Shown: in pieces, positions 1 to 64,000 of the stretch | Layout: every line of letters starts with the position of its first letter | Position numbering within the stretch: the stretch's first letter is position 1 | Source of the DNA: an uncultured Gammaproteobacteria bacterium | GTDB taxonomy: Bacteria > Patescibacteriota > Microgenomatia > CAZETR01 > Amesbacteraceae | Reading direction: 5' to 3' | NCBI GenBank assembly: GCA_964633995.1 | Contig: CAZWKN010000001.1 | Location: 134,527 to 198,526 of the forward strand | DNA length: 64,000 bases | Notes under the pieces: generated by a model | Seen by the model: the letters and a program-made list of their open reading frames with translations, nothing else | What the model was told of the DNA's origin: nothing | Database searches by the model: none | Position numbers and translations under genes: made by a program

Positions 1-253
1 AGGTGGTGGCAAATAGTCCGGAAAGAAGGTGGATGGTCCAGTCTTTGGGAGAAAGCTGACTTAGGGTGTGAAAGATTTTGGGATGGATGAGGATAACCAA
101 GGGGATCAAAACACAGCTGGTGATGAAAAAACGATAAGTTAAAAAGATAACCGGGTCGAAATAGGCAAGTGTAAATTTAATGATCGGTCCTGCGATACCC
201 CAGATGGCAACTGCAACGATGAGCAAAACATAGGCACGGTTTCGGGGAGACAT
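1..253 (-). CDS. EamA/DMT-family transporter, N-terminal part (gene continues beyond the window start)
   Basis: Reverse translation from ATG at 251-253 gives MSPRNRAYVLLIVAVAIWGIAGPIIKFTLAYFDP..., a typical hydrophobic EamA N-terminus. Not in the ORF track because it is partial. Confidence 0.45.
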   Translation of the reverse strand, partial: MSPRNRAYVLLIVAVAIWGIAGPIIKFTLAYFDPVIFLTYRFFITSCVLIPLVILIHPKIFHTLSQLSPKDWTIHLLSGLFATT

Positions 254-329
254 GGCAATATGATGGCATACATTGTAATATGAGAGCAAATGCTATATAC
301 TATAGGGTATGAGATTGAGAAGATTGGAT

Positions 330-690
330 TTGTCTTTACGGGGTTTGTATGTATTGGGATTGTTGGCCACGGCGGCTTGTGGGGAAGTCCGGCACCTGAT
401 CGTCATGCCGGAGTCTGCCACCGCAACTGCTTTGGCGGCTACGGATAGGGCAGAGCAGACAGCTGGGGCTGGTATGCTTTTGACTGTACAGTCTGAAATG
501 ACTCATCCACGGCCGACTGTAACCCCAACTAGTACTCCCACTTCAACACCCACTTGGGAGGAAGCGATGTGTCGTACACAGAGCGAAATAGATGAGGCGG
601 CTACGTTGGCTCCTACTGCGTTATCCTTTGTGATGACTTTGGCTGCTGCCGATCCGGTTTCGGGAGCTACAGCTGAGGTCGTGCTCACCC
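330..690 (+). ncRNA. rnpB: Candidate RNase P RNA (type A-like) in a GC-rich intergenic region; alternative reading is ORF 309-743, a PT-rich secreted protein
   Basis: A 430-nt spacer with locally high GC lies between two minus-strand genes. P3-like hairpin CCACGGCGGCTTGTGG (365-380) is immediately followed by GGAAGTCCGG (P4 5-prime strand consensus GGAAAGUCCGG). ATAGGGCAG at 443-451 matches the J4/5-P5 block. CCGGTTTCGG at 653-662 can pair with the P4 5-prime strand. GAAATGACTCATCCACGGCCGACTGTAACCCC resembles E. coli AAUGACUGUCCACGACAGAACCC. Confidence 0.3.
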
Positions 691-1917
691 AAGTAGCTGC
701 GAAGCCAGTTTGTCAGGTGACACCTCAACCTGTTGCCCCGTAGACATGTTTTTTAGGATGACGGCGTGCTTTGCAATTTCTTCTGGGCCAACTATCACGA
801 CGTAGGGGGTATTTTTTTGGGAGGCGTATTTTAGCTGTTTGTCGAGTTTGATATTTGGGTCTGGGAAGAGTTCAACGTTGATACCGAGGGAGCGTAAGTT
901 GACTGAGAGATTGAGAGATTGAGAGACTAAGTTGGGTGAAAAAATAGTGACAAGCGCTTTGGTGGAGTTTGTATTTTCGGAGTGGAGTTTTAGTTCGGTA
1001 ATTACATCGACAATGCGATCGAGGCCGATGGTGGATCCCACTGCAGGTAGATTTGGTCCACCTAGGTTTTCTATGAGGTGATCGTATCTGCCGCCGCCAC
1101 TAACCGACCCTATTTTAGGTTCCTTGACCACGGTTTCGTAAATGGCCCCGGTATAGTAATCCAAGCCCCTGACTAAGGTGGGATCGAATTTGAGGTGTTT
1201 GGTACCAAGAGCTTCGGACAATTTGATAATTTCAGACAAATTCGTGTCCGGTTCGGCGGATTTTAAATAGGAGAATAAATCTAGAACCTGAATTTTACTG
1301 AGGCCTTTTTGCATTAATTCTTCCGAAACCTCGTCGGTTGATTTTTTGTCTAATTTGTCGACTGACTGAAGTACGGTAAGAGATAAATTGGATGGAATAT
1401 TGGCTTTGATGATAATGTCGAACAAAATTTGCCGGGAATTAATGCGAATGGTGAAGTCTGAAAATTTAAGGTTTGTCAGACAATCCGAAATAATGGCGGG
1501 AATTTCGGCATCAGCAATGGGTGATTCCGTGCCAACAATGTCGAAATCACACTGATAAATTTCCCGATACCTACCTTTTTGGGTATTGTCTGCCCTAAAC
1601 ACGGGTTGGATTTGATAGCGTTTAAATGGTTTTGGAATATCTGGATACTGCGCCATAACCCTGGCCAAGGGAACAGTAAGGTCATATTTTAAGCCCACAT
1701 CCCGGTTGCCGCGATCTTTGAAGAGGTACATAAGTTTTTCCGCCTCTTCGCCATATTTGCCTAACAAAACGTCGGCGTATTCCAGAGTTGGAGTTTGTAG
1801 TTCGGAAAAACCATACGATTCAAAAACTTGTCTAAACGTTGAAATTACCTGGTTTCTGATGGCCATAACCGGAGGAAGAAAATCACGGAAGCCTTTGAGA
1901 GTTTGTGCGGTTGCCAT
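685..1917 (-). CDS. hisS: Histidine--tRNA ligase
   Basis: 410 aa, MATAQTLKGFRDFLPP...; class II aaRS HisRS N-terminal signature and a C-terminal anticodon-binding domain. Confidence 0.93.
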   Translation of the reverse strand: MATAQTLKGFRDFLPPVMAIRNQVISTFRQVFESYGFSELQTPTLEYADVLLGKYGEEAEKLMYLFKDRGNRDVGLKYDLTVPLARVMAQYPDIPKPFKRYQIQPVFRADNTQKGRYREIYQCDFDIVGTESPIADAEIPAIISDCLTNLKFSDFTIRINSRQILFDIIIKANIPSNLSLTVLQSVDKLDKKSTDEVSEELMQKGLSKIQVLDLFSYLKSAEPDTNLSEIIKLSEALGTKHLKFDPTLVRGLDYYTGAIYETVVKEPKIGSVSGGGRYDHLIENLGGPNLPAVGSTIGLDRIVDVITELKLHSENTNSTKALVTIFSPNLVSQSLNLSVNLRSLGINVELFPDPNIKLDKQLKYASQKNTPYVVIVGPEEIAKHAVILKNMSTGQQVEVSPDKLASQLLG

Positions 1918-1935
1918 AGCCCTATTATATGTAAA

Positions 1936-2577
1936 TTACTGGGCGATTGCTACGACGAGGTGGATGATTTTTGCGGTCGCCGCGTTGGCAGAGGAAAGGG
2001 TGCCTATAACTATTATTTTATCTCCGGCCTTTAAAGAAGATAGCTTGGTTTTGTTGGTTAATTTAACTGTCGCGGAAGTTTTGACGGTCCATGTCTTTTG
2101 GGATGGATCTGTAAGTTCTAGAGTGGTTGCCGTCGATTTTGTGATGGTGCCAAAAATCATACGCCGTTGGTCCTCGACTGGTTTGGAAATAACTATTAAT
2201 CTTTTGCCGGTCATGGTGTTTTGACTATCGACGTCTCCCATAACGATAACGAAGTCACCGACCTTGACATCCTTTGGTGTCGCTTCTTTTCCACCCAATA
2301 GTTTGACAGTCGTGTCGGTGGTGATAGTAACTGTACGAGATTGGTTTTTGAGGTTGGTTAGAGTAAGTGTGGCTTCTGATTTGGATATAATTACGCCCAC
2401 AAAAGCTCGTTTGGCTACGGCCTTTTTTATTTGTGCCAATTCTTCGGCAACTTTTTGTTTGACTGAGTCACGAATAGAACTGCTTTCGGTGGCGGAGGGG
2501 GTTTGAGCCAATACGTGAGTGCTAAGGACTAAGTATGAAGTGCTAAGGGCCAATAATGATATAAACTTATTTTTCAT
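1936..2577 (-). CDS. Hypothetical secreted protein (signal peptide, beta-rich)
   Basis: 213 aa, N-terminal MKNKFISLLALSTSYLVLSTHVLAQ signal peptide; no recognisable catalytic motif. Confidence 0.5.
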   Translation of the reverse strand: MKNKFISLLALSTSYLVLSTHVLAQTPSATESSSIRDSVKQKVAEELAQIKKAVAKRAFVGVIISKSEATLTLTNLKNQSRTVTITTDTTVKLLGGKEATPKDVKVGDFVIVMGDVDSQNTMTGKRLIVISKPVEDQRRMIFGTITKSTATTLELTDPSQKTWTVKTSATVKLTNKTKLSSLKAGDKIIVIGTLSSANAATAKIIHLVVAIAQ

Positions 2578-3020
2578 ATTTTGGCAGTGGTGTAGGTAAC
2601 TATTAATGTTTGGCTTGTTGAGTTGCCTGTTTTGTCAAAGACGGTAACTTGGATGTGATTATAACCACCTTCAAGGTCGATATCGATTGAAAAGTTGCCG
2701 GTTGAGTCTGATTCTAATATTTGTTCTCCGCCTTCGAAAGTCATTGCAACAACACTGTTTGGAAGGGTCATGCCGGAAAGAGTGGTTTTGGGAGTGTTGG
2801 TTACGAATTCGTCGTCAGGGGTCGTTATTGATAGAGGAAGTGCGTTGGCGAGTGGTTGGGTGGTTGGGGTGACGGTTTTGGGTGAAGGAGTTGGGGATTG
2901 GGCAATTTGCTTTTGTGAAGATAGGCCTTTTAGGCTTTTGTTGGCTGTCCAGATGCCAAAAGTTATGATAAGACCAAGGACAAATCCAATGGTAATGGCC
3001 AAGAAAACTTCTTTCTTCAT
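2574..3020 (-). CDS. Hypothetical membrane-anchored protein with PT-rich linker and Ig-like C-terminus
   Basis: Likely start MKKEVFLAITIGFVLGLIITFGIW (TM anchor), then an SPTPSPKTVTPTTQP linker; overlaps the upstream gene by 4 nt (operon). Confidence 0.45.
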   Translation of the reverse strand: MKKEVFLAITIGFVLGLIITFGIWTANKSLKGLSSQKQIAQSPTPSPKTVTPTTQPLANALPLSITTPDDEFVTNTPKTTLSGMTLPNSVVAMTFEGGEQILESDSTGNFSIDIDLEGGYNHIQVTVFDKTGNSTSQTLIVTYTTAKI

Positions 3021-3055
3021 AATTATGGCCTTGAGATTAACAACAGAAGCTGGTA

Positions 3056-3583
3056 TTGTCAAGAATTATGGAAATCACATATTTAGGAAACTTGGCCTTT
3101 AGGTTGAAAACTAAAACTTCATCGGTTGTTACAGAGCCGGTGGGGAGTGTTGATGCAGATATTGTTGTTACTACGGATAAGGATAAAAAAACTTCTCCAG
3201 CCACATTTGTGATTAATGGTCCGGGTGAATATGAGGTGAGGGGAATATCGGTGGTGGGGGTTTATTCTGGGATATTTGTAATTGAGCTAGACGGATTAAG
3301 GATTGTGCACTTGGGTAAGTTGGATCAGAAATTGAGCGAAAGGCAAATGGAAGAGATCGGGCCTGTAGATGTAGTTATGGTGGGGGTGGGTACGGGAGCG
3401 TTGGAACTAGTTCGACAGCTTGATCCGTGGGTGGTGATCCCAATGGGTTATGATGAGGCAAAATTAGAAGAATTTTTGAAGGGGATGGCGAGAACTGAAA
3501 CAACCCCACAGCCCAAATTGGTTTTGTCGGCAGATAAGTTGCCAACTGTACTTTCGGTGGTAGTTTTGGAAAAAAAGAGTTAG
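3056..3583 (+). CDS. MBL-fold metal-dependent hydrolase-like protein (UPF0173-like)
   Basis: 175 aa; ITYLGNLAFRL...DADIVVTTD...HLGKLDQKL...VDVVMVGVGTGA pattern typical of the short Lactamase_B_3 family. Confidence 0.5.
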   Translation: MSRIMEITYLGNLAFRLKTKTSSVVTEPVGSVDADIVVTTDKDKKTSPATFVINGPGEYEVRGISVVGVYSGIFVIELDGLRIVHLGKLDQKLSERQMEEIGPVDVVMVGVGTGALELVRQLDPWVVIPMGYDEAKLEEFLKGMARTETTPQPKLVLSADKLPTVLSVVVLEKKS

Positions 3584-3586
3584 GAT

Positions 3587-4909
3587 GTGGCTATGGCAGA
3601 ACCACGGGTGCCCCCACATTCGCAAGAAGCTGAAGAATCGGTAATAGGTGGATTGTTGTTGGATCGCGATGCGGTGGTGGCGGTAGTAGAGTTTCTGAGA
3701 CCCGAGCATTTTTATCAGGAGAAACATCAACTTATTTTTGAAGTAATAATTGAGTTGTATCAGGAGCGGGAGCCGATTGATGTGGTGACGGTTGCGGAAA
3801 AATTGAAAAAGAAAAAGGTGTTGACTGAAATTGGTGGGGCTACTTATCTTTCTGACTTGGTGTCGAAAGTACCAACTGCGGCACATGCCCAACATTATGG
3901 TCATCTGGTCCAGGACCACTTTACAAAAAGGCAACTTATTTCTGCGGGTACTGCGATTGTGGACATGGCGTTTGATGCAGGAGGTGACGTAAGACAGATA
4001 TTGGATACGGCTGAAGGAAAAGTTTTTTCATTGGCCCAGCAGCATTTGAAGCAGGTGTTTGTGCCCGTAAAAGATATCCTTGCTGAATCGTTTGACCGAT
4101 TGGATGAGTTACATAAATCAGCGGGTTCGCTTAGAGGAGTACCCACGGGGTTTCCGGATTTGGACGATACATTGGCGGGGATGCAGGATTCTAATTTGCT
4201 TATTTTGGCTGCTAGGCCTGGAGTGGGTAAGACAGCATTGGCATTAAATATTGCCCAGCATGCAGCTTTTGTCCATAAACTGCCGGTGGGATTTTTTTCT
4301 TTGGAAATGAGTCGTGAGGAATTGATGGACAGGTTATTGGTGGCTCAGGCAGAAATTGACGCCTGGAAGATGAAAACTGGTAATTTGTCTGAAGATGAAT
4401 TTTCCAAGTTGTCTGATGCAATGGGAGAATTGTATGAAACACCACTATATATAGACGATACGCCGGGAATTTCGATATTGGAAATGAGGACTAAAGCAAG
4501 AAGGTTGCAAGCGGAGCATGGGTTGAAATTGGTTGTAGTTGATTACCTACAATTAGCCAGACCTACAAGAAGTTTGGATAATAGGGTGCAGGAAGTGTCG
4601 GAAATATCTCAAGGGCTTAAAAACCTCGCCCGGGAACTTAAGGTGCCAGTTTTGGCATTGTCCCAGTTGTCTAGGCAAGTGGAGTCACGGGGGATCAAGA
4701 AGCCCCAGTTGGCAGATTTGCGCGAGTCGGGGGCAATTGAACAGGATGCGGACGTGGTGATGTTTTTGTGGAGGGAAAACGACGAGGATTTGGAAAATAT
4801 GAATCTGGACATTGCCAAACACAGAAACGGGGCTTTGAAGACTGTTAAGTTTAGATTCCGAGGGGATAGATATAAATTTTACGGGGTGGAGGGGAAAAGA
4901 AAAGAGTAG
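3587..4909 (+). CDS. dnaB: Replicative DNA helicase DnaB
   Basis: 440 aa; HSQEAEESVIGGLLLD N-terminal domain; Walker A ARPGVGKTALALN; RecA-like C-terminal domain. Confidence 0.95.
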   Translation: MAMAEPRVPPHSQEAEESVIGGLLLDRDAVVAVVEFLRPEHFYQEKHQLIFEVIIELYQEREPIDVVTVAEKLKKKKVLTEIGGATYLSDLVSKVPTAAHAQHYGHLVQDHFTKRQLISAGTAIVDMAFDAGGDVRQILDTAEGKVFSLAQQHLKQVFVPVKDILAESFDRLDELHKSAGSLRGVPTGFPDLDDTLAGMQDSNLLILAARPGVGKTALALNIAQHAAFVHKLPVGFFSLEMSREELMDRLLVAQAEIDAWKMKTGNLSEDEFSKLSDAMGELYETPLYIDDTPGISILEMRTKARRLQAEHGLKLVVVDYLQLARPTRSLDNRVQEVSEISQGLKNLARELKVPVLALSQLSRQVESRGIKKPQLADLRESGAIEQDADVVMFLWRENDEDLENMNLDIAKHRNGALKTVKFRFRGDRYKFYGVEGKRKE

Positions 4910-4925
4910 TTTACTGTATTCAGCG

Positions 4926-4965
4926 GAGATCGTCACGGCCGATGTACATCTGGGTTTGCGATGAC
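4926..4965. repeat. Degenerate copy of the nested-hairpin repeat (GAGATCGYCACGGCCG...GCGATGAC)
   Basis: Aligns with 5025-5062 and in inverse orientation with 28463-28503. Confidence 0.5.
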
Positions 4966-4990
4966 ATATTAATAAAACCTCACCCTCGTT

Positions 4991-5014
4991 CCCTCTCCTG
5001 GATTCAGGAGAGGG
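4991..5014 (-). terminator. Hairpin CCCTCTCCTG-GATTC-AGGAGAGGG followed on the minus strand by a T-rich run; probable terminator downstream of tRNA-Leu(CAA); also sits at the 3-prime side of dnaB
   Basis: Perfect 9-bp stem; minus-strand reading is followed by GGTTTTATTAATAT; homologous hairpin CCCTTCTCCACAATTGTGGAGAAGGG at 28561-28586. Confidence 0.55.
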
Positions 5015-5024
5015 AGGCTTTGTA

Positions 5025-5062
5025 GAGATCGCCACGGCCGCCAAAGGCGGCCTCGCGATGAC
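5025..5062 (-). repeat. Nested-hairpin repeat element (outer stem GTCATCGC/GCGATC, inner 7-bp GC stem GGCCGCC-TTT-GGCGGCC) immediately 3-prime of tRNA-Leu(CAA)
   Basis: Read directly from the sequence; second copy at 28463-28503 carries compensatory inner-stem changes (CCCCGCC-AAG-GCGGGG). Confidence 0.6.
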
Positions 5063-5069
5063 ACTGAAG

Positions 5070-5154
5070 TGCCGAAGGAGGGAGTCGAACCCTCACGGGC
5101 GTTTAGCCCACACGATTTTGAGTCGTGCGTGTATGCCATTTCACCACTCCGGCG
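5070..5154 (-). tRNA. tRNA-Leu (anticodon CAA), type II long variable arm
   Basis: Manual fold: acceptor GCCGGAG/CUUCGGC, anticodon loop CUCAAAA, long variable arm, T-loop GGTTCGACTCC. The ORF track shows antisense garbage here. Confidence 0.85.
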
Positions 5155-5277
5155 TAGTTTAAACTCTGTTTTTTAAATAATGCCTACCGAACTGCTTCTT
5201 AAGGCATATGTGTAAAAGTACTGCATGAGCCTAGCACTTACAGTGTAATTTTACTTGCTAGTAGTTATAATTACCAG

Positions 5278-5880
5278 ATGTGGGCAATTTCTAAAATTTG
5301 GGACGTGCTAGCCTTTTTTGTTTTTGGTTTTTGGGCATGGAAGATGATGCGATTGGATTATGACGAAGAGAAAATTATTACGATGACTATAATTTTGGGC
5401 GTGTGCGGTTTTTTTGGGGGTGTGGGATTGCAGTTGGTGGGATTGTATTGGTGGTGCAAGCGAGTCAAATGGGATTTTTGGGAGTGGTTGGATGCGCTAG
5501 GTCCATTGTTACTTGTAATGTCTGGATTTTTAGGAGTAACTTTTGGGTCAAAAAAAATGGTATGGGGGATATTGGGGATTGTGGGGTTTGGGTGTGTTAA
5601 TTGGATATCGAAAAGATATCGAAAATTTGGTTGGTATAAAAGTGGAAAACCCGGATTTGTAGGGATTGTTTCTATAATGCTATGGAGTTTGTTCGAAATT
5701 GTGGTTGCAACTTTGGTTAGGGGTGGGATATACTTGTGGGGCTTGTCCGTACAGCAATGGGAATGTGTGGTTTTGCTGTCGGTGGGAGCTATGATGTTGT
5801 ACCTGAGGGCAGGACTGGATGTTAGTTATACGTTTAAAAGTTTATGGCGCAAAAAAAGACCAAAATTGATTCCCAAGTAA
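5278..5880 (+). CDS. Hypothetical Trp-rich polytopic membrane protein
   Basis: 200 aa, 5-6 predicted TM helices, basic C-terminus; no diagnostic motif. Confidence 0.45.
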   Translation: MWAISKIWDVLAFFVFGFWAWKMMRLDYDEEKIITMTIILGVCGFFGGVGLQLVGLYWWCKRVKWDFWEWLDALGPLLLVMSGFLGVTFGSKKMVWGILGIVGFGCVNWISKRYRKFGWYKSGKPGFVGIVSIMLWSLFEIVVATLVRGGIYLWGLSVQQWECVVLLSVGAMMLYLRAGLDVSYTFKSLWRKKRPKLIPK

Positions 5881-6236
5881 AATATCCCGATGAGGTATTA
5901 AAGCCGGTGAAAGAGCATTTAATAGGTAGGTTGTTTGGATTGGAAAAACGGAAGAAAGAGTTACAAGAAGAAGACCCGTTTAAGGACAACTCACGTCTTG
6001 AGGATAACGCTGCGATGGATGCCGACGCCGAGGAACAGGTGGGACACATGAAAGTATCGGCCATGAGGCAGGCAATAGACAGGAGCATTATCCAGGTTAG
6101 AAAGGCCTTATCTCAATTGAAATTTGGAAGATATGGCGTGTGTGAGCGATGTGGAAAAATGATTGATACGGACAGATTGGTCATTATGCCTGAGACAACG
6201 GTGTGTATTGATTGCGAAAAAAAGAGAGAGAAATAG
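5844..6236 (+). CDS. DksA/TraR-family C4 zinc-finger protein
   Basis: 130 aa; C-terminal YGVCERCGKMIDTDRLVIMPETTVCIDC four-Cys finger plus an N-terminal coiled-coil-like region; overlaps the previous ORF by 37 nt in another frame. Confidence 0.75.
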   Translation: MAQKKTKIDSQVKYPDEVLKPVKEHLIGRLFGLEKRKKELQEEDPFKDNSRLEDNAAMDADAEEQVGHMKVSAMRQAIDRSIIQVRKALSQLKFGRYGVCERCGKMIDTDRLVIMPETTVCIDCEKKREK

Positions 6237-6957
6237 TGTGAAGCCTGATGTAATTTTTGAAGATGATGCAATTTGCGTCATTAACAAACCAGCGGGAATG
6301 GTAGTAAATGATGCGGAAACTGTTAAAGGAGAGACTGTGCAGGGATGGTTTTTTCCTAAATTGACAATTGACAATGGACAATTGACAATGGAATCTGAGT
6401 TTTATAAAAAAGGGGGAGTAGTTCATCGGCTGGATAAAGACACTAGCGGGGTCATGGTGTTGGCTAAAACGTTTAAGGCGTATGAAATGCTTAAAGCGCA
6501 GTTTTTGGAAAGAAAGACGCAAAAAAAATATTTGGCTTTGGTGCATGGAAAGATGTCTGAAGAGTCTGGAATATTGTCTACCCCCATAGAACGGCATCCA
6601 AAATTTAGATTTAAATTTGCAGTGGGAGGTGATTTGGCCAGAACTGCAATTACGGAGTGGAAGACGGTTAAAGTTTTCAGTTTTCAGGGTTCAGTTATCA
6701 GTTTGGTGGAGTTGAGTCCGCATACGGGAAGGACGCACCAGTTGAGGGTTCACATGCAGCACTTGGGACACCCGATAGTTTCTGATCCAATTTATGGTTT
6801 TAAAAAGAGAATAGAAGAAGATTTGATATGGTGTCCGCGGCTTTTTTTACATGCTTGTGAATTACAATTTGTACATCCTGTGTCAGGTGAAACAGTAAAA
6901 TTCGAAGCCCCTTTGCCTTCTGAGTTGGAAAAGGCCTTGGATTTGCTGGTACACTAA
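6237..6957 (+). CDS. RluA-family 23S rRNA pseudouridine synthase
   Basis: GTG start just after the dksA stop; ICVINKPAGMVV, HRLDKDTSGVMVLAKT (catalytic Asp), HQLRVHM motifs. Confidence 0.85.
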
Positions 6958-6961
6958 ATAC

Positions 6962-8629
6962 ATGGCGGAAGTTTTTGGGAGTTTGGCGGTAATATTTGGA
7001 ATGGCGGCTTTGGGTGGGGTTTTGGCTAGGGTGTTAAAGCAGCCAGTTGTTTTGGGGTATATTTTTTCGGGTGCCTTGTTGGCTATTTTTGGACGAGGAT
7101 GGTGGCAGATGCCGGAAAATAGGCAGATTGTAGATTTGATGGGGCAGTTGGGGGTGACGTTGTTGTTGTTTCTGGCTGGATTGGAATTACCTATATTGGA
7201 GTTGTCTAGGGTAGGTAAAGTATCTGGAGTAGTGGGGGTGTTGCAAGTACTTATTTCTGGAATACTTGGGACGTTAGTAGCTTTCGGGATAGGTTGGCCA
7301 TTGCCAGCGGCGATGTTTTTGGGAGTGGGCTTAACGTTTGGAAGCACAATTATGGTGGTGAAGTTGTTGACAGAAAAAAGAGAATTGCAAAGTTTGCATG
7401 GAAAGATTGCGGTGGGAATACTCCTGGTTCAGGACTTTGTGGCTATGGGGATTTTGGTTATGTTGTCATCTTCAAGTAGTGCTTTTGTGGTGGTTGTTAA
7501 GGGGTTAGTACTTGTGCTTTTGGCGTTATGGTTGGGAAGTGGGATTATGAAAACAGCCATAACTTTTTTAGGCAGATCGACTGAGTTGTTGTTTATATCT
7601 GGTGTAGCATGGTGTTTGGTGGTGGCTGCTGCGGTCGGATCAAAATGGGTAGGATTTTCGTATGAGATTGGGGGATTGCTGGCTGGATTGGCGCTAGCTT
7701 CCAGCATCGAACAGGAACAAATAGTGTCGAGAATAAGACCGCTTCGGGATTTTTTTCTCACGTGGTTTTTCGTGTCGATGGGTACTAGTTTGTCATTACT
7801 TGCGGGATTGGATAGATTGATCCCGATAGTGGTACTGTCGGTATTTGTCCTGGTGGTTAATCCTTGGATAGTGATGAATATTTTGGGAATACTGGGGTTT
7901 AGCAAGAGAGCAGCTTTTATGGTGGCCTTAACTGTGGGACAAATGTCTGAGTTTGGTTTAGTATTGGTTTCAAAATTAAGTTCAACGTCCATGGTTTCTC
8001 CTCGGTTTGTCCCAGAAATAACAGCAGTGGCCATGATTACCATGACGACATCGTCCTATTTAATTTGGAATTTGGAGAGTATTTATAGCAGATTTGGAAA
8101 GTGGATATGGTTTTGGAGGTGGAGGCGAAACACAGACACTCCGGCTCCTAAAGAAGGTTTAAAGGGACATGTGGTGTTGTTTGGACACAACAGGACTGGG
8201 GAGATGCTTAGACCGGTTTTGGAAAGATCTGGTAGGAAGTTAACTGTGGTGGATTTTAATCCCAGTGTAGTAGACGACTTGTTGAATAAAGGGGTGAATG
8301 TAGTATATGGGGATATGGCGGACGTTGAACTTTTGGACACTTTGGGACTTTCAGATGCCGATTTAATTATTTCTACCGTTCCAGATATTAGGGACAACAT
8401 GCAGCTGTTAAAATCAATCCCATCGACAGGGAAAGAAAAACCCGTGGTGGTTGTTACGGCAGTGGATAATTTGGAAGCAAGGAAATTATATGTAAGCGGG
8501 GCAGATTTTGTTTTGGTTCCAAACACAGTGGGTGGGGAGTATTTGGGAAATTTGTTGGAGCCACTTGCTGGATTGGATAAACTTAGAGAACACGCCATGA
8601 AACACCAAAAAAGATTGGGATTGGTATGA
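6962..8629 (+). CDS. Kef-type (CPA2) monovalent cation:proton antiporter with C-terminal RCK/TrkA-N domain
   Basis: 555 aa; about 12 TM helices, then VVLFGHNRTGEMLRPVLERSGRKLTVVDFNP...VVYGDMAD Rossmann RCK domain. Confidence 0.85.
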   Translation: MAEVFGSLAVIFGMAALGGVLARVLKQPVVLGYIFSGALLAIFGRGWWQMPENRQIVDLMGQLGVTLLLFLAGLELPILELSRVGKVSGVVGVLQVLISGILGTLVAFGIGWPLPAAMFLGVGLTFGSTIMVVKLLTEKRELQSLHGKIAVGILLVQDFVAMGILVMLSSSSSAFVVVVKGLVLVLLALWLGSGIMKTAITFLGRSTELLFISGVAWCLVVAAAVGSKWVGFSYEIGGLLAGLALASSIEQEQIVSRIRPLRDFFLTWFFVSMGTSLSLLAGLDRLIPIVVLSVFVLVVNPWIVMNILGILGFSKRAAFMVALTVGQMSEFGLVLVSKLSSTSMVSPRFVPEITAVAMITMTTSSYLIWNLESIYSRFGKWIWFWRWRRNTDTPAPKEGLKGHVVLFGHNRTGEMLRPVLERSGRKLTVVDFNPSVVDDLLNKGVNVVYGDMADVELLDTLGLSDADLIISTVPDIRDNMQLLKSIPSTGKEKPVVVVTAVDNLEARKLYVSGADFVLVPNTVGGEYLGNLLEPLAGLDKLREHAMKHQKRLGLV

Positions 8630-9435
8630 TGAAAAAAGTGTGTTTACCCGTGTTGGTGTGTTTGGTGTTTGTCGGTGTTTGTGGTATTCAATATGCCAAT
8701 TCACAATGGATAGGTGGGGAACGGTTTACTCGAATTGGAATTAAAGGAACAGAAGTAAAAATAGAAAGTTTTGACCCCAAAACATTAGTTGGTTTTGAAG
8801 TGAAACTACCTGATACGTTGTTGATAGAGACTGTGTCTGGACGGGGAAAATGGCCGGTTGAAGTGTTGGGAAAGATGGGGAACAAGTATGGTATGTCCTG
8901 GGCCAAATCATCGGTGGCTGATTTTTTGGGCATAGCTTTTGTGCCGGAACCATTATCATTGTGGGACGAAATAAGATGGTGGTGGTGGAAGGGGAGAGTA
9001 AGGTGGAGACAGGTTGATATGGAGAAATCTGGACTAGTAAGGGAGATAAAGGCTCCTGATGGTGATGATATTTTGGTGTTGACTAACGATTGGAAATCAC
9101 GTGCAGACAACCTGTTTTTGTCCTCAGAACTATCTGACAAAGGAATAACAGTTGCTATTATAAATACCACGGGGGTTTTGGGGTTGGGATCTCATGCCGC
9201 TAGGCCAATAGAAAGTGCCGGGATTCGGGTAGTGGATGTAGCAAATGAAAGCCAGGAAATAGGAAAATGTGAAATATTATCAGATAAGCGGGTGGAGCAT
9301 GATTTGGTGGTGTTGTGGTTAAAAAAGGAGCTGGGGTGTATTTGGAAAGCTCAAGGAGGGTTTATGGGTGCTGACGTTACAATCAGGTTGGGCGATGAAT
9401 ATAAAATCTGGTGGTTGGGAAAGGACACTGATTAA
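8626..9435 (+). CDS. Hypothetical secreted/membrane-anchored protein
   Basis: 269 aa, N-terminal MMKKVCLPVLVCLVFVGVCG signal/anchor, WWWKGRVRW segment; no known motif. Confidence 0.4.
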   Translation: MMKKVCLPVLVCLVFVGVCGIQYANSQWIGGERFTRIGIKGTEVKIESFDPKTLVGFEVKLPDTLLIETVSGRGKWPVEVLGKMGNKYGMSWAKSSVADFLGIAFVPEPLSLWDEIRWWWWKGRVRWRQVDMEKSGLVREIKAPDGDDILVLTNDWKSRADNLFLSSELSDKGITVAIINTTGVLGLGSHAARPIESAGIRVVDVANESQEIGKCEILSDKRVEHDLVVLWLKKELGCIWKAQGGFMGADVTIRLGDEYKIWWLGKDTD

Positions 9436-10196
9436 TCGTTGTCGTCGGGGGGTGGTTCGGGAATATTTGAGTCCAGTTCTGGTTCTGGGCGAAATCTGCC
9501 ATCATCTTGTTCTTCGGGGGCTGATGTGTCGGGTTTTTCGTCGTGAATAAGTTCTGGAGGGGTAAATGCCGCATAAGAAAGCTTTTCAGTGATTGGGAAT
9601 GATGGGGTGTTGCGGTATTTACTTGACCTACTAAGTTCTTTGATAAATATCTTGATGCATTGTTGGTCGACTGACTTTACCCAGGCGTTGTATTTATTGC
9701 CGGCTTTCAAAAAGAGTCGCATTTTAGAAGCCAAATCGTCAGGAAGTCGGCCTATATTCTGGGAGTCTGTGGAAACTACTGCTACGATATGTTCTCTGGC
9801 TACAATAGTTAATGCGTCTCCTGGGTGTAGGCAGGAAGTTATTTTGGGATCCCCCAGGCGGGTGAGGCTAACAGTTTTGGTAATGCCAGGTTCTTCCAAA
9901 AACATTGGGGGAGGTGCTGATGGCGTGTGATTGTGGGAATGTTGGACGCGTGAGGTTTTGAGTAAATCGAGGCTTTTTATGGCTATGGAGTTAAATTTGT
10001 CGATTTTTAAAACTTTGGAATAGGTTTCGGACGATTTGGTTTTTTGACCTGTTTCTAGATATGCTCGACCAAGCCTATTTAGGGCGTCTAAATCTTTCGG
10101 GTTTTGTTTAAGAATTTGGAGATTCAGATCGATTGCTGTTTTCCAATCTCTTGTCAGGGCTGCGTCGATGGCCTTTTGGGTGGTGTCAGATGGCAT
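9432..10196 (-). CDS. TPR-repeat protein with acidic proline-rich C-terminal tail
   Basis: Start chosen at MPSDTTQKAIDAAL (10196); TPR-like WKTAIDLNLQILKQNPKDLDALNRLGRAYLETGQ; tail ends PEPPPDDND. Confidence 0.55.
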   Translation of the reverse strand: MPSDTTQKAIDAALTRDWKTAIDLNLQILKQNPKDLDALNRLGRAYLETGQKTKSSETYSKVLKIDKFNSIAIKSLDLLKTSRVQHSHNHTPSAPPPMFLEEPGITKTVSLTRLGDPKITSCLHPGDALTIVAREHIVAVVSTDSQNIGRLPDDLASKMRLFLKAGNKYNAWVKSVDQQCIKIFIKELSRSSKYRNTPSFPITEKLSYAAFTPPELIHDEKPDTSAPEEQDDGRFRPEPELDSNIPEPPPDDND

Positions 10197-10262
10197 ATTT
10201 ACTTCGTGAAAGTATAAGGGGTGTCTGGTGGAAGTCAACCCCCGGGTGGTAAAATTGGGGTC

Positions 10263-10997
10263 ATGTCGGGACATTCTAAATGGGCAACTATTCATAGGGC
10301 CAAGGAAGCAAAGGATGCGAAAAAAGGGGCAGCGTTTACAAAATTGGCTATGAATATTACGGTAGCGGTTAGGCAGGGGGGTGGAATCGGAGATCCAGAC
10401 CAGAATTTTCGATTAAGGTTGGCTGTGGATAAGGCGAGGCAGTTTAATATGCCCAAAGAGAATATTAACCGGGCGATCGAAAAAGGGGTTGGGAATGGGG
10501 GAGCAGATAGTCTGACTGAGGCTTTGTATGAAGGATTTGCCCCTGGTGGGGTTGCGGTAATGGCTGAGGCACTGACTGACAACAAGGTGCGAACTGCGCA
10601 ATTTGTGCGGTTAATAATTGAAAAAAATGGGGGAGTAATGGGAAATTCCGGATCTGTTAACTATATGTTTTCACACTTGGGGGAATTAAAAATACCCCAA
10701 AAAGACAGCAAAAATGGTGATCTGGATTCGCAGGAATTGGATATTATCGATTGTGGAGTAGATGACATTGAGGTTGGTGATGGGTTTTTTTTGGCCTATT
10801 GCAATAAGGATTTGACTTACGAGGTAAAAAAGGCGGTCGAAGCAAAGGGTTTCTTAGTTGAGTCTGCAGAGTTGATCATGAAGCCTCAAGCTTTGGTGGA
10901 GGTTTCTGATACCGAGACGGCAGCCAAGGTCGAGAAAATTCTTGAGGAGTTGGAAAATTTAGATGATGTTCAGAAAGTGTGGACCAACTATGCGTAA
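10263..10997 (+). CDS. yebC: YebC/PmpR-family (TACO1) transcriptional regulatory protein
   Basis: MSGHSKWATIHRAKEAKDAKKG... is the canonical YebC N-terminus; start moved from the ORF-track 10221 to 10263. Confidence 0.85.
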   Translation: MSGHSKWATIHRAKEAKDAKKGAAFTKLAMNITVAVRQGGGIGDPDQNFRLRLAVDKARQFNMPKENINRAIEKGVGNGGADSLTEALYEGFAPGGVAVMAEALTDNKVRTAQFVRLIIEKNGGVMGNSGSVNYMFSHLGELKIPQKDSKNGDLDSQELDIIDCGVDDIEVGDGFFLAYCNKDLTYEVKKAVEAKGFLVESAELIMKPQALVEVSDTETAAKVEKILEELENLDDVQKVWTNYA

Positions 10998-11760
10998 GAG
11001 GCAAAAGTTGGTACTGACTGCGTGTATTTTATCTTTAGGACTTTTGATAGAGCAGTCGGTGGGATTTGACTGGAAATATCCTATGGTAGCACTGGTAAGT
11101 GCTTTAACGTGGGTGTTGGCTTTGTGGGCCTTAAGAGAAGGTATAACCAAAATTGGGTGGTTGATAATTCCGTTGCCATCTGTGTTATTTACGGCTTCAG
11201 TTGGGCTTTTTTATGTGTTATTGCCTCAGTCGATGTTGGCCAGATCCGCTATTATATTGTTGTTTGGAATTGGTCAATATGCGCTGCTTTTGACAGCCAA
11301 CATCTACTCTGTAGCCGCGATCAGGACAATTGCCCTTTTTAGGGCGGCATCTGCGGTGGGTTTTGTGATGATATTGTTGTCGGGATTTTTTTTGTTTGAC
11401 ACCATTTTGTCGTTTAGAATGTATTTTTGGGGGATTGGGTTTTGGGTGTTTGTGGCCAGTTTTTTGCTGATTTTGCCAGGACTTTGGTCGGTTAATTTGG
11501 AAGATAAATTGTCTAAAAGAGTGATCGGTTATTCTGCGGTGTTATCGGCAATGATTTCAATGCTGGCGATGGCTATTGCTTTTTGGCCAATCAGCATAGC
11601 AGTGTCGAGCCTCTTTTTGTGCGCCATGATTTATGTGTATTTGGGAATTGTTCAACATCATTTTTCCCAAAGACTTTTTACAAAAACTGTTTGGGAATAC
11701 GTGACTGTGGGAGTAGTCGTATTAATTACCATGTTGCTAACAGCAGGGTGGGGAGTGTAA
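10990..11760 (+). CDS. Hypothetical polytopic membrane protein
   Basis: About 7 hydrophobic helices; start MRKRQKL at 10990 (overlaps the yebC stop). Confidence 0.45.
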   Translation: MRKRQKLVLTACILSLGLLIEQSVGFDWKYPMVALVSALTWVLALWALREGITKIGWLIIPLPSVLFTASVGLFYVLLPQSMLARSAIILLFGIGQYALLLTANIYSVAAIRTIALFRAASAVGFVMILLSGFFLFDTILSFRMYFWGIGFWVFVASFLLILPGLWSVNLEDKLSKRVIGYSAVLSAMISMLAMAIAFWPISIAVSSLFLCAMIYVYLGIVQHHFSQRLFTKTVWEYVTVGVVVLITMLLTAGWGV

Positions 11761-12104
11761 AATTTTGAAATGTTATTAGAAGCACGGGCGTCCACTGTAA
11801 AGAAACCGGTTGTTACGACTGTTAATGGGGTCAGGCCTGATGGTAAGCCTGCTTCCCATTCAATAACTACATCAAAAAAACGAGTTGAACAAGAGAAGAA
11901 GAAACCTGCGAAACAACCGACTTTGTTTCCAGGGTAGTTTTCACAAGGGGAGAGGAGTAGTTTTCACGGGTTCAACCTCAATTTTAGCTTTGAATGATAT
12001 AGTTTGATGGGGTTAGAGGAAATATTATAGGTCATAATCTTATCACCGATTGTGGATAACTGCTAAGAAGACAACTTCGGAATGCGCCGGTAGGGGTGGG
12101 GTGA

Positions 12105-12173
12105 GAGATTGAGGTGTTAAGACATTGAGTAATTAAGAGATTAAGAGATTGAGTGATTAAGTGGTTAAGTGGG
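12105..12173. repeat. GAGATTGAG/TTAAGTGG decamer-type tandem repeats in the recombinase upstream region
   Basis: gagagattgaggtgttaagacattgagtaattaagagattaagagattgagtgattaagtggttaagtgg; related gagagattgagagattgagagac sits inside hisS (905-927). Confidence 0.5.
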
Positions 12174-12310
12174 AGGGCGCTTCCCTGGCCTGAGTTGACT
12201 CTAAAAGTTACTCATGATATAACTGAGTATAATATCTCTTATGCTCTGTTTAGGAACATTGGAGAAGTGCTGTATTATTAATTAGTAGTGTTGCATTAAA
12301 GTTTTCTATC

Positions 12311-13270
12311 ATGACAAGCCGGCCTGATATCAAAGTTCCCATATTACCCTCTTTGGACGATTTTCTACTATTTCTTAAGACCCAAAATTATTCCGAAGAA
12401 ACAATTTACAATTATGAACGCGATCTTAAGCAACTCCAGAACTTTTTGGCAAGTTGTCAAAAGGAGTTTTCTGGCTTAGATAAGGCGTTAATTAATCAGT
12501 ATAAGGCCTACTTGGTCAGCAGGGATCGAGTTTTGCCGATTACGGGGCTTACAGCGGGTCGTAGGCTCGAACCACGCTCCTTAAACAGGAATTTATCGGC
12601 GATCCGTGCCTATTTAAGATTTCTGATTGATTTGGATATACCAGTGCCGATTCCACCCGATGCTTTGAAGATGGTTAAAACAGATAGAAAGCACCCGCAG
12701 GTAGCTGAACTTGCTGAATTAATAAAACTGATTGAGTCTCCTATGAAATTCGAAAAAGATGAATTAGTAGGCTTGCGTAACAGAGTTATGCTTGAAGTAT
12801 TACTGGCGTCCGGAATGCGCATTTCTGAACTGGTGTCAATTAATAAAAATCAAATTGATAGCACGGGAAGGATTTTCATTCGAGGTAAGGGTCGTAAAGA
12901 ACGATTTGTGTATTTAACTGAGCGGGCACTTTATTGGGTGAACCAATATTTAACCCGAAGACAGGATCTGGCTCCGGCTTTGTTTATTCCATATAGAGGA
13001 AATAATTCGGGAAAACAAATAAAGAGAATATCGACTAATTATCTTCAGGCAAAAATAAAGGAATACAGAGAGAAATTGCGAATAAACGTGCCTACATCTG
13101 CCCATTCATTGAGGCATGGGTTTGCGACTTATTTGGCGGAATCTGGGGCCAATCCTGCGGCTATACAGGTACTTTTGGGACACGAATCGTTAGACACTAC
13201 AACCAGGTATGTTCATGCATCGGATAAGTATGCGGAGGAAACACACCACAAATTTCACCCCGTGAAGTAG
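12311..13270 (+). CDS. Tyrosine site-specific recombinase (XerC/XerD family)
   Basis: 319 aa; N-terminal SAM-like core-binding domain; C-terminal catalytic HSLRHGFAT...LLGHESLDTTTRYVH (R-H-R-Y motif). Confidence 0.85.
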   Translation: MTSRPDIKVPILPSLDDFLLFLKTQNYSEETIYNYERDLKQLQNFLASCQKEFSGLDKALINQYKAYLVSRDRVLPITGLTAGRRLEPRSLNRNLSAIRAYLRFLIDLDIPVPIPPDALKMVKTDRKHPQVAELAELIKLIESPMKFEKDELVGLRNRVMLEVLLASGMRISELVSINKNQIDSTGRIFIRGKGRKERFVYLTERALYWVNQYLTRRQDLAPALFIPYRGNNSGKQIKRISTNYLQAKIKEYREKLRINVPTSAHSLRHGFATYLAESGANPAAIQVLLGHESLDTTTRYVHASDKYAEETHHKFHPVK

Positions 13271-13662
13271 AGATTTTTGGCATGCATGGCTGCTTCTGCT
13301 GCACAGTTGGTGGCAATAATGGCAAAGAATGCTGCCACTAGATCAAGCGTCTGGCCACTACCGGGAGGGATAATGGATCTTTCGTTTGCTATTAATGCAC
13401 CCAAAGCAAATGCAGATGTCGCTGCGCCGAGAGCAAGTGACAATCTGCGGTTTTTGGTTAGCATATAACAAAGCCCTGTCGAAACTAATCCTAAATAGGC
13501 AACTTGGGTACCTAATGTAAAATCACCAGAAAACTCCCCTATTGTTGTCCCAAAAATATTTCTTAGCCCGGGGATGTGAATTAATTGTTCAGTCCCTATT
13601 CCTGCAAAATAAATGAGTGACCAACCAACTCTATTTATTTTGTGCAGTTTGGTCGTTTCCAT
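13255..13662 (-). CDS. Hypothetical small membrane protein
   Basis: 135 aa, 3-4 TM helices; overlaps the recombinase 3-prime end by 16 nt on the opposite strand. Confidence 0.35.
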   Translation of the reverse strand: METTKLHKINRVGWSLIYFAGIGTEQLIHIPGLRNIFGTTIGEFSGDFTLGTQVAYLGLVSTGLCYMLTKNRRLSLALGAATSAFALGALIANERSIIPPGSGQTLDLVAAFFAIIATNCAAEAAMHAKNLYFTG

Positions 13663-13671
13663 GAAAATGGA

Positions 13672-14070
13672 TTATACCCGATGGGGATCGAAGTCGTTGA
13701 GGAATGGTTCTAATGGGTCTTGAGAATTAATATCGTAGTTGTAGTTGATGAACAATTCTTCCCCTAGATTGATATTTTTTAGTGCAGTAAAAATTAATAC
13801 TTTTTCTTTGTAATTAAATCCATATCTAACGTTTGGGGTGTATGAATGATTAATCAGACTTCCGTAACCTAAAGCAATACAGTGATATTTTGCGTTCCAT
13901 TCAAAATAGTAGCGCCACAAAACAGTTTTTTTTAAAAATTGAGATTGATTTATTTCGACCAAAATAATTGGGCATCTTTCTAACTCTTGTCCTTTGATGA
14001 TGTCTTGGGTTGCGATAATGCCCCTAATTTTAAGCGTAGGAGACTCCCCTACTTTGAACGGTAATAACAT
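13672..14070 (-). CDS. SET-domain protein (putative protein lysine methyltransferase)
   Basis: Start MLLPFKVGESPTLKIRGIIATQDI; GYGSLINHSYTPN (SET NHSxxPN motif) and ELFINY (post-SET ELxxxY). Confidence 0.65.
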   Translation of the reverse strand: MLLPFKVGESPTLKIRGIIATQDIIKGQELERCPIILVEINQSQFLKKTVLWRYYFEWNAKYHCIALGYGSLINHSYTPNVRYGFNYKEKVLIFTALKNINLGEELFINYNYDINSQDPLEPFLNDFDPHRV

Positions 14071-14171
14071 TTTGATAATTATATGCGTTATTTTTTTTAA
14101 GCAAAATTTTTTTGTATATTTTTTTGCGCACAAATTAATTAAATAATGGCTGATTGAAGACTAAAAAATAT

Positions 14172-14200
14172 TTGACAATAGAGTTTGCTTTTTGCAAACT
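14172..14200. promoter_or_regulatory. TTGACA followed by perfect palindrome AGTTTGC-TTTTT-GCAAACT in the divergent SET / ATP-grasp intergenic region
   Basis: Read directly; candidate -35 element plus operator for a dimeric regulator. Confidence 0.3.
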
Positions 14201-14244
14201 AACTTGATCATGTTTGAAGCAGTTAAGTCATTAATGAAAACTTC

Positions 14245-15258
14245 GTGAAAGTAGCAGTTCTTTTTAATTCACCAGGACCTTCTTCGTCCTTGCAAATTGC
14301 TGAGTCTGAAGATGATACGCGCCAGTCCGCGAGTGAAGTTTGTGATGCTTTGAAAGAATTGGGACATGCGGCGACCTTGGTGGAAGTTGGTGAAAAAGAC
14401 ATCGAAAAAATATCACTGATAAGGGCAGATTTTATTTTTAATTTAGTTGAATGGAGTGGACGCGAGACGACTTTGGGGGTAAGGGTGGTAAATATGTTAG
14501 AAAGAATGGGAATTGCTTTTTCCGGGTCGGGTTCTTTTGGATACGAAGTTTCTTGTAATAAATTTTTAATGAAAAAAGCTTTGGTGCGAAATAAAATTCC
14601 GACAGCCAAGTATCAAGTACTAAGTGCTAAGGATGAAGTGCTAAGGGATGATTTTGTTTTTCCTGTAATTGTAAAACCAGTTGCTGAACATTGTGGAATT
14701 GGGATATCTCAGGATAGTGTTTGTAAAAATATCCAAGAAACAAGGAACAAGATACAAATTTTGTTTGAAACGTTTGGACAGCCAGTGTTGGTCGAAGAAT
14801 TCATTGAAGGGAGAGAGTTGCATGTGACGGTATTGGAAAAAAATGGAAAGCCTTGGGTATTGCCGCCAGCGGAGGTGATTTTCAAGAAAAAAAAAGATTA
14901 TTTTCCGATTCTTTCATACGACGCTAAATGGAAAACAAATACATGGGAGTGGAAAATGTCTGAGATGGTTGATGCCAAATTGGACGCCTCCTTGTTAAAA
15001 ACTGTGACTAGTATCTCGACTAAAGCATTTACCAAGTTGGGTGGAGCTGATTATACGAGATTGGATTTTAGGGTTAATAAAAAAGGAGTTTATGTGTTGG
15101 AAATAAATAATAATCCCGGGATTGGATTTGACTTGGAAAGTGGTATTGGAAGATCGGCGCGGAGAGTGGGTTTTGATAAGTATTCTAAATTGATAGATCA
15201 CATTGTAAAAAACGCAGTTGTTAGATGGTCTAAAAGATATGACGCCTTTGCATTTTGA
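14245..15258 (+). CDS. ATP-grasp enzyme, D-alanine--D-alanine ligase-like (paralogue 1)
   Basis: 337 aa; N-terminal Rossmann-like VAVLFNSPG...; central FPVIVKPVAEHCGIGIS; EEFIEGRELHVTVL; C-terminal YVLEINNNPG (ATP-grasp). Confidence 0.65.
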   Translation: MKVAVLFNSPGPSSSLQIAESEDDTRQSASEVCDALKELGHAATLVEVGEKDIEKISLIRADFIFNLVEWSGRETTLGVRVVNMLERMGIAFSGSGSFGYEVSCNKFLMKKALVRNKIPTAKYQVLSAKDEVLRDDFVFPVIVKPVAEHCGIGISQDSVCKNIQETRNKIQILFETFGQPVLVEEFIEGRELHVTVLEKNGKPWVLPPAEVIFKKKKDYFPILSYDAKWKTNTWEWKMSEMVDAKLDASLLKTVTSISTKAFTKLGGADYTRLDFRVNKKGVYVLEINNNPGIGFDLESGIGRSARRVGFDKYSKLIDHIVKNAVVRWSKRYDAFAF

Positions 15259-16288
15259 TTATCCAGTGAGTGTGGCGATCTTGTATTACGGAGATGGTTC
15301 TTCTAAGGACGACGTAGATACCGTCGAGACTTTGGCCAACTTGACGGAGGCTTTGGAAAAAAGAGGGCATGTGGTTAGAAGCATGAAAGTTAATAAAAAA
15401 AATTGGCGGAAAGCTGTTCGAATACCCGGTGAAATCGTGTTTAATTTGGTTGAAGATCCTGGATGGATTTTGTACAACAAGGTTGGTGAGTTGTTGGAAA
15501 GACTGGGAAGGGCTCAAGTGGGCCAAAATATGAAGACTTTGAAATATGGATGCAAGAAGGCGTGGATGAAGAGGAGGATGAGAAGGCTGGGAATTTCGAC
15601 TCCAGAATTTCGGATATTTAACAGGAGGAGTAGGGTGACCCAGGTTCGTGGATTGGAGTATCCCTTGTTTGTAAAGCCTTCAGGCCAACATGCGGGGATA
15701 GGGATATCGCAGGATTCAGTGGTGATCGATGAAGACGAGCTTTCTGAAAGGGTGAAATACTTGTTTAAGTATTTCCCAGGAGAAGTGATAGCTGAGCAAT
15801 TCGTCGACGGTAGAGAAATTCATGTTACTGTTTTAGGTAACGGTAAGCATTTGGTGACACTTCCCTATGCCGAGTTGGTGTTTGTAGGCGAGTACGCCGA
15901 TAATTGGGAAATATATACATTTGAGGCCAAGTGGAATGATGAGTCATGGGAATATTGGAGTGTGCCGGTTATTAGTCCAATTAAAATGACTAAACAATTG
16001 GGGAATAGGATCGAGAAACTGGTCAAAAAAGCGTTTAGGGCTTTTTCGTGTAAAGACATCGCCAGGTTTGATTTGAGAGTAGATAAAAATGACAAGCCAT
16101 ATATCGTCGACATAAACATTAATCCCAGTCTGGCAAAACAGGAAACCGATGCGACCTGGAAGTCTGCCGTAGCTTTAGAGTGGTCTTATGAAGATTTGGT
16201 CGAGACAATAGTGGGGATTACTTACAAAAGATATTACGGAAAGATGCCGGAACGAATTAGGGATAGGCAACTTTTACTAACGGCATAG
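15239..16288 (+). CDS. ATP-grasp enzyme, D-alanine--D-alanine ligase-like (paralogue 2, tandem)
   Basis: Start MTPLHFDYPVSVAILYYGDG; same motif order as paralogue 1: FVKPSGQHAGIGIS, EQFVDGREIHVTVL, YIVDININPS. Confidence 0.65.
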   Translation: MTPLHFDYPVSVAILYYGDGSSKDDVDTVETLANLTEALEKRGHVVRSMKVNKKNWRKAVRIPGEIVFNLVEDPGWILYNKVGELLERLGRAQVGQNMKTLKYGCKKAWMKRRMRRLGISTPEFRIFNRRSRVTQVRGLEYPLFVKPSGQHAGIGISQDSVVIDEDELSERVKYLFKYFPGEVIAEQFVDGREIHVTVLGNGKHLVTLPYAELVFVGEYADNWEIYTFEAKWNDESWEYWSVPVISPIKMTKQLGNRIEKLVKKAFRAFSCKDIARFDLRVDKNDKPYIVDININPSLAKQETDATWKSAVALEWSYEDLVETIVGITYKRYYGKMPERIRDRQLLLTA

Positions 16289-16289
16289 G

Positions 16290-17735
16290 TTATAGTTTTT
16301 TGTATAAAGTTACACGTGTAGAGTTGTTGGTGTAAGTTTTGATCCAGTTTGAGTAGTTGGTTGGTAGAACTGCATCTGGTTCACGAAGAAGAATAAAGTC
16401 AAAATTGTTCGGATCATAAATAAAGTTTGCGTAGTAAAGATTATTGATTCCTAGAGTTAAAACGCGATCGGTTGATTTTACGTACTCCCCTATTTTGCCG
16501 TCACAATCATAATAGTCGCCAAAATTAAAATTTAAACGTGAACACAGAAATTCTGTTTGGGACTGAAAACTGAAAATAACAGGTAAATATTTACTATTAG
16601 CGGCTACGCGATAAAGTATATAAAAACAAGATAGAAGTAGGGCTAAGGTGAGTAAAATCTTGGATCTTAGAATGTAGATAACAGAGGCTGTTATGACGGA
16701 AAAAGCTGGAAGATACGGCAATATAAAACGGCCACCTCCGGCATGTGGAATAAAGTACCAACTAGTGAGTCCAAGAAAACTGTAGGTAATCAACAAATTG
16801 AGAGAGGATAGTTTTTTATAATTTATGACTATAAATGGTATGGTAAATAAATATATTAAGTTTATGGGATCCGCTGCGTAAGAAAATAACATCCATAAGT
16901 CTGAAATGTGACTAGAAAAATTTTCGGTTAAAACAGGTGAAAGAATGGGGTAAATAGGATTACCTGTTGATAAATATGCTCTGAGGAGCCAGGGGAATAC
17001 AATAACAATTACCAAGAAACAAAATCCAAGATACAAACGGATTTTAGTTCTTCGTATCATCAGCAACACTAAAAATATTGGGAGTGAAGAAATTGCGAGA
17101 AGTTTGGTACATATTGCAAAACCAAGGGAAATGGCAGATTTATAAAATTTGTTGTCGAGAAAAAAATACAAGGCCGATGCTTCAAAAAAAGTTCTAGCCA
17201 GATCGATATATGCCGATGTCGATTCCCAACCGAAAACTAGATTGGTTCCCATAATGAGTGTAGCGAGTAGTGAGTAGTAGGAATCAAGCGTTTTATTGGC
17301 TAATTTGAATGTCATTACGAGAGTAAGTAGCCCAAAAATGTAATGAATAAGTTTTCCGGGGACCAAGAAATAAAACATCTCCGTTAACAGGGGCATAGCA
17401 GAGTATTTGAAGGTGGAATCTGTTAAAAAAAATATTTTATGATGAGATAACCAAATTTTTGGAAGAGTAAGGTGGTACCACAGGGCATCAAAACCAATTT
17501 CGGGTCCAAGTGCACCAATTAGATTGGTTAAGCACAAAACTACAAGCATTAATATAAGGATTTTTTCTGGAAATGTTTCCGGTTTAATTAATTGAATTGT
17601 GCGAATGTTGGTAAGACCAATGAAAATATAAATTGCCGACACAATAAGAATGTTTAAAGGAGTGAGAATTCCCAGAAGACCGATTAATAGTATTGAATAA
17701 GAGTAGAGCCCAAGGAGAATGATTAGTGTGAACAC
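16290..17735 (-). CDS. GT-C fold membrane glycosyltransferase (ArnT/PMT family 39/83-like)
   Basis: 481 aa, more than 10 TM helices; N-terminal loop EIGFDALWYH typical of GT39/83 ArnT/PMT-like transferases. Confidence 0.55.
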   Translation of the reverse strand: MFTLIILLGLYSYSILLIGLLGILTPLNILIVSAIYIFIGLTNIRTIQLIKPETFPEKILILMLVVLCLTNLIGALGPEIGFDALWYHLTLPKIWLSHHKIFFLTDSTFKYSAMPLLTEMFYFLVPGKLIHYIFGLLTLVMTFKLANKTLDSYYSLLATLIMGTNLVFGWESTSAYIDLARTFFEASALYFFLDNKFYKSAISLGFAICTKLLAISSLPIFLVLLMIRRTKIRLYLGFCFLVIVIVFPWLLRAYLSTGNPIYPILSPVLTENFSSHISDLWMLFSYAADPINLIYLFTIPFIVINYKKLSSLNLLITYSFLGLTSWYFIPHAGGGRFILPYLPAFSVITASVIYILRSKILLTLALLLSCFYILYRVAANSKYLPVIFSFQSQTEFLCSRLNFNFGDYYDCDGKIGEYVKSTDRVLTLGINNLYYANFIYDPNNFDFILLREPDAVLPTNYSNWIKTYTNNSTRVTLYKKL

Positions 17736-17744
17736 GGAGTAATT

Positions 17745-20231
17745 TTACAATTCTTTTTCAAGACATGTGACAGCTGCTACGGTGTCTCCCTTTTTGCTAA
17801 ATCTCATCAAGATGACTCCCTGGGTATCACGACCCAGTTGGGGAATGTTTTTTAGTGGAAGTTTGATGATTTGAGCTGATTTGGACGTCATGACTATTTG
17901 GTCTATGGTTTCGTCTACTGAGACACAGGTAATTATTTTGCCTGTCTTGGGGGTAATTTGGGCGGCTTTGACACCGGAACCAGCTCTTTTTTGAAGAGGC
18001 CAGTTTTTGATTGAAGTTCGTTTGCCAAGACCGTTTTCAGTAACGATTAAAACGTCCTCAAACGTCTTGCGTCGTTTGTCTGATGGATCTGGTTTGTTAG
18101 AAGGATAAACTTCCATGCCGATCACAAAGTCTTGGCCCTTGAGGTCTATTCCTCTAACTCCCATGGTGTCGCGGGCAGTGTGGCGGACATCTTCTTCTTT
18201 GAAACGGATGGACTTACCTTCGTGAGACACAAGTAAAACTTGATCTGAACCGGTTGTGGGTTTAACCCACTTGAGGATATCCCCTGTTTCGAGCTTGATG
18301 GCAATTTTTCCGCTTTGCCGGATATTGTCATACTCTGATAATTTGGTTTTTTTGATAGTGCCTTTGTCTGTTACCATGAGCAGGAATTTGGCTTGATCGT
18401 CTTTGCCTAGTGAAAGGATGGTTTGCAGTTTCTCGTCTTGCTCGATATTTATGAGGTTAACTATGGCCTGACCTTTGGCTTGGCGTGAACCTTCGGGGAG
18501 ATCGTAAGTTTTAATTTTGAAAACCCGACCTTTGTTGGTGAAGAAATACATGTCATCGTGAGTATTGGCAGTTAAAATATGTGAGATTTCATCTTCTTCT
18601 TTGGTGGTCATGCCAGTTACTCCCTTGCCTCCTCGGGCCTGACTCCTAAAGGCGGTCGGATTTTGGCGTTTGATATAGCCAGTGGCAGTTACGGTAACTA
18701 CTGTATCTTCGGCGGGAATAAGATCTTCTTCAGAAAATTCTCCGATAGGATTTTTGTATACTCTGGTGCGACGTTCATCGCCAAATTTTTGTTTGATTTC
18801 TGCTAGTTCTGATTTTATTAAAGCTAATATTTTTTCAGTATGAGCTAGTAAATCTTCTAGGTGGTTAATTAATTCCATTATGGCCTTGTATTCGTCTTCA
18901 ATTTTTCTGCGCTCTAGGGCTGCAAGTTTGCGAAGTTGCATGTCTAAAATAGCTGTGGCTTGTATTTCCGATAAATTGAATCTAGCCATAAGATTCTTTT
19001 TGGCAGTATCGGAATCTGCTGATTCACGGATGGTTTTGATTACGGCATCTAAGTGGTCGAGAGCTATTTTTAGACCTTCAAGGATGTGGGCTCTGGCTCG
19101 GGCCTCTTTAAGTTCAAATTCAGTTCGACGGGTAATTACCAATTGACGGTGCTTGATATATTCGGACAAAATCATCTTAAGGCTGCAGGTTTGAGGAGTG
19201 TCGTCAACTAGGGCAACAAAATTTGCAGGGAAAGAAGTCTGGAGAGCTGTGTGTTTGTAGAGGTTGTTGAGGAGTGACTTGGGTTTGGCATCACGTTTTA
19301 GCTCTACTACTACCCGGATGCCATGACGATCTGATTCGTCGCGCAGGTCGGATATTCCCTCGATCTTTTTTTCATGAACTAAGTTTGCTATTTTGGAAAC
19401 CATTTCGGCTTTGTTGACCTGGTAGGGAATTTCTGTAATGACTATTTGGGATTTGCCCGATTTGGTTTCCTCTATTTCTGCTTTTCCACGAACAACGATA
19501 CGTCCTCTGCCGGTGGCGTAAACTTCGGCAATAGCTTTGGTGTCGTAGATGGCACCATAGGTTGGAAAATCAGGACCTTTTACAAACTGCATAAGGTTTT
19601 CTATTGTGGCCTCTGGGTAATCAATCAGATAATCAATCGCATCAATAAGCTCCGATAAATTGTGAGGTGGAATTTTGGTGGCCATACCAACGGCGATACC
19701 GTCAGACCCCATTAGTAATAAGTTGGGGAGTTTTGCTGGAAGAAAAACTGGTTCGTTGTGGGTGCCGTCAAAGTTTGGGGCCATATCGACTGTATTTTTC
19801 TCAATGTCGACAAGCATTTCCTCGGCTATCTTTGAAAGTTTAGCTTCTGTGTAGCGCATTGCAGCTGGGGAATCACCGTCAATGGAGCCGAAATTTCCTT
19901 GGCCGTCAATTAGGGGGTAACGCATGGAAAAATCTTGGGCTAAACGAACCATGGCGTCATAGACCGGCATGTCTCCGTGAGGATGGTATTTTCCTAGGAC
20001 TTCTCCAACAACCGTGGCGGATTTTTTGTGTTTACCGGAAGCTTTGAGGCCTGTGTCCCACATGGCATAGAGGATGCGACGATGAACTGGTTTTAGGCCG
20101 TCGCGGACGTCTGGAAGGGCGCGGGCGACAATGACAGACATGGCGTAATCAAGGAAGTTTTTCTGCATCTCTGTCGAGATGTTGATGGTTTGAATTTTGC
20201 CGATGGGGTTTAAATCTTGCGCTTCTGCCAT
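17745..20231 (-). CDS. gyrA: DNA gyrase subunit A
   Basis: 828 aa; [31 protein letters not shown] (active-site Tyr), C-terminal beta-pinwheel repeats. Confidence 0.95.
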
Positions 20232-20325
20232 AGTTTTTTAGGACTCGAATATATTAACCGTTTTATATACCTAAAGCAAGGGTAATTCGAGTTATTTTGG
20301 GGATAATTTCTGAGGTGGTTTGTTG

Positions 20326-20865
20326 TTAGTCTTGAGGGGGCGTGTGGAATCGCTCCACACATTCGTGAATGATTTTTTTGGCTGCTTCGACATCTCCCCA
20401 TCCGAGTACTTTAGTGGTGCCTGGTTTTTTGAGGTCTTTATAGTGATTAAAATGAAACTCAATTTTTTCTTTCCAACGAGATCCTAGGTCTTCCAGTGTC
20501 GAGTATTTGTTGCCCAAATTGCGATCGTCTGCTACGACAGCTACGACTTTATAATCCATTTCGCCATCGTCCTCAAAGTTTAATATGCCTAAAATTTTGG
20601 CCTTAAGGTGGACTCCGGTAGAAATTGGTTCGGCACATACTATCAGAATGTCTAACTCGTCGCCGTCTTCGTCTAGGGTGCCTGGGATGAAACCATAATT
20701 AGTGGGTTTTTTGAACACATCGGGTTCCACCCTATCTAATTCGAAGGTGGCGGTTGCGCGTTTGTATTCTAATTTTAAAGTCGATCCTTCTGGAATTTCG
20801 ACAACTGCATTTACGGTGCCATCGTCAATGTTGCCGGGTGTAAGAAGTTTGTTGAAGTCTGACAT
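20326..20865 (-). CDS. ppa: Inorganic pyrophosphatase (family I)
   Basis: 179 aa; VVEIPEGS...YGFIPGTLDEDGDELDILIV signature. Confidence 0.9.
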   Translation of the reverse strand: MSDFNKLLTPGNIDDGTVNAVVEIPEGSTLKLEYKRATATFELDRVEPDVFKKPTNYGFIPGTLDEDGDELDILIVCAEPISTGVHLKAKILGILNFEDDGEMDYKVVAVVADDRNLGNKYSTLEDLGSRWKEKIEFHFNHYKDLKKPGTTKVLGWGDVEAAKKIIHECVERFHTPPQD

Positions 20866-20939
20866 GGTTGTTATTTTAACAGATTTTTGAAATGTGTGTT
20901 TTTGTTGAAACGATGCAGCTGCATTGTTTAGACAAAAGA

Positions 20940-21209
20940 TTACTTGGTGAAGCCGATGTAAATGTAAGTAACAATGAATGACGGGATAATGTATAAAATA
21001 GTTAGAAATAGGTTTTTGCGATTATTTTTGATGCAGTAAAACCCTGCAAAATAGGTCGCTAGCAGTGGGAAAAGTGAAACTAGTTTCCAAAACGGTGCGT
21101 TTTCGTATGACAGTATTGAGGTGGTGGCAAGTAGATAAATCATAACTGCAAATGTGGCGCCAAATGGGACGAGCCAAGTAAGGAGAAGAAACGTGATGGA
21201 CTTGATCAT
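20940..21209 (-). CDS. Hypothetical small membrane protein
   Basis: 89 aa, three hydrophobic helices. Confidence 0.35.
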   Translation of the reverse strand: MIKSITFLLLTWLVPFGATFAVMIYLLATTSILSYENAPFWKLVSLFPLLATYFAGFYCIKNNRKNLFLTILYIIPSFIVTYIYIGFTK

Positions 21210-21312
21210 ATGTCCAGATTAGCGGTTTTGGCCCGACTATTTTTCCCGTTCGACTTTACAGATCTATTCGATCACGTCTCACGGAGCAAATTTAGTCGGA
21301 CTTCGAGTGCCA

Positions 21313-23226
<1,914 letters not shown>

Positions 23227-23235
23227 TTAGCAATA

Positions 23236-23829
23236 TTAGCCCGTGAGTTCAATCACAAAGTGGTCCAATATAAGTTTGACATTACAGTTGGATTTGAGAT
23301 ACTTGCGAGTGTCAGAGACTAGATGATAGATCTTAGATGCTAGATGAGGGTTGGAAACAATTAAGTGTTGGTGAGTGTATTGTTCAAGGTCGGCTAAAAA
23401 GGACAAAGAGGACTCTCTGGTAAAAGCTTGAGCTTCCATTAGAGTAAGGCGAGTTTGAAAAGAATCGGCTGCTAAAAGTGAGGTGATAAACGAGAAGTCG
23501 GGGGTTTGGGGGGTATGGATGATAGTTGGTAGTAATTCTACCCGGGATAAAATGGTAGGCAGGAGCGAGTTTGGCTGAGAAGTAAGCAGGTATATTTGGG
23601 AATTTCCAGGGGGTTCCTCGAGAGTTTTGAGAATGGCGTGTTGGGCGGTAGTAGTAAGAAGCTCGGCGTTAAAAATGACTACGGTGTTGCGGGGTGATTG
23701 GGCGGGTTTTCTGGATAAAAAATTTTGGATGGTCCGGATTTCTTCTATTCCTATGGAGGTGTCGGGGTGAATTTCCAGTGTGTCAGGTGAAGCTGGAAGG
23801 TCAATTTTGTCGGTGAGAAATGCGTGCAT
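23236..23829 (-). CDS. holB: DNA polymerase III delta-prime subunit-like (short)
   Basis: 197 aa; AQHAILKTLEEPPGNSQIYLLT and TILSRVE are clamp-loader delta-prime/tau box motifs; no P-loop. Confidence 0.65.
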   Translation of the reverse strand: MHAFLTDKIDLPASPDTLEIHPDTSIGIEEIRTIQNFLSRKPAQSPRNTVVIFNAELLTTTAQHAILKTLEEPPGNSQIYLLTSQPNSLLPTILSRVELLPTIIHTPQTPDFSFITSLLAADSFQTRLTLMEAQAFTRESSLSFLADLEQYTHQHLIVSNPHLASKIYHLVSDTRKYLKSNCNVKLILDHFVIELTG

Positions 23830-23848
23830 ATGTTGTATTATTGATTAT

Positions 23849-25600
23849 ATGCCTCCTGCCCAATTAAATGGCGGTTTTGTTTCGGATGGAGAAGTCGCTC
23901 CGGTGGTTGATTTGTTGGTGACCATGGGAAAGATTACGGCTGCTGACAGGGATAAGGCCAGGGAGAATTTTGTGGCTTCGGGAAATTTGATGACGGATTG
24001 GTTGCTTAGGCAGGGACTAATAAAAATTGAAGATTTGGTGGAGGCCAGAGCGAAGTATTTGAATGTGCCGTTTGTAAAATTGTCGGATAAAGCGGTGTCT
24101 CCCGTCGCACTTGGGTATGTAGATAAGTCGGTAGCCGAGAGGTTAAAACTGATTCCTTTTGAGTATAAAAGTCTGACAAACGAATTGTGTGTGGCGATGG
24201 TAAACCCAGTCGATTTGACGGCAATAGAGTTTCTGGAGAAAAAAACTGGTATCAGAGTAAAAGCGTTTGCTGCGATTCCGTCCGAAGTTACGGAAAATAT
24301 TGCTACACAGTATCAACAGAGTTTATCTACAGAAGTTACGGCGGCGTTAAAGGAGGCCGGGGGCGGAGGAAATGTTGATGTTAAGACGGTTAATATCCGA
24401 AAGGTAAACGAGTTGATTCGAGAAGCCCCGATTGCAAAAATAGTTACCACTATATTAGACTTTGCGGTTAAATCCCGGGCATCCGATGTTCACATTGAGC
24501 CGTTGGAAGAAAGAACCAGAATAAGATACCGAATTGATGGCATTTTGCATGAAAAATTGGTATTGCCCAGGAAGATTCATGATTCGCTGGTGTCACGCAT
24601 CAAAATTTTGTCTGACATGAAGATTGATGAGAAAAGAATACCGCAGGATGGAAGGTTTAATTTTCAAACTGAAAATGACGAGGTCGATTTGCGTGTGTCT
24701 ACTCTGCCGACCGTTCATGGCGAGAAGGTGGTGATGAGATTGCTCAAAAAATCTGGGACGGTTCCCAGTCTGTCCGACTTGGGACTTCGTGGCCGCGCGT
24801 TAAAAAATTTGGAAGAAGCGATTCTTAGGCCACACGGAATTATACTGGTGACTGGACCTACTGGATCCGGTAAAACAACCACTCTTTATTCCGTGCTATC
24901 GAGAATAAATACCGTCAAAGTAAATGTGGTGACACTAGAGGATCCGGTGGAATATCAAATGCCTGGGGTAAATCAGGTGCAAATTAATCCTCAGGCTGGA
25001 TTGACATTTGCCTCAGGGCTTAGGTCGTTTTTGAGACAAGACCCGAATGTAATTATGGTGGGAGAGATACGTGATCAGGAGACAGCAGAATTGGCTGTAC
25101 AAGCATCATTGACCGGCCATTTGGTGTTTTCTACGTTGCATACTAATTCTGCTGCGGGAGCACTACCTAGAATGTTGGACATGAACGCTGAGCCATATCT
25201 GTTGGCATCTACTATTACGGCCATAGTGGGACAAAGGGTGGCTAGAAAAATTTGTAATGTCTGCCGGAAAAGTTATGTACCCATTGGTACGGTGATAGAA
25301 GATGTGAGACAAGTATTGGACAAATTATGGACGGTAGATCCGAATAAAGGAGTCCAATTTTTCCGCGGAGAAGGGTGTGAGCAATGTGGAGGAACCGGAT
25401 ATCGTGGACGGGTGGGAATTTATGAAGTATTGCCGGTCTCTGAAAAAATAGGGCGACTTATTTTGGAAAGATCACCGGCTGTTGAGATAGAAAAGCAAGC
25501 TATCTCTGAGGGAATGATTACCATGAAACAAGATGGTTATATGAAGGTGGTGGAAGGATTAACTTCTATAGAAGAAGTCCTGAGAGTGGCTCAAGAATGA
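23849..25600 (+). CDS. pilB: Type IV pilus assembly ATPase PilB (GspE family)
   Basis: Start MPPAQLNGG (23849); T2SSE_N domain; Walker A LVTGPTGSGKTTTLYS; Asp box; Walker B; tetracysteine CNVC...CEQCGGTGY. Confidence 0.9.
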   Translation: MPPAQLNGGFVSDGEVAPVVDLLVTMGKITAADRDKARENFVASGNLMTDWLLRQGLIKIEDLVEARAKYLNVPFVKLSDKAVSPVALGYVDKSVAERLKLIPFEYKSLTNELCVAMVNPVDLTAIEFLEKKTGIRVKAFAAIPSEVTENIATQYQQSLSTEVTAALKEAGGGGNVDVKTVNIRKVNELIREAPIAKIVTTILDFAVKSRASDVHIEPLEERTRIRYRIDGILHEKLVLPRKIHDSLVSRIKILSDMKIDEKRIPQDGRFNFQTENDEVDLRVSTLPTVHGEKVVMRLLKKSGTVPSLSDLGLRGRALKNLEEAILRPHGIILVTGPTGSGKTTTLYSVLSRINTVKVNVVTLEDPVEYQMPGVNQVQINPQAGLTFASGLRSFLRQDPNVIMVGEIRDQETAELAVQASLTGHLVFSTLHTNSAAGALPRMLDMNAEPYLLASTITAIVGQRVARKICNVCRKSYVPIGTVIEDVRQVLDKLWTVDPNKGVQFFRGEGCEQCGGTGYRGRVGIYEVLPVSEKIGRLILERSPAVEIEKQAISEGMITMKQDGYMKVVEGLTSIEEVLRVAQE

Positions 25601-26661
25601 CGATAACTCAACTTTTGACATACGTTTCCGAAAAAAAAGCATCCGATTTACATTTGGTGGTGGGGTCTCAACCGCTAGTCAGAATAGATGGAGAACTGAT
25701 AGCTGTTCCGGGCGAAGGAGTTTTAGATGCTTTTTCTGTGGAGCAATTGATGAATGGTGTACTGTCGACGGAACAAAAACAACTTTTATTAGCAAATAAG
25801 GAATTGGATTTTTCATTTGCAGTGGGCAATAGCTCAAGGTTTAGGGTCAATGCGTACTTTCAGAAAAACACGATGGCGGGAAGTTTTAGGGCCGTGCCGG
25901 CCACCATTCCCTCCTTGGAAATGTTGGGACTACCAAAAATTTGTAGAGATTTAACGAGTTTAAAACAGGGTTTTGTATTGGTAACCGGGCCAACGGGTCA
26001 GGGAAAATCAACGACATTGGCTGCAATTTTAGAGACTATAAATCAAACCAGATCTGCGCACATTGTGACAATTGAGGATCCTGTTGAATATGTTTATACA
26101 CCTGTTAAATCGGTAATTACCCAGCGGGAGATGCATAACGATACTCACTCTTGGAGTGTGGCACTAAGATCGGTATTAAGAGAAGATCCTGACGTGGTGC
26201 TGGTAGGAGAAATGCGGGATTATGAAACAATTGCCGCTGCTTTGACAGTCGCCGAAACTGGTCATTTAGTGTTTGCGACGTTGCACACTAATTCGGCCGC
26301 CCAGACGATTGATCGGATTGTGGATGTTTTTCCGGAGAATCAACAACCTCAGGTTAGGTTGCAACTGTCCAACAATTTGGAAGCAGTATTTTCTCAGAGG
26401 TTAGTGCCAAAGATTGGTGGAGGTAGGGTTGTGGCTTATGAAGTTATGCTGGGAACTTCGGCGGTCAAAACGGCAATAAGAGAGGGCAGAACTCATATGT
26501 TGGATAATATTATTATGACTTCTGGAGAAGTGGGAATGGTGACACTGGAAGCGGTATTGGCTGGGTTTTATAAGAACGGAAAAATTTCTTTGGACGTGGC
26601 GAATGCGTATGCTTTGCGACCTTCTGACATTGCCCGATTTTCCAAAGAAGGTGAAGTATGA
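25597..26661 (+). CDS. pilT: Twitching-motility retraction ATPase PilT
   Basis: 354 aa; VTGPTGQGKSTTLAA Walker A; AIRTAIREGRTH-like C-terminal PilT motif. Confidence 0.9.
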   Translation: MTITQLLTYVSEKKASDLHLVVGSQPLVRIDGELIAVPGEGVLDAFSVEQLMNGVLSTEQKQLLLANKELDFSFAVGNSSRFRVNAYFQKNTMAGSFRAVPATIPSLEMLGLPKICRDLTSLKQGFVLVTGPTGQGKSTTLAAILETINQTRSAHIVTIEDPVEYVYTPVKSVITQREMHNDTHSWSVALRSVLREDPDVVLVGEMRDYETIAAALTVAETGHLVFATLHTNSAAQTIDRIVDVFPENQQPQVRLQLSNNLEAVFSQRLVPKIGGGRVVAYEVMLGTSAVKTAIREGRTHMLDNIIMTSGEVGMVTLEAVLAGFYKNGKISLDVANAYALRPSDIARFSKEGEV

Positions 26662-27860
26662 AATTTGCATATACCGCGAAGTCCATGGGGGGGCAGAAGC
26701 AAAAGGGTCAGGTAGACGCCGTTTCGGTGCAGAACGCCGTTGAGTCTATCAGAGGTCAGGGTTTGGTACCTATTACGGTAACAGAAGTTAAGATGGGGAT
26801 TGGTTTGGGAGAATTGGGAATAGGAATTAGTGGAGTGAAATCGTCTGATATTGCCAATTTTACGAGACAACTTTCGACTATGATTACGGCTGGGTTGCCG
26901 TTGACCGATGCGCTTTCTTTGTTGAAAGCTCAATCCCCTCCTCCATTGGCGAAGGTGGTCTCGGAAATATTACTGGATGTACAGTCAGGAATTTCTTTAT
27001 CGGCCGCGATGGCTAAGCATCCTAAGGTCTTTTCTAAAGTGTATGTAGCGCTGGTTAAAGCCGGAGAAGCGGCTGGGGTGATGGAGACTGTCTTAAATCG
27101 ATTGGCAGAAAATACTGAAAAGAGCCGAGAATTTTCGGGCAAAGTGAAAGGGGCGATGGTGTATCCGGTGATTGTATTGATAGGCATGGCTATCGTTATG
27201 GCGGTAATGGTGCTTTTTGTGGTACCGAAATTAACAGCGATGTATGCGGATTTTGGAGCTGAGTTGCCGATTGCCACAAAAATGGTGATGTCCATATCGG
27301 ATTTTTCAATTCATTATTGGTGGTTGGCGGCCATAGTGATCGTCGGAGGTGTATTTGGAGGAAAAGCGTATCTACAAACATCGATAGGCAGGTACCAGTG
27401 GGACGAACTGGTCTATAAAATTCCTGTGTGGGGAGCTTTGGGTAGGCAAATAATGTTGACTGAATTAACCGGAACATTAGGACTACTTGTGGGGTCTGGG
27501 GTTTCGGTGGTTGAGGCATTAAATATCGTTTCAGGAGCTGTGGGGAATGTGGTGGTGGAGAAGGATGTAAAACGAATTGCTAAACAGGTTGAAAAAGGGT
27601 TTCCGGTGTCAATTAGTTTTTCTGAAAGTTTGGTGTTTCCTCCGATTGTGGGGCAAATGGTGGCAGTGGGAGAAGAGACGGGAAAGATGGATGATGTGCT
27701 GTCTAAGCTGGAACATTTTTTTGGTTCTGAGTCTGAGCAAAAGGTTAAGGCATTGACAACAGCGATAGAGCCGCTAATAATAATCGTATTGGCAGTCGGT
27801 GTGGGTTTTTTGATGTATGCCATCGTTATGCCTATTTATGGAATTACTAATAAGTTTTGA
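26658..27860 (+). CDS. pilC: Type IV pilus platform protein PilC (GspF family)
   Basis: 400 aa; two GspF repeats each followed by hydrophobic helices. Confidence 0.9.
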   Translation: MKFAYTAKSMGGQKQKGQVDAVSVQNAVESIRGQGLVPITVTEVKMGIGLGELGIGISGVKSSDIANFTRQLSTMITAGLPLTDALSLLKAQSPPPLAKVVSEILLDVQSGISLSAAMAKHPKVFSKVYVALVKAGEAAGVMETVLNRLAENTEKSREFSGKVKGAMVYPVIVLIGMAIVMAVMVLFVVPKLTAMYADFGAELPIATKMVMSISDFSIHYWWLAAIVIVGGVFGGKAYLQTSIGRYQWDELVYKIPVWGALGRQIMLTELTGTLGLLVGSGVSVVEALNIVSGAVGNVVVEKDVKRIAKQVEKGFPVSISFSESLVFPPIVGQMVAVGEETGKMDDVLSKLEHFFGSESEQKVKALTTAIEPLIIIVLAVGVGFLMYAIVMPIYGITNKF

Positions 27861-27887
27861 TATGTGTAGAAGGGAGGTGAGCGAATA

Positions 27888-28400
27888 ATGTTTAATATTA
27901 AAAAGGGTTTTACGTTGATTGAACTTTTGGTAGTAATTGGTTTGTTGGCTGTTATTTCCGCCGGAGTTGTTGCGCTCATCAACCCACAGGATAAATTGAA
28001 TGCCGGTAATGATGCCGGAGTTCAGAATTCTATTGGTGAAATTGGGACAGCTGCTCAAGCATATGCTGCTACTCATAGTGGAAATTATCCCGGTTTGGAT
28101 TCCGATACGGTATTGGTTACGACAGGAGATTTGACTGTATGGCCAACTTCTCCAAACGGAACCATTACTGATGGATCTACGTGCGCAGTTTCCGGAGGAG
28201 CCGGATGTACTAGGTATACAGTTTATGCGCCAGTGAAATCGAAGAAGTACGCTTCTTCGTTGGGAGTTGCGACTGGAACTGGAGGCACTGTAGCTGCTTG
28301 TGGAGCTGCTAATGCTTACTGGTTGTGGACATCAAATACTGGTAAGGCATGTTTGTATTGTGGAGCGCCAGTTGCTGATGGGACAATGAGTTGTCCGTGA
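27888..28400 (+). CDS. Type IV (major) pilin
   Basis: MFNIKKGFTLIELLVVIGLLAVISAGVVALI: class III signal with G-F cleavage site and Glu+5; C-terminal Cys pairs. Confidence 0.8.
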   Translation: MFNIKKGFTLIELLVVIGLLAVISAGVVALINPQDKLNAGNDAGVQNSIGEIGTAAQAYAATHSGNYPGLDSDTVLVTTGDLTVWPTSPNGTITDGSTCAVSGGAGCTRYTVYAPVKSKKYASSLGVATGTGGTVAACGAANAYWLWTSNTGKACLYCGAPVADGTMSCP

Positions 28401-28462
28401 TTGGTTTAGTAAGTTTTGTTACACCGGCCGAAAGGCCGGTGTTTGGGTTTAGGGAGATACAT

Positions 28463-28503
28463 GTCATCGCGAACCCCGCCAAGGCGGGGTGTGGCGATCT
28501 GAC
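28463..28503 (+). terminator. Nested-hairpin repeat element downstream of the major pilin gene (probable terminator/processing hairpin)
   Basis: GTCATCGC-GAA-CCCCGCC-AAG-GCGGGG-TGTG-GCGATCTGAC; inverse-orientation homologue of 5025-5062 with a compensatory inner stem. Confidence 0.55.
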
Positions 28504-28560
28504 GAGATTGCTTCCATGTGCCCGCAACGACACTCCCCTTCCCTTTCCACCTCACCCCTG

Positions 28561-28586
28561 CCCTTCTCCACAATTGTGGAGAAGGG
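28561..28586 (+). repeat. Hairpin CCCTTCTCCACAATTGTGGAGAAGGG, partner of the nested-hairpin element
   Basis: Homologous to 4991-5014 (CCCTCTCCTGGATTCAGGAGAGGG); a C-rich spacer precedes it. Confidence 0.5.
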
Positions 28587-28609
28587 GGTGTTGCGGTTAG
28601 AATGGAGGC

Positions 28610-29338
28610 ATGGAAGTTGTGTTTTTTGTGTTGGGGGCGGTGATGGGGAGTGTGGCGAATGCCATTATTGATAGACTTCCTCGAAATGAAGCATGGAGTA
28701 AGGGTAGGTCTCATTGTGATAAGTGTAATCATTCGTTGGGGTTATTTGACTTGATACCATTAATTTCCTTTTTAACCCTTGCCGGTAAATGTAGGTATTG
28801 TAAAAAACAGATACCAAAGCGTAATTTTGTCGTGGAATTGTTTTTGGGTTTGGGCTTTTTGGTGATAAGTCGGATAGGACACATGGGACTGATAGGACAA
28901 ATACTATTGATGGGGATGTTGTGGGTGACGACGATAATCGCGGTTATGGATTGGGAAACTAAACTAGTATCCGAATTATTGGTGTTTGTGTGGTGGATAC
29001 TAGTAGTTTTTCAGTTAAACAGTTTTTCAGTTCTTCAGTTGACGGGATTAATTGCTGGTGTTGGTGTAATTGGGGGAATATGGGCGGTGACGCGTGGGAG
29101 AGCGATGGGGTTTGGGGACGTAGAAATAGTTGCTGTTATGGGATGGTGGTTGGGGTGGCCAAAGATTGGGGTGGCTTTGTGGATGGCGTTTGTAGTAGGG
29201 GCAATATTTGGCATTTATCATTTGACATTTAGACAGTTGAAATTGAAAAGTGAGATTGCGTTTGGGCCGTTTTTGATTTTGGGGACATGGGTAGCTTATT
29301 TTGGAGGAGAGACTATAATTAAATTACTAAATTTTTAA
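28610..29338 (+). CDS. pilD: Prepilin peptidase PilD (A24 family)
   Basis: 242 aa; N-terminal CDKC...CRYC zinc-binding pairs, 6-7 TM helices, catalytic Asp regions. Confidence 0.85.
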   Translation: MEVVFFVLGAVMGSVANAIIDRLPRNEAWSKGRSHCDKCNHSLGLFDLIPLISFLTLAGKCRYCKKQIPKRNFVVELFLGLGFLVISRIGHMGLIGQILLMGMLWVTTIIAVMDWETKLVSELLVFVWWILVVFQLNSFSVLQLTGLIAGVGVIGGIWAVTRGRAMGFGDVEIVAVMGWWLGWPKIGVALWMAFVVGAIFGIYHLTFRQLKLKSEIAFGPFLILGTWVAYFGGETIIKLLNF

Positions 29339-29361
29339 TTTTAAATTTTTAATTTTTAAAC

Positions 29362-29847
29362 ATGGTGAAAGATTTTTCTATATTCGATTGGACTAAAAAC
29401 GAGATAGTGTTTGTCGGGGCTGTTTTGGTAGCGATTGTGGTGATTTCTACTAATCAATTACTGACGTCCCAGATGAGAACTAGGGACGCACAAAGAAGGG
29501 CCGATACCGAGCTGGTAGCCAGGGCGATTGGAGCTTATTTTGAGGACTATAAAACACTACCTCTGTCTGAAAATGGAAAAATAGTGGCGTGTGGAGATAA
29601 GGGATTATCGATATGTGAATGGGGGCAGGGTCAGATAGTTGATAAAGACAATGTAACCTATTTGAAAAAATTGCCGGAAGATCCATGGAAATATAAAGGA
29701 TATAAATATGTGTATGAAGTGGATGAGAAAAACCAGACGTTTAGAGTGTATGCGTTTTTGGAAAATTTAAGCGACAAAACCAGGAAGGCGCATTTGACAG
29801 TGCAGTGTGGAAACAATGTACAATGTAGTTGGTATGCACCGAACTAA
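29362..29847 (+). CDS. Pilin-fold (GspG-like) protein with non-canonical N-terminus
   Basis: 161 aa; hydrophobic helix IVFVGAVLVAIVVIS, then RDAQRRADTELVARAIGAYFEDYKTLP (GspG-like block); no G-F-T-L-I-E prepilin cleavage motif. Confidence 0.5.
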   Translation: MVKDFSIFDWTKNEIVFVGAVLVAIVVISTNQLLTSQMRTRDAQRRADTELVARAIGAYFEDYKTLPLSENGKIVACGDKGLSICEWGQGQIVDKDNVTYLKKLPEDPWKYKGYKYVYEVDEKNQTFRVYAFLENLSDKTRKAHLTVQCGNNVQCSWYAPN

Positions 29848-30355
29848 TATATTGCGTATTGCGTATTACAGATTACATATAAATTTGGGGTTTACTCTAG
29901 TTGAGTTGTTGGTGTCGATTGGCCTGTTGGCGGTTTTGTCTGCCGGAGTGGTGTCTATTATTGGTACTGGACCTGCCAAAACCGGCAGGGATGGCAAACG
30001 CCAGACCGATTTGCAATCAATTGCTTCGGCATTGGAGCTGTACAGAAATGATAACGGGACTTATCCCCAATGCACTGGCGGGGTCACTGGATGTACTGCA
30101 GGTTCGTTGGTTAATGGGACTGGTATGCCGTCGTTTTCTGGTTATTTGTCAACTATTCCCGGAGATGTAAAATCTCCGACGAGGGAATATCGATATGCTC
30201 CACTTGATTCAAGTTCTAACGCCTGTGATGGCACCTTGGGTGATAAGTGTGTAAAGTATTCGTTGTGCGCCGCATTGGAAAATGGTACTGGTTCGGTGGT
30301 GGGCTGTGGAACTTGTGGTGCAACAACGTGTAATGTTTTGGTCCTTAGTCCATGA
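29834..30355 (+). CDS. Type IV pilin / pseudopilin (GspG-like)
   Basis: Leader MHRTNILRIAYYRLHINLG then FTLVELLVSIGLLAVL; KRQTDLQSIASALELYRNDNGTYP GspG signature; C-terminal Cys pairs. Confidence 0.7.
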   Translation: MHRTNILRIAYYRLHINLGFTLVELLVSIGLLAVLSAGVVSIIGTGPAKTGRDGKRQTDLQSIASALELYRNDNGTYPQCTGGVTGCTAGSLVNGTGMPSFSGYLSTIPGDVKSPTREYRYAPLDSSSNACDGTLGDKCVKYSLCAALENGTGSVVGCGTCGATTCNVLVLSP

Positions 30356-30807
30356 AAAAAGGCTTTACCCTCATTGAGTTGATGGTCGGGATTGGGTTGG
30401 TGACAGTTATCACCAGTTTTGGAGTGGCTAGTTTTCGAACTTCATCCAGGAGACAGGCGGTGGATACGGCAGCTGATAGATTGAGACAAGTCTTGCTTCA
30501 GGCGAGAAGTAATGCGTTATATGGAAAGAAGGAATGTACTGGTGGGCCATTGGACGGTTGGCGGGTAGTGGTGGTAGGTAGGACGGTTGTGTTAGAGAAC
30601 GTGTGTGTGGGAAATATTATATCGAGACCCCTAGAGACATTTGCTGGTACCACAGTTAGTGTTTCACCCAATGCTACGATCTTGTTTAAGCCCATTGGGC
30701 AGGGAATTGAGAACGGTTCGGCGTTGTCTACAATGTTTTCTGTGGCCGATTCTTCGATTTCTTACACTAAAACCATAACAGTTACACAGAAGGGGGATGT
30801 AAATTGA
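30352..30807 (+). CDS. Pseudopilin (GspH-like minor pilin)
   Basis: MKKGFTLIELMVGIGLVTVI prepilin N-terminus. Confidence 0.7.
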   Translation: MKKGFTLIELMVGIGLVTVITSFGVASFRTSSRRQAVDTAADRLRQVLLQARSNALYGKKECTGGPLDGWRVVVVGRTVVLENVCVGNIISRPLETFAGTTVSVSPNATILFKPIGQGIENGSALSTMFSVADSSISYTKTITVTQKGDVN

Positions 30808-31238
30808 AAAGAGGGCAAATGATTGTGGAAGCATTAGTGGCGTTTGCCATAGCCATGGTGGCTTTATTGGGACTGGCTCAGGTGACAAATAAATCCGTAG
30901 GTAATTCCGGATTGTCTAAGAGGCAATCGGAAGCGACAGCGTATGCGTCCAGGGTTGTAGAATATCTACGCGATCAAAAAAATACCCAGGGGTGGAGTGG
31001 ACTTAAATCTAGTTATTCTGGGAGCAATTATTGCTATGACGGCTCGACATTAAATGCCTTAGCAAGTTGCGTGATAACGGGAACTGAATTTACTAGCACC
31101 GTTACTGTCGCGTACGTGACCCCTACCCCGCCAGGTCCTGCCGGATCTGAAATTATGAAGATAAGTTCAAATGTTTCGTGGGTGGAAGGAGGATTAACTC
31201 ATTTTGCTAAACAATCTGCGGAATTGGTTAAATACTGA
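30804..31238 (+). CDS. Pseudopilin (GspI/PilV-like minor pilin)
   Basis: MKRGQMIVEALVAFAIAMVALLGL N-terminus (cleavage after G, Glu+5). Confidence 0.6.
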   Translation: MKRGQMIVEALVAFAIAMVALLGLAQVTNKSVGNSGLSKRQSEATAYASRVVEYLRDQKNTQGWSGLKSSYSGSNYCYDGSTLNALASCVITGTEFTSTVTVAYVTPTPPGPAGSEIMKISSNVSWVEGGLTHFAKQSAELVKY

Positions 31239-31239
31239 C

Positions 31240-31710
31240 ATGAAAGGTTTTTCGTTGATCGAAATAATTGTCGGAATTGGGTTGATGGCTTTGATTTCGA
31301 TGACGGCGACATTGCTACTAACCTCTTCTTTGCGTAGTGCCAGAAAAGCGGCGGCAATTGCACTGGTTAAAAACGAGGGTAATTGGATACTTAATTCGAT
31401 GGTGGGGATGACAAAATACGCGGCTAGTATTTCGACTTGTAATGCGAATCAGTTGAGTGTACTTAGACTTGATGGAACAACGATTGATTATACGTTTTCC
31501 GGGACATCAATAGCATCGAACGGGGCCAATCTGAATTCGAATGGAGTAAGTGTAAGTAGTTGTGCTCCGGTGTTTACGTGCTCGTCTTCTTCTAGCGTGA
31601 CAATTTGTTTTAATTTGGAAAAAGCGGGAGCGACGGATGTAACGGATAGATCTTCGGTGTCAGGAATTCAGTTCAAAAAACAAGTGGTTTTGCGCAACTT
31701 CGGCAATTGA
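31240..31710 (+). CDS. Pseudopilin (GspJ/PilW-like minor pilin)
   Basis: Start MKGFSLIEIIVGIGLMALI (31240). Confidence 0.65.
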   Translation: MKGFSLIEIIVGIGLMALISMTATLLLTSSLRSARKAAAIALVKNEGNWILNSMVGMTKYAASISTCNANQLSVLRLDGTTIDYTFSGTSIASNGANLNSNGVSVSSCAPVFTCSSSSSVTICFNLEKAGATDVTDRSSVSGIQFKKQVVLRNFGN

Positions 31711-31742
31711 CAACCAAGTCAGTAAATCAGCATAATGGAACC

Positions 31743-32498
31743 ATGAAACGCGGTCAGGCGGTATTGATGGTGTTGCTGATAATGTCGGTGGCTCTAACTT
31801 TGGGTTTGGCGGTGGTATCCAGAAGTGTGACGGAAATTAATGTGTCTACCACTCAAGAAGAATCGTCTAAGGCTTTGGAGGCTGCGGAGGCCGGAGTAGA
31901 AAATGCGTTGGGTGGAGTGGTGGCTGGGCCGTCGGGTGGAGGAACATTGACTGGAACAAATGCTACGTTTTCGGTAGCTAATACTAGTGTGGGTGGGGGC
32001 GGATCGTATAGTACAGTTGATGCAATTGAGCCGGGTGATGTGATAACGGTTGATGTGACTGGTACCAGTCAAAATATTAAACTATGCTGGGGTACTGAGA
32101 CAGGAATTACGCCTGCGGTTGAGGTTATGTTGTATTACGACAATTCGGGTGTAAAGGTGGCCAGATGGGGGTATGATCCTCAAAACAGCCCGGTCAGGCC
32201 AAATGGTTTTGATAATGGATCTGACGGTAATTGTACTGGTGGGTTTAATTATTCTAAAAATATGACCTTGACCGTAACAGGAGCCCGAAGATATTTGAGG
32301 ATTCGGCCTTTGTATAACTCGACTAAATTTAGTTTGGTAGCAGCCGGTGGTGATAGTTTCCCCACACAAGGTCAGGATATAACATCGACCGGACAGGCAG
32401 GATCAGTAAGTCAAAAGATCCATGTGACAGTTTCTAATTCTGATTTGCCAACAATGTTTGATAACGCTATTTTTTCCGGGACGAGTTTGACTAAATAA
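31743..32498 (+). CDS. PilX/GspK-like minor pilin
   Basis: Start MKRGQAVLMVLLIMSVALTLGLAVVSRS (PilX_N-like), large Gly/Thr-rich C-terminal domain. Confidence 0.6.
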   Translation: MKRGQAVLMVLLIMSVALTLGLAVVSRSVTEINVSTTQEESSKALEAAEAGVENALGGVVAGPSGGGTLTGTNATFSVANTSVGGGGSYSTVDAIEPGDVITVDVTGTSQNIKLCWGTETGITPAVEVMLYYDNSGVKVARWGYDPQNSPVRPNGFDNGSDGNCTGGFNYSKNMTLTVTGARRYLRIRPLYNSTKFSLVAAGGDSFPTQGQDITSTGQAGSVSQKIHVTVSNSDLPTMFDNAIFSGTSLTK

Positions 32499-32499
32499 T

Positions 32500-33522
32500 A
32501 TGAGTGATCTGCCCAAAATAGGAATTGATATAGGTTCCACGTCGATAAAACTGGTGGAGCTGATGCCAAACGGCCACAACAAGTGGAAATTGTTGTCTGC
32601 TGCCACAATGGGATCTCCAAAAGGTGGGGTAATGGGAAACCAGAATAATTTGGCGTCTGTGACGGCGGCAGTGGTTAAAATTTTAAAAGAAGCATCTGTT
32701 AAAAGTAAGCGGGTGGTGGTGGCCCTGCCGGAAGAGCAGGTATCTTCACACGTGGTGGAGATGCCCCTGATGAATGACGATGAGATTAGGCAAGCTTTGC
32801 AGTGGCAGGTAGAACAATATATTCCGATTCCAGCAGATAAGGCGGTTTGGAGTTATGAAGTAATAAAAAAGGATCAGGCGGGTGGGGGCATGGAAGTACT
32901 TTTGGTGGCTGCTGCTAAGAGTTTGGTAGCTTCTTATACCCAGGTGCTTGAACAAGCAGGGTTAGAGGTTGTAGCGCTTGAAACAGAATTGATGGCCTCT
33001 ACCAGGTCCGAGGTGCCGGATAACTACCCCCTGTCCATGCTAGTTGATATAGGATCTAGGAGTACGGATTTGGGAGTGGTTAGGAATAGTCAGTTGGTAT
33101 TTACCCGGACAATTCCAACAGCTGGTGATGCGTTTTCGAGGGCAATTGAGTCCGGTTTGGGATTGGATAGTGTACAAGCTGAACAATATAAAAACACTTA
33201 TGGTTTTATACAAGGCAGGTTGGATGGAAAACTAGTCGCCGTAATGACACCGGTTTTAAATATTATCGGGGCGGAGATTAAAAAAACGATAGACTTTTAT
33301 ACGTCTAAGCACGCAGGCGAAACGCTGAAAGTCATTACTTTGTCAGGCGGGGTTTCTTTACTGCCTGAAGTCGTGGGGCTGATATCGGGATTGGTGGGCG
33401 TAGAAGTGTCGGTTGGTAATCCTTTTGCTAAGGTGAGTTTGGACCAAAAACAATCGAAGTCGCTTTTGGGGAGTGCACCTTTTTATGGTGTTGCGACAGG
33501 ATTGGCAATGAGAACAATATGA
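32500..33522 (+). CDS. pilM: Type IV pilus assembly protein PilM (actin-like ATPase fold)
   Basis: 340 aa; IGIDIGSTSIKLVEL N-terminal actin-fold phosphate-1 motif, SLSGGVS-type C-terminal motif. Confidence 0.85.
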   Translation: MSDLPKIGIDIGSTSIKLVELMPNGHNKWKLLSAATMGSPKGGVMGNQNNLASVTAAVVKILKEASVKSKRVVVALPEEQVSSHVVEMPLMNDDEIRQALQWQVEQYIPIPADKAVWSYEVIKKDQAGGGMEVLLVAAAKSLVASYTQVLEQAGLEVVALETELMASTRSEVPDNYPLSMLVDIGSRSTDLGVVRNSQLVFTRTIPTAGDAFSRAIESGLGLDSVQAEQYKNTYGFIQGRLDGKLVAVMTPVLNIIGAEIKKTIDFYTSKHAGETLKVITLSGGVSLLPEVVGLISGLVGVEVSVGNPFAKVSLDQKQSKSLLGSAPFYGVATGLAMRTI

Positions 33523-34037
33523 TCAATCTAAAGCCTGAGAAACAGAAAAGTTCCGGACTTTTTGAAAAATACAGGAAGCCTGTTTTACTACTGACTACAC
33601 TTGTTTTTGTAAGCTATATAGTTACGATTTCGGGTTTGACTGGATGGTGGGTTTATTGGAATAGGAAAGAAATAGTGACTACGGCAGAGGAAGTGAGCTT
33701 GCAAAAGCAGATTAATGCAATGGTTACAAAAGAAGTTTTGTACCGCAAACAGGAGGGTCGGGTGAGGGATCTGGATAGATTTTTGGGGGAGTTTGTAAGT
33801 ACTGCTAGTTTATCGGGAATGTTGGTAGACGATAGTATTGAGGTACTGGCGTGGGATTTTGATTTAAATACGGCAAAACAGAATATTTCAGTTAGTTCGA
33901 GAAAAAATGCTGATTTGGTGAAGTTTTCTGACAAATTGGCTAACAGATACTCGTCTGTAGTTGCCGGGCCAATTACATTAGATGACAATGGAACTTGGGA
34001 AATGGTCGTGAGCGTGAAAGGAGACAAGTGGAAATAA
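33519..34037 (+). CDS. pilN: PilN-like pilus assembly protein
   Basis: 172 aa; short cytoplasmic N-terminus (PilM-binding), single TM, coiled-coil periplasmic domain; 4-nt overlap with pilM. Confidence 0.7.
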   Translation: MINLKPEKQKSSGLFEKYRKPVLLLTTLVFVSYIVTISGLTGWWVYWNRKEIVTTAEEVSLQKQINAMVTKEVLYRKQEGRVRDLDRFLGEFVSTASLSGMLVDDSIEVLAWDFDLNTAKQNISVSSRKNADLVKFSDKLANRYSSVVAGPITLDDNGTWEMVVSVKGDKWK

Positions 34038-34054
34038 TTAAGAAGAGTTTGTGG

Positions 34055-34705
34055 ATGGTGTATCCATTGATGGTTATGGTATTTATATTCTTGAGTTTGA
34101 ATTATTTGTTTGGAGCAGGTCAAGAATTTCAACGCTTTGTGGATAGGCAAAAAAATGTAGGTGATTTGGAGGTTCGGATAGCAAGTTTAAAAAACAAGTT
34201 GGCGGTGGTTTCGGGGGTGAATGTGGTAGAAACTGAAAATAATTTAAAAACACTTTTGGAAGCCATGCCGCCTGCAAGACGGTTGTGGGTGGTGGTAAGT
34301 GAAGTGCGATTGGCAGCATCTGAATCAGGGTTGGTGGTGGATGCGTTTAGGGGGGTAGGGGGAGAAGTAAGGGAGTCGTCTGGGGCAGCTGAGGCCTTGG
34401 TGTTGGATGTGGATTTGAAGGTGGGAGGCGTCGGAGAACTTAGAGATTTTCTTTCAAAGCTTGAGAGCAAAAAACCATTAGTTAAGGTTAAGAAAATTAA
34501 ATATGACGGGAATCAGGTGACTGTATCGGTGGAAGGGGCGTGGTCTGCGTGGACTAAACTGACTACCGATACTAATTTACCACTGAAACCTTATGGGTCC
34601 CTTTTGGCAGCCGTGTTAAAAAAGCTGGAGGGTTATGAAGGATTGGGGAATACAAGCCAAGGTGTAAGTAGTGGATCTGGAGAGGTAAATACTAATCCGT
34701 TTTGA
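34055..34705 (+). CDS. pilO: PilO-like pilus assembly protein
   Basis: Start MVYPLMVMVFIFLSL (TM), coiled-coil, Gly/Val-rich C-terminus; position after pilN. Confidence 0.55.
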   Translation: MVYPLMVMVFIFLSLNYLFGAGQEFQRFVDRQKNVGDLEVRIASLKNKLAVVSGVNVVETENNLKTLLEAMPPARRLWVVVSEVRLAASESGLVVDAFRGVGGEVRESSGAAEALVLDVDLKVGGVGELRDFLSKLESKKPLVKVKKIKYDGNQVTVSVEGAWSAWTKLTTDTNLPLKPYGSLLAAVLKKLEGYEGLGNTSQGVSSGSGEVNTNPF

Positions 34706-34937
34706 GTGGTTTTTCGGGGGAATTGAGTATGAGGTTGACGGTCGGAAGCTGGTGAAGGGCACAGTACGTTTTTACCAGGGTGCGTAGACTATGAATGACT
34801 GAGCCGTGTTTACCGATAATTTTCCCTACTTCGGCATCGTCTACTTTGACTACAACCGTGCGCTCTTCTGTGGTGATTTCGAGTTTGTCGGGTTGTTCAA
34901 GAAGTGGGGTAATAAGAAAACGGACAAAATCTTCCAT
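34692..34937 (-). CDS. KH-domain RNA-binding protein (YlqC/UPF0109 family)
   Basis: 81 aa; VGKIIGKHGSVIHSLRTLV is a KH GXXG loop; sits next to rpsP as in the conserved rpsP-ylqC arrangement. Confidence 0.75.
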   Translation of the reverse strand: MEDFVRFLITPLLEQPDKLEITTEERTVVVKVDDAEVGKIIGKHGSVIHSLRTLVKTYCALHQLPTVNLILNSPEKPLKTD

Positions 34938-34938
34938 A

Positions 34939-35166
34939 TTATTTTGCTTTTTGGATTAATTTGGCAATTGTGGGAGTGGGCTTAGCACCTTTACTTAGCC
35001 AGTAGTCCAAACGTTTTTTGTCGACGACTAGTTGCTTTGATAGGGGGTGGTAATGGCCAATTACGTCAGTGGCGGTTCCGGTAATTTTCGAATGTTCTTC
35101 GCACACAAAAATCCGGTAGTGGCGTTCCCCTTTTTTTCCAAACGGCGAAAGCTTGATTTTTAGCAT
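34939..35166 (-). CDS. rpsP: 30S ribosomal protein S16
   Basis: MLKIKLSPFGKKGERHYRIFVCEEHSKITG... matches the S16 N-terminus. Confidence 0.9.
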   Translation of the reverse strand: MLKIKLSPFGKKGERHYRIFVCEEHSKITGTATDVIGHYHPLSKQLVVDKKRLDYWLSKGAKPTPTIAKLIQKAK

Positions 35167-35179
35167 AGTGTCGATTTTA

Positions 35180-35839
35180 TCATTGTGGAAAGAGTTTGGC
35201 TAGAGCGGCTCCTGCAGCATCGGTTTCTGCACGTTGTTTACTCGTTCCTGAGCCGGTTGCTATTTCTTTGCCCGCGACACTGACGCTAATGGAAAAATGT
35301 TTGGCGTGATCTGGACCGTCTGTGGCTATTATGGCGTAGATGGGCGTCCCCCATCCCTTGGATTGCGAGAGTTCCTGAAGTAAGCTTTTGGGGTCTTTGG
35401 TCTGAATGTTTGCGGTAAGTTCTTCGTCTGGAAAAATCTCTTGTAAATATGCTTGACAGGCCTCCAGGCCCGAGTCAAGAAAAAGTGCTCCAAGTACGGC
35501 TTCGAAGGTGTTTGCAAGAAGGCTGACATTAGTTCTGCCGCCGGAGTCTTCTTCGCCGTGGCTTAATAAGATTAGTTTATCAAGACCCAGGAAAAGCGAT
35601 TTATTTGCCAAAGACGAAGTTTGGACCAGAAAAGATCTGCGGCTAGTCATCTCGCCTTCGGGAATAGTAGGCAGAAGGACATATAAACGATGAGAAGTAA
35701 TAAGTGATAAGACAGAGTCGCCCAAAAACTCGAGTCGTTCGTTTGACTCTGTTTCAGAGTGTTCGTTGCAATAAGATCTGTGGATGAGTGCTTGGTGAAG
35801 AAGGGCGGGATTTTGAAAATAAGTAGCAAGAGGTTTCAT
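35180..35839 (-). CDS. rnc: Ribonuclease III
   Basis: 219 aa; NERLEFLGDSVLSL catalytic signature; C-terminal dsRBD (KQRAETDAAGAALAKL). Confidence 0.9.
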   Translation of the reverse strand: MKPLATYFQNPALLHQALIHRSYCNEHSETESNERLEFLGDSVLSLITSHRLYVLLPTIPEGEMTSRRSFLVQTSSLANKSLFLGLDKLILLSHGEEDSGGRTNVSLLANTFEAVLGALFLDSGLEACQAYLQEIFPDEELTANIQTKDPKSLLQELSQSKGWGTPIYAIIATDGPDHAKHFSISVSVAGKEIATGSGTSKQRAETDAAGAALAKLFPQ

Positions 35840-36094
35840 TTAGGTAATGTCGTTGTCCTCTTCGTCGTAGCCAAAGGCGAGTACGAGGTCTCCAATGGTG
35901 GTAATTTTGGGGATTTTTTCCTCAGCAAGTGTGAGACTTAAGGCGTCTTCGATGCGATGAAACAAGTCGGCTAATTCATCCGGGGTTTGGTGGAGGTCGT
36001 GTATAAAGTTGGTATCGATCGTAAGGCTTTGACCGGATGACTTGAATTCATCTGATAAAAATTCAAGAATGGCTGATTTAAGATGATTGTTCAT
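35840..36094 (-). CDS. Acyl-carrier-protein-like small acidic protein
   Basis: Start [13 protein letters not shown]; four-helix acidic ACP-like profile, but no canonical DSL phosphopantetheine motif. Confidence 0.4.
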
Positions 36095-36437
36095 TGGTGT
36101 GGATGATCTTTCCCAGGACCCCGTTAATGAAGGCCGGGCTACTGCTACCGCCGTATTCTTTTGCAAGTTCTACGGCCTCGTCAATAATAACTTTGTAGGG
36201 GGCAGTCTTGTCAATACTGAGTTCGTAAATTGCCAGTCGGAGGATGGCTAGATCGATTGGGTTGAGCTTGGCAAGTGGCCATTCTGGGGCACTGGCTGCT
36301 ATTTGAGGGTCGATGGTACCTAAATGTTCCCAGATATTGGCTATGGATGGGTCGGGTTGTTTTTGAAATGAAGATGAGAAAAGACGCTGAATTATTTTGG
36401 CCCGGTGTTGATGCCTGGGATCTGAAGATGTTTTCAT
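36078..36437 (-). CDS. nusB: Transcription antitermination factor NusB
   Basis: 119 aa; [12 protein letters not shown]...[13 protein letters not shown]...[14 protein letters not shown]. Confidence 0.85.
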
Positions 36438-36607
36438 TAACTGACCTTTTTGCCTTTATAGAAACCACAGTGGGCACAAGCCCTGTGGGAGCGGGTGGGC
36501 TGGTGACAATTGGTGCATTCGACTAAAGAAGGGATGGCAACTTTGAGAGTTGCGCGACGTTTCCCTTGACGGGCGGTTGACCAACGGCGTTTTGGAAGTG
36601 GTGTCAT
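36437..36607 (-). CDS. rpmF: 50S ribosomal protein L32
   Basis: Start [19 protein letters not shown]...[28 protein letters not shown] (C4 zinc ribbon); ATG lies 1 nt from the recG stop. Confidence 0.8.
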
Positions 36608-36608
36608 A

Positions 36609-38600
36609 TTAGTTTGGCAATACAGAGTCGATTTTACCTTGATCGACGAGAGAGCGCAATACTGGCAGTTGGGAAAGTATGGGAAAAAGCTTGTCTGAAG
36701 CGTTTTGAGCGCGAGCAATAGCCTCGATATCTGAATAATCGGCTATTTTTAGTGCAGAAGCGCCGTGTTGGGAAATGCCATATATTTGGCCTGGACCGCG
36801 TAATTTTAAATCTATTTCGGCCAAATCTAGGCCTGAATAGTGGTTTTCCATGGCTTTGAGCCGCATGTTGGGGGTTTCTGAGAATAATAAACAATATGAT
36901 TGGAACTGGCCACGACCAACTCTGCCTCTCAATTGATGTAGTTGAGACAAGCCAAATCTTTCTGCGGCTTCTATGATCATAATATTGGCATTTGGAATAT
37001 CAATTCCGACCTCTACGATTGGTGTGCAAACCAGAATATCAAGTTGATGTTCTTTAAATTGCTGCATAATGGCATCTTTTTCTTTTGGTTTCAGTTTGCC
37101 ATGCAATAAGCCTAATTTTTGATCTTTAAAAATTGATTTAAGGTGGTTGAATTCTGTTGTGGCAGATTTAATAGTAGCGGCAGACTCACTTTCGGTTATA
37201 AAGGGGCAGACCCAAAAAGCCTGGGAGGAGTTGGTAGTGAGTTGGTTGGTTATCCAAGTATAGGACGGAATGCGTTTAGTTTCTGGGACCACCCAGGTTT
37301 TGACCATTTTTCTACCTTTCGGAATTTGGGAAAGTACCGATAGGTCCAAGTCGCCGTATAGGGTTAAGGCAACTGTTCTGGGAATTGGTGTGGCTGTCAT
37401 GGTCAAGACGTGTGGGGATTTTCCAAGTTGGGTTGCTAGTGCTCGTTGGGTGACTCCAAAACGATGTTGTTCGTCAATAACAACCAGACCTACTCGGTCA
37501 AAGTCCAGGTGTTTGGAAAGAAGGGCGTGGGTGCCTACGATTATTGCATATTGCGTATTGCTAATGGCTAATTTTTTTTGTGATGTCACAAGGCCAATTT
37601 TTATATTTAACTGGTTGAACAACGACGACAGGGTGTCGTAATGTTGTTGGGCTAGGATTTGGGTAGGAGCCAAAATCACGGTTTGGAAGGAGTTGAGATG
37701 GCTGATTAAAGCGGCGATGGCTGCGATTACAGTTTTGCCGCTACCAACATCTCCTTCCAGCAATCTATTCATCGGGGTGGTTTTTTGAAGGTCACTGGTT
37801 ATTTCTGTAAGCACCTGAAGTTGGGAGGTGGTAAGAGTAAATGGAAGAGTTGAAATAAAATCCTGTACCTGTTGTGTTGGAATAGTGAATGGATGAGTAA
37901 GTACGGTTTTTTTCCACAGTGCTTTGCGAGATAGTGAAACCAGCTGAGCAATAAGTAGCTCATCAAAAGCTAGGCGATTTTTATAGATATTTGATGCTAG
38001 GTCGTAGATCCTGGAGGGTATGTGGATTTCACGGATAGCATCTTGCCAGGAGATCGGATGAGTTCCTGTGGGAAGAAAATCGTTAAGACTAAGCGAGGAT
38101 AACAGCTGGAAAATTTTTGTTCTTAGGTATTTGGAGCTTATTCCTGCCGTTTCGGGATAGACGGAAATAATTCTGCCCATATGCAGTAGTTCGTGGTTTG
38201 TAATAAGTTCGTAATCTGGAGAGATCAAGGCTTTGTTGTGACCATAAAATTCTACTTTTCCAAAAAGAGCTATTTCTGATCCAATAGTTAAAGTCCGAGT
38301 GAGGAAGGGCTGGTGGAACCACAGAATTTTGATAACACCTGTGGAATCCGAAATTGTCCCCGTTTGGATGACCCTGCCCTTTTTTGTGTAATCATTTTTG
38401 AGTGAATCCAGTCTGCCAATTATAGTAACCTGATCCCCTATTTTAAGATCTGAGATGTGTTTGATGAGACTGCGATCCTCATAACGGAATGGAATGTGGT
38501 ATAACAAATCAAAGACTGAAAAGATGTCTAGTTTATTAAGTTTTTTGGCCATAATGGGGCCTACACCAGAAAGGTCGGTGATCGGAGATGTCAAGTTCAT
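36609..38600 (-). CDS. recG: ATP-dependent DNA helicase RecG
   Basis: Start MNLTSPITDLSGVGPIMAKKL (38600); wedge domain; helicase motifs DVGSGKTVIA, DEQHRFG, C-terminal RecG domains. Confidence 0.9.
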   Translation of the reverse strand: MNLTSPITDLSGVGPIMAKKLNKLDIFSVFDLLYHIPFRYEDRSLIKHISDLKIGDQVTIIGRLDSLKNDYTKKGRVIQTGTISDSTGVIKILWFHQPFLTRTLTIGSEIALFGKVEFYGHNKALISPDYELITNHELLHMGRIISVYPETAGISSKYLRTKIFQLLSSLSLNDFLPTGTHPISWQDAIREIHIPSRIYDLASNIYKNRLAFDELLIAQLVSLSRKALWKKTVLTHPFTIPTQQVQDFISTLPFTLTTSQLQVLTEITSDLQKTTPMNRLLEGDVGSGKTVIAAIAALISHLNSFQTVILAPTQILAQQHYDTLSSLFNQLNIKIGLVTSQKKLAISNTQYAIIVGTHALLSKHLDFDRVGLVVIDEQHRFGVTQRALATQLGKSPHVLTMTATPIPRTVALTLYGDLDLSVLSQIPKGRKMVKTWVVPETKRIPSYTWITNQLTTNSSQAFWVCPFITESESAATIKSATTEFNHLKSIFKDQKLGLLHGKLKPKEKDAIMQQFKEHQLDILVCTPIVEVGIDIPNANIMIIEAAERFGLSQLHQLRGRVGRGQFQSYCLLFSETPNMRLKAMENHYSGLDLAEIDLKLRGPGQIYGISQHGASALKIADYSDIEAIARAQNASDKLFPILSQLPVLRSLVDQGKIDSVLPN

Positions 38601-38704
38601 TACAAGGTGACGCTTATGTAGGGCAAGATTGTACCCAGGATGAGAGCAAGGCTGGAAATGACCACGATGATGCTCCAAATCCGGCGTTGTTTGCGGGTAA
38701 GCAT

Positions 38705-41227
38705 ATGTTTGAGATATTATATCGCAAGATGAGGAATACGCGAAGGATAACAAAGTCTCGATGGATGATTTGGTTGGCCGGAGGAACATTCTTAAGCTTA
38801 ATAGCGGGTGTGGTCGCGGTGGTGGCCGTATTTGCATATTTTGCTAAGGACTTGCCTAACCCTGATCGGGTGGTAAGACGTGAGGGGTTCGCCACTAAAA
38901 TATACGATCGCAAGGATCGGTTGTTGTATGACGTTTTTTCTGATCAGCGACGGACGCCGGTGGATTTTTCGCAGATGCCATTGGTGTTGCGCCAGGCGAC
39001 GATTTCAATAGAAGATAAAAATTTTTATAAACACCAAGGGTTTGATTTGTTGGGTTTGGTGCGGGCATTGGTGCTTCGGCCACTATTAACGGGCAGGTTT
39101 GAGGGTGCTTCGACACTAACCCAGCAGCTGGTTAAAAATACTTTATTGACTTCGCAAAGATCGGTGACCCGAAAACTTAAGGAATTTATTCTTACGTTAC
39201 AGGTTGAGCGAAAATATTCTAAGGACCAGATTTTGCAAATGTATTTAAACGAAGCGCCATATGGTGGAACGGCGTGGGGAGTTGAAGCAGCGTCTGAAAC
39301 TTATTTTGGAAAACCGGTCGCACAAGTAAATTTACCTGAGGCGGCGATTTTGGCAGGTTTACCCCAATCGCCAAGTGCATATTCTCCACTGGTGGGCAAA
39401 TTGTATTTGGACAGGGCGGTTTCGGTACTTAGAAGGATGCGAGAGGATGGGTATATAACTTCTATTCAAGAGCAGGAGGCCAAGAAGGCTCTTCCTGAGG
39501 TTAGTATCTCCACACAGTCGGGACTATTGAAGGCTCCACATTTTGTATTTTATGTTCGGAATATGTTGATTCAAAGATACGGTGAAAGAACAGTTGAGCA
39601 AGGTGGGTTGAAAGTAACAACGTCATTGGATTTGGATTTACAGGAAGTAGCTCAAAAAACAGTGTCTGAGGAAATAGATAAAGTTAAATATTTAAATATC
39701 ACTAACGGAGCGTCGGTTGTCATAAATCCCGAAAACGGCCAGATACTTGCTATGGTTGGTAGTCGGGGGTGGGACGACGAAAAATATGATGGAAAATATA
39801 ATGTGACCCTGGCAAAAAGACAGCCCGGATCGTCAATTAAACCGGTAGTATATCTGACAGGGCTTAGGAAAGGTTATACAGCAGCCACAATGTTAATGGA
39901 CGTAAAGACTGTTTTTCCGGGCGGGGATAAACCTGAATATGTGCCGGAAAATTATGACGGCAAGTTTCATGGACCTATGCTTTTGCGTGATGCATTGGGG
40001 AATTCCATAAATGTGCCGGCTGTAAAACTCTTAGCAATGGTTGGGATCAACGACTCACTTAAAATTGCCTATGATATGGGCTTTACTACTCTGGAACCCA
40101 CGCCCGATTTATTGAAAAGAGTCGGTTTATCTATGGCATTGGGGGGCGGAGAAGTGAGACTGCTGGACATGGTTTCTGCTTACAGCGCTTTTGCGAATGG
40201 CGGGAAAAGAGTTGAGCCGGTGGCGATTTTGAAAGTTACCGACGCGTCCGGCAAGGTTTTAGAAGAATGGAAACAGGGTTCCGGGCGACAAGTAGTGACT
40301 CCTGAGGAGGCCTACATAATTTCTTCAATGTTGGCTGATCCTGCGGCCAGAACAATTACGTTTGGGCCAAGAAGTGCTATTACTGTAGCCGGAAAAACAA
40401 TTTCTGTTAAAACCGGAACAACCAACGATAAAAAGGATAATTGGACCGTCGGATGGACACCAAGTGTGATTGCGGGGGTTTGGGTAGGAAATAATGACAA
40501 TAAACCCATGAAGGAAGTGGCGTCGGGAATAACGGGGGCTGCGCCGATTTGGAAAAAAATAATAAGCTTTGCCCTTAAAGATAAACAGGATGAACAGATA
40601 GCAACTCCTTCGGGAATCGTGGCGATGGACATTGATAAAATTTCTGGTTGGGCATCCCATGATGGTTTTGAGAGTCGGAAGGAATTTTTTGTCCGAGGTA
40701 CTGAACCTGCTGGCGAAGATCCGGTACATAAAAAAATAAAGGTATGTAAGGGTGAGGGAAAGTTGGCAACACCGGCTGATATTGCGTCCGGAAATTTTGA
40801 AGAAAAAGAAGCCTTGTACTTTAAGGAAGAAGATCCGTTTGAAGCTTATAATAAATCGAATAAGTGGCAGGAGGGAATTTTGAATTGGCTAAAGGACCAA
40901 CAGGATCCTAAGTATCATCCTCCGACGGATATGTGTGGCAATACCAACCCTTTGTGGATAACGATTAAAGATCCGGGTGAACATGGAAGGATAAATAGTA
41001 ACGACGTAAAGATAGTAGTAGAAGTAACCAGTACCGCAAATGTAAATAAGGTGGAATTTTATGTGGATGGCGTATTAAAGCAGACGCTAAATAGTTCGCC
41101 TTGGGAATTGACAGTTAATGTTTCCGATGGAAACCACAAGGTGGATATCAAGGCATGGGATGAACAGGGACATGACGGATCTAGATATGTGGAGTTTGGG
41201 GTAAATAAGGACTGGCAATCACCCTAG
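38705..41227 (+). CDS. Class A penicillin-binding protein (glycosyltransferase + transpeptidase) with C-terminal Ig-like extension
   Basis: TM anchor; GT51 motifs ISIEDKNFYKHQGFD, RKLKEFIL; transpeptidase SSIKP, SxN and KTGTT motifs. Confidence 0.85.
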   Translation: MFEILYRKMRNTRRITKSRWMIWLAGGTFLSLIAGVVAVVAVFAYFAKDLPNPDRVVRREGFATKIYDRKDRLLYDVFSDQRRTPVDFSQMPLVLRQATISIEDKNFYKHQGFDLLGLVRALVLRPLLTGRFEGASTLTQQLVKNTLLTSQRSVTRKLKEFILTLQVERKYSKDQILQMYLNEAPYGGTAWGVEAASETYFGKPVAQVNLPEAAILAGLPQSPSAYSPLVGKLYLDRAVSVLRRMREDGYITSIQEQEAKKALPEVSISTQSGLLKAPHFVFYVRNMLIQRYGERTVEQGGLKVTTSLDLDLQEVAQKTVSEEIDKVKYLNITNGASVVINPENGQILAMVGSRGWDDEKYDGKYNVTLAKRQPGSSIKPVVYLTGLRKGYTAATMLMDVKTVFPGGDKPEYVPENYDGKFHGPMLLRDALGNSINVPAVKLLAMVGINDSLKIAYDMGFTTLEPTPDLLKRVGLSMALGGGEVRLLDMVSAYSAFANGGKRVEPVAILKVTDASGKVLEEWKQGSGRQVVTPEEAYIISSMLADPAARTITFGPRSAITVAGKTISVKTGTTNDKKDNWTVGWTPSVIAGVWVGNNDNKPMKEVASGITGAAPIWKKIISFALKDKQDEQIATPSGIVAMDIDKISGWASHDGFESRKEFFVRGTEPAGEDPVHKKIKVCKGEGKLATPADIASGNFEEKEALYFKEEDPFEAYNKSNKWQEGILNWLKDQQDPKYHPPTDMCGNTNPLWITIKDPGEHGRINSNDVKIVVEVTSTANVNKVEFYVDGVLKQTLNSSPWELTVNVSDGNHKVDIKAWDEQGHDGSRYVEFGVNKDWQSP

Positions 41228-43051
41228 TTTTTCACGGATGGGAGCGATATCTTCTTTGGTGAGCTGGCGGGTTTGGTCTAGGAAAGTCAGGCGAAGAGTA
41301 AGTTTGTCACCATATTTTTCTATAAATTCTACCGACTGAATCAGTGGGGATGTTTTGTAAATACGGGATTCAAGCTCTTTATAAGAGCCGGTGTGGGTAA
41401 CGTTGATATCCTCTATGATGGGGGCAAATTTGGAAATTGGTTGAAATTGCTTAATTTTAGTGGCAGAGGTATAGACTGATGATAAATCGATTTCAACACA
41501 CGTAAAGTTTGCCTTCGTGGTGACGACGGAATGTATTTTGCAGCCTAGGTCTTTTTGTAAATTATCAATAACTCCCATAAGGTGGGGCAGGCCGTTGGGT
41601 TTTGATGTGGCGATGGCCAGATGAAGAACTTCTTTTGGTAAATCCTCTTTTTGAGGAAGATAGACATTGGCTATTTCAAAAATATTTATTTCGGATACCC
41701 GACCAAAGTTTTCAGTAACTACGGCCTTGAGGGATGGGCTAAGGGTGGTGCGGAGAAATTTCCAGTCCTCTGTAAGATAATTCTTTAGTGATAAACCTGT
41801 GTCGTGTGGAACGAGAGAATATGTATAAGTTTCGGTGTAGCCCCAGTATTTGAGTGCCGATTTAATTTCTGAAATCCAATGAAATTCTTGTTCGTTGGGT
41901 CTTAATGTAGGTAAATCTCCGGACATAATTTTGCTTGGGATATTATGATAGCCGTAGATTCTGGCCACCTCTTCGACTAAATCCTCAGGCAGTAAAACAT
42001 CTTTGGATCTGATCCATGAAACCCCGATTTCTTTTTCCGAAACAACATCGAATTCTAATGATTGAAGGATTTTCTTAATTTCCGAAAAAGATAAATTAAC
42101 ACCCAGGCGGGTACTTATAAGTTCTGTGAGCGAGGTTTGAAGTTTGATTACTGAAGTTTGTGGTTTGATATTGAGAACGTCTAACACTTTAGCTTCGGGA
42201 ACTCCCTTGGTAAAATGTTTGAAAAGTTGAAGACCTAAATTTAGAGTGGGGAGGACATTTTCCACTGATAGTCCTTTTTCGAAAAGAACTGCTGCGTTTG
42301 TTCTGTGGGCTAGTTTCATCGAGGTTTTCCTAATGGCGGTTGGTTCATAAACCTGAACAAAAAGTAGAACGTTTTTGGTGTGTAAGTCTACTGCAGAGTT
42401 GGCCCCACCCATAATTCCACATAGGTCAATGATTTTTTTGGAACCATCTTCTATGACAATGTCATCTCCCGGAAGAATGTGGGACTTGCCGTCTAAGGTG
42501 GTGATTTGCTCCCCAGATCTGCTTTTACGCAACGTCATGTGAGCACCCGATATTTTGTCGTAATCAAAGGTGTGTACTGGTTGGCCCATTTCGAGCATTA
42601 GGTAGTTGCTGATATCTACAACATTATTTAGACTTCTTTGACCAGCTAGCTCTAGACGTTTAACGATAAAATCAGGAGATTTGTCGACTGTTACATTCCT
42701 GATAAGTACAGCGGAAAACCTGTCACACAAGCTTTTGTCCAGGGTGACTTTGAGATATTCGACGTGGGGATAGGTGGTTAAGCTTAGCTTTTCTTTGTAC
42801 GGATCCCTTTTAAGCTTAGCGGTATAACCAAATCTAGGCAGAATGGCAAGACATTCGAAAGCGATGCCGGTGACTGACATCATGTCTACCCGATTGGTAG
42901 TAACCTCGATATCGTAAACGTAATCCCCTTCTTTTTCATACAACCTTTCAATTGAGGGGCCACACAAAGATAAGGCGTGCTGAATTTGTTTTGGGGTAGC
43001 ATTGGTGTCGAGATAATCTCTAAGCCAAGAATCTGGTATGAGTATTTGCAT
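41219..43051 (-). CDS. pheT: Phenylalanine--tRNA ligase beta subunit (compact form)
   Basis: 610 aa; MQILIPDSWLRDYL B3/4 N-terminus, catalytic-like core; follows pheS. Confidence 0.9.
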   Translation of the reverse strand: MQILIPDSWLRDYLDTNATPKQIQHALSLCGPSIERLYEKEGDYVYDIEVTTNRVDMMSVTGIAFECLAILPRFGYTAKLKRDPYKEKLSLTTYPHVEYLKVTLDKSLCDRFSAVLIRNVTVDKSPDFIVKRLELAGQRSLNNVVDISNYLMLEMGQPVHTFDYDKISGAHMTLRKSRSGEQITTLDGKSHILPGDDIVIEDGSKKIIDLCGIMGGANSAVDLHTKNVLLFVQVYEPTAIRKTSMKLAHRTNAAVLFEKGLSVENVLPTLNLGLQLFKHFTKGVPEAKVLDVLNIKPQTSVIKLQTSLTELISTRLGVNLSFSEIKKILQSLEFDVVSEKEIGVSWIRSKDVLLPEDLVEEVARIYGYHNIPSKIMSGDLPTLRPNEQEFHWISEIKSALKYWGYTETYTYSLVPHDTGLSLKNYLTEDWKFLRTTLSPSLKAVVTENFGRVSEINIFEIANVYLPQKEDLPKEVLHLAIATSKPNGLPHLMGVIDNLQKDLGCKIHSVVTTKANFTCVEIDLSSVYTSATKIKQFQPISKFAPIIEDINVTHTGSYKELESRIYKTSPLIQSVEFIEKYGDKLTLRLTFLDQTRQLTKEDIAPIREKLG

Positions 43052-43053
43052 AG

Positions 43054-44079
43054 TTAAAATTGATTTAGAAATCTAATATCGTTGGAATACAAAAGTCTAA
43101 GATCCGGGATTTTCAGGCCTGATTTCATCATATAGCTTCTTTCTACGCCCCAACCAAAAGCGAACCCGGTATAGTGTTTGGGGTCTATTTTGCCGGCCTT
43201 TAGGACATTTGGATGAACCATGCCGGCCCCTCCTAGCTCTAGCCAACCTTCCTTGCAGAGTTTGCAGCCCTGCCCTAGGCAAATGTCACAACTAACATCG
43301 ACCTCGAATGAGGGCTCAGTAAACTGAAAGTGATATGGTCTTAGGCGGGATTTTCGATTTGGTCCGAAAAATTGGTTAACAAAATAATCAATCGTGCCCT
43401 TTAGGTGGGTGATGTTGATGTCTTTATCTACTACCAAACCTTCAAATTGGTGAAACATAACAGTGTGTGAGACGTCTGACTGTCTCCTGTAGCATTTGGC
43501 GATATTAATCATTCTGATGGGTGGACCGCCCAGGCGTTCCATTTCCCTGACTTGACCGTTTGAAGTGTGAGGGGTTAGGACCATTTTGCCCATTTTTGGG
43601 TGATCCTGCGTGTCTACAAAAAAGGTTTCCCATTCGTCGCGAGCCGGGTGGCTTTTGGGCATATTTAATGATTCAAAGGCATAGTGATCCCAATCTACTT
43701 CTGGATAACGAACACGGATAAATCCAATTTTTTCGAAAATGGTCGAAATTTCTTTGATGGCAGTGGTAACTGGATGCAGATGGCCAAGGGGAGGGCGAAT
43801 ACCGGGGAGGGTAGGATCCTCGGGAATTTGAAATTTTAAATTTGAAATTTTTAATTTTGAATAAAGTGTTTCGGTTATGGAAATTTTGACGTCGTTGAAG
43901 AGTTGGCCGATTTCGGATTTTTCTTCTGCCGAAAGAGAGGAGAAGTTTTGGGCAATTTGGGCCAGAGATCCTTTTTTGCCAAGATATTGAATTTTTAGGC
44001 GGTCTAGTTCGTCCTGACTATTGGCGTCCAATATTTGGGCAATGGCTGAATTTTTGAGATTTATGAGTTGTTCGCGCAT
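43054..44079 (-). CDS. pheS: Phenylalanine--tRNA ligase alpha subunit
   Basis: 341 aa; class II motifs FRPxYFPFTEPS-like (HFQFTEPSFEVDV), GWLELGGAGMVHPNVL. Confidence 0.9.
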   Translation of the reverse strand: MREQLINLKNSAIAQILDANSQDELDRLKIQYLGKKGSLAQIAQNFSSLSAEEKSEIGQLFNDVKISITETLYSKLKISNLKFQIPEDPTLPGIRPPLGHLHPVTTAIKEISTIFEKIGFIRVRYPEVDWDHYAFESLNMPKSHPARDEWETFFVDTQDHPKMGKMVLTPHTSNGQVREMERLGGPPIRMINIAKCYRRQSDVSHTVMFHQFEGLVVDKDINITHLKGTIDYFVNQFFGPNRKSRLRPYHFQFTEPSFEVDVSCDICLGQGCKLCKEGWLELGGAGMVHPNVLKAGKIDPKHYTGFAFGWGVERSYMMKSGLKIPDLRLLYSNDIRFLNQF

Positions 44080-44139
44080 AGATTGATAATAACAAAAAAA
44101 TCCCCTTTCGGGGATCCTTGAAATTTATTTCAAAGTCCC

Positions 44140-44490
44140 CTACTTGTGAGATTTAAAGCCGGCGATTTTTGTTATTTCTGCAAATACCTTGGGTTGGTTG
44201 GTGGCTAGTTCGGATAATATTTTCCTGTCCAGGCTAATATGTGATTTTTTGAGTCCTGAGATAAAAGTAGAATAAGTTAAATCCATAGATCTAAGAGCTG
44301 CGTTGATGCGGACTATCCAGGTGGATCTTAAGTCACGTTTTCTAAGTGCTCTGCCGCCAAAAGCGTATTGGCCAGCATGGGCTAGGGTTTCTTTGGCTAC
44401 TTTGTAGAGCCGGTTTTTGGTCATCCTAAACCCTTTGGCTCGCCTTAGGAGTTTTTTATGTCTTTGTAATCTGGGTGATTTGACTCTCAT
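44140..44490 (-). CDS. rplT: 50S ribosomal protein L20
   Basis: MRVKSPRLQRHKKLLRRAKGFRMTKNRLYKVAKE... Confidence 0.9.
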   Translation of the reverse strand: MRVKSPRLQRHKKLLRRAKGFRMTKNRLYKVAKETLAHAGQYAFGGRALRKRDLRSTWIVRINAALRSMDLTYSTFISGLKKSHISLDRKILSELATNQPKVFAEITKIAGFKSHK

Positions 44491-44498
44491 AATGTTTG

Positions 44499-44699
44499 TT
44501 AGGCTAGGCCCATCAGGCGTTTAATTCTCCTGCCTACTCTTCCTGTAACAACTTTGGTTAGTTTGTATCCTCGTTTTTGTCTTTTACTCTTATTTCTTCT
44601 GATATGACGGCCGAAGGCAACACGTCGTAATACCTTGCCGGTAGCGCTTATTTTAAAACGCTTGGTGCTGGATTTTTTTGACTTTTGTTTGACTTTCAT
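44499..44699 (-). CDS. rpmI: 50S ribosomal protein L35
   Basis: Start MKVKQKSKKSSTKRFKISATGKVLRR; lysine-rich L35. Confidence 0.85.
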   Translation of the reverse strand: MKVKQKSKKSSTKRFKISATGKVLRRVAFGRHIRRNKSKRQKRGYKLTKVVTGRVGRRIKRLMGLA

Positions 44700-44700
44700 A

Positions 44701-45219
44701 TTATTTTTTCTTGATAGGTGTAACTGTGGCAATAAATTGCCTGCCTAGCCATTTGGCGGGTTGGTCTACGGTAGCTATTTCTGCAAGTTGGGAGAAGGCC
44801 TTTTGCATGATGGTGTCCCCAAATTCTCTATGGCCAAGTTGTCTTCCGACAAACTTGACACAAATACGTAATTTGTGGCCATCAGACAAAAAATCTTTAC
44901 CTCGGTTAATCTTAACTTGAAAATCGTTTTCAGCCATAAATGGCGTTAAGCGAATTTCTTTGAGATCAACTTTTTTGGCTGCAGATTTGGCTGCCTGTTC
45001 TTTTTTGGCAAGCTGATATTTCAGTTTTTTGAAATTGATCAGTTTGACTACTGGTGGAATTGCCTGTGGGGCAATTTCTACAGCGTCGGTACCTGCTAAT
45101 TGGCTTTGGGAAAGTGCTTCTTCCTTGGTAACTATGCCGATTTGGGTGCCATCTTCACGTAGCAAACGAACCTGTTTGGCTTGAATTTGGTGGTTGATTC
45201 GGAATGTCGGTGTAGTCAC
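44701..45219 (-). CDS. infC: Translation initiation factor IF-3
   Basis: 172 aa; INHQIQAKQVRLLREDGTQIGIVTKEEAL N-domain; C-domain VKLINFKKLKYQ; conserved thrS-infC-rpmI-rplT order. Confidence 0.85.
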   Translation of the reverse strand: MTTPTFRINHQIQAKQVRLLREDGTQIGIVTKEEALSQSQLAGTDAVEIAPQAIPPVVKLINFKKLKYQLAKKEQAAKSAAKKVDLKEIRLTPFMAENDFQVKINRGKDFLSDGHKLRICVKFVGRQLGHREFGDTIMQKAFSQLAEIATVDQPAKWLGRQFIATVTPIKKK

Positions 45220-46481
45220 TAGGCGAAGGAAATTATATCATGGCTGACGGCAGATGTGAACTCGGACAGTTTTAGGGTGGTCGATTCCTTTGAACCCCTT
45301 TTACGAGCCGAGACGGATTCTGATTCAACTTCACGGTCCCCTACTACAAGTATGTATGGGACTTTTTGGAGCTGGGCATCTCTGATACGGGCGTTTAGGG
45401 GCTCATTTTTATCATTTAGTTCAATCCTAATTCCAGCTGCTTTTAACGATGCACCAACCTTATTGGCGTAGTCGGTTTGTTTGTCTGAAATAGGCAAAAT
45501 GACAACCTGAACAGGTGCCAGCCAAACCGGAAATGCCCCGGCGTATTTTTCGATAAGAAAGGCGATCACGCGTTCGATTGCCCCGATTGAGCTTCTATGA
45601 ATAACAATTGCTTGTTCCGAAAGCCCTTGTTCGTTTGTGTAATTTAGACCAAATCGTTGTGGCATGACAAAATCGTATTGCACTGTAAAAGCCGTATCCT
45701 CTTTGCCATTGATGTTTTTCATTTGAATATCGATTTTTGGCCCGTAAAAAGCTGCCTCGTTGGATGCTTCTACAAAGTTTGAATTGCGTTCGATAAGGAC
45801 TTGCCTGAGAACGTTTTCGGCAAAATCCCAGGAAGCATCGTCTTTATAATATTTCTTTGAATCTGATCGGTCTCCCAAGGAGAGCCTGTATGTGTAATCA
45901 TTTCCGGCTTGTAGACCTAGGACCGAAGCCAGTCGTTCTATGAGATCCAAGACAGAGTTAATTTCGTGTTTGGCTTGATCTTTTCTGGCAATGATGTGGG
46001 CATCGGCTAAACAAAACGAGCGGACTCTCTGTAAACCCATAAGCTCTCCGGATTTTTCGAACCGGTAAAGTTTGGCGAGTTCAGCGAGGCGTACGGGTAA
46101 TTCTTTGTAGCTGTGGGGTTTGGAAAGATATAGTTCAAAGTGGTGAGGACAGGTCATGGGGCGGAGCATGAATTCTTCGTCTTCGATCTGGATGGGAGCA
46201 TACATGGAATCCTTGTAATAAGGATAATGCCCTGATTTTTTATAAAGATCTAGTTTGGCAATGTCTGGGGTGTAGACATGTAAATAACCATCTTTTAATT
46301 CCTCGTCCACGACCCAACGCTCTAGCTCCCTGCGGATTACTGATCCCTTGGGTGTCCACAAAGGTAAGCCCTTGCCGACTGTGTCGGAAAAAGTGAAAAG
46401 ATCTAATTCACGACCAAGTTTTTTGTGGTCGTTTTCCTTTAGTATGGATTGGTCTTGATTTGTCATGAATAAAAATGCCAC
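45219..46481 (-). CDS. thrS: Threonine--tRNA ligase, catalytic + anticodon-binding core only (no N-terminal TGS/editing domains)
   Basis: 420 aa; class II motifs RPMTCPHH, FRLADAHI-like, HRSSIGAIERVIAFLIE; C-terminal anticodon-binding domain. Confidence 0.85.
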   Translation of the reverse strand: MAFLFMTNQDQSILKENDHKKLGRELDLFTFSDTVGKGLPLWTPKGSVIRRELERWVVDEELKDGYLHVYTPDIAKLDLYKKSGHYPYYKDSMYAPIQIEDEEFMLRPMTCPHHFELYLSKPHSYKELPVRLAELAKLYRFEKSGELMGLQRVRSFCLADAHIIARKDQAKHEINSVLDLIERLASVLGLQAGNDYTYRLSLGDRSDSKKYYKDDASWDFAENVLRQVLIERNSNFVEASNEAAFYGPKIDIQMKNINGKEDTAFTVQYDFVMPQRFGLNYTNEQGLSEQAIVIHRSSIGAIERVIAFLIEKYAGAFPVWLAPVQVVILPISDKQTDYANKVGASLKAAGIRIELNDKNEPLNARIRDAQLQKVPYILVVGDREVESESVSARKRGSKESTTLKLSEFTSAVSHDIISFA

Positions 46482-46580
46482 TCAGTTCGTTACTCCCAGG
46501 GTTCCAAGTAACTACTTTGGTGGCTCAATATATGTTTCGGATTGCGCGAGTTGGTGAGGTTCGCACCGAATGAATTAATG

Positions 46581-47429
46581 TTAATTATCTGCTAGTGATT
46601 TGACGATGTCAATGTCTTTTTTTCTGGGGCCGGACTTGCCATCTCCGGGGACTTCCAAAATAATTGGACAATTGGGAACTTGGGATTGGCATTTGGACAG
46701 AAAACTTTTTAGATTGTCTGAACCGATTTTTCCTTCACCGATGTTTTCGTGGCGATCTAAGTGGGAAGCAAATTCTGTTTTGGAATCGTTGAAGTGAATA
46801 GCGGATAATCGCTTGAGACCTATACTTTTATCAAATTTCAAAAGGACTGATTCCAAGCTTATGCCACTGGCAAAACAGTGCTGGGTATCCAGACAAACGC
46901 CGATTTTTGATTTGTCCCCCACTCTACTAATTATTTCACCCAATTCGTCAAAAGTAGAACCTATGGTACCTGCATGTCCTGCCGCGTTTTCTAAAATTAG
47001 ACGGACGCCTTTGGGAGAACTGTCCAAAACATAATTTATAGAAGCCACGATTTGGTTGATAGTTTTATCTAGGCCTACGCCTTTGTGGCTGCCTACATGA
47101 AAGATGGTGCCTACGGCCCCTATTTCTCCGGCCAGTTGTTGATAAAAAATCAGTGAATCGATGCTGAGTTTTAACAACTGGTCGTTATCTGAAGCTAAAT
47201 TTACTAGGTAGACTCCATGGAAAAAATGCGGACCAATTGCGTGTTGGGTTTTTTTGTCTAAATACTTTTTTATAATTTGAGGGGAAACCGGGTTGGTGGT
47301 TAATGATCTTGGGGAAGATGCAAATGTCATTAAACAATTTCCGCCCAATTCAACTATTCGGTCAATCGATTTGTCCAGTCCTCCGGCTATTGATACATGC
47401 CCGCCAATAAACATAAGAAGTGATTCCAT
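46581..47429 (-). CDS. nfo: Endonuclease IV (AP endonuclease family 2)
   Basis: 282 aa; HVSIAGG, GVCLDTQHCFASG, HFNDSK Zn-ligand motifs. Confidence 0.85.
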   Translation of the reverse strand: MESLLMFIGGHVSIAGGLDKSIDRIVELGGNCLMTFASSPRSLTTNPVSPQIIKKYLDKKTQHAIGPHFFHGVYLVNLASDNDQLLKLSIDSLIFYQQLAGEIGAVGTIFHVGSHKGVGLDKTINQIVASINYVLDSSPKGVRLILENAAGHAGTIGSTFDELGEIISRVGDKSKIGVCLDTQHCFASGISLESVLLKFDKSIGLKRLSAIHFNDSKTEFASHLDRHENIGEGKIGSDNLKSFLSKCQSQVPNCPIILEVPGDGKSGPRKKDIDIVKSLADN

Positions 47430-47467
47430 TATATACCTATTTTAAGGTATTTTGTGGAGAGAATGGG

Positions 47468-47541
47468 TGGACCCGACAGGGCTCGAACCTGTGACCTCGG
47501 CAATGTCAATGCCGCGCTCTAGCCAACTGAGCTACGAGTCC
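47468..47541 (-). tRNA. tRNA-Val (anticodon GAC)
   Basis: Manual fold: GGACUCG acceptor (U5-G68 wobble), D-arm GCUCAGUUGGCUAGAGC, anticodon loop UUGACAU, T-loop GGTTCGAGCCC. Confidence 0.85.
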
Positions 47542-47574
47542 GCTGGGGATATTATATCAGTTTAGATTTTGAAT

Positions 47575-48303
47575 TTATCTAAATTTATTTGTAACTTCTT
47601 CCAAGCTAGATAAGCCTAGAGGTCTACGCGTAGCAAATGCCTCTCCGTATTTTGCTCCTGAAATGTATCCCAACCATCTGGATCTTGCCACCCACGCTTC
47701 CATGAAATCAGGATCGAGCAACTCTTTTGTGTAATTGCCATCACTGTCTTTTTTGAATAATTGTGATTTATGGCAATACAATGCTTTCATCTTTGTAACC
47801 TGTGTGCTTGAAATATCAAAGATGAATGACGGCTCAAACTCATAGTGAATCATGTAATAGAGTACTAGACTTATTTTGTGGGGTAGAATGTGAGGAATGA
47901 TTTTGTGGTATTTTGCTGATTGTATCGCCCTTTCTATTAATATTGATGCATCTCGGTGGGCGCGATGACGATCGTGCCAGTGTGGGACAATGACTGTGTT
48001 CGGCCTATATTTTCTGATTATTTCTATAATTCGATCTTCATTATTAGCCGTAGGGACAAGCTCTCTGTCTGGCATATTTAGATTTTCTCTAACTATTACG
48101 CCCATAATTTTGGCCGATTCTTGTGCTTCAGATAGTCGGGTATTGCCAGCTGCGGTTTCGGAATTATCGCCCTGAGTCAGGTCAATAATACCTATCTTTT
48201 TCCCCTGTTTGGAAAGAGCCGAGATGGTACCACCTGCACACGCTTCTACGTCGTCGGGATGGGCTCCGAAAGCAAGAATGTCTAATTGATCAACAGTATT
48301 CAT
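47575..48303 (-). CDS. PIG-L/LmbE-family N-acetylglucosaminyl deacetylase
   Basis: 242 aa; ILAFGAHPDDVEACAGG (AHPDDxE zinc motif), HxxH region. Confidence 0.75.
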   Translation of the reverse strand: MNTVDQLDILAFGAHPDDVEACAGGTISALSKQGKKIGIIDLTQGDNSETAAGNTRLSEAQESAKIMGVIVRENLNMPDRELVPTANNEDRIIEIIRKYRPNTVIVPHWHDRHRAHRDASILIERAIQSAKYHKIIPHILPHKISLVLYYMIHYEFEPSFIFDISSTQVTKMKALYCHKSQLFKKDSDGNYTKELLDPDFMEAWVARSRWLGYISGAKYGEAFATRRPLGLSSLEEVTNKFR

Positions 48304-49238
48304 AAAAGTGATTTTAACATTAATGATTTTGGACCCTCAGTTCCCAGATCTTTGACATAATTGATGAGCTCGTGAGCTGGATGGATTGGAAAGTCGGATG
48401 ATCGACGATGAATGTGGAGATAACTGTAGACGGAAGCCGTTTTTACGGCTATTTCTTTGTTGTTTGTGATAAGGTATGTTGACAGATATGCAGCCCCGAA
48501 CGCTTCTCCGGCTCCATTTGTGTCAAGTGGATGGTCAACTCTTCTAAAAACCGGAAAGTGCTTATTTTCAGAATTTGTAACTAGGTCACTGCCGTTTTTT
48601 CCATTGGTTATGGTCATGCTTTCGACTCCGTATTTTAGGGGAGAACCGATTTGCGAGAAAAGGAGTGAATATTCTTCTCGTGATAACGTTATGTGGTTTA
48701 TATATTTTAGCTCGTTGATTAATTCTGCCGATTGTAAACAGTTCTGTTTATGTGGAGCCCACATTATATATGGTTTATTTTTGGCTGTTTGTGAAATGGT
48801 TTTCATAATTTTGGCTAAGGTCCTGTTTGGAAATGACGTAAGCACTAGGGCGCGGGATGAAAAAACACAAGATAGATCTTTTTTGTTTGGAGTCCAGGTA
48901 TTTGACAAGTTACGGATCGACGCGACACTTTTATGATTTTCGCCATCAATGGTTATATAGGCGTGATCCGTAGTAGAGTTTTTAACATGCCAGGATGGAG
49001 TTATGGTTGATCCCCGTATGTGATTTCTGATTTTGGAACTAAACTCGTCGTTGCCGATACAAGTTTGAAGTCTGACAGAATAGCCAAGGCGTGACAATGC
49101 AATGGCATAGCACAGGCCGGTCCCACCTGGATCGTAATATTCTTCAGTTACTTCTGTCGATCCATCAAGAGAAAGTTTGCCACGTACCCTGATCGTGTGG
49201 TCAATATATGTTGGTCCGATGACTGTAATTTTTTTCAT
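48300..49238 (-). CDS. PfkB-family carbohydrate kinase
   Basis: 312 aa; N-terminal GG dipeptide (DPGGTGL), C-terminal DTNGAGEAFGAAY (PfkB signature 2). Confidence 0.75.
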   Translation of the reverse strand: MKKITVIGPTYIDHTIRVRGKLSLDGSTEVTEEYYDPGGTGLCYAIALSRLGYSVRLQTCIGNDEFSSKIRNHIRGSTITPSWHVKNSTTDHAYITIDGENHKSVASIRNLSNTWTPNKKDLSCVFSSRALVLTSFPNRTLAKIMKTISQTAKNKPYIMWAPHKQNCLQSAELINELKYINHITLSREEYSLLFSQIGSPLKYGVESMTITNGKNGSDLVTNSENKHFPVFRRVDHPLDTNGAGEAFGAAYLSTYLITNNKEIAVKTASVYSYLHIHRRSSDFPIHPAHELINYVKDLGTEGPKSLMLKSLL

Positions 49239-50560
49239 ATGGCTATAACTTTTTCAAATTTTCCACATGGTGGAGGACAGATAACTGTTGTTGTTGTGGT
49301 TAAGTTTTGAGAAACAGTTTCGGTTATGACATGATTGAGCGCCGATACTCCAATTGACAAAACTAGGTCGATGGTTGATACGCCGTTTTCCTTTACTAAT
49401 TTAGTGGCCCTTTCCACATTTGGACCCTTTTTAGAAGCGGCGTCACTGGAGTAGTCAAAAATTGGTTTTTTTTCGCCACTTGGTATGGTTCTGTCCATAT
49501 GAATTAGGGGAAAATAAGGCAATCCCATAGCCCGTGTGACATCAATTACTGTTTTTTCATACACTGAACCTCCTCCGGTAATGTGACCGTCAAAAAGTCC
49601 CAAAGTTGAATAGGCGATAACTCTGGGTATGGCTCTCCAGGTGATGGGAACTTGTGTTTCAATAATTTGTTGGGGAGAAGTAGATGTTTGATATCCACAT
49701 TCCATGCAGCGGCAGGAGACAGCGGACTCCATATTGGGATTGGTAGGTTTGGAGAAAGATGACTCCATTCTTCCCATGCAATACGGATCAGTATGGTACA
49801 TTTGAAATGGGGTTGCGTCTGGTTGCGGAACCGATACGCCGGGGTGTTGGTGAGCTTGGGCTTGTTGAATAATTTCCGGCCACAAATAAAGCAGTAATTG
49901 CATGCCACCATGTGTTGCTATTAGGGTGTCGAAATCCTGTTCATAGACCGTTTCTGGAATATCTAAGCCGATTTGTCTTTCAAGGCTTCTTAGTATGAGC
50001 GAGTTGCCTTCGGCGTAATTTGGAGCACTACCGTGGTAATGTAGTAACATCTGTTCTAGGTGGTGGGTTTTTGACGGCCTGTATCCGGCTTCTAGGGGTT
50101 TTACAAATGTCGATATTTGTTCGGGTGTTGGGCATGGAAAACCAGCAGTCGCAGAATTTTTTCTTTTTTTCCACCCAGGAAGCGTGTTTATGGAGCTTAC
50201 CCCTTCAGGGTTACTAGGGTCAGGTATTTGATAGCGATATATGGCCGGTTCTGATCCAACTACGTCGTACGCAGCAAATAACTCGATTGGTTTTATCCCC
50301 AATCTTTGTAGGGCCTTTGCAATTAATCTTTTTCCCAAGACTTTTGGTCTCTCGTTTAAACCATAGGTTTGTTCCCCAAAAACAACCACGAGGTCGTCTG
50401 GAGTTGCGTGTAAGGTGGCGCGGAGTTGAAGTTGAGATTGACGGATTACATCCGCTAATTCCGTGGGAAATTTCTCATCAACTGAACGTGCCCAAGCTTG
50501 TTTGTGCTGATTGAGCTGGTCTGCGTATTCGTATATTGATGTTGGTTGTATTTCTGACAT
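49235..50560 (-). CDS. Conserved hypothetical protein (Cys-cluster SCRCMECGY), operonic with the LmbE-like and PfkB genes
   Basis: 441 aa; no motif I can assign; 4-nt overlaps with the neighbours indicate translational coupling. Confidence 0.4.
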   Translation of the reverse strand: MSEIQPTSIYEYADQLNQHKQAWARSVDEKFPTELADVIRQSQLQLRATLHATPDDLVVVFGEQTYGLNERPKVLGKRLIAKALQRLGIKPIELFAAYDVVGSEPAIYRYQIPDPSNPEGVSSINTLPGWKKRKNSATAGFPCPTPEQISTFVKPLEAGYRPSKTHHLEQMLLHYHGSAPNYAEGNSLILRSLERQIGLDIPETVYEQDFDTLIATHGGMQLLLYLWPEIIQQAQAHQHPGVSVPQPDATPFQMYHTDPYCMGRMESSFSKPTNPNMESAVSCRCMECGYQTSTSPQQIIETQVPITWRAIPRVIAYSTLGLFDGHITGGGSVYEKTVIDVTRAMGLPYFPLIHMDRTIPSGEKKPIFDYSSDAASKKGPNVERATKLVKENGVSTIDLVLSIGVSALNHVITETVSQNLTTTTTVICPPPCGKFEKVIAI

Positions 50561-50689
50561 AAAAAAACCTCCTATTTTGTAGGAGGTGCTTGTGGGTATA
50601 TTTAATTAATTTAGGCTGTTTTTGTTCCCACAAGCCCTCCCCTCATAAAGAGGATGAAGAGGCTAATGAGAATAAACAATTGCGACATA

Positions 50690-51316
50690 TTATCCAGTAG
50701 ATGTTACCATATAACGTTCGGATGACAAGAGGAAGGAGGTGCCGGATTTTTTGACACTGCCCCAGAAATAGCTCTGTTTTTTGGCCCGGGAATTTGAGGT
50801 GGCTAGCCAGTTTTTGGAACTTTCCACCTTGTGTCTTAAGGCCGCTATTACTGATCTTAGGTGGGCAAAGAAGTTTTTGTGATAGACGCCTGGGTTGACT
50901 GTGGCTTGCATGGTGGCCACTTGAACTTCGGATGATAGTTCGCCGGCTGATTTGACTAGTTGTTTGAGCTCGGCTTGGAGAGCTTTTAATTGTTCTTTGT
51001 TGGCTGATTCTTGGCGCAATAGTCTGCTTCGTTCCTCCGCCCGCATTTGCTGGAGTTCCCTGTCAAATTTATTTTCGGCTTTTTGCTGGCCGCTTTGTTC
51101 CGCTTTGCGCAGATCGTCCATGGAGAATGATTCGTTGGGGGAGAGTGTGCCGGAAGATGATCCCAGGCCAAATGATTGGGGGATATCACTAGCAACGATT
51201 TTGGTAATTTGGGTTTTGGCTTCGGAGATGGTTTCCCGACTGAGCTCGCGAAAAGCCTCCAGGAAGTTGGCTGGATTGGTTTTTCTTGACGCTGATTTTG
51301 AGCTAGATTGGGCCAT
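50690..51316 (-). CDS. Hypothetical coiled-coil protein
   Basis: 208 aa; Q/E/K-rich heptad region (ELQQMRAEERSRLLRQESANKEQLKALQAELKQL). Confidence 0.4.
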   Translation of the reverse strand: MAQSSSKSASRKTNPANFLEAFRELSRETISEAKTQITKIVASDIPQSFGLGSSSGTLSPNESFSMDDLRKAEQSGQQKAENKFDRELQQMRAEERSRLLRQESANKEQLKALQAELKQLVKSAGELSSEVQVATMQATVNPGVYHKNFFAHLRSVIAALRHKVESSKNWLATSNSRAKKQSYFWGSVKKSGTSFLLSSERYMVTSTG

Positions 51317-51344
51317 ATACTATGGGATACAAAGATAAGCCCTA

Positions 51345-52040
51345 TTATACCAGATTTTGCAAGAAATCCAAGGTTTGTTTTCTGTCTTCGAGTTTTTGAT
51401 CGGTTTTTATCTGGTTTAGAATGAATTCGATTTCCAGGTCTACTCTGGCTTCCGCGGCTGTTTGGGCTTTGAGTGTTTCTGGAGTTAGCTTTTTGGTTTC
51501 AAGATATTTTTGGGTATCCATGCCCAGTTTGGAGATGTTTTCTACCAAAGCGGCCAGCCTGTGATTAGCTTCCTCTTCTACCAATAGATCCGGGATGGCA
51601 ATTTTGACCTGACTTCTTAAAAATTCGACTATGCCGGTAAGTTTTTCGTCCGGCTTTTCGGGTTTGAGTTTTTTGATTTCATCCTGCCAGTTGAGTGGTA
51701 GTGTGACAGTGGGGGTTTCACAAGTAGTAGCCGTAAATTCCCAGTCCTTGCCCTCTTCGCCGGAGACGAGTTTGAGCTGGGGGTATAGGATGGGTTTTAG
51801 ATTATGTTCTTTGATGGCCCGGGCGTAATAATCCGGTAAAACATGTTGAATACTATGGGTTAACAAATCGTTTCTGTCCAGTTTGGCAAGAACCAGGTCT
51901 TTGGGGGCCATGCCCTTACGAAATCCCGGAAGTTCGGCGTTTTTGACCGCCTCTTGGATTTCTTTATCTAGGGCTTTTTGAATGTCTGGCCAGGATAGTT
52001 TGAGAGTAATATCTATGGAACCGTTGGAATTTTGTTTCAT
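51345..52040 (-). CDS. tig: Trigger factor lacking the PPIase domain (N-terminal ribosome-binding + C-terminal arm)
   Basis: 231 aa; ELPGFRKGMAPKDLVL matches the TF signature GFRxGxxP; length about half of canonical TF. Confidence 0.6.
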   Translation of the reverse strand: MKQNSNGSIDITLKLSWPDIQKALDKEIQEAVKNAELPGFRKGMAPKDLVLAKLDRNDLLTHSIQHVLPDYYARAIKEHNLKPILYPQLKLVSGEEGKDWEFTATTCETPTVTLPLNWQDEIKKLKPEKPDEKLTGIVEFLRSQVKIAIPDLLVEEEANHRLAALVENISKLGMDTQKYLETKKLTPETLKAQTAAEARVDLEIEFILNQIKTDQKLEDRKQTLDFLQNLV

Positions 52041-52636
52041 TTGCTAAGAATTGAGGTGGATAAAATTTTGTCACCTGCGGCTAGGGTTTTTATAACGTCC
52101 ATGCCGGATACGACTTTGCCAAAATAGGTGTATTCCCCATCCAGGAAGGACGAAGCGTTTTTGACAATGAAAAATTGGGAATCATTGGACATGTCTTTGG
52201 GGAATGCTTTTCTGGCCACACCTACGCTGCCTTCCAAAAATGACTCGGAAGAAGTTTCGGTGGGGAGATTGGTAAGCCCGCCCGTGCCATCGCCTTTGGG
52301 GTCACAACCCTGGACTACCCAATCCTCAACCCGGTGAAAGGTTTTGGCATCACAGTAACCTGAGTTCCATTTGGAAAGAAAATTGACGACTGTTTTGGGG
52401 GCGACGTCCGGTCTTAGTTCTATGACAAACTTGCCTTTGGATGTGGAAATCTCGACTCGAGGTTTGCCTTTGATGGGTTCTGGGGCTGTAGTGGTCTGGG
52501 TTTGGGGCAGATCGGCATCCTGAACAACGTTGCCCGTGGGGAGAAGTTTACTCATCAAATTCTGGTTTTTGACAAAGGGAATGGCAATTAGGGCTGCCAA
52601 AATGATTGCGCCAACGATTAATCCTTGTTTGTTCAT
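52037..52636 (-). CDS. Cyclophilin-type peptidyl-prolyl cis-trans isomerase, membrane-anchored
   Basis: 199 aa; N-terminal TM; FHRVEDWVVQGCDPKGDGTGG and SQFFIV cyclophilin motifs. Confidence 0.85.
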   Translation of the reverse strand: MNKQGLIVGAIILAALIAIPFVKNQNLMSKLLPTGNVVQDADLPQTQTTTAPEPIKGKPRVEISTSKGKFVIELRPDVAPKTVVNFLSKWNSGYCDAKTFHRVEDWVVQGCDPKGDGTGGLTNLPTETSSESFLEGSVGVARKAFPKDMSNDSQFFIVKNASSFLDGEYTYFGKVVSGMDVIKTLAAGDKILSTSILSK

Positions 52637-52669
52637 ACGAGGGATATTACTACAAAATGTGTATAGGGG

Positions 52670-53065
52670 CTAGGGGCTAGGGGTTAGAGTGGGGCGGAAT
52701 TTGTAGCCATAAACAATCATTCCTTTATTTCCGTCTTCGCTTAATTTTCTGGTGACCATTTCGACTTGCGTGCCGATTTCTACCTTGCCATTATTTATGT
52801 CTGTAAGCATTGCGGTAACTAGTGGGCCTTCTTGAAGTCTAATGATGGCAACAGTGTAGGGGCCAAAAAAACCTTCGGGTGCCTCGTATACCGTGGTGTA
52901 AGAATAAACCTCGCCCTTGCCGGAAAACTGATATGGGGTTGAGGCTTCTTGATTACAGTTTGGGCAGATATCGCGCGGGGGAAAGATCTTGTGGCCGCTT
53001 GGGCAAATTTCCCCTTGTAGGCGATATCGCTGTGGTTGCAACCGCCAGTGACGAGAGATCTCCAT
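52670..53065 (-). CDS. DUF35-type Zn-ribbon + OB-fold protein
   Basis: 131 aa; CPSG...CPNC rubredoxin-like ribbon followed by an OB-fold (GEVYSYTTVYEAPEG...AIIRLQEGPLV). Confidence 0.6.
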   Translation of the reverse strand: MEISRHWRLQPQRYRLQGEICPSGHKIFPPRDICPNCNQEASTPYQFSGKGEVYSYTTVYEAPEGFFGPYTVAIIRLQEGPLVTAMLTDINNGKVEIGTQVEMVTRKLSEDGNKGMIVYGYKFRPTLTPSP

Positions 53066-53284
53066 AAATTATGGCAAAATATTTTTAAAAAATATCCAGT
53101 AAAGCCATTTTTCCAAATACCATTCGTTATGTTCTCTACTGCCCGGGTATTCCCACCACGGCATTTTGTTTGGACGATCTACGGCTCTTTCTGCCATATT
53201 TGTTTGACGCATTACGGGACAAAAACCCACGGTTTTAAATTAATCTCCTTGACATTCGGGTTTGTTTCGGATACAAATAAAGGT

Positions 53285-53533
53285 ATGCAGGATGTAAATG
53301 AAATGGTGGGGGTAGATGTGAGTTTTTGGGGAAGTAGGGTGGTTCCTACTAGATTTGTATGGGATGGCCGTAGACATGATGTAAAAAGAATAAATATGAA
53401 ATTTGAGAGAAAAAACGCCGGAAGAAGGTATTTGTGTTTTGCGTTAGACACGGGAAGTATGTTGGTAGAGCTTGCTATGGATCGGGAAGATTTGAGCTGG
53501 AGGGTCACACGGTGCGCACCATCTTACACGTAG
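53285..53533 (+). CDS. Small hypothetical protein immediately upstream of, and overlapping, dinB
   Basis: 82 aa from MQDVNEMVGVDVSFWGS...; overlaps the dinB start by 22 nt in another frame. Confidence 0.3.
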   Translation: MQDVNEMVGVDVSFWGSRVVPTRFVWDGRRHDVKRINMKFERKNAGRRYLCFALDTGSMLVELAMDREDLSWRVTRCAPSYT

Positions 53534-54720
53534 ACATGAATTCATATTTTGCGACGGCGGAGCAGCAGGCGAACCCTTTTTTGAGGGGGAAACCAATAGG
53601 GGTGATAAAAGCTTTGAACAGGGGGTGCATAATCGCAGCTTCAGTGGAGGCGAAAAAATTTGGAGTGAAAACCGGCATGAATGTGTGGGATGCCAAGAAG
53701 AAATGCCCGCATATTATTTTGGTACCGTCGGATATGGACAAATATTTTTCTATTACTTGCGGGATGGTGGAAATTTTGAAATCCTACTCCCCTGTCCTGG
53801 AAATTTTTTCAATAGATGAATGTTTTTTAGATGTGACGCAGACAAAAGGTTTATATTGTGGAGGTGCGTGGGAAATGGCTTTGGAGATAAAGAAACGGAT
53901 TAGGGAAGAGTTGGGAGAGTGGATGAAATGTTCGGTGGGGATTGGCTTTTCCAAAATTGTGGCTAAGTTGGCATCTGAAATGCACAAGCCTGACGGATTA
54001 ACATGGTTGACGGTTGATAACTATCTTGAAAAGACTGAAAGTGTAGAAGTTTCTGAGGTGTGTGGAATTGGGTTTTCCCGGACGGCGTATTTAAGAACCA
54101 GGGGGGCTTTTACGTTGGGACAAGCAAGAAGATTGGAGTTGCCTGAGGAGATAAAAGATTTGGTTTTTTTGAGAAACGATGACGATTTGGTAACTGTTTC
54201 GGAGTTGGAAGCTGCTAAGAGTGTGTCGAGAACATACACCACATATAAAACTCTAAACTCTAAATTCGAAATTCTAAAATTGGTGAGAAATTTGGTGGAA
54301 GAAGTGTGTGCCAAATTAAGAGAAATGGAAATGGTGGGGAGAACTTTTATTTTAAGTTTATCAGGTAACAGTTGCCAGTCCTGCCTGCCGGCAGGCAGGT
54401 TTTCAGTTAGGAAAACGATAAATACACCGACAGACGATCCCCTTCTTATTTATGATTTGTTCGTTAGGGAATATGAAAGAAATACAGTAACAGAAGTTAG
54501 GCAAGCGGGGGTGTGGGTGACAAATTTAATGGACAATGGCCAATTGACAATTGACAGGTCGAGAACAAGTTTGTTGGGGTCGGTAGATAAGGTCAATCAA
54601 AAATTTGGATTGTTTACGTTGTATCCGGCTAGTTTGTTGGGAAATGTTTTGATCAGACCTGAAGTGACTGGTTTTTTGGGAGATAAGTGGTATAGACTAG
54701 GTGGGCCGAAGAGGACTTGA
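53512..54720 (+). CDS. dinB: DNA polymerase IV (Y-family)
   Basis: GTG start, VRTILHVDMNSYFATAEQQ (catalytic Asp/Glu), SIDECFLDVT; the C-terminal little-finger region holds three short repeat insertions; the last 18 nt overlap tRNA-Leu(CAG). Confidence 0.8.
   Translation: MRTILHVDMNSYFATAEQQANPFLRGKPIGVIKALNRGCIIAASVEAKKFGVKTGMNVWDAKKKCPHIILVPSDMDKYFSITCGMVEILKSYSPVLEIFSIDECFLDVTQTKGLYCGGAWEMALEIKKRIREELGEWMKCSVGIGFSKIVAKLASEMHKPDGLTWLTVDNYLEKTESVEVSEVCGIGFSRTAYLRTRGAFTLGQARRLELPEEIKDLVFLRNDDDLVTVSELEAAKSVSRTYTTYKTLNSKFEILKLVRNLVEEVCAKLREMEMVGRTFILSLSGNSCQSCLPAGRFSVRKTINTPTDDPLLIYDLFVREYERNTVTEVRQAGVWVTNLMDNGQLTIDRSRTSLLGSVDKVNQKFGLFTLYPASLLGNVLIRPEVTGFLGDKWYRLGGPKRT
54380..54399. repeat. 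Perfect 20-nt palindrome CCTGCCTGCCGGCAGGCAGG inside dinB (in frame: SCQSCLPAGRF)
   Basis: Identical 20-mer at 63092-63111 next to the GIY-YIG gene. Confidence 0.7.
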
Positions 54721-54783
54721 ACCTCCATGCCTTGCGGCATACGCTTCTGAAGCGTACGTGTATACCAGTTTCACCATCGGCCC
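54702..54783 (-). tRNA. tRNA-Leu (anticodon CAG)
   Basis: Manual fold: GGGCCGA acceptor, anticodon loop UUCAGAA, long variable arm; shares GGGCCGATGGTGAAACTGGTATACAC with Leu(UAG) and Leu(GAG). Confidence 0.85.
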
Positions 54784-54987
54784 AGAAATATGGCATTTGA
54801 GACTGCGCTTCTCAAATCCTCTTCGAGATCTTTGCGATGCTCGCTTTCAAATGCCTGGCAGCATTATATTTCTTTTTTTCCCATAGAAAAAGCCCCGGCT
54901 CCTGCCCGATGCCGAGGCTTTTATAATCCCGCCGCCAGACCTTTCGACCTAGCCGCAGAACCTAAATGCATTGTAGCCACTATAGGG

Positions 54988-55752
54988 CTATTTGTCAATA
55001 TTTAAGGATGAGGGCTTGTGGGCCATTATGAAGATGCTTGGGCCAAAATTGAATTTTGATGCTAGATCTTGGATTCTGGATTCTAGGATGAGTAGTAGTT
55101 TAAGGGGTAAGATTTGCTTGATGAATCCCGAGCGAAAGTTGGAGACCGAAAGCGTTTTTTCTAGAATGAAACCTGTTTTGGTAAGCAGCTTTATGATTGA
55201 TTCAGGGTGGTGATTAACAAAGGGAATTGTTTTTTTTCTGATATTAGTGTTGCTTCGTTTTTCGATTGGGGCAGTAGGTATGGGAATGCCGGTAATAAGG
55301 CTGTGAAGACGGGCTTTGAAGTGGATGGAATTAGCAAATTCGAGAATCAAGGTACCTCCAGGTTTGAGAATTCGGAAAAGCTCTTGGACTGATTTTTCGG
55401 GTTGGGGTAGGTGGTGCATGACCCTAACCATGAGTACTAAGTCCAAAGATGAGTCAGTAAGATGTGTTTGTTGGGCGGTTCCAGAGATGATAGATGTGTT
55501 TTTGAGGTGATCAAGAGTTTTTTTGGCCAATTGACGCTGTTTGTTTGATGGTTCTACTAGATAAGTTTTTTTGCTAAATCGGGAAATGAGACTAGTGAGG
55601 CGGCCGTAACCTCCGCCTATATCGGCGCTGGAATCATACCTGAAAGAGCCGATGAGCTTGGTTATGGCTAGGACCTCACATTCGTGTTCGTAATCACGCC
55701 CTGACCAATAATTCTGATAGAAAAATTTTGGATCGTCGTAATGGGCTGGCAT
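54988..55752 (-). CDS. Class I SAM-dependent methyltransferase
   Basis: 254 aa; motif I ADIGGGYGRL, motif post-I YLVEPS, LKPGGTLILEF. Confidence 0.75.
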   Translation of the reverse strand: MPAHYDDPKFFYQNYWSGRDYEHECEVLAITKLIGSFRYDSSADIGGGYGRLTSLISRFSKKTYLVEPSNKQRQLAKKTLDHLKNTSIISGTAQQTHLTDSSLDLVLMVRVMHHLPQPEKSVQELFRILKPGGTLILEFANSIHFKARLHSLITGIPIPTAPIEKRSNTNIRKKTIPFVNHHPESIIKLLTKTGFILEKTLSVSNFRSGFIKQILPLKLLLILESRIQDLASKFNFGPSIFIMAHKPSSLNIDK

Positions 55753-55768
55753 AGAATGAAAGTGTATT

Positions 55769-56332
55769 TTACTCCAGGTCGTCTAAGAATTGCGAAACTC
55801 CCTTTGCCCACGAGCCTTGGGATGGTGGGGTATATTTGGCCATAATTTTTTCTGGAGTGTCGAGACCCTTGTCTAAGTATTGTTTTTTTAGAGTTTTGGC
55901 GACAGTTTCCATGGCTTGAGGGTAATTGTCGAAGCGGGTGACTAGGGTGCCATAGATGCCAAAACCCCAACAATTGTGTGAATTTTCAGGAATCTTTTTG
56001 CATAAATTGGATTCTTGTTGAGCAATGGCTACCAAAAGTCGGTAGTCTAATGAATATTTGTCGCTGGTTTGGACAATAGTTTCGGCATAAGGAACAAGGG
56101 GTGAGTTGTAACGTGTTAAATACTTTTTGATGATTACCGGTCTGGCGTCGGAAGTGGTGGCCTGACCGTGGATTTCGGGAAGGATTTGGAGTGGGGATGA
56201 TTCACTGGATGCACCCAACACTTGGGGTACGATGGAGGGTGTTTGAGAGACGTTAAGGAGAATAAAACCTGAAACTAAGATTACAAGAGGGGCTCCGGTA
56301 GCAAAAGCAATTATTGACAGGATTTTTTTCAT
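55769..56332 (-). CDS. Secreted lysozyme-like peptidoglycan hydrolase (lytic transglycosylase/glucosaminidase-like)
   Basis: 187 aa; TM/signal; LLVAIAQQESNLCK...NCWGFGIY resembles the catalytic Glu-Ser region of SLT/glucosaminidase domains. Confidence 0.5.
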   Translation of the reverse strand: MKKILSIIAFATGAPLVILVSGFILLNVSQTPSIVPQVLGASSESSPLQILPEIHGQATTSDARPVIIKKYLTRYNSPLVPYAETIVQTSDKYSLDYRLLVAIAQQESNLCKKIPENSHNCWGFGIYGTLVTRFDNYPQAMETVAKTLKKQYLDKGLDTPEKIMAKYTPPSQGSWAKGVSQFLDDLE

Positions 56333-56335
56333 GCT

Positions 56336-56410
56336 GTGGACGATGAGGGATTCGAACCCCCGACCTCCTCAGTGTAAATGAGGCGCTCTAACCAACTGAG
56401 CTAATCGTCC
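56336..56410 (-). tRNA. tRNA-Val (anticodon UAC)
   Basis: Manual fold: GGACGAU acceptor, anticodon loop UUUACAC, T-loop GGTTCGAATCC. Confidence 0.85.
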
Positions 56411-56426
56411 ATCCCTTCTTTATTTG

Positions 56427-56497
56427 AGCGGCTAACGGGAATCGAACCCGTATCTCATCCTTGGCAAGGACGTGTTCTACCACTGAACCATAGCCGC
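56427..56497 (-). tRNA. tRNA-Gly (anticodon GCC)
   Basis: Manual fold: GCGGCUA acceptor, anticodon loop UUGCCAA, discriminator U. Confidence 0.85.
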
Positions 56498-56603
56498 GAA
56501 TCTGCGATTCGCGTTGAAAGGAACCTACTATTCGTTTACACTCATAGATCCTTTCATATCCCTTCGCCAATTGTTATTGGCTGGTGATAGCCGCATTGCG
56601 GTG

Positions 56604-56676
56604 TGCCGAGAGAGGGAATCGAACCCCCATGAAGCGCTCTTCAGGCGCCCGCCGTGACCAACTTGGCTATCTCGGC
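56604..56676 (-). tRNA. tRNA-Phe (anticodon GAA)
   Basis: Manual fold: GCCGAGA acceptor, anticodon loop CUGAAGA, T-loop GGTTCGATTCC. Confidence 0.85.
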
Positions 56677-56705
56677 TTGGTCTGTATTATATAATATTAG
56701 CAGAT

Positions 56706-56787
56706 GGGCCGATGGTGAAACTGGTATACACGCAGGTTTTAGGAACCTGTCCCGCAAGGGGTGGAGGTTCAAGTCCTCTTCGGCCCA
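56706..56787 (+). tRNA. tRNA-Leu (anticodon UAG)
   Basis: Manual fold: GGGCCGA acceptor, anticodon loop UUUAGGA, long variable arm. Confidence 0.85.
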
Positions 56788-56815
56788 CTCTGATATATAA
56801 TATAGCTTGTTTTCC

Positions 56816-56897
56816 GGGCCGATGGTGAAACTGGTATACACGTACGCTTGAGGTGCGTATGCCGTAAGGCGTGGAGGTTCAAGTCCTCTTCGGCCCA
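56816..56897 (+). tRNA. tRNA-Leu (anticodon GAG)
   Basis: Manual fold: near-identical body to Leu(UAG); anticodon loop UUGAGGU. Confidence 0.85.
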
Positions 56898-56915
56898 CAT
56901 AAACAAAATATATAT

Positions 56916-57000
56916 GCCGAGGTGGCGAAATGGTATACGCAGGGGCCTTAAGAGCCCCCGAGGTTAACCCCTCATGCGGGTTCGAGTCCCGCCCTCGGCA
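56916..57000 (+). tRNA. tRNA-Leu (anticodon UAA)
   Basis: Manual fold: GCCGAGG acceptor, anticodon loop CUUAAGA, long variable arm, T-loop GGTTCGAGTCC. Confidence 0.85.
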
Positions 57001-57004
57001 CACA

Positions 57005-57142
57005 TGAAACAGATAATATTTGTCACGGGAAATCAGATGAAGGTTCGGCACGCTAATGAAGCAGTCAGGGATTTCGGTTATGAATTTGTAGCGAAAAAAT
57101 TGGAGATTATTGAGCCCCTTGAAGAAGAGTTTGTGAAGTGAC
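57005..57142 (+). pseudogene. Truncated Ham1/RdgB (non-canonical purine NTP pyrophosphatase) N-terminal fragment
   Basis: MKQIIFVTGNQMKVRHANEAVRDFGYEFV...stop after 45 codons; the Ham1 N-terminus (xIxFxTGNxxK) is recognisable, the remaining ~140 aa are absent and about 290 nt non-coding follow. Confidence 0.45.
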
Positions 57143-57455
57143 TCAAATCAGTGATGTAGCTCCCGACTGCCGGGTATTTGAGGTCTGCCAAAAGAGTTTA
57201 CGGAAACACCGCCTTCGTGATCAGCAGCTATTCTGTATCTGGTGCCACCGACTTGGCGTTCCCGAGTTATTTCTGATATTCCCCACTCCCTGAATTTGAT
57301 CTCGCTTCTGCTACAACTGCCTGAACCACGGTCCAAAGTGTCCTATTTCCTGCCATGTGGAGAAATATAACACGATGTGGAAAATTGTGCAAAAAGAACT
57401 ATATAAAAAAAGATATTAAGTAGATTATTGGGCTTTGATAGGCTATAATCTTTGG

Positions 57456-58085
57456 ATGGTTAAAAAGTTATTAATTACCGGCGGTATGCATGGAGACGAG
57501 TCTGAGACCGCAATATTGGTGCAAAAAATTATAACCGAAAATCCAGATAAGTTTGCCGGGGTGACATATATCCCCTTTTTGAGTCCGAGCGCGTGTGCGG
57601 CAAAGACCCGTAAAAATGCAAGAGGATTGGATTTGAACCGAAGTTTTATCGAATTATGCAATGACCCGGAGGTTTTAAGTGCTAAAAATAGTGTGAGGGG
57701 AAAAAAGTTTGATTTGGCAGTAGATTTTCATGAGGATAGAGATAGAAAACGGGGATTTTATGTTTATGATAATAATGGAGAAATGTCTGACGTGGAGAAG
57801 CTGCAATTGTGTGAGTTGGTGGAGCGGTGTGGATTGAAAATGTTTAGCGGGATAGATGACCCAGATGATATTCATTTGGGGGTAAAAGTGATTGATGGCT
57901 ATGTGCGGACACCTTTTGACAAAGCCGATCCAAATGCTGGTTTTTGGTCTACGTGGCTGATTGGGAGTGGGATATGCCCAAGGGTATTGGATCCGGAGAT
58001 ACCGGGTAAGGCTTCTTTGGAAACTAAGGAGCTGATAGTGGCTGGACTACTGGATTTGGTGTTGGGCTGGTATGAAAGAAACTGA
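57456..58085 (+). CDS. Succinylglutamate desuccinylase/aspartoacylase (AstE/AspA) family zinc hydrolase
   Basis: Start MVKKLLITGGMHGDESE (GGxHGxE zinc motif), later DFHED. Confidence 0.7.
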   Translation: MVKKLLITGGMHGDESETAILVQKIITENPDKFAGVTYIPFLSPSACAAKTRKNARGLDLNRSFIELCNDPEVLSAKNSVRGKKFDLAVDFHEDRDRKRGFYVYDNNGEMSDVEKLQLCELVERCGLKMFSGIDDPDDIHLGVKVIDGYVRTPFDKADPNAGFWSTWLIGSGICPRVLDPEIPGKASLETKELIVAGLLDLVLGWYERN

Positions 58086-58151
58086 CCTTTCGTAAAAGCT
58101 CAAGGATTCTTTCATATATCTCGCTATGCTCGCTATAAAATAGCTTTCTTT

Positions 58152-58258
58152 GCGGGTATAATTAATTATCGGGGTGTATCGGAAGGACTTGGGGCCCCTG
58201 CCCCAAAACTTCCTCTATCTCTCGCAAAGCTCGTGATAATTCATCGGCTTGAAAATTT
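58152..58258 (+). promoter_or_regulatory. Structured tRNA-leader repeat (copy C) upstream of tRNA-Pro
   Basis: gcgggtata...tcggaaggacttggggcccctgccccaaaacttcctctatctctcgc; same family as 63003-63069 and 63390-63456. Confidence 0.55.
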
Positions 58259-58330
58259 CGGGGTGTAATTCATCGGTAGAATGCTCGGTTTGGGACCGAG
58301 ATGCACGGGGTTCAATTCCCCGCACCCCGA
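58259..58330 (+). tRNA. tRNA-Pro (anticodon UGG)
   Basis: Manual fold: C1-G72 acceptor CGGGGUG/CACCCCG (typical bacterial tRNA-Pro), anticodon loop UUUGGGA, T-loop GGTTCAATTCC. Confidence 0.8.
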
Positions 58331-58367
58331 CAGATAGATATTTTTTTGATATATAGGTTAAAATCAA

Positions 58368-58838
58368 GTGGTGAGTAGCCTTGACGTATTATTGAGAAAA
58401 TCGGGTAAGACGTTTTTGTCGATTTTTGCGGTCTCAGCTATTTTGCCGGTGATGCTGTTTGGGGTATTGGGAAAGGGAAATTTCAACTTTTTGACCAAGG
58501 CTGATCAGCCAACAGAACTTCAGATTTGGTTTGAACCGGATGAAGTTGTTTCCCGAGTTGGTCTGCCTGTACGGGTAAAGGTAATGGGACTGTATGATGA
58601 CAAGGCCAGATTAATTCCCAGTGTAGAAGCGGTTGTGGATGGCGGTGGGGAGGTGGCGATTTTTCCATCAAAAATTGAATACGGGACAGCATTTACCGGG
58701 CAAGTAGTCTTGGGTGAAATTAGTTTGGTTTCAAAGTCTATGGGAAAGTATGAGGTAACAATTCCTCAGGAGAAGGTTTTTACCGGTTTGCCCAATTTGA
58801 CGATTTTGTCCAGCCCATTGACGGTTGTCGCTAAATAG
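58368..58838 (+). CDS. Hypothetical membrane-anchored protein at the head of the second pseudopilin operon
   Basis: 156 aa; N-terminal TM, beta-rich C-terminus. Confidence 0.4.
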   Translation: MVSSLDVLLRKSGKTFLSIFAVSAILPVMLFGVLGKGNFNFLTKADQPTELQIWFEPDEVVSRVGLPVRVKVMGLYDDKARLIPSVEAVVDGGGEVAIFPSKIEYGTAFTGQVVLGEISLVSKSMGKYEVTIPQEKVFTGLPNLTILSSPLTVVAK

Positions 58839-58845
58839 ATTTTTT

Positions 58846-59283
58846 ATGAAATTAAATCCTGCCCTGACACTTATAGAAGTACTTGTGGTGACGGCATTGA
58901 TTGCAGCTTTTTCGGTTGGGTCGTTGATTGCGTATTTTAATATTCAAAGCAAGCAGGCTCTGCAGTCGTCTGTGGATAGATTTGCCAACGTGGCCAAGAG
59001 TGCCAGAATTTACGCAAGGGAAAGCAAGGGAGGAAAGGCGTGGGGAGTTAAATCGGTTGATTCTAAATCTTATTCTTTAGTTTCCGGAAAAAAAGAGGCA
59101 CCTGTCTTGGAGGGGCAGTATGGACTTGAATCGCCCGTTGAGTTTGACTCGGGGTTTGAATTTTGGTTTAACCAGGGCGAGGGTACATTGAACGATCCGG
59201 TCTCGGTTAGGTTTAGGGTGGAGAGAAACGCTACGTATAAACAAGTGGATATTTCTTTGACGGGAGTCGTTCAGATTTTATAG
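58846..59283 (+). CDS. Pseudopilin (GspH-like)
   Basis: Start MKLNPALTLIEVLVVTALIAAF (prepilin N-terminus, Glu+5). Confidence 0.6.
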   Translation: MKLNPALTLIEVLVVTALIAAFSVGSLIAYFNIQSKQALQSSVDRFANVAKSARIYARESKGGKAWGVKSVDSKSYSLVSGKKEAPVLEGQYGLESPVEFDSGFEFWFNQGEGTLNDPVSVRFRVERNATYKQVDISLTGVVQIL

Positions 59284-59284
59284 T

Positions 59285-59773
59285 ATGAAAAAAGGAACTA
59301 CTCTATTAGAAGTATTAATATCGTTGGCCATCTTGGGGATTTTGATGGGAAGTTTTTTCCCGACAGTGGCTTTTTTGACACGCCAGTCAAGAAAATTTCA
59401 ATATGACAGTGAGGCTTCTTCTGTACTACAAGAAGGAATGGAAATTGCTTATAACGTTTTTTTGACTAACTGGAATGCAGTGAGTGACACAGGGACATAT
59501 CATCCGGTTTTGAATGCAAGTGTGGACCCTAACATATGGGGTTTGGAACCGGACGAAAAGATGGTTCGGTCGAGGTATACAAGAAAAATAGAGGTATTTC
59601 GGGTATGCAGAAATTTGAGTTCTGGTCAACAAAAAACAGGAGAATGTATAAGTGGTAACGACTATGATCTCAATAGCAGGTTAATCAAGACAACTGTTAT
59701 CTGGAAAGAAAATCAGGTAGATAGGGAAATTGCGTCCGAATTGTTAATTACTAGATTGCCGGATAATTTATGA
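59285..59773 (+). CDS. Pseudopilin (GspI/J-like)
   Basis: MKKGTTLLEVLISLAILGIL prepilin N-terminus. Confidence 0.6.
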   Translation: MKKGTTLLEVLISLAILGILMGSFFPTVAFLTRQSRKFQYDSEASSVLQEGMEIAYNVFLTNWNAVSDTGTYHPVLNASVDPNIWGLEPDEKMVRSRYTRKIEVFRVCRNLSSGQQKTGECISGNDYDLNSRLIKTTVIWKENQVDREIASELLITRLPDNL

Positions 59774-60222
59774 AGAAGGGATTTACATTAATAGAATTAT
59801 TGTTGGCTGTTTCTTTGTCGGGGGTAATTTTTGTCGTAGTGAGTTCCCTGCTTATGTTTGTGGTAACTTCTGACTTAAAAAATAAACGCCAAGAAGCCTT
59901 TGAACAAGTGAAAAACGATATGCAAATAGAACTATCGAACGCTGTAAGATGGGGGAAGGAGATCTCGTATAGTGCGGGAGAACTAGTGATAGATGGGGTT
60001 ACGTACCGACTGTTGGATGGGCGGATGTATAAAAATGCCGACCCGATCACATCAGCCGGAGTAACTATAAAAAGTTTCGGAATAAACAACTTCAGTAATG
60101 ACCTGCGGTATGTGAGCCTTAGTATTGACCTTGAGATGGAAGATAGAAGTTATGCACTATCAAACGACGTATTGACCATAGTTGTTTCTCAAAGGAAAAC
60201 GCAGTTGGGAGAGAGTATATGA
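59770..60222 (+). CDS. Pseudopilin (GspJ/PilW-like)
   Basis: MKKGFTLIELLLAVSLSGVIFVVV prepilin N-terminus; 4-nt overlaps on both sides. Confidence 0.65.
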   Translation: MKKGFTLIELLLAVSLSGVIFVVVSSLLMFVVTSDLKNKRQEAFEQVKNDMQIELSNAVRWGKEISYSAGELVIDGVTYRLLDGRMYKNADPITSAGVTIKSFGINNFSNDLRYVSLSIDLEMEDRSYALSNDVLTIVVSQRKTQLGESI

Positions 60223-61373
60223 GAAAGGGGTTTTCGAGTTTGATTGTTATCTTTGTTTTGTCTGTTGTAGCTATGTTTGTTTTTGTAGCCTGGCAATCAC
60301 GGATATTACTGTCTATTTCTAGGAGCCAGTCGTTATCTGATATGTTGAAATCTACTTACATTGCGGAATCGTGGATTAATGACGTGATAGCGCGATTTGT
60401 TGGCAATTATCCTGCTGCGTTTAGTTTTCCTTTTCTAAATACCAACACACTTGGGGATGGGACGGTGGTGAAGTCTGAAGGGGTGTCCGGCGAAGGAGTC
60501 GAAAAAATTAAAGTTACTGCCTCGAGGCAATTTGCATCCAGTGGAATAGAGCTGGAAAGACGGACTACGGCGTTGCCGGTGAATGCCATAGATAATGTAA
60601 AAATAGTTTTGAACATTGACTGCACCAGAAGCATGAACAACAAAGCAGATGCGGCGTGTACGACTGGGTGCACTAGCAGAATGCATGAAGCAAAGTTGGC
60701 GGCCAGAAATTTTGCAGAAGCCGTAAAACAATTTAATACCACACACGCCGCTCCGGTGTTGGAGTTGGGTTTATCGACATTTGCGTTAAATAGTAAATGG
60801 GTGACGGATTCGGTGGGAAATGAATTGGTCCCCGGAAGCGATATCGATAGAATTATAGAAGGTATTGATGATAACTTTTCGGACACTCAGGAGGACAGCA
60901 GGGCATGCAGATCCCCTCTTAACAGTGGGGCTACTAATATTGGTGTAGGGCTGGAGTTTATGAATAATTATTTTGTGGGCGTAGGAGCAAATATTCGGGA
61001 AAAAAGGATCGAAGTGGTAATTACCGATGGGGAGCCTAATTCGACTAACGTGAATGATTATTGTGGCGCTACCTCTTGCACTTTGCACTGTGCTGATGCT
61101 GCCAGAAGACTTCTGGCTTGTGATTTGGCAAAAGATAGTGTGTTGGTAAGTGAGGTGGGTAAGCTTGGTCTACGGCCGGAGGGGGTGGAGGCGTATTCGG
61201 TTACAATCTCTAATGAAGTAGCCCAGGAAACTAAGGATATTTTGACGAGTTATTCTAATCAGTATTTTGATTCTGCCAACGCAACGAAATTAAATGGGGT
61301 ATTACAAACATTGCTGTCACAAATAATTGAAAGTTCCAGCGGTATCACAATCAGGAGGGTGTTACCTTTATGA
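60219..61373 (+). CDS. Pilin-like N-terminus fused to von Willebrand factor A (vWA) domain: putative pilus-tip adhesin/GspK-like
   Basis: MRKGFSSLIVIFVLSVVAM pseudopilin-like N-terminus; IVLNIDCTRSMNN (DxTxS MIDAS-like) ... ITDGEPNST (vWA). Confidence 0.55.
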   Translation: MRKGFSSLIVIFVLSVVAMFVFVAWQSRILLSISRSQSLSDMLKSTYIAESWINDVIARFVGNYPAAFSFPFLNTNTLGDGTVVKSEGVSGEGVEKIKVTASRQFASSGIELERRTTALPVNAIDNVKIVLNIDCTRSMNNKADAACTTGCTSRMHEAKLAARNFAEAVKQFNTTHAAPVLELGLSTFALNSKWVTDSVGNELVPGSDIDRIIEGIDDNFSDTQEDSRACRSPLNSGATNIGVGLEFMNNYFVGVGANIREKRIEVVITDGEPNSTNVNDYCGATSCTLHCADAARRLLACDLAKDSVLVSEVGKLGLRPEGVEAYSVTISNEVAQETKDILTSYSNQYFDSANATKLNGVLQTLLSQIIESSSGITIRRVLPL

Positions 61374-62410
61374 AAAAGTTGTTAATTTTTTTATTGGTTG
61401 TGAGCAGTTTGGTAATGGTGGTTGGAAAATTAATTATGAAAAAACAAAGTGTGGATGTTTTACGAACCGATTGGACAAGGGGAAATGCCGGTGCTTCAGT
61501 CCTATTGGTTGAATATGGCGATTTCCAGTGTCCGTCGTGTGGGGCTTATTATCCGATAATAAAGCAATTGGAGACCGAGTATAAAGATAAATTGGCTGTG
61601 GTGTTTAGACAATACCCACTAGAACATGTGCATAAAAATGCCCTTGCTGCCGCAAAAGCTGCTGAGGCAGCGGGAGAGCTGGGTAAATTTTGGGAGATGC
61701 ACGATGTGTTGTTTGAGAAGCAAAAGGAGTGGGTTGATTTGGATAATCCCCTGCCAAAATTTAATGAGTATGCCCAGGGGTTGGGTCTTTCCAAAGATAG
61801 ATTTAACAGCTTGATGAATGACGCAAAAATAGAGACAAATATAAGAGCAGATATGGCAACAGGAGACAAGGCAAATGTAGAAGGAACCCCCACTTTTTTT
61901 GTAAACGGAAAGATAATAGGATTGCCGGGAGGGCTAGAGGGGTTTAAAAAAATTATTAATGGGGCTTCGGTCGATACTTCTGAAAAAGTACACGATCATT
62001 TCGATTTTGCAATGTATACAGATTTGGGTGATAAGATGAATTTTGCCAAGCCTGAATTTATGGAGAGGGACGAGGCTATTCACATGCATGACAACAATGG
62101 CGAGGTGGTGCATATTCATTCAAAAGGCGTGACGCTTGGTCAGTTTTTAAAATCAATCGGCGAAGAAAGTCCGGCAGAGGCGGCTTGGTATGTAAATGGT
62201 GTAAAAATGAACGGTCCCTTGGATAATTATCAGCCGAAAGATTTGGATAGAATTGTGGTTAATATTATGGGAATCGGGCAGACGTTAAATAATGCGGTGT
62301 TAGATAAGATGGTGTCGGACAAAGCCTGCATTTATTCCGAGAAATGTCCGGAACGGGGCAAACCTCCTACGGAAGAGTGTGTGGGTGGTTTGGGGACAGA
62401 TTGCAAATAA
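61370..62410 (+). CDS. DsbA-like thiol:disulfide oxidoreductase with extra C-terminal domain
   Basis: Signal/anchor; LVEYGDFQCPSCGAYYP (CxxC thioredoxin fold), TPTFFVNGK (cis-Pro loop region); about 150-aa C-terminal extension with a terminal Cys cluster. Confidence 0.65.
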   Translation: MKKLLIFLLVVSSLVMVVGKLIMKKQSVDVLRTDWTRGNAGASVLLVEYGDFQCPSCGAYYPIIKQLETEYKDKLAVVFRQYPLEHVHKNALAAAKAAEAAGELGKFWEMHDVLFEKQKEWVDLDNPLPKFNEYAQGLGLSKDRFNSLMNDAKIETNIRADMATGDKANVEGTPTFFVNGKIIGLPGGLEGFKKIINGASVDTSEKVHDHFDFAMYTDLGDKMNFAKPEFMERDEAIHMHDNNGEVVHIHSKGVTLGQFLKSIGEESPAEAAWYVNGVKMNGPLDNYQPKDLDRIVVNIMGIGQTLNNAVLDKMVSDKACIYSEKCPERGKPPTEECVGGLGTDCK

Positions 62411-62412
62411 AT

Positions 62413-62991
62413 ATGACTTCACGGACCCACGATTTGTTTGCTTTTACATTCCTGGCCGGAACCGTAGCTTATTTTCAATTGGGAGCTATGAGTTTGTCGA
62501 CTGCCGTAGTAGCTCTGGCGACTGGATTTTTGGGAGGGTTGGCGCCGGATTTAGACGAGCCTGGGTCTGCTCTGTGGCGAAGACTACCAGCTGGATCTGG
62601 ATCGATAGTAGGAAGAATAGTGGCCCCGATATTCGGATCACATAGGTTTATTTCCCATTCCATAGTTGGATTATGTTTGTTTGGATTTGGAGCTAAAAGA
62701 TTGTTGGATCTCGTATCCCCTGTAGTGCTAGTAGACATGAATGTGGTGTGGTGGGGCTTTGTGTTGGGAGTAGTTTCCCATTTGGTAGCAGATTCACTAA
62801 CCGTGGAGGGTGTGCCGTGGCTGTGGCCTTTGAAATGGAAATTTGGTTTCCCCCCATTTGCGTTTTTGCGAATAAAGACGGGAGGGTTTTTGGAAAAATT
62901 TTTGGTGTTCCCTGCTCTACTGGGTTTAAACGGAGCGCTTTTTTATTACCGTTATCAAATCTTTTTAAATTTTATCAAGGGGTTGGTATAA
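62413..62991 (+). CDS. Membrane-bound metal-dependent hydrolase (DUF457/YdjM-like)
   Basis: Start MTSRTHDLFAFTFLAG; H/D-rich motifs (HDLF, HSIVG, SHLVAD) across about 5 TM helices. Confidence 0.5.
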   Translation: MTSRTHDLFAFTFLAGTVAYFQLGAMSLSTAVVALATGFLGGLAPDLDEPGSALWRRLPAGSGSIVGRIVAPIFGSHRFISHSIVGLCLFGFGAKRLLDLVSPVVLVDMNVVWWGFVLGVVSHLVADSLTVEGVPWLWPLKWKFGFPPFAFLRIKTGGFLEKFLVFPALLGLNGALFYYRYQIFLNFIKGLV

Positions 62992-63002
62992 TAAGGGGGT
63001 TC

Positions 63003-63069
63003 GCGGGTATATCAGAAAGACTTGGAACTGATGTTCCAAAATTTCTTCTATACTCCGCTCGCCACGCTC
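63003..63069 (+). promoter_or_regulatory. Structured tRNA-leader repeat (copy A) preceding the truncated tRNA-Gly copy
   Basis: gcgggtatatcagaaagacttggaactgatgttccaaaatttcttctatactccgctcgc; inner and outer stems differ from copies B and C by compensatory substitutions. Confidence 0.55.
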
Positions 63070-63091
63070 GCGGGTATAGCTCAATGGTAGA
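63070..63091 (+). pseudogene. Truncated tRNA-Gly 5-prime fragment (nt 1-22 through the D-arm)
   Basis: gcgggtatagctcaatggtaga is identical to the first 22 nt of the intact tRNA-Gly at 63457, then diverges into the palindrome CCTGCCTGCCGGCAGGCAGG. Confidence 0.7.
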
Positions 63092-63111
63092 CCTGCCTGC
63101 CGGCAGGCAGG
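63092..63111. repeat. Perfect 20-nt palindrome CCTGCCTGCCGGCAGGCAGG at the junction of the truncated tRNA-Gly copy and the GIY-YIG gene
   Basis: Identical to 54380-54399 within dinB. Confidence 0.7.
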
Positions 63112-63123
63112 GCACAGTTTTCC

Positions 63124-63369
63124 ATGTATTTTGTGTACATAATTCAAAGCAGTTCAACTAAAAAGTTTTATACTGGAATTACTAACAACATTGACAGGCG
63201 GCTTGAAGAGCACAATCGGATTAATTCTAATTCAGTGGTATCTCGTGGGTTGACTGATTTCGAGTTGGTATATACAGAAGAAGTTTGTGATAGAATTTCA
63301 GCACGAAAACTCGAAAAATACTTAAAATCAGGAGCAGGTAGAGAGTTTCGAGATGAAATAGTAAAATGA
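63124..63369 (+). CDS. GIY-YIG nuclease-domain protein (free-standing homing-endonuclease-like)
   Basis: 81 aa; MYFVYIIQSSSTKKFYTGITNNIDRRLEEHN matches the GIY-(10-11)-YIG ... R ... E ... N catalytic motif order. Confidence 0.75.
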   Translation: MYFVYIIQSSSTKKFYTGITNNIDRRLEEHNRINSNSVVSRGLTDFELVYTEEVCDRISARKLEKYLKSGAGREFRDEIVK

Positions 63370-63389
63370 CGGTGACGCTCGTTTCACTC

Positions 63390-63456
63390 GCGGGTATATC
63401 GGAAGATCTTGGGGCCCCTGCCCCAAAACTTCCTCTATTCCCCGCTCGCTACGTTC
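63390..63456 (+). promoter_or_regulatory. Structured tRNA-leader repeat (copy B) upstream of intact tRNA-Gly
   Basis: gcgggtatatcggaagatcttggggcccctgccccaaaacttcctctattccccgctcgc. Confidence 0.55.
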
Positions 63457-63527
63457 GCGGGTATAGCTCAATGGTAGAGCACTAGTTTTCCAAACTAGGT
63501 ACAGGGGTCCGATTCCCCTTACCCGCT
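63457..63527 (+). tRNA. tRNA-Gly (anticodon UCC)
   Basis: Manual fold: GCGGGUA acceptor, D-arm GCUCAAUGGUAGAGC, anticodon loop UUUCCAA, T-loop GGTCCGATTCC, discriminator U. Confidence 0.85.
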
Positions 63528-63744
63528 CTCGTCTTTCGTCGATCCGTCGCCTTTGGCTAGGACGACTACGGACGATAGTGGGTGATATGTCTAGATCAGA
63601 AGCAGCTGCTCAAAGAGTAAGAAGAAAAAGAGTGGAGTCTGGGGTAATGAATTGATTGTTTTGGGATTGGCGGGTTTGCCGATTGCCGGCATTATTTCAT
63701 TTGTCATGGCCAATTCCAGTTGATAAAAACAAATAGTTCGATAC

Positions 63745-64000
63745 TTAAGATATTTCCACGCTGGTGATGGTGATGGGGACTAAGGGGGAAGATTTTTCGC
63801 CGGAGGGGCCGAATTTAACTGGACCATTGGCGATTTTGTCTACAGTGTCGAGGCCTTCTGTAACCTGGCCAAAAATGACATAATTTTTGGGAAGAGGGAC
63901 ATCGGAGTGCATGATAAAGAATTGGCTGCCGTTGGTATTTGGTCCGGCATTGGCCATGGCAACAGTACCTCTGAGATATTCCCCCGTAAAAGGTTCGTCG
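63745..64000 (-). CDS. Cyclophilin-type PPIase, C-terminal part (gene continues beyond the window end)
   Basis: [32 protein letters not shown] is the cyclophilin catalytic core; an open frame continues to position 64000. Confidence 0.7.

Follow-up and report, generated by a model that had tools for sequence, protein, structure and literature searches.

Two families of small hairpin repeats, one of them REP-like, in intergenic spacers of a Microgenomates-like genome

Introduction

The stretch of DNA analyzed in this work (64 kb, hereafter the window) carries compact hairpins in two intergenic spacers, one of them next to a tRNA-Leu(CAA) gene and the other behind a type IV pilin gene. These loci raise the question of whether the hairpins are RNA signals that serve the upstream genes or repeat DNA that was inserted beside them. 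The first-pass annotation described them as a family of nested hairpins under selection for structure, REP-like or terminator-like, and placed 3' of highly expressed genes. The interpretation that we regard as probable is that two families of small, non-coding DNA repeats, termed A and B and unrelated to each other, account for the hairpins, that both were inserted in the host lineage, and that family A arose by a REP/REPIN-like mechanism. The host is a candidate-phyla-radiation (Microgenomates-like) genome.

Repeat copies in the window

A search with the pattern GTCATCGC-N10-40-CGATCT yielded three matches in the window, at 5062..5026 and 4965..4927 on the minus strand and at 28463..28500 on the plus strand, versus 0.02 expected from shuffles. 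The nested-hairpin repeats reported in the first-pass annotation are thus real, and the observation was correct apart from small details. Additional matches to GTGGCGATCT or GTCATCGC at 15272, 46749, and 47962 were attributed to chance, since each falls within a coding region and lacks a partner arm. A covariance model (R1), which was trained on 17 copies, all from other genomes, was then run across the whole window with filters off. It recovered the two intact family-A copies, A1 (43.5 bits, E 1.5e-7) and A2 (41.7 bits, E 3.8e-7), and assigned lower scores to two decayed copies, A3 (15.7 bits, E 0.21) and A4 (Table 1), and only noise was found in the window beyond these four. The Rfam gathering score was reached by tRNAs only in the whole window, with no credible match at E <= 10 at either of the two loci; four foreign loci rich in copies likewise gave nothing credible at E <= 1. 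Exact-protein look-ups gave no hits for DnaB and the ORF at 5278, and only an identical contig (L119) for the pilin.

Table 1. Coordinates of genes, repeats, and associated structures at the two repeat-bearing loci of the window
Feature	Position	Strand	Basis
dnaB, replicative helicase	3587..4909	+	Pfam DnaB_C E 2.7e-99, ORF list; stop codon = spacer boundary
A3, decayed family-A copy	4927..4966	-	pattern match; CM R1
B1, PIT/TM intrastrand-triplex motif	4978..5014	-	layout match to TM(ECO), PMC4666352 Table 1
A1, intact family-A element, C variant	5025..5063	-	pattern match, CM R1, DNA fold
tRNA-Leu(CAA), convergent with dnaB	5069..5153	-	ARAGORN + Rfam tRNA
Type IV pilin gene	27888..28400	+	ORF; Pfam N_methyl
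Intrinsic-terminator-like hairpin of the pilin gene	28421..28450	+	terminator scan (scan site 28421-28442)
A2, intact family-A element, C variant	28462..28500	+	pattern match, CM R1, DNA fold
A4, decayed T-variant partner of A2	28505..28532	-	CM R1 14.8 bits, E 0.34
B2, PIT/TM-type motif	28550..28586	-	hairpin folds at -11.7 kcal/mol
GTTGCGG + GGCATGGAAG	28590..28616	+	complementary to inner A4 (28511-28528)
pilD, prepilin peptidase gene	28610..29338	+	Pfam A24_N_bact, Peptidase_A24

Family-A copies have the layout TGTC-AT(C/T)GC-GA-variable hairpin-GTG-GC(G/A)AT-CTC. The spacer between dnaB and tRNA-Leu(CAA) is 159 nt long and contains A3, B1, and A1; read along the minus strand, the order is tRNA, 6 nt, A1, 11 nt, B1, 11 nt, and A3. 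A1 thus follows the 3' end of the tRNA after 6 nt, both being on the minus strand; the first-pass annotation had placed the element right after this gene. A1 reads TGTC-ATCGC-GA-GGCCGCC-TTT-GGCGGCC-GTG-GCGAT-CTC (full string TGTCATCGCGAGGCCGCCTTTGGCGGCCGTGGCGATCTC) and folds as DNA at -13.5 kcal/mol (z -3.8). A3 (string TGTCATCGCAAACCCAGATGTACATCGGCCGTGACGATCT) corresponds to the degenerate third copy that had been reported at 4926-4965; it retains the tag, the foot, and the tail (TGTCATCGCAA...GTGACGATCT), its last outer pair is broken, and its inner hairpin is lost (no fold, z +0.25).

The second locus lies within the gene order pilB-pilT-pilC-pilin-pilD. The pilin gene has a terminator of its own, reading ACACCGGCC-GAAA-GGCCGGTGT and then TTGGGTTT (T-run). 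A2, previously placed 60 nt after the pilin gene, begins 62 nt past the stop codon and behind this separate canonical terminator. It reads TGTC-ATCGC-GA-ACCCCGC-CAAG-GCGGGGT-GTG-GCGAT-CT and folds as DNA at -12.4 kcal/mol. The fourth window copy, A4, is absent from the first-pass annotation; its reverse complement is TGTC-GTTGC-G...AA-GCAAT-CT. A2 and A4 are separated by 4 nt and have their tags outward, which is the usual C/T heterodimer layout of the family.

Nested hairpins are predicted for the intact copies whichever strand is folded (DNA folds of -11.7 to -13.5 kcal/mol, z between -3.2 and -3.8), while the decayed A3 and A4 gave no fold. The inner stems of A1 and A2 differ in sequence yet pair perfectly (GGCCGCC-TTT-GGCGGCC vs. 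ACCCCGC-CAAG-GCGGGGT). With respect to the outer arms, which had been described as shared, the 3' arm GTGGCGATCT is indeed common to both loci, whereas the 'SAC' extension is found at the pilin locus only, its counterpart at the tRNA locus being CTA.

Structure and organization of family A

The tag that opens a family-A unit is TGTC in all four window copies, and among 292 copies its first base is T in 244, C in 35, A in 8, and G in 5, the GTC of the tag being fixed by the search pattern. The tag is followed by the foot, a 5-bp stem AT(C/T)GC/GC(G/A)AT, and then by a conserved internal loop with GA on the 5' side and GTG on the 3' side (GAA or GCG in the T variant), of which an extended form GA-G-GA...GA-C-GTG was also observed. 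The distal stem is 2-8 bp long and unconstrained in sequence. The unit is closed by the 3' tail CTC (C 97%, T 86%, C 79%), and conservation ends sharply, at T(-1) outside the tag on one side and at the tail (+1..+3) on the other. When one position of the pattern was relaxed, 154 copies proved to be of an ATCGC/GCGAT variant and 132 of an ATTGC/GCAAT variant, with mixed arms in only 6 copies.

This pairing is strongly supported by covariation. Standard pairs occupy 96.3% of the pair cells in the R1 alignment, compared with 82.1% in shuffles, and 163 cells are changed on both sides, compared with 52.6 in shuffles; the alignment was fitted to the model, which favors structure, and the raw copy counts agree. 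The observed pairing and covariation values were reached by none of 500 shuffles, and slid controls attained 68% at most. The first foot pair is A-U in 118 of 120 rows of the R1 alignment and the second is U-A in all 120, while the third is C-G in 78 rows, U-A in 40, and another pair in 1. Selection on structure, as originally proposed from two copies, is therefore supported.

Family-A loops are distinctive. Two-thirds of them (187/284) are triloops, and 118 of these triloops are GNA with a free middle base (GAA 54, GCA 33, GTA 18, and GGA 13). No TNC loop, the complement of GNA, occurs among the 40 commonest loops, and of 51 tetraloops no more than 6 fit GNRA. GCGNAGC, a mini-hairpin of the d(GCGAAGC) type, is the most frequent distal unit. 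Mini-hairpins of this type are unusually stable, and the stability of d(GNA) mini-hairpins together with the loop statistics led us to prefer single-stranded DNA over RNA as the folding form. The asymmetry between GNA and TNC loops is a hint, rather than proof, that it is the tag-bearing strand that folds as single-stranded DNA; in ViennaRNA DNA folds of the window copies, the two strands differ little.

Units tend to be arranged in inverted pairs. Neighboring copies within 150 nt are oriented with tags outward in 88 cases, with tags inward in 19, and directly in 19, and C/T heterodimers make up 93 of the 107 inverted dimers. Target-site duplications at tags-outward dimers were no commoner than chance.

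Distribution of family A in other genomes

When one genome per species was scanned for exact matches to the pattern, family A was identified at 118 or more loci (at least 133 matches), whereas by our own arithmetic about 20 matches are expected by chance in 596 Gb. Among the matches listed, the record titles cover approximately 18 phyla. The listed carriers include Chloroflexota, Bacillota, Pseudomonadota, Desulfobacterota, Nitrospirota, Nitrospinota, Bacteroidota, Rhodothermia, Spirochaetota, Zixibacteria, Aminicenantes, Armatimonadota, Fibrobacter, Omnitrophica, Atribacteria, Caldisericum, Deferribacteres, and Marinimicrobia, as well as several Patescibacteria (Curtiss-, Roizman-, and Magasanikii-bacteria). 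Cultivable carriers among them are Halomonas garicola KACC 18117, Thioalkalivibrio sp. ALJ7, and Pelotomaculum propionicicum MGP. Multiple copies per contig are common, with 15 in one 8-kb stretch (L081), and R1 recorded 196 matches at E < 1e-3 on 99 foreign loci and the window (780 kb in total). Hundreds of copies in other genomes and a tagged-REP architecture substantiate the REP-like character that had been suggested for the window hairpins. The inner stems in L081 form a genome-specific subfamily, and genome-specific subfamilies of this kind look like the result of intragenomic amplification.

The supposed placement of the copies behind highly expressed genes is not supported in this larger set, where copies flank ordinary housekeeping genes. 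Clustering of all ORFs at the 118 loci listed showed that no protein family recurs beside the copies; the clusters represent common housekeeping functions such as crotonase, luciferase-like oxidoreductase, UvrB, IF-2, and RF-3. Pfam domains of genes bracketed by copy clusters likewise point to ordinary housekeeping genes (RNase E/G, AlaRS, aspartokinase, hemerythrin, EamA, and ABC). A count of copy orientations relative to genes, based on crude ORF proxies and hence unreliable, gave no clear bias. RAYT or Y1 transposase genes were seen neither in the 118 listed loci of 8 kb nor in the copy-rich loci L043, L075, and L081, a sampling in which a single-copy gene would rarely be included. Copies are also found within genes: in uvrB of a Magasanikiibacteriota contig (L090), an in-frame T/C dimer adds 27 residues that are absent from another UvrB.

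Absence of the repeats from related loci

Relatives of both window loci were compared. For the tRNA locus, 80 metagenome loci (506 kb) encoding DnaB proteins of 66-86% identity were collected. The majority of them retain the convergent tRNA-Leu(CAA), and no A or B copy was found in any of the 80. In 8 of these relatives, the tRNA-Leu gene lies only 5-17 nt past the dnaB stop codon, compared with 159 nt in the window. For the pilus operon, four relatives were available (PilC identity 63-66%), and both A and B are absent from all of them. The nearest named relatives are Candidatus Amesbacteria and Microgenomates. In the three that reach the gene after the pilin gene (L333, L335, and L336), the intervening spacer retains a terminator hairpin followed by a T-run. 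Given the absence of A and B from the relatives, including those with near-empty spacers, the blocks of approximately 150-165 nt in the window are lineage-specific additions. The mobility of the repeats is thereby suggested by presence and absence among fairly distant relatives rather than by strain-level polymorphism.

These comparisons bear directly on the possibility that the hairpins act as RNA, either as Rho-independent terminators or as 3' stabilizers after highly expressed genes (tRNA and major pilin). Both A and B resemble terminators in being GC-rich hairpins 3' of a gene; both intact family-A copies lie in the sense orientation 3' of the tRNA or pilin gene, and they are stable as RNA. 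Moreover, the CGTC-tagged REPs are mostly located downstream of coding regions (Di Nocera et al., PMC3733652), and it is established that E. coli REPs stabilize upstream mRNA (as cited in PMC6006769). Nevertheless, this explanation is improbable. No T/U tract follows any A or B element of the window, and a T-rich stretch follows just 22 of 290 family copies; a terminator consensus scan gave no site at any A or B element and detected only the pilin gene's own terminator. That canonical terminator lies upstream of A2 and is kept by relatives that have neither A nor B, just as most of the 80 dnaB relatives retain tRNA-Leu without any copy beside it. Furthermore, the usual inverted pairing of the units places half of them antisense, one dimer is in frame inside uvrB, and the loops are GNA triloops and not GNRA or UNCG tetraloops. 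PIT/TM motifs, to which element B belongs (see below), have neither promoter nor terminator activity (PMC4666352).

Identification of the hairpins as Rho-independent terminators was accordingly rejected, and with it the terminator-like part of the original description. The lack of U-tracts, the pilin gene's own terminator, and the relatives devoid of the elements all indicate that the window hairpins are inserted REP-like DNA and neither terminators nor conserved regulators of the tRNA and pilin genes. The two loci are tolerant spacers, one at a convergent gene end and the other a stretch behind a terminator, where old copies are decaying, and any effect on the tRNA or pilin transcripts is a side effect.

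Relationship to known repeat systems

The closest match to family A is provided by the CGTC-tagged REPs (Di Nocera, De Gregorio and Rocco 2013), which include dRS3 of Neisseria and RPE-4 and RPE-6 of Rickettsia and are without a dedicated transposase (PMC3733652). Both groups have an unpaired CGTC/TGTC tag (TGTC or CCTC also being allowed in the superfamily) and a stem that opens with A-T and then T-A. Both are organized mostly in tags-outward inverted dimers, often heterodimers, direct dimers being rare in the superfamily. Both occur in several phyla and, for family A at the 118 loci listed, have no associated transposase. In-frame copies of the CGTC-tagged REPs were reported within repair and replication genes including uvrB, with dimers likewise in the forward...reverse arrangement (PMC3733652), and in-frame copies in repair genes, again including uvrB, are shared by family A. 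At the same time, there are differences. In CGTC-1 to CGTC-4 the stem runs uninterrupted for 8-9 bp and is capped by 4-5 nt, whereas family A combines a 5-bp foot, an internal loop, and a distal hairpin with mostly triloops; each group ends in a short unpaired 3' tail, but its consensus is CCA in the published families and CTC in family A; and family A reaches many more phyla, including Patescibacteria. The family-A peptides VIAS, LAMT, and ARND are absent from the list of intragenic REPs in PMC3733652, and literature searches with family-A nucleotide and peptide strings returned only primers and unrelated papers. Based on the deviating stem and loop, the CTC tail, and the missing diagnostic peptides, we file family A as a further family of the CGTC/TGTC-tagged REP kind that is none of the four described.

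The GTAG REPs, REPINs, and BIMEs of E. coli, Pseudomonas, and Stenotrophomonas, which are associated with RAYT/TnpA_REP, offer a mechanistic parallel. TnpA_REP requires that the hairpin be single-stranded, that it carry a 5' guide tetranucleotide and an irregular or bulged stem, and that a CT cleavage site lie beside it (PMC8266576). Family-A hairpins are likewise short and extragenic; they have a conserved tetranucleotide on the 5' side of the foot, an irregular stem, and CT next to the hairpin, and they similarly occur in inverted doublets without target-site duplication. The substrate of the GTAG system is single-stranded DNA, which for family A we infer. The two differ in the tag (GT[AG]G vs. 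TGTC or CGTC), in that RAYT genes are flanked by REPs, forming a REPtron, whereas no RAYT or Y1 gene was found beside the family-A copies sampled, and in that GTAG REP sequences are lineage-specific while family-A termini do not differ between phyla.

Proposed mechanism of family A

Since its layout parallels the requirements of TnpA_REP in GTAG REPs, the most likely mechanism for family A would be that of REP/REPIN elements and of IS200/IS605 ends. A unit would fold into a hairpin as single-stranded DNA, for example on the lagging-strand template. A putative trans-acting, single-strand-specific enzyme resembling HUH/Y1 transposases would then read the tag, the foot, the internal loop, and the tail, whereas the distal hairpin would be needed merely as a hairpin, its sequence remaining free. 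Units may be copied singly or as tags-outward C/T heterodimers, and no target-site duplication would result. Both the single-stranded form and the enzyme-mediated mobility are presumed here from the anatomy and distribution of the copies.

A universal host factor could equally explain the invariant termini in place of a transposase. In its full form, this alternative holds that family A is a DNA site with a host function, which is recognized by a conserved cellular protein or machine and is kept by selection and not by transposition. Among the candidates would be a nucleoid protein, gyrase, a primosome or replication-restart factor, and a recombinase with a target like Neisseria dRS3. The termini are invariant across the approximately 18 phyla of the matches listed, and no transposase is linked to the copies at the loci listed, a trait shared with the CGTC REPs. 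Mini-hairpins of the d(GCGAAGC) type are also present at phage origins. We nonetheless consider this alternative unlikely, if somewhat less so than a role in RNA. The distribution is patchy, with no copies in 506 kb of the nearest relatives versus four in the 64-kb window; decayed copies exist, and copies insert into coding sequence; and the inner stems form genome-specific subfamilies, as in L081.

A more far-reaching version of this mechanism, which we put forward only tentatively, is that family A might be the DNA half of a REP/RAYT-like system. The tag, the foot, the internal loop, and the tail would then serve as the recognition site of a putative single-strand DNA enzyme, either horizontally mobile or universally conserved and active in about 18 phyla including the tiny genomes of the candidate phyla radiation, and the distal d(GNA) hairpin would only nucleate folding. 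If this were true, discovery of the enzyme would answer the question, raised in 2013, of what moves the CGTC-type REPs. The collected copies give a handle both for phylogenetic profiling of the partner enzyme and for tests of the single-stranded DNA form. The features of interest are covariation in the foot, invariance of the internal loop, loops of the GNA triloop type, pairing into C/T heterodimers, and insertion without target duplication.

The window instance itself is ordinary inserted repeat DNA; the family it belongs to is unusually widespread and without a known partner enzyme. For annotation, this means that the window hairpins should be masked as repeat DNA rather than labeled as terminators or small RNAs. 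This 40-nt element recurs, its ends unchanged, in very distant bacteria, and it gives rise to spurious ORFs and to in-frame insertions such as that in uvrB.

Element B and its adjacency to family A

The first-pass annotation also reported that each nested hairpin is followed by a second, related hairpin of the form CCYTCTCC-loop-GGAGARGG. Such hairpins do exist at both loci, although they are unrelated to the first: element B is the known PIT/TM intrastrand-triplex motif. B1 reads CCCTCTCC-TGAATCCA-GGAGAGGG-AACGA-GGGTGAGG, and its hairpin folds at -12.3 kcal/mol. When the triplex was checked by hand, all eight third-strand positions made canonical antiparallel triads (G*G-C, A*A-T, or T*A-T). 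B2 reads CCCTTCTCC-ACAATTGT-GGAGAAGGG-CAG-GGGTGAGG, with an imperfect triplex register due to one extra T-A pair. Both bear the asymmetric GGGTGAGG extension and occupy the same absolute strand at the two loci, whereas family A is flipped between them (A1 on the minus strand and A2 on the plus strand), which argues that B is unrelated to A.

PIT/TM(ECO) motifs (Hoyne et al. 2000; Holder et al. 2015, PMC4666352) number 23 in E. coli K-12, are known in more than 260 genomes, are always intergenic, and have been tied to local instability. Element B agrees with them in the layout CCCTCTCC(C)-loop-(G)GGAGAGGG-3-5 nt-GGGTGAGG(G), in its intergenic location, and in its occurrence in many genomes; at least 120 B-matching stretches were found in IMG/VR. 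The window elements differ in having 8-nt loops, arms of 8-9 nt, and, in B2, the extra pair, as well as in their host, which belongs to the candidate phyla radiation and not to the enterobacteria or cyanobacteria.

The co-occurrence of A and B in both repeat-bearing spacers of the window, with a decayed A located 11-17 nt after B in the same orientation at either locus, would be expected if the two had moved as a unit in the host lineage, forming one composite mobile element similar to a BIME/NIME mosaic. We regard this as very improbable: there are two loci only, the intact A is inverted relative to B between them, and the A-to-B spacers have no common sequence. Outside the window, A and B are unlinked. 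Pairs within 200 nt numbered zero in 859 kb of A loci, zero in 1.08 Mb of B loci, and one in viral A loci, and a general A-B composite element was therefore rejected there.

A separate observation concerns the region in front of pilD. The GGCATGGAAG block spans both the Shine-Dalgarno sequence and the ATG of this gene, and in an RNA fold of positions 28400-28640 the GTTGCGG/GGCATGGAAG segment is predicted to pair with A4, forming a long stem that would enclose B2.

Family A repeats upstream of pilD and in other genomes

Two segments within 28590-28616, GTTGCGG and GGCATGGAAG, complement the inner part (28511-28528) of A4, a decayed T-variant copy of the TGTC-tagged REP-like family A located between the pilin gene and the prepilin peptidase gene pilD. 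The second segment spans the pilD start codon and its Shine-Dalgarno sequence. Pairing of A4 with these segments would form a long stem enclosing B2, the PIT/TM-type triplex motif of this spacer, and such a predicted stem could occlude the initiation of pilD translation; relatives lack a structure of this kind.

Among the family A loci of other genomes, L003, L005, L031, L040, L055, L059, L064, and others, from Dehalococcoidia / SAR202 (Chloroflexota), carry the unit inside a longer conserved element, flanked as ...CTCACGCGTACCCAGTT-[A]-CGTTCCC...ACGAGATTGCCG. This arrangement suggests a lineage-specific composite repeat. An in-frame T/C heterodimer was observed within uvrB of a Candidatus Magasanikiibacteriota contig (JAHFHX010000015.1, L090 5697-5766), where it accounts for 27 extra residues (...TVIASEMKQSPRGDRHGPSGLAMT...) that are missing in another UvrB; a further insertion of 40-odd residues lies downstream of it within this uvrB gene.

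tRNA loci and other small repeats of the window

A 91-nt duplication comprises the leader of tRNA-Gly(TCC) and the initial 22 nt of the gene itself, and the segment as a whole (63001-63478) looks like a small GIY-YIG cassette that was inserted near the 5' end of a tRNA gene. The palindrome at the cassette edge, CCTGCCTGCCGGCAGGCAGG, is a third small palindromic repeat of the window; its other copy is in frame within the Y-family DNA polymerase ORF (encoded peptide ...SCQSCLPAGRFS...).

Locations of the repeats and ORFs
Feature	Position	Pfam	Context
91-nt duplication	63001-63091, 63388-63478		tRNA-Gly(TCC)
Palindrome, 21 nt	63091-63111		between both duplication copies
GIY-YIG nuclease ORF, 81 aa	63124-63369	E 9.6e-15	between both duplication copies
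Second palindrome copy	54380-54400		polymerase ORF
Y-family DNA polymerase ORF	53434-54720	IMS	
Common tRNA leader	58172-58225, 63392-63445, 63005-63058		tRNA-Pro, tRNA-Gly
Tandem 8-nt/AGTGCTAAGG-type repeats	901-935 and 12102-12173; also 2518-2549 and 14602-14647		

An upstream leader of ~54 nt, immediately preceded by a TATAAT-like box, is common to tRNA-Pro and tRNA-Gly and contains a nested hairpin (GGAAG-ACTTGGGGC-CCCT-GCCCCAAAACTTCC); in the duplicated copy the inner stem differs yet still pairs (TTGGAAC-TGAT-GTTCCAA). Eleven tRNA genes lie in the window; among them are tRNA-Leu genes that are almost identical and inverted relative to each other (54700 versus 56706 and 56816). A strong positive GC skew (+0.08 to +0.36 per 4 kb) runs the full length of 1-64000, and therefore the entire window lies on one replichore. 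Short tandem 8-nt units of the TGAGAGAT/TAAGAGAT type and AGTGCTAAGG-type repeats are common to distant sites.

Follow-up and report, generated by a model that had tools for sequence, protein, structure and literature searches.

The region between a DUF5656 gene and gyrA in the analysed window, a 64-kb stretch of DNA, appears on balance to be a chromosomal neighbourhood of Candidatus Amesbacteria and not a mobile element, with xerC and its regulatory leader, a variable cargo slot, and a tandem pair of ATP-grasp ligases (AG1 and AG2) that would form amide bonds. The GyrA encoded at its right-hand end is 77–81% identical to homologs in Amesbacteria MAGs. The original prediction of an accessory block at 12311–17735 named five gene families, all of which are correct; strands and the start of the SET gene required correction, and one gene had been overlooked (Table 1). 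The SET and GT-C genes are encoded on the minus strand, so the block does not form a single co-directional unit.

Table 1. Features of the leader, the xerC–gyrA interval, and its right-hand anchor (positions in the window)
Feature	Position	Strand	Basis or remark
55-aa basic ORF, directly 3' of the DUF5656 gene	11770–11937	+	Called gene; exact protein in NCBI/Logan records
Two direct TTTTCAC repeats	11938–11944, 11961–11967	+	23 nt start to start
Conserved block TGATATAGTTTGAT	11995–12008	+	Kept in alignments of related leaders
Perfect DnaA-box nonamer TTATCCACA	12051–12059	-	Kept as TGTGGATAA(C) in most related leaders
8-nt tandem repeats, TTAAGAGA-like, about 6.6 copies	12104–12171	+	Repeat search
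Promoter-like TTGACT, 17-nt spacer, TATAAC	12195–12223	+	Read from sequence
28-bp palindrome ACTGAGTATAA-TATCTC-TTATGCTCTGT (11-6-11)	12222–12249	+	Unique in window
xerC, XerC/XerD-family tyrosine recombinase, 319 aa	12311–13270	+	Pfam and NCBIfam
Predicted membrane protein, 135 aa, unknown family	13255–13662	-	Exact protein in NCBI record
Small SET-domain protein, 132 aa	13672–14070	-	PF00856, 1.5e-14
AG1, ATP-grasp ligase, 337 aa	14245–15258	+	Dala_Dala_lig_C, 8.7e-27
AG2, ATP-grasp ligase, 349 aa	15239–16288	+	Start fixed by exact protein in NCBI/Logan records
GT-C membrane glycosyltransferase, 481 aa, divergent PMT_2/GT39-like	16290–17735	-	481-aa form in NCBI record
gyrA	17745–20231	-	Conserved right-hand anchor of the variable interval

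The recombinase that follows the leader belongs, as predicted, to the XerC/XerD family; it combines a Phage_integrase domain (7e-34) with a SAM-like N domain (Pfam), and its best PDB match is XerD (1a0p; 4.6e-26), with a weaker match to XerH (2e-11). The order yebC–DUF5656–leader–xerC recurs in L002, L004, L006, L082, and about 40 metagenome loci (Patescibacteria), with XerC identities of 59–80% there and 59–94% among syntenic relatives overall, and the window contains no xerC paralogue. The gene is the conserved Xer-family recombinase of the organism and part of its core genome, and its synteny with yebC–DUF5656 in about 45 lineages contradicts the proposed role as the integrase of an island.

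The convergent genes xerC and gyrA are separated by as little as 71 bp (locus L133) and as much as about 10 kb (locus L005). Depending on the lineage, the slot adjoining xerC is empty or occupied by Nudix-RHH, HD, MFS, IS200-like transposase, or SET genes, and SET, Nudix, HD, AdoMetDC-like, C39-like, and GT-C genes turn over between xerC and gyrA among relatives. The interval is a cargo slot whose content is replaced over evolution and which, in the present strain, holds a strain-specific small membrane protein, the SET protein, the AG pair, and the GT-C protein. Synteny comparison of 12311–17735 gave a divided answer: the cargo varies, but xerC and its leader are syntenic, and the AG pair is kept in the Amesbacteria-level clade.

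The overlooked gene encodes the 135-aa membrane protein and overlaps the 3' end of xerC; its product has no match in Pfam, NCBIfam, or PADLOC and is absent from all related loci, which restricts it to this strain. The domain and motifs (NHSYTPN and EELFINY) of the SET protein reported near xerC are real, but the gene lies on the minus strand with the 135-aa gene in between, and a longer ORF with a TTG start was discarded in favor of the 132-aa form. Its best PDB matches are Set7 of S. pombe (1e-8) and vSET of PBCV-1 (9e-8), and 38 homologs of 130–150 aa are present in Patescibacteria. SET genes occupy the same interval in L090, L110, L171, and L001, and the closest orthologues reside in unrelated contexts; occupancy of the slot between xerC and the AG pair by SET is variable. 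The supposed link between SET and ATP-grasp genes is recurrent but not obligatory. The large GT-C glycosyltransferase has no direct Pfam match; its assignment is borne out by homologs at about 40% identity that carry PMT_2/PMT domains and by an AlphaFold model (pLDDT 88) that matches ArnT, STT3/PglB, AftA, and Pmt4. Its gene is present in some relatives only.

The 550-nt non-coding stretch at 11761–12310 exists as described, whereas the reported decamer repeats have an actual period of 8 nt. The unlisted basic ORF within it is also real, but it has 55 codons and is annotated as a gene in the NCBI record. This ORF is an orphan without homologs in any related locus, and at the same spot almost all lineages have an ORF of 45–186 aa that is not homologous to it. 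The pair of TTTTCAC repeats is kept at a spacing of 18–24 nt in most yebC–DUF5656–xerC loci, and the conserved block TGATATAGTTTGAT resembles an extended -10 promoter element. The leader contains no other perfect DnaA box and no cluster of boxes, and relatives have different short repeats at the position of the tandem repeats (7-, 9-, and 14-mers in L118, L122, and L114, respectively). The TTGACT and TATAAC hexamers, which lie directly upstream of the 28-bp palindrome and overlap it, are putative promoter elements, although a simple scanner did not list them; in relatives, a TTGACA-like hexamer is located 17 nt from TATAAC or TATAAT. The entire leader forms a conserved cis-regulatory module of xerC with the palindrome as its last element.

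In 78 of 80 loci, the palindrome precedes xerC and shares its strand; it also accompanies the gene into other genomic contexts. It contains the near-invariant motif GAGTATAAT, which includes TATAAT, and its arms covary, with 16 double changes observed versus 4.4 ± 1.8 expected. The palindrome would represent the core promoter of xerC and double as the binding site of a dimeric protein. The most likely binder is Xer itself, since the site has the geometry of a tyrosine-recombinase core site and follows xerC into every context; such binding would result in autoregulation of xerC. The element is probably a promoter-embedded, putatively Xer-bound site, but the covariation of its arms could be explained equally well by an RNA or ssDNA hairpin or by another dimeric regulator.

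The original prediction, a mobile accessory island with XerC as integrase and the repeat-rich leader as its boundary, is favored by the variable gene content of the xerC–gyrA interval, the presence of an IS200-like Y1 transposase in the slot of L082, and the fact that the four 1-kb bins with the lowest GC content of the entire window (0.366–0.393 versus about 0.43) are all located at 13–18 kb, which could reflect a foreign origin of some of the genes. However, xerC and its leader are syntenic in every relative, even where the interval measures only 71–374 bp; XerC is among the best-conserved proteins of the locus; and the AG pair is inherited vertically. A search for att-like direct repeats flanking the block found none, there is no tRNA target (the nearest tRNA is 5.1 kb away), and the 64-kb window lacks a second copy of the Xer-type site. 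A PADLOC search yielded no matches, and the Xer-type site motif is absent from IMG/VR. The island is largely refuted and now very improbable, and the leader is not its boundary but the conserved regulatory region of xerC. It is also quite unlikely that the upstream half of the leader (11938–12185) is an independent DNA element, such as a DnaA-box/iteron replication or DnaA-titration locus or a small-RNA gene. About 40 lineages keep its elements in the same order and at roughly similar spacing; these comprise a pair of TTTTCAC repeats, TGATATAGTTTGAT, a perfect DnaA box, tandem repeats that are specific to each lineage and rich in AT or purines, and a GC hairpin. Some stems in the variable parts appear compensated when read by eye. 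By contrast, there is only a single true DnaA box and no skew switch, RNAalifold yields no consensus structure (-0.6 kcal/mol), an Rfam match is lacking, and the element is missing where xerC occupies other contexts.

Slightly less improbable but still doubtful is a function of the palindrome as a chromosome dimer-resolution site (dif) that is self-contained with xerC, as in the case of difSL–xerS and difH–xerH. It has the exact 11-6-11 geometry of dif with inner ATAA...TTAT, shares 14 of 28 bases with dif of E. coli (hand comparison; dif sequence from PMC3025954), is single-copy in the window, moves with xerC between contexts, and always adjoins xer genes, including tandem xer pairs; adjacency of dif to the recombinase gene has been described as a hallmark of single-recombinase systems (PMC5357621). 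The GC skew, however, does not support a location at the replication terminus: its sign does not change across the palindrome, either in the window or, after correction for gene strand, in about 20 other lineages. The skew is positive on both sides, and the nearest terminus-type switch is >52 kb away, farther than the reported dif limit of 3% of genome length (PMC3025954). The palindrome is strictly oriented on the strand of xerC. TATAAT is near-invariant in the left arm only, which fits a promoter better, and the recombinase scores below the XerS cut-off (80 versus 267 bits) and matches XerD better than XerH.

The prediction of two adjacent Ddl-like paralogues holds: AG1 and AG2, whose genes overlap by 20 nt, share 32% identity over 324 aa (E 4e-47), and each matches Dala_Dala_lig_C at about 1e-27. 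They are not ordinary enzymes of a Ddl or Mur context. An assignment as Ddl was rejected, as both proteins fall below all NCBIfam Ddl cut-offs (139 versus 243 bits for the best model of AG1) and lack Dala_Dala_lig_N, for which AG1 has no Pfam match, whereas a genuine Ddl of the CPR (Candidate Phyla Radiation), that of L153, possesses both domains (130 and 225 bits) and adjoins ftsQ. Homologs of AG1 number 631. Ten of 11 close loci but only 2 of 17 distant ones contain the pair, which documents that it is fixed and vertically conserved among Amesbacteria-level relatives.

Genes encoding AdoMet_dc-like and Peptidase_C39-like proteins adjoin the AG pair in L001–L005, L171, and many L09x–L12x loci, a LAM_C radical SAM gene adjoins the homologous pair in all five non-CPR contexts, and a FemAB-like GNAT either accompanies the pair or substitutes for it (L171 and L001). 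In Amesbacteria, the amine-making partner is a pyruvoyl decarboxylase of the AdoMetDC-like type; in other phyla, its place is taken by a radical SAM enzyme that resembles lysine-2,3-aminomutase and is sometimes accompanied by an Orn/Arg decarboxylase. Because the AG homologs are consistently partnered with such enzymes, the translationally coupled AG1 and AG2 would catalyze two successive ATP-dependent amide ligations, and their product might be a small molecule in which an amino acid is conjugated to an amine or β-amino acid; the papain-like C39 peptidase, a frequent neighbor, could hydrolyze or transfer this product. This context points to an undescribed pathway of amine or β-amino-acid ligation, and the suggestion of an uncharacterized modification or biosynthesis module was a fair reading. 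The AG clade has no characterized member, so that any substrate is a guess. In the present strain, the AdoMetDC-like and C39-like partners are absent from the 64 kb, so that the pair must work without them. Moreover, both AG1 and AG2 of CPR are similar to the "second" gene in non-CPR pairs; CPR and non-CPR pairs may not be orthologous, which weakens the transfer of the aminomutase association.

A possible but less probable role of the AG pair is the addition of side-chain or cross-bridge residues to peptidoglycan, in an envelope module with GT-C, C39-like peptidase, and SIMPL. Ddl is its closest characterized relative, an Acetyltransf_6 (FemAB-like) GNAT is part of the AG operon in L171 and stands in place of the pair in L001, and cross-bridges are built by FemAB-type enzymes and the ATP-grasp D-aspartate ligase of Enterococcus. 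The neighbors (GT-C, SIMPL, and C39-like) are membrane or secreted proteins, and the organism makes peptidoglycan, with a class A PBP encoded at 38588–41227. Yet there are no mur, ddl, or ftsQ genes near the pair, the GT-C, C39, and SIMPL genes are dispensable neighbors, and the non-CPR pairs co-occur with an aminomutase, a decarboxylase, and an amino-acid permease, a context that resembles small-molecule metabolism. A protein-modification module, in which lysine methylation by SET would be combined with amino-acid addition of the RimK/tubulin-tyrosine-ligase type by the AG pair, is improbable. Three SET subtypes recur in the xerC–gyrA interval; of about 20 lineages in which this interval could be read, 5 possess SET, and L002 has a remnant; SET and AG1 diverge from a common spacer of about 170 nt (SET start at 14070); and AG2 has a weak TTL match (1.2e-5). 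Against this stand the lack of SET in most AG-pair loci, the unrelated contexts of its closest orthologues, and the absence of a conserved candidate target protein nearby. An amide-ligation pathway with amine-making partners is the preferred interpretation of the AG pair.

Comparison with XerC/XerD-dif reveals the same domain architecture, with a SAM-like N domain and a catalytic domain (R...HxxR...H...Y), E. coli XerD as the best solved relative, and a candidate site with two 11-bp arms and a 6-bp spacer. By contrast, the protein is below the equivalog cut-offs (197 versus 335 bits for XerC; 194.5 versus 330 for XerD), the site abuts xerC, holds its putative -10 box, and lies away from a GC-skew switch, and the Amesbacteria locus has a single xer gene, whereas more distant relatives possess a tandem pair. 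With XerS/difSL and XerH/difH, the locus shares a recombinase gene that adjoins a near-palindromic site and moves with it as a unit, the hallmark of these systems (PMC5357621). It differs in the length of its XerC/D-like recombinase (319 aa versus about 355 aa in XerS and XerH), the central region of the site (6 bp versus 11 bp in difSL), and a terminus location that is unsupported.

Like the minimal SET methyltransferases vSET and Set7, the SET protein consists of the SET domain only (about 130 aa) with the motifs NHSxxPN and ELxxxY, but its host is a Patescibacterium without histones, and it lacks the post-SET cysteine cluster that is present in the SET protein of L090 in the same slot. The predicted fold of the GT-C protein matches ArnT best (E 6e-5, probability 1.0), and it resembles ArnT/PMT_2 (GT39/GT83) also in the invariant acidic residues E79 and D83 of the first extracytoplasmic loop and in homologs that carry PF13231; it differs in reaching no Pfam model and in its short C-terminal β-domain.

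With Ddl (EC 6.3.2.4), the AG proteins share the C-terminal ATP-grasp domain with the Mg/ATP motif R-x-D...E-x-N (RLDFRV...LEINNNPG), and Ddl structures are their top PDB matches; other ATP-grasp ligases of the Ddl clade are PylC and the D-aspartate ligase Asl. Apart from the missing N-terminal domain and sub-cut-off scores, they differ from Ddl in the lack of the GGxSxE motif, the replacement of the D-Ala2-binding PGMT...S-L region, a KW...WE(Y)W insert common to AG1 and AG2, the absence of a mur/ftsQ context, and their conservation as a tandem pair. Although the partner genes are absent from the window and no sequence relationship is claimed, there is a functional analogy to glutathionylspermidine synthetase/amidase, which unites an ATP-grasp-type amide ligase with a papain-like amidase that acts on an amine conjugate: the AG pair of Amesbacteria relatives is flanked by a C39-like peptidase of papain fold and an AdoMetDC-like decarboxylase.

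The block between the DUF5656 gene and gyrA belongs to a conserved neighbourhood of the chromosome and includes an interval in which cargo genes accumulate. This interval is bounded by xerC and gyrA, which converge on each other, and has a pair of Ddl-like ATP-grasp ligases at its core. The source of the sequence is Candidatus Amesbacteria (Patescibacteria/Candidate Phyla Radiation, CPR), and its GyrA is 77-81% identical to those of Amesbacteria MAGs. Core genes flank the block (HisRS, DnaB, YebC, GyrA, GyrB, HolB, type IV pilus genes, class A PBP, PheRS, and RNase III), whose layout was derived from the list of ORFs and from family searches. The pilus genes form a long cluster on the forward strand (23780-34705; PilB, PilT, PilC, pilins with N-methylation motif, prepilin peptidase, and PilM), and six tRNA genes are packed into positions 56336-57001 (Val, Gly, and Phe on the reverse strand; three Leu on the forward strand). 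The GC skew of the forward strand is unusually strong; it is positive in every 1-kb bin of positions 1-64000 (0.05-0.45), irrespective of gene orientation, so the whole window lies on one replichore.

Features of the leader and the xerC-gyrA interval (positions in the window)
Feature	Position	Strand	Remarks
550-nt spacer (leader)	11761-12310		Between DUF5656 gene and xerC
Basic ORF, 55 aa	11770-11937		Within the leader
Upstream half of the leader	11938-12185		TTTTCAC repeats to GC hairpin
Perfect DnaA box	12051-12059		Within the leader
28-bp palindrome	12222-12249		ACTGAGTATAA-TATCTC-TTATGCTCTGT; two 11-bp arms, 6-bp centre
xerC, Xer-family tyrosine recombinase	12311-13270	+	From ORF list and family searches
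135-aa membrane protein	13255-13662	-	Absent from the original prediction
SET protein, 132 aa	13672-14070	-	Length of the public-record form
AG1, Ddl-like ATP-grasp ligase	14245-15258	+	
AG2, Ddl-like ATP-grasp ligase	15239-16288	+	
481-aa membrane protein (GT-C)	16290-17735	-	
gyrA	Right of the GT-C gene	-	

The window proteins were mapped onto related loci of two kinds, gyrA regions of species-representative genomes and xerC regions of metagenomes. The recombinase gene is syntenic with yebC and the DUF5656 gene in ~45 loci (59-94% identity), and L002, L004, L006, and L082 (the last on a 775-kb contig) share the order yebC-DUF5656-long spacer-xerC with ~40 metagenome loci, the XerC proteins being 59-80% identical; in the six closest genomes, XerC shares 69-94% identity with the window protein. 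Such high conservation and synteny identify xerC as a core gene rather than the integrase of an island. Its product combines a phage integrase domain (PF00589, 7.4e-34) with an N-terminal SAM-like core-binding domain (PF02899, 7.8e-11) and has the catalytic R, K, HxxR, H/W, and Y residues of the Xer family, with the motifs GMRISEL, HSLRHGFAT, and LLGHESLDTTTRYVH readable in the translation. The scores remain below the equivalog cut-offs for XerC (TIGR02224, 196.9 vs. 335.15) and XerD (TIGR02225, 194.5 vs. 329.6) and below that for XerA_Arch (167.8 vs. 220). No xer paralog is present within the 64-kb window. Amesbacteria-level loci have one xer gene at this position, and a second Xer paralog (~26-33% identical) stands in tandem with the xerC ortholog in a number of distant relatives (L130, L134, L139-L147, L152, L156, L159-L163, and L166-L168). 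In other loci (L118-L120, L122, and L149), YebC matches in two separate pieces, and their yebC genes are possibly split, frameshifted, or interrupted.

The original prediction saw positions 11761-17735 as a candidate accessory island that is possibly mobile. The underlying observation was largely correct, and the variability of the cargo between xerC and gyrA is real; the interpretation as a mobile island was wrong. An integrative island is rejected on the grounds that integrase and cargo are not jointly present or absent and that both att repeats and a duplicated recombination site are lacking: xerC occurs in all relatives whatever the cargo, even in those with near-empty intervals; the direct and inverted repeats around the block are short, imperfect, and at chance level; and the window, including the flanks of the slot occupied by the SET gene, contains no second Xer-type site. 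The nearest tRNA gene that might serve as a target (5069-5153) is located 6.6 kb upstream of the leader, a search for use of the palindrome by phages or IMEX yielded 0 matches in IMG/VR, and PADLOC detected no defence systems. The composition of the block is deviant, with a GC content of 0.366-0.393 at 13-18 kb, where the four lowest 1-kb bins of the window are found. Taken alone, this low GC content is weak evidence for a mobile island.

In some distant relatives (L133 and L158), 71-374 bp separate xerC from gyrA; the distance is 4.5 kb in the window and ~10 kb in the related locus L005. The AG pair is present in 10 of the 11 loci whose XerC is at least 68% identical, as opposed to 2 of the 17 more distant loci. 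It is surrounded by a variable set of genes (SIMPL, histidine phosphatase, GNAT, GT-C, C39-like peptidase, AdoMetDC-like, Nudix-RHH, HD, MFS, SET, and IS200-like transposase). Among the loci compared, this strain alone has the 135-aa membrane protein. In L002, a 28-codon leftover of the 249-aa SET gene of L001 is located directly after gyrA (12514-12597), which is direct evidence for the decay of cargo genes in the xerC-gyrA interval. The GyrB match in L006 (6796-9490) has a break of ~1 kb, flanked by residues 432 and 493 of the window GyrB, which suggests an intein or another insertion.

The family assignment of the SET protein is solid (PF00856, 54.7 bits vs. a gathering threshold of 22.4), and both motifs originally noticed, NHSxxPN and ELxxxY, are present in its translation (LINHSYTPNV and GEELFINYNY). 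Small SET orthologs are encoded by Patescibacteria ~38 times, and the three that were looked up have unrelated neighbourhoods. SET genes of three different subtypes occur in the xerC-gyrA interval of 5 of the ~20 lineages in which the interval is readable. They adjoin xerC in the window and in L090, L110, and L171, adjoin gyrA in L001 and L171, and are represented by the decayed remnant in L002. Across 940 kb of related loci, an HMM scan located 5 of 6 SET genes inside the interval, a suggestive result from a sample that is small and non-independent. The genes adjoining SET are not homologous across loci. SET is treated here as recurrent cargo that may be functionally linked to the ligases.

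The call of a GT-C glycosyltransferase also held: the protein has no direct match in Pfam and, among curated families, only a sub-threshold match to LIC_10190, but the call is supported by homologs, a profile match in the PDB, and an AlphaFold model. Homologs at ~40% identity carry PMT_2/PMT (PF13231). A profile of 32 homologs retrieved ArnT as the sole match in the PDB (E 0.028), and one built from five locus-derived orthologs retrieved nothing informative. Foldseek matched the AlphaFold model (pLDDT 88.1) to ArnT (6e-5), followed by STT3, PglB, AftA, Pmt4, and PimE, and residues E79 and D83 of the acidic motif in the first outer loop are invariant in the 32 homologs. The 481-aa protein is predicted to adopt a multi-span GT-C fold of the PMT_2/ArnT type.

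AG1 and AG2 are adjacent paralogs, as originally proposed (32% identity over 324 aa, E 4e-47). Matches to several ATP-grasp Pfam models and the RxD...ExN Mg/ATP motif in the alignment to the Ddl structure 8evx place them among the ATP-grasp amide ligases. An identity as Ddl is rejected for both proteins, as they lack the N-terminal domain, fall below all cut-offs, and have no cell wall or division context. Among the Ddl domains, only the C-terminal one (PF07478) is matched, with 94 and 99 bits, and the N-terminal one (PF01820) is absent; the best NCBIfam model for Ddl yields 139 and 114 bits (cut-off 243), and the best PDB relatives, which are Ddl enzymes, reach only 1e-12 to 1e-16. By comparison, a genuine Ddl of CPR bacteria, encoded in L153, reaches 130 and 225 bits on the two Ddl domains and adjoins ftsQ. 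The neighbors of the AG pair are xerC, SET, GT-C, and gyrA, and a scan of the 20 larger flanking ORFs revealed neither mur nor ddl genes. The missing N-terminal domain and the scores far below those cut-offs, set against the true Ddl of L153, therefore indicate ligases of the Ddl clade with a different substrate. One search retrieved 631 homologs of the pair, mostly from Patescibacteria but also from Gemmataceae and archaea, which are usually labelled "D-alanine-D-alanine ligase". If the pair forms a clade separate from Ddl, this widespread mis-annotation would be corrected, which matters wherever the peptidoglycan capacity of CPR bacteria is judged by the presence of "ddl".

Amesbacteria relatives encode an AdoMet_dc-like pyruvoyl decarboxylase together with a Peptidase_C39-like protein after the pair; a FemAB-like GNAT is added in L171. 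In contexts outside the CPR, a LAM_C radical SAM gene (lysine-2,3-aminomutase-like) adjoins the tandem pair in all five readable cases (L086, L088, L170, and two JGI contigs without DNA), some of which also include an Orn/Arg decarboxylase or an amino acid permease; in the archaeal locus L170, the aminomutase-like gene is fused to a GNAT. A FemAB-like GNAT (Acetyltransf_6) adjoins the AdoMetDC-like gene in both L001 (17070-18101, reverse strand) and L171 (5049-6014, forward strand). It is located upstream of the pair in L171 and at the would-be site of the pair in L001, where it is a possible non-homologous replacement of a ligase.

Based on these neighbors (decarboxylase, C39-like peptidase, GNAT, and aminomutase-like enzyme), we propose that the pair would run two successive ATP-dependent amide ligations using an amine or a β-amino acid. 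A caveat to the proposed ligations is that the AdoMetDC-like decarboxylase and the C39-like peptidase are absent from the whole 64 kb of this strain. Orthology of the CPR and non-CPR pairs is uncertain because AG1 and AG2 of CPR bacteria are both closer to the "second" gene of the non-CPR pairs. A role of the pair in the modification of peptidoglycan side chains is a serious rival, favoured by the similarity of AG1 and AG2 to Ddl, the presence of a Fem-like GNAT among the neighbors, and the envelope-type character of neighboring genes. Enzymes that form amines or β-amino acids accompany the pair across Patescibacteria, Gemmataceae, and archaea; if the amide ligation proposal is right, this points to a new ligation pathway that can be tested. 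No paper was found that treats β-lysine, ATP-grasp, and aminomutase jointly, and a literature search for operons of SET and ATP-grasp genes found nothing relevant.

Spacer alignment and motif mapping in ~45 loci resolved the elements of the leader upstream of xerC. From 5' to 3', these are two TTTTCAC repeats 23 nt apart, TGATATAGTTTGAT, the DnaA box, tandem repeats, a GC hairpin, a -35-like TTGACT, a 17-nt spacer, TATAAC, and the 28-bp palindrome; the order in the upstream half, up to the GC hairpin, is kept in ~40 lineages. The short tandem repeats are lineage-specific and consist of 8-mers in the window, where the measured period is 8 nt and not the 10 nt of the decamers reported in the original prediction. 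The leader was rejected as an oriC, as it has only one real DnaA box, no box cluster, and no skew switch. It has no match in Rfam, either at gathering thresholds or at E<=1, and RNAalifold recovered no consensus fold from 20 leaders. The basic ORF noticed at its upstream end proved to be a real called gene, for which no homolog or conserved small protein was found. An ORF of 45-186 aa is present right after the stop codon of DUF5656 in nearly every lineage (~25 loci), with no detectable similarity among them; they may represent a small gene that evolves very fast, or ORFs that arise repeatedly by chance. The leader is a conserved, putative control region of xerC that carries a candidate Xer site.

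This site, the palindrome, is the only one of its kind in the window (PWM score of 42 bits vs. -1.3 for the next-best site in 64 kb); in 78 of 80 loci, it precedes xerC and shares the strand of the gene. One motif within it, GAGTATAAT, is nearly invariant, and the outer arm pairs of the palindrome covary (ACTGAG/CTCAGT, ATCGAG/CTCGAT, ACCGAG/CTCGGT, and ATTGAG/CTCAAT), with 16 double changes in the arms compared with 4.4+-1.8 in shuffles (0/500). Loci that have xerC elsewhere (after ftsQ, CoA-transferases, or GluRS) lack the long leader but retain the palindrome, 5-60 nt from the start codon; where xer paralogs occur in tandem, the same palindrome precedes the pair.

The favoured reading of the palindrome is a core promoter that would also serve as an operator, most probably of Xer. 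Three features speak for it: the conservation is asymmetric (TATAAT, 12228-12233, in the left arm only), the orientation is strict, and the site is positioned at the -10/+1 region. A function as dif is unlikely, although the geometry (an imperfect inverted repeat with 11-bp arms and a 6-bp centre that is unique within the 64-kb window) is that of a tyrosine-recombinase core site and a location next to its own recombinase gene is the hallmark of XerS and XerH modules (PMC5357621). The distance of dif sites from the skew switch at the terminus is at most ~3% of the genome length (PMC3025954), but there is no terminus-type skew shift at the palindrome, as the skew is positive from 12 kb upstream to 52 kb downstream, and its sign does not change across the site in ~20 lineages after correction for gene strand.

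If the promoter-operator reading of the palindrome and the ligation reading of the AG pair are right, the value of the region lies in two by-products, the ligase pair and the xerC site, and not in an island. Both points are testable and modestly novel, and neither would be a major surprise to a specialist. The xerC-linked palindrome would provide a concrete candidate binding site for the Xer biology of CPR bacteria; a full-text search that combined Xer/dif with Candidate Phyla Radiation found no paper. It is quite improbable that xerC and its promoter palindrome form a self-contained recombinase-plus-site module in Patescibacteria and that, at the same time, the ligase pair represents a cross-phylum pathway. 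Such a pathway would turn amines derived from lysine, or β-amino acids, into a novel metabolite or a decoration of the envelope; the precursors would come from the partner enzymes, the aminomutase in Planctomycetes and archaea and the pyruvoyl decarboxylase in CPR bacteria, and the product would now and then be methylated by a recruited SET enzyme. If true, the recombinase-plus-site module could explain the gathering of cargo in the neighboring interval. Its site would be dif-like but act at a distance from the replication terminus, as in the case of the FtsK-independent XerA.

What the first reader, a model, noticed from the sequence alone, without database searches (positions are those of the whole stretch)
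54380..54399. Identical 20-nt perfect palindrome CCTGCCTGCCGGCAGGCAGG in dinB and at the GIY-YIG / tRNA-Gly junction
The same 20-mer occurs at 54380-54399 inside dinB and at 63092-63111, exactly where the truncated tRNA-Gly copy ends and 12 nt upstream of the GIY-YIG endonuclease gene. Both are followed by a GTTTTC-containing segment. A perfect GC-rich palindrome appearing at the boundary of a homing-endonuclease-like gene and again 9 kb away suggests a recognition or cleavage site of the GIY-YIG enzyme, or the terminal repeat of a small mobile element that has also landed in dinB.
Basis: seen in the sequence. Interest (0 to 1): 0.65.

Follow-up and report, generated by a model that had tools for sequence, protein, structure and literature searches.

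The report
Mobile 20-bp palindrome tied to GIY-YIG
The two identical 20-base palindromes are copies of a tiny hairpin insertion found unchanged in bacteria of at least ten phyla; it is consistently linked to one clade of 80-residue GIY-YIG nuclease genes that sit inside duplicated tRNA genes, and it can also land in frame inside essential protein genes such as dinB.

Summary
In detail: CCTGCCTGCCGGCAGGCAGG occurs exactly twice (54380-54399, 63092-63111), against 0 expected. Both copies are clean insertions. One adds to an in-frame 11-residue insert in a DinB surface loop that is an insertion hot spot among orthologues. The other splits positions 23/24 of a truncated 5' copy of tRNA-Gly(TCC) that precedes an 81-aa GIY-YIG ORF and the intact tRNA.

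The same 20-mer occurs in at least 120 genome records from at least 10 phyla, including cultured Bacteroidota, always with different flanks. Two composition-matched control palindromes gave no hits.

In 80 loci encoding relatives of the nuclease, the unit [partial tRNA with inserted hairpin]-[GIY-YIG ORF]-[intact tRNA] recurs. The palindrome or close variants occur only in the window's nuclease clade (18/33 vs 0/48); another clade carries a different hairpin.

Best reading: the palindrome is the cognate hairpin of an Ssn-like single-domain GIY-YIG nuclease (Chenal 2025) and spreads as solitary copies. The genetic link is shown. Binding, cleavage and mobilisation are inferred.

This is a new variant of a known kind. 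The tRNA-embedded cassette, cross-phylum identity and in-frame insertions were not found in the searched literature.

The parts
54380..54399 (.). Solitary copy of the 20-bp palindrome (PAL) inside dinB, translated as CLPAGR
54367..54399 (+). 33-nt in-frame extra segment (AACAGTTGCCAGT + PAL, encoding NSCQSCLPAGR) relative to 'empty' DinB orthologues (LSLDG|FWARKT); lies in a little-finger-domain loop that is an insertion hot spot
   Evidence: Pfam IMS_C spans residues 262-372
53512..54720 (+). dinB (DNA polymerase IV; database protein P0001 is 402 aa; the longest ORF starts at 53434), intact reading frame
63001..63069 (+). Leader copy 1: duplicate of the sequence upstream of tRNA-Gly; includes the 54-nt hairpin element 63005-63058
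   Evidence: (D2, D4)
63070..63091 (+). Pseudo-tRNA-Gly(TCC), positions 1-23 (identical to the real gene)
63092..63111 (.). PAL copy inserted between tRNA positions 23 and 24 (3' strand of the D-stem) of the pseudo-tRNA; exactly 20 nt, no target duplication
63112..63124 (+). Pseudo-tRNA-Gly continued, positions 24-37 (T28 missing); homology ends in the anticodon loop, and A37 is the A of the ORF's ATG
63124..63369 (+). 81-aa single-domain GIY-YIG nuclease ORF (UPF0213/SLX1-like branch; Y5, Y16, R26, E64 conserved)
63388..63456 (+). Leader copy 2 (81% identical to 63001-63069), includes hairpin element 63392-63445
63457..63528 (+). Intact tRNA-Gly(TCC), the functional copy restored 3' of the cassette

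Best explanation
PAL is a discrete 20-bp hairpin-forming insertion element. It is genetically coupled to one clade of single-domain (about 80 aa) GIY-YIG nucleases.

These nuclease genes are selfish cassettes lodged in tRNA genes. The ORF sits at the anticodon/variable-loop region of a tRNA gene. One part of the tRNA is duplicated, usually the 5' part (positions 1 to about 37), so an intact tRNA is kept on one side and a partial pseudo-copy on the other. The pseudo-copy almost always carries PAL or a related GC-rich hairpin.

The copy at 63092 is this cassette-associated hairpin. The copy in dinB is a solitary, in-frame copy in a tolerant surface loop.

Proposed mechanism, by analogy with the Ssn family: the nuclease recognises the PAL stem (CCTGCCTGC/GCAGGCAGG) as a hairpin in single-stranded DNA. 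Because PAL is a perfect palindrome, this can happen on either strand. The nuclease nicks next to the hairpin. Nicking at hairpins and stem-loop junctions in transiently single-stranded DNA (tRNA genes, other hairpins, PAL itself), followed by host repair or copying, spreads the 20-mer in trans.

Shown: the discreteness of the unit, precise 20-nt insertions, cross-phylum spread, the cassette architecture and the clade-specific linkage. Inferred: binding, cleavage and the copying step.
For: (1) Precise insertion. With PAL removed, the pseudo-tRNA aligns continuously with the real tRNA. The same exact 20-nt, no-duplication insertion is seen in other pseudo-tRNAs (L015, L037, L085, L099).

(2) Discrete unit. 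Hits to the 14-mer core are bimodal: either the full 20-mer (42) or unrelated flanks. Within the PAL-selected loci, variants are few (6 with one mismatch, 3 with two) beside 127 exact copies.

(3) Spread. At least 120 genome stretches, as labelled in the records: Patescibacteria about 36, Bacteroidota about 38 (including cultured Winogradskyella, Flagellimonas, Longitalea, Flavivirga, Aquiflexum, Agriterribacter, Aestuariivivens), Omnitrophota, Planctomycetota, Pseudomonadota, Desulfobacterota, Nitrospirota and others. All have different flanks. Control palindromes gave 0 hits.

(4) Linkage seen from the palindrome side. The only recurrent gene family within 1.2 kb of PAL is the small GIY-YIG. 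About 8 of 125 copies lie within 350 nt of one.

(5) Linkage seen from the nuclease side. In 80 metagenome loci, PAL or PAL-like hairpins lie within 140 nt upstream in 18/33 of the window's clade and 0/48 elsewhere (Fisher 2e-9). A different hairpin (GTCCTCCRTAGC..GCGAAGGAGGAC) occurs in 0/33 vs 18/48. N-terminal extensions of database homologues read PACRQAG/LPAGRQG after the tRNA D-arm peptide GVAQLV.

(6) Architecture. An intact same-strand tRNA lies within 150 nt (usually within about 30 nt) downstream of the ORF in 18 of the 28 clade loci with enough downstream sequence. Species include Leu, Ile, Asn, Lys, Arg, Thr and Gly. Tandem units occur (L126), as do mirror units tRNA-ORF-pseudo(3' part) with the hairpin again in the pseudo-copy (L140, L146, L179).

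(7) Empty site. The syntenic relative L349 has an uninterrupted tRNA-Gly(TCC) directly after tRNA-Pro, and no PAL or GIY-YIG in 21 kb.

(8) Structured targets. PAL is nested at or near the centre of another PAL (L018, L042, L226, L208/L230). It lies in loops of unrelated hairpins in 16 cases vs 5.2 expected. In tRNAs it sits at stem/loop junctions (9/10, D-loop, 21/22, 23/24, 31/32, 47/48).

(9) Precedent. Single-domain 94-aa GIY-YIG SsnA binds a cognate hairpin repeat in ssDNA and cuts 5' of it. Those repeats flank ssn genes and are dispersed in hundreds of copies (PMC11893778).

(10) Catalytic residues are conserved.
Against: No biochemical data exist for this protein or any clade member. 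More than 90% of PAL copies have no GIY-YIG gene nearby, and one 29.5-kb contig with at least 6 copies encodes none.

PAL does not fit the published Ssn-related motif and lacks the oriented flanks that SsnA needs. The PAL position inside pseudo-tRNAs varies, so it is not a fixed element end.

A 20-nt insertion cannot by itself be in frame. Coding copies need an extra +1 (DinB of L121: net +21) or other adjustment, which is unexplained. GIY-YIG chemistry (hydrolytic nicking) offers no obvious strand-transfer step.

The high occupancy of pseudo-tRNAs by hairpins could instead reflect selection, for example heterology that blocks deletion of the ORF by recombination between the tRNA repeats. The Fisher tests ignore phylogenetic non-independence.
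Confidence: 0.55

Rival explanations
1. PAL is an autonomous-looking 'orphan' hairpin repeat, spread by a host process or by an unrelated enzyme. It is found next to GIY-YIG genes only because both accumulate in the same neutral, structure-prone DNA (pseudo-tRNAs, intergenic hairpin clusters).
For: Most copies are solitary. PAL occurs in GC-rich contigs without any GIY-YIG. Several unrelated cross-genome hairpin families share the same niches, including the same DinB loop and intergenic clusters in the window.
Against: The association is clade-specific (18/33 vs 0/48), while other clades carry another hairpin. Nearly every pseudo-tRNA of this clade is occupied. No other gene family recurs near PAL, and a RAYT-like Y1 transposase was seen in only 1 of 120 loci and has its own different hairpins.
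Confidence: 0.2
2. PAL in the cassette is retained by selection as a spacer that protects the selfish ORF. A 20-nt heterology in the middle of the roughly 37-nt tRNA direct repeat suppresses recombination or slippage that would delete the ORF, or prevents the pseudo-tRNA from folding or being cleaved. The nuclease targets tRNA genes rather than PAL.
For: Hairpins of several kinds, not only PAL, always lie in the pseudo-copy and never in the functional tRNA. This holds at varying positions and in both 5'- and 3'-duplication units. T4 SegB is a GIY-YIG homing enzyme acting in a tRNA gene cluster (PMC2330249, seen).
Against: It does not explain why one exact 20-mer is used across phyla, why hairpin type tracks nuclease clade, or where solitary copies come from. 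An 81-aa protein lacks the DNA-binding domain of GIY-YIG homing endonucleases.
Confidence: 0.15
3. PAL is a functional cis-element acting as an RNA or DNA signal (terminator, RNase site or mRNA 5' stabiliser for the nuclease transcript) that evolved convergently.
For: It lies between the tRNA leader/promoter region and the ORF. It is a stable hairpin. The dinB copy is followed by TTTT.
Against: It is found in frame inside FtsK, GatB, RfbB and DinB. There is no T-run downstream in general. Identity over 20 nt across phyla is not expected of convergent terminators. Rfam has no match.
Confidence: 0.05
4. PAL is an assembly or sequencing artefact.
For: Many hits are in metagenome-assembled genomes.
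Against: It is present in isolate genomes, in assemblies made by many pipelines, in frame in conserved genes and with decayed variants. It matches no common adapter sequence known to me (own knowledge).
Confidence: 0.02

Closest known systems
Ssn nucleases and their hairpin repeats (NTS/dRS3 in Neisseria; 'SRM' motifs), Chenal et al. 2025, PMC11893778
   Same: A single-domain GIY-YIG protein of about 80-95 aa with no DNA-binding domain. A cognate 20-50-nt hairpin repeat sits next to the gene and is dispersed through the genome. Hairpin sequence co-varies with nuclease lineage. The pair is found across phyla.
   Different: PAL is a perfect, unoriented palindrome and does not fit the SRM consensus. 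The gene is embedded in a duplicated tRNA gene rather than flanked by repeats on both sides. The 20-mer is identical across phyla while the nucleases are only 31-70% identical. Copies occur in frame inside genes, whereas only 2% of NTS repeats are genic. The nearest solved relatives are UPF0213 proteins. Membership of CDD cd10448 was not testable.
REP elements and RAYT (Y1/HUH) transposases
   Same: A short palindromic repeat is dispersed in many copies, with the presumed mobilising enzyme gene flanked by the repeat. The enzymes recognise ssDNA hairpins.
   Different: The enzyme fold and chemistry differ (GIY-YIG hydrolase versus HUH tyrosine). PAL has no GTAG/CGTC tag. REPs are extragenic and lineage-specific, whereas PAL is also intragenic and the same in many phyla.
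Rickettsia palindromic elements (RPE); GC clusters, repetitive hairpin elements and byp elements of fungal and sponge mitochondria
   Same: Small hairpin-forming repeats that insert into genes without destroying the reading frame, nest in one another and pile up in intergenic DNA.
   Different: Those are longer (about 30-150 nt), lineage-restricted and have no identified cognate enzyme. PAL is 20 nt, has no stop codon in any frame and is linked to a nuclease clade.
Free-standing GIY-YIG homing endonucleases in tRNA regions (T4 SegB, PMC2330249) and tRNA-targeting integrative elements
   Same: A selfish gene lodged in or next to tRNA genes. The insertion regenerates a functional tRNA through a partial tRNA duplication.
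   Different: There is no DNA-binding domain and no integrase. The duplicated part is usually the 5' half, ending in the anticodon loop. The cargo is a bare 240-nt ORF.
UPF0213 (YhbQ/BH0048/EF2693) and SLX1 structure-specific nucleases
   Same: These are the closest by sequence profile (E 3e-13, 3e-11 and 1e-6). The catalytic Tyr, Tyr, Arg and Glu are conserved.
   Different: The C-terminal motif is distinct (EKYLKSGxGRE). The tRNA-embedded, hairpin-associated genomic context has not been described for UPF0213 as far as my searches show.

Membership tests
GIY-YIG nuclease superfamily | GIY-YIG catalytic domain with conserved Tyr, Tyr, Arg and Glu | tested here: met
   Pfam PF01541, E 9.6e-15 over residues 1-69. 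Y5, Y16, R26 and E64 are invariant in 52 homologues.
Ssn family (CDD cd10448, PMC11893778) | Single-domain protein of about 90 aa with no accessory DNA-binding domain | tested here: met
   81 aa, with only the GIY-YIG domain.
Ssn family (CDD cd10448, PMC11893778) | Assignment to cd10448 / blastp E<1e-10 to N. meningitidis SsnA | not testable with these tools
   No CDD library and no SsnA sequence were available. The nearest solved proteins are UPF0213.
Ssn family (CDD cd10448, PMC11893778) | Gene flanked by Ssn-related motif HGTCWYN(0-2)YYVSBRHN(0-5)WNVSBRGN(0-2)RNCYNB | tested here: not met
   The regular expression matches neither PAL context and finds nothing in the window. It matches only 2 of 80 related loci.
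Ssn family (CDD cd10448, PMC11893778) | A cognate hairpin repeat next to the gene that is also dispersed in the genome, with hairpin type co-varying with the nuclease lineage | tested here: met
   (18/33 vs 0/48).
Ssn family (CDD cd10448, PMC11893778) | Site-specific cleavage of ssDNA next to the hairpin; no activity on dsDNA or RNA | not testable with these tools
   Requires biochemistry.
GIY-YIG homing endonucleases (I-TevI, SegB type) | Nuclease domain tethered to a sequence-specific DNA-binding domain | tested here: not met
   81 aa. Only weak sub-threshold similarity to TIGR01453 (29.9 bits vs cut-off 56) and to the nuclease parts of PHROG homing enzymes.
GIY-YIG homing endonucleases (I-TevI, SegB type) | Presence/absence polymorphism of the gene at a conserved target between related genomes | tested here: inconclusive
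   The relative L349 has an uninterrupted tRNA-Gly(TCC), but it is distant (DinB 65% identical) and the surrounding synteny is only partial.
REP/RAYT systems | Imperfect palindrome with a 5' GTAG or CGTC tag; extragenic; cognate Y1 transposase | tested here: not met
   No tag or strong flank motif. Intragenic copies exist. A Y1_Tnp gene was seen in only 1 of 120 loci and has other hairpins.
MITE / IS-derived elements | Terminal inverted repeats plus a fixed-length target-site duplication | tested here: not met
   No duplication at five pseudo-tRNA sites. 7-nt direct repeats flank only about 10% of copies, mostly inside heptamer tandem arrays.
Intrinsic terminator | GC-rich hairpin followed by a T-run, located after genes | tested here: not met
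   Downstream positions +2 to +6 are not T-rich. Copies lie inside ORFs.

The most novel reading that the evidence does not exclude
PAL and its nuclease form a new kind of mobile system. A bare 80-residue GIY-YIG hydrolase, with host repair functions, copies or moves a 20-nt ssDNA hairpin into other hairpin or stem-loop sites genome-wide, including tRNA genes and, in frame, essential protein genes. The same nuclease gene propagates as a minimal cassette that splits a tRNA gene and regenerates it by partial duplication. The need to recognise every dispersed copy freezes the 20-mer, which would explain its identity across at least ten phyla.
Probability: 0.3. Interest if true: 0.85.

Novelty: new variant of a known kind. 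Interest (0 to 1): 0.72.

Why it matters
If the link is functional, it extends the recently discovered Ssn principle (mini GIY-YIG nuclease plus cognate ssDNA hairpin) to Patescibacteria, Bacteroidota and many other phyla, with a new specificity.

It defines the smallest selfish cassette seen so far in tRNA genes: an ORF of about 240 nt plus a partial tRNA duplication.

It offers a concrete source for the short GC-rich peptide inserts (LPAGRQ and similar) that appear in conserved proteins of small-genome bacteria.

A 20-nt site conserved across phyla, paired with an 81-aa enzyme, would also be an attractive reagent for site-specific ssDNA cleavage.

For annotation, recognising PAL prevents spurious N-terminal extensions of GIY-YIG genes and the miscalling of tRNAs that carry PAL (for example a 92-nt 'tRNA-Met').

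Tried and rejected
- RAYT/IS200-like mobilisation. A Y1_Tnp gene lies near the DinB orthologue in L121, but it is flanked by its own different hairpins, and a homologue is present in only 1 of 120 PAL loci.
- A strict insertion target motif. Only weak preferences were found: -1 A 41%, T 10%; -3 A 37%.
- A general target-site duplication. None is seen at pseudo-tRNA sites. The 7-nt flanking repeats (15 observed vs 0.9 expected) are mostly heptamer tandem arrays.
- Other gene families near PAL. None recurs.
- Known RNA families. Rfam finds only tRNAs in the window.
- Defence-system models. PADLOC gave no hit.
- The SRM consensus of the Ssn paper. It does not match.
- The idea that the short DinB inserts SSGRHQ/SSGQRQ are decayed PAL copies. 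Their DNA (L239, L240) is only vaguely similar, so this is left open.
- A first attempt to fetch nuclease relatives with a 52-sequence alignment. It failed for lack of a conserved block; a 10-sequence alignment worked.
- Nine literature searches found no paper on this 20-mer or on tRNA-embedded mini GIY-YIG cassettes.
Full report
**1. Observation**

CCTGCCTGCCGGCAGGCAGG occurs exactly twice in the window, at 54380-54399 and 63092-63111. There are no further copies even with three mismatches, and none in 100 dinucleotide-preserving shuffles. It is a perfect palindrome. As single-stranded DNA it folds into an 8-bp stem with a CCGG loop at -8 kcal/mol.

The first copy lies inside a 428-codon ORF with both DinB domains (IMS, IMS_C) and is read through in frame as SCLPAGRF. 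The second lies 12 nt upstream of an 81-codon ORF that is a bare GIY-YIG domain (PF01541, E 1e-14).

The organism is a member of the Microgenomates group (Patescibacteria), judged from its DinB relatives.

**2. Anatomy of the copy at 63092**

A 91-nt direct repeat (63001-63091 / 63388-63478, 81% identical) covers the leader and the first 22 nt (tRNA positions 1-23) of tRNA-Gly(TCC).

With the 20-mer removed, homology with the real tRNA (63457-63528) continues without interruption to tRNA position 37, apart from one missing base. Three points follow:
- The palindrome is a precise 20-nt insertion between positions 23 and 24 of a partial tRNA copy.
- The partial copy ends in the anticodon loop.
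- A37 of the partial copy is the A of the ORF's ATG.

The ORF is followed after 18 nt by the second leader copy and the intact tRNA. The shared 'GTTTTC' is the tRNA anticodon arm at one site and ordinary codons at the other.

**3. Anatomy of the copy in dinB**

I aligned 60 Microgenomates DinB orthologues. About half have LSLD(G/N)|FW(A)RKT with nothing in between. The window has 11 extra residues there (33 nt = AACAGTTGCCAGT + palindrome).

Other orthologues carry other short inserts at exactly this point:
- P0002 (68% identical) has the exact 20-mer in another reading frame, GAT GG|PAL|AC TTT, a net +21 nt.
- P0010 and several others carry an unrelated hairpin (CCCCTCTCCTAATCTAGGAGAAGGG).

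The site is a hot spot for hairpin insertions, or the only tolerant loop. The two PAL insertions are most simply independent events. Two syntenic relatives have no palindrome anywhere in 21 kb, and their dinB sites are empty or differently filled.

**4. Distribution**

By record titles the hits comprise:
- about 36 Patescibacteria;
- about 38 Bacteroidota, including cultured Winogradskyella echinorum, Flagellimonas yonaguniensis, Longitalea luteola, Flavivirga, Aquiflexum lacus, Agriterribacter humi and Aestuariivivens sediminis;
- 10 Omnitrophota and 6 Planctomycetota;
- records labelled Gamma- and Deltaproteobacteria, Bdellovibrionales and Thermodesulfovibrionales;
- single records labelled Chloroflexi, Verrucomicrobia, Elusimicrobia and Ignavibacteria.

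Flanks differ at every site. Viral contigs hold 35 stretches (44 copies), some at 60-68% G+C, and one 29.5-kb contig has at least six copies. Two control palindromes of the same composition (arms swapped; sequence reversed) gave zero hits.

Hits to the inner 14-mer are bimodal. They either extend to the full 20-mer or have unrelated flanks, so 20 nt is a discrete unit. Decayed copies exist but are few. An assembly artefact is excluded by the isolates and by the in-frame copies.

**5. Where solitary copies sit**

No strong target motif exists: -1 is A in 41% and T in 10%, and -3 is A in 37%. Insertions into pseudo-tRNAs are exactly 20 nt with no target duplication.

About 10% of copies lie between 7-nt direct repeats (15 observed vs 0.9 expected), mostly inside heptamer tandem arrays. 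Copies in the loop or centre of another hairpin are enriched: 16 vs 5.2 for stems of at least 6 bp. Several are nested at or near the centre of another PAL or PAL-like hairpin (L018, L042, L021, L226, L208/L230).

In tRNA sequences the insertion points are stem/loop junctions: 9/10, the D-loop, 21/22, 23/24, 31/32 and 47/48. One apparently complete tRNA-Met carries PAL in its variable loop and is called a 92-nt tRNA by ARAGORN.

In-frame copies occur in FtsK, GatB, RfbB, two ArnT-like proteins, a secreted BNR protein and DinB. Seven of eight use the frame xxC CTG CCT GCC GGC AGG CAG Gxx = LPAGRQ (binomial p = 0.003), and the window's dinB is the exception. PAL has no stop codon in any frame. 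How a 20-nt unit ends up in frame (+1 in L121) is unexplained.

**6. Link to the GIY-YIG gene**

Seen from the palindrome side, the only gene family that recurs within 1.2 kb of PAL in 120 loci is the small GIY-YIG. About 8 of 125 copies are within 350 nt of one.

Seen from the protein side, about 14 of 110 database homologues were annotated with N-terminal extensions. 11 of these read the palindrome (PACRQAG, LPAGRQG, CLPAGR), often after GVAQLV, which is the translated tRNA D-arm.

I then fetched 80 metagenome loci encoding relatives. The exact 20-mer lies within 140 nt upstream of the ORF in 10 loci. One- or two-mismatch or indel variants lie there in five more. Related hairpins sharing the stem CCTGCCTGC/GCAGGCAGG with other loops occur in several others.

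On a neighbour-joining tree these all fall in the half that contains the window's protein: 18/33 vs 0/48, Fisher 2e-9. A different hairpin, GTCCTCCRTAGC..GCGAAGGAGGAC, is confined to the other half: 0/33 vs 18/48. The tests ignore shared ancestry, but the pattern is clear. PAL-associated nucleases are only 31-70% identical (mean 48%) while the 20-mer is invariant.

**7. The cassette**

In the PAL clade, 18 of the 28 loci with enough downstream sequence have an intact same-strand tRNA within 150 nt downstream of the ORF, usually within about 30 nt of its stop. Species include Leu, Ile, Asn, Lys, Arg, Thr and Gly. The ORF is preceded by a copy of the 5' part of that same tRNA, running from about +1 to the anticodon loop and carrying the hairpin.

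Variations on this layout occur:
- Units can be tandem (L126).
- Units can hold two pseudo-fragments, each with PAL (L142).
- Mirror units exist, tRNA-ORF-pseudo(3' part), again with the hairpin in the pseudo-copy (L140, L146, L179).

Other clades sit 3' of a tRNA (19/48) without such duplications.

A syntenic relative has tRNA-Pro(TGG) followed directly by an uninterrupted tRNA-Gly(TCC), an empty site.

The simplest description is a bare ORF inserted in the anticodon/variable-loop region of a tRNA gene with duplication of one flank. This is what a long staggered break with fill-in, or a break-repair duplication, would give. That step is inference.

**8. Comparison with what is known**

The protein profile is closest to the UPF0213 proteins BH0048 and EF2693 (E 3e-13, 3e-11) and then to SLX1. 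It has no PADLOC hit and only sub-threshold similarity to homing-endonuclease models.

The most relevant precedent is Chenal et al. 2025 (PMC11893778):
- SsnA, a 94-aa single-domain GIY-YIG protein (CDD cd10448), binds a hairpin repeat (NTS) in single-stranded DNA and cuts 5' of it.
- The repeats flank ssn genes and are dispersed in hundreds of copies.
- Homologues in several phyla have their own hairpins, and the authors note the analogy with REP/RAYT.

The system here behaves genetically like an Ssn/hairpin pair, but differs in several ways:
- PAL does not fit the published motif and is an unoriented perfect palindrome.
- The gene is embedded in a duplicated tRNA.
- The hairpin is identical across phyla.
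- Copies occur in frame in genes.

That paper does not mention tRNA, Patescibacteria or Bacteroidota. Eight further literature searches found nothing on the 20-mer or on such cassettes. Membership of cd10448 could not be tested.

**9. Verdict**

The best explanation (confidence about 0.55) is that PAL is the cognate ssDNA hairpin of an Ssn-like mini-nuclease carried by a tRNA-embedded selfish cassette, and that it spreads in trans as solitary 20-nt insertions, preferentially at structured DNA.
- Shown: discreteness of the unit, precise insertion, distribution, architecture and clade-specific linkage.
- Inferred: binding, cleavage and the copying mechanism.

Main rivals:
- coincidence of niche (0.2);
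- selection of the hairpin as an anti-deletion or anti-folding spacer (0.15);
- a cis-regulatory signal (0.05);
- an artefact (0.02).

Novelty: a new variant of a known kind.

Noticed in passing
window 58172-58225, 63005-63058, 63392-63445: A 54-nt element lies upstream of tRNA-Pro, of the pseudo-tRNA-Gly and of tRNA-Gly. It begins with the first 9 nt of the downstream tRNA, followed by a 33-nt hairpin (GGAAGGACTTGGGGCCCCTGCCCCAAAACTTCC; -12.6 kcal/mol, z -3.7). It looks like an older partial tRNA copy with a different hairpin inserted at position 9/10. It was not found in any of the loci fetched up to that call.
   Followed up: partly
window 4929-5066 and 28421-28600: Clusters of other GC-rich hairpins lie in intergenic DNA next to tRNA-Leu(CAA) and between a pilin-like gene and the prepilin peptidase gene. 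They include TCCCTCTCCTGGATTCAGGAGAGGGA (4990-5015) and CCCTTCTCCACAATTGTGGAGAAGGG (28561-28586), the same family as the hairpin inserted in DinB of L123. GTCATCGCGA...GATC-type elements resembling the Neisseria NTS core also occur there.
   Followed up: partly
DinB orthologues P0002-P0060 (alignment); window 54367-54399: The loop between LSL(D/S)G and FWARKT of DinB carries at least three unrelated short inserts in different lineages: PAL, the CCCTCTCC..GGAGAGGG hairpin (LTPNPSPNLGEG) and longer composites. This is a hot spot for mini-insertions in a conserved protein.
   Followed up: partly
L124-L203 (80 loci with GIY-YIG relatives): Mini GIY-YIG genes are strongly tRNA-linked in a clade-specific geometry. 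The PAL clade lies immediately 5' of an intact tRNA (18/28). Other clades lie immediately 3' of one (19/48), often preceded by the hairpin GTCCTCCRTAGC..GCGAAGGAGGAC.
   Followed up: partly
L228 2239-2330 (viral contig IMGVR_UViG_3300033148_008720): An otherwise complete tRNA-Met(CAT) carries PAL between the variable loop and the T-stem. ARAGORN calls it a 92-nt tRNA, as if PAL formed a long variable arm. Whether it is functional is unknown.
   Followed up: no
L121 5932-6606 and flanks: A 224-aa Y1_Tnp (RAYT/IS200-like) gene lies near the DinB orthologue. It is flanked on both sides by its own hairpin, AGCTAGACCACCTGGAGGGTGGA. It is unrelated to PAL.
   Followed up: partly
window 901-935, 12102-12173, 14602-14647, 2518-2549: Short tandem arrays with 7-8-nt periods (TGAGAGAT, AGTGCTAAGG-like). 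Elsewhere PAL is often found inside such heptamer arrays (15 observed vs 0.9 expected for 7-nt flanking repeats). The origin of the arrays is unexplained.
   Followed up: no
window 54698-54788 vs 56811-56901; dinB 3' end: tRNA-Leu(CAG) on the minus strand (54700-54783) overlaps the last roughly 20 nt of dinB. It is a 92% inverted copy of tRNA-Leu(GAG) in the nearby tRNA cluster (56336-57001).
   Followed up: no
window 1-64000: GC skew is positive in every 2-kb bin (0.08-0.39), so the whole window lies on one replichore, with the + strand G-rich.
   Followed up: no
L349 15965-16015: In a relative, tRNA-Pro is preceded by a copy of its own first about 18 nt followed by the complement of part of it (GTTCATCGG..CCGATGAAC). 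This is another partial 5' tRNA duplication, without any ORF.
   Followed up: no
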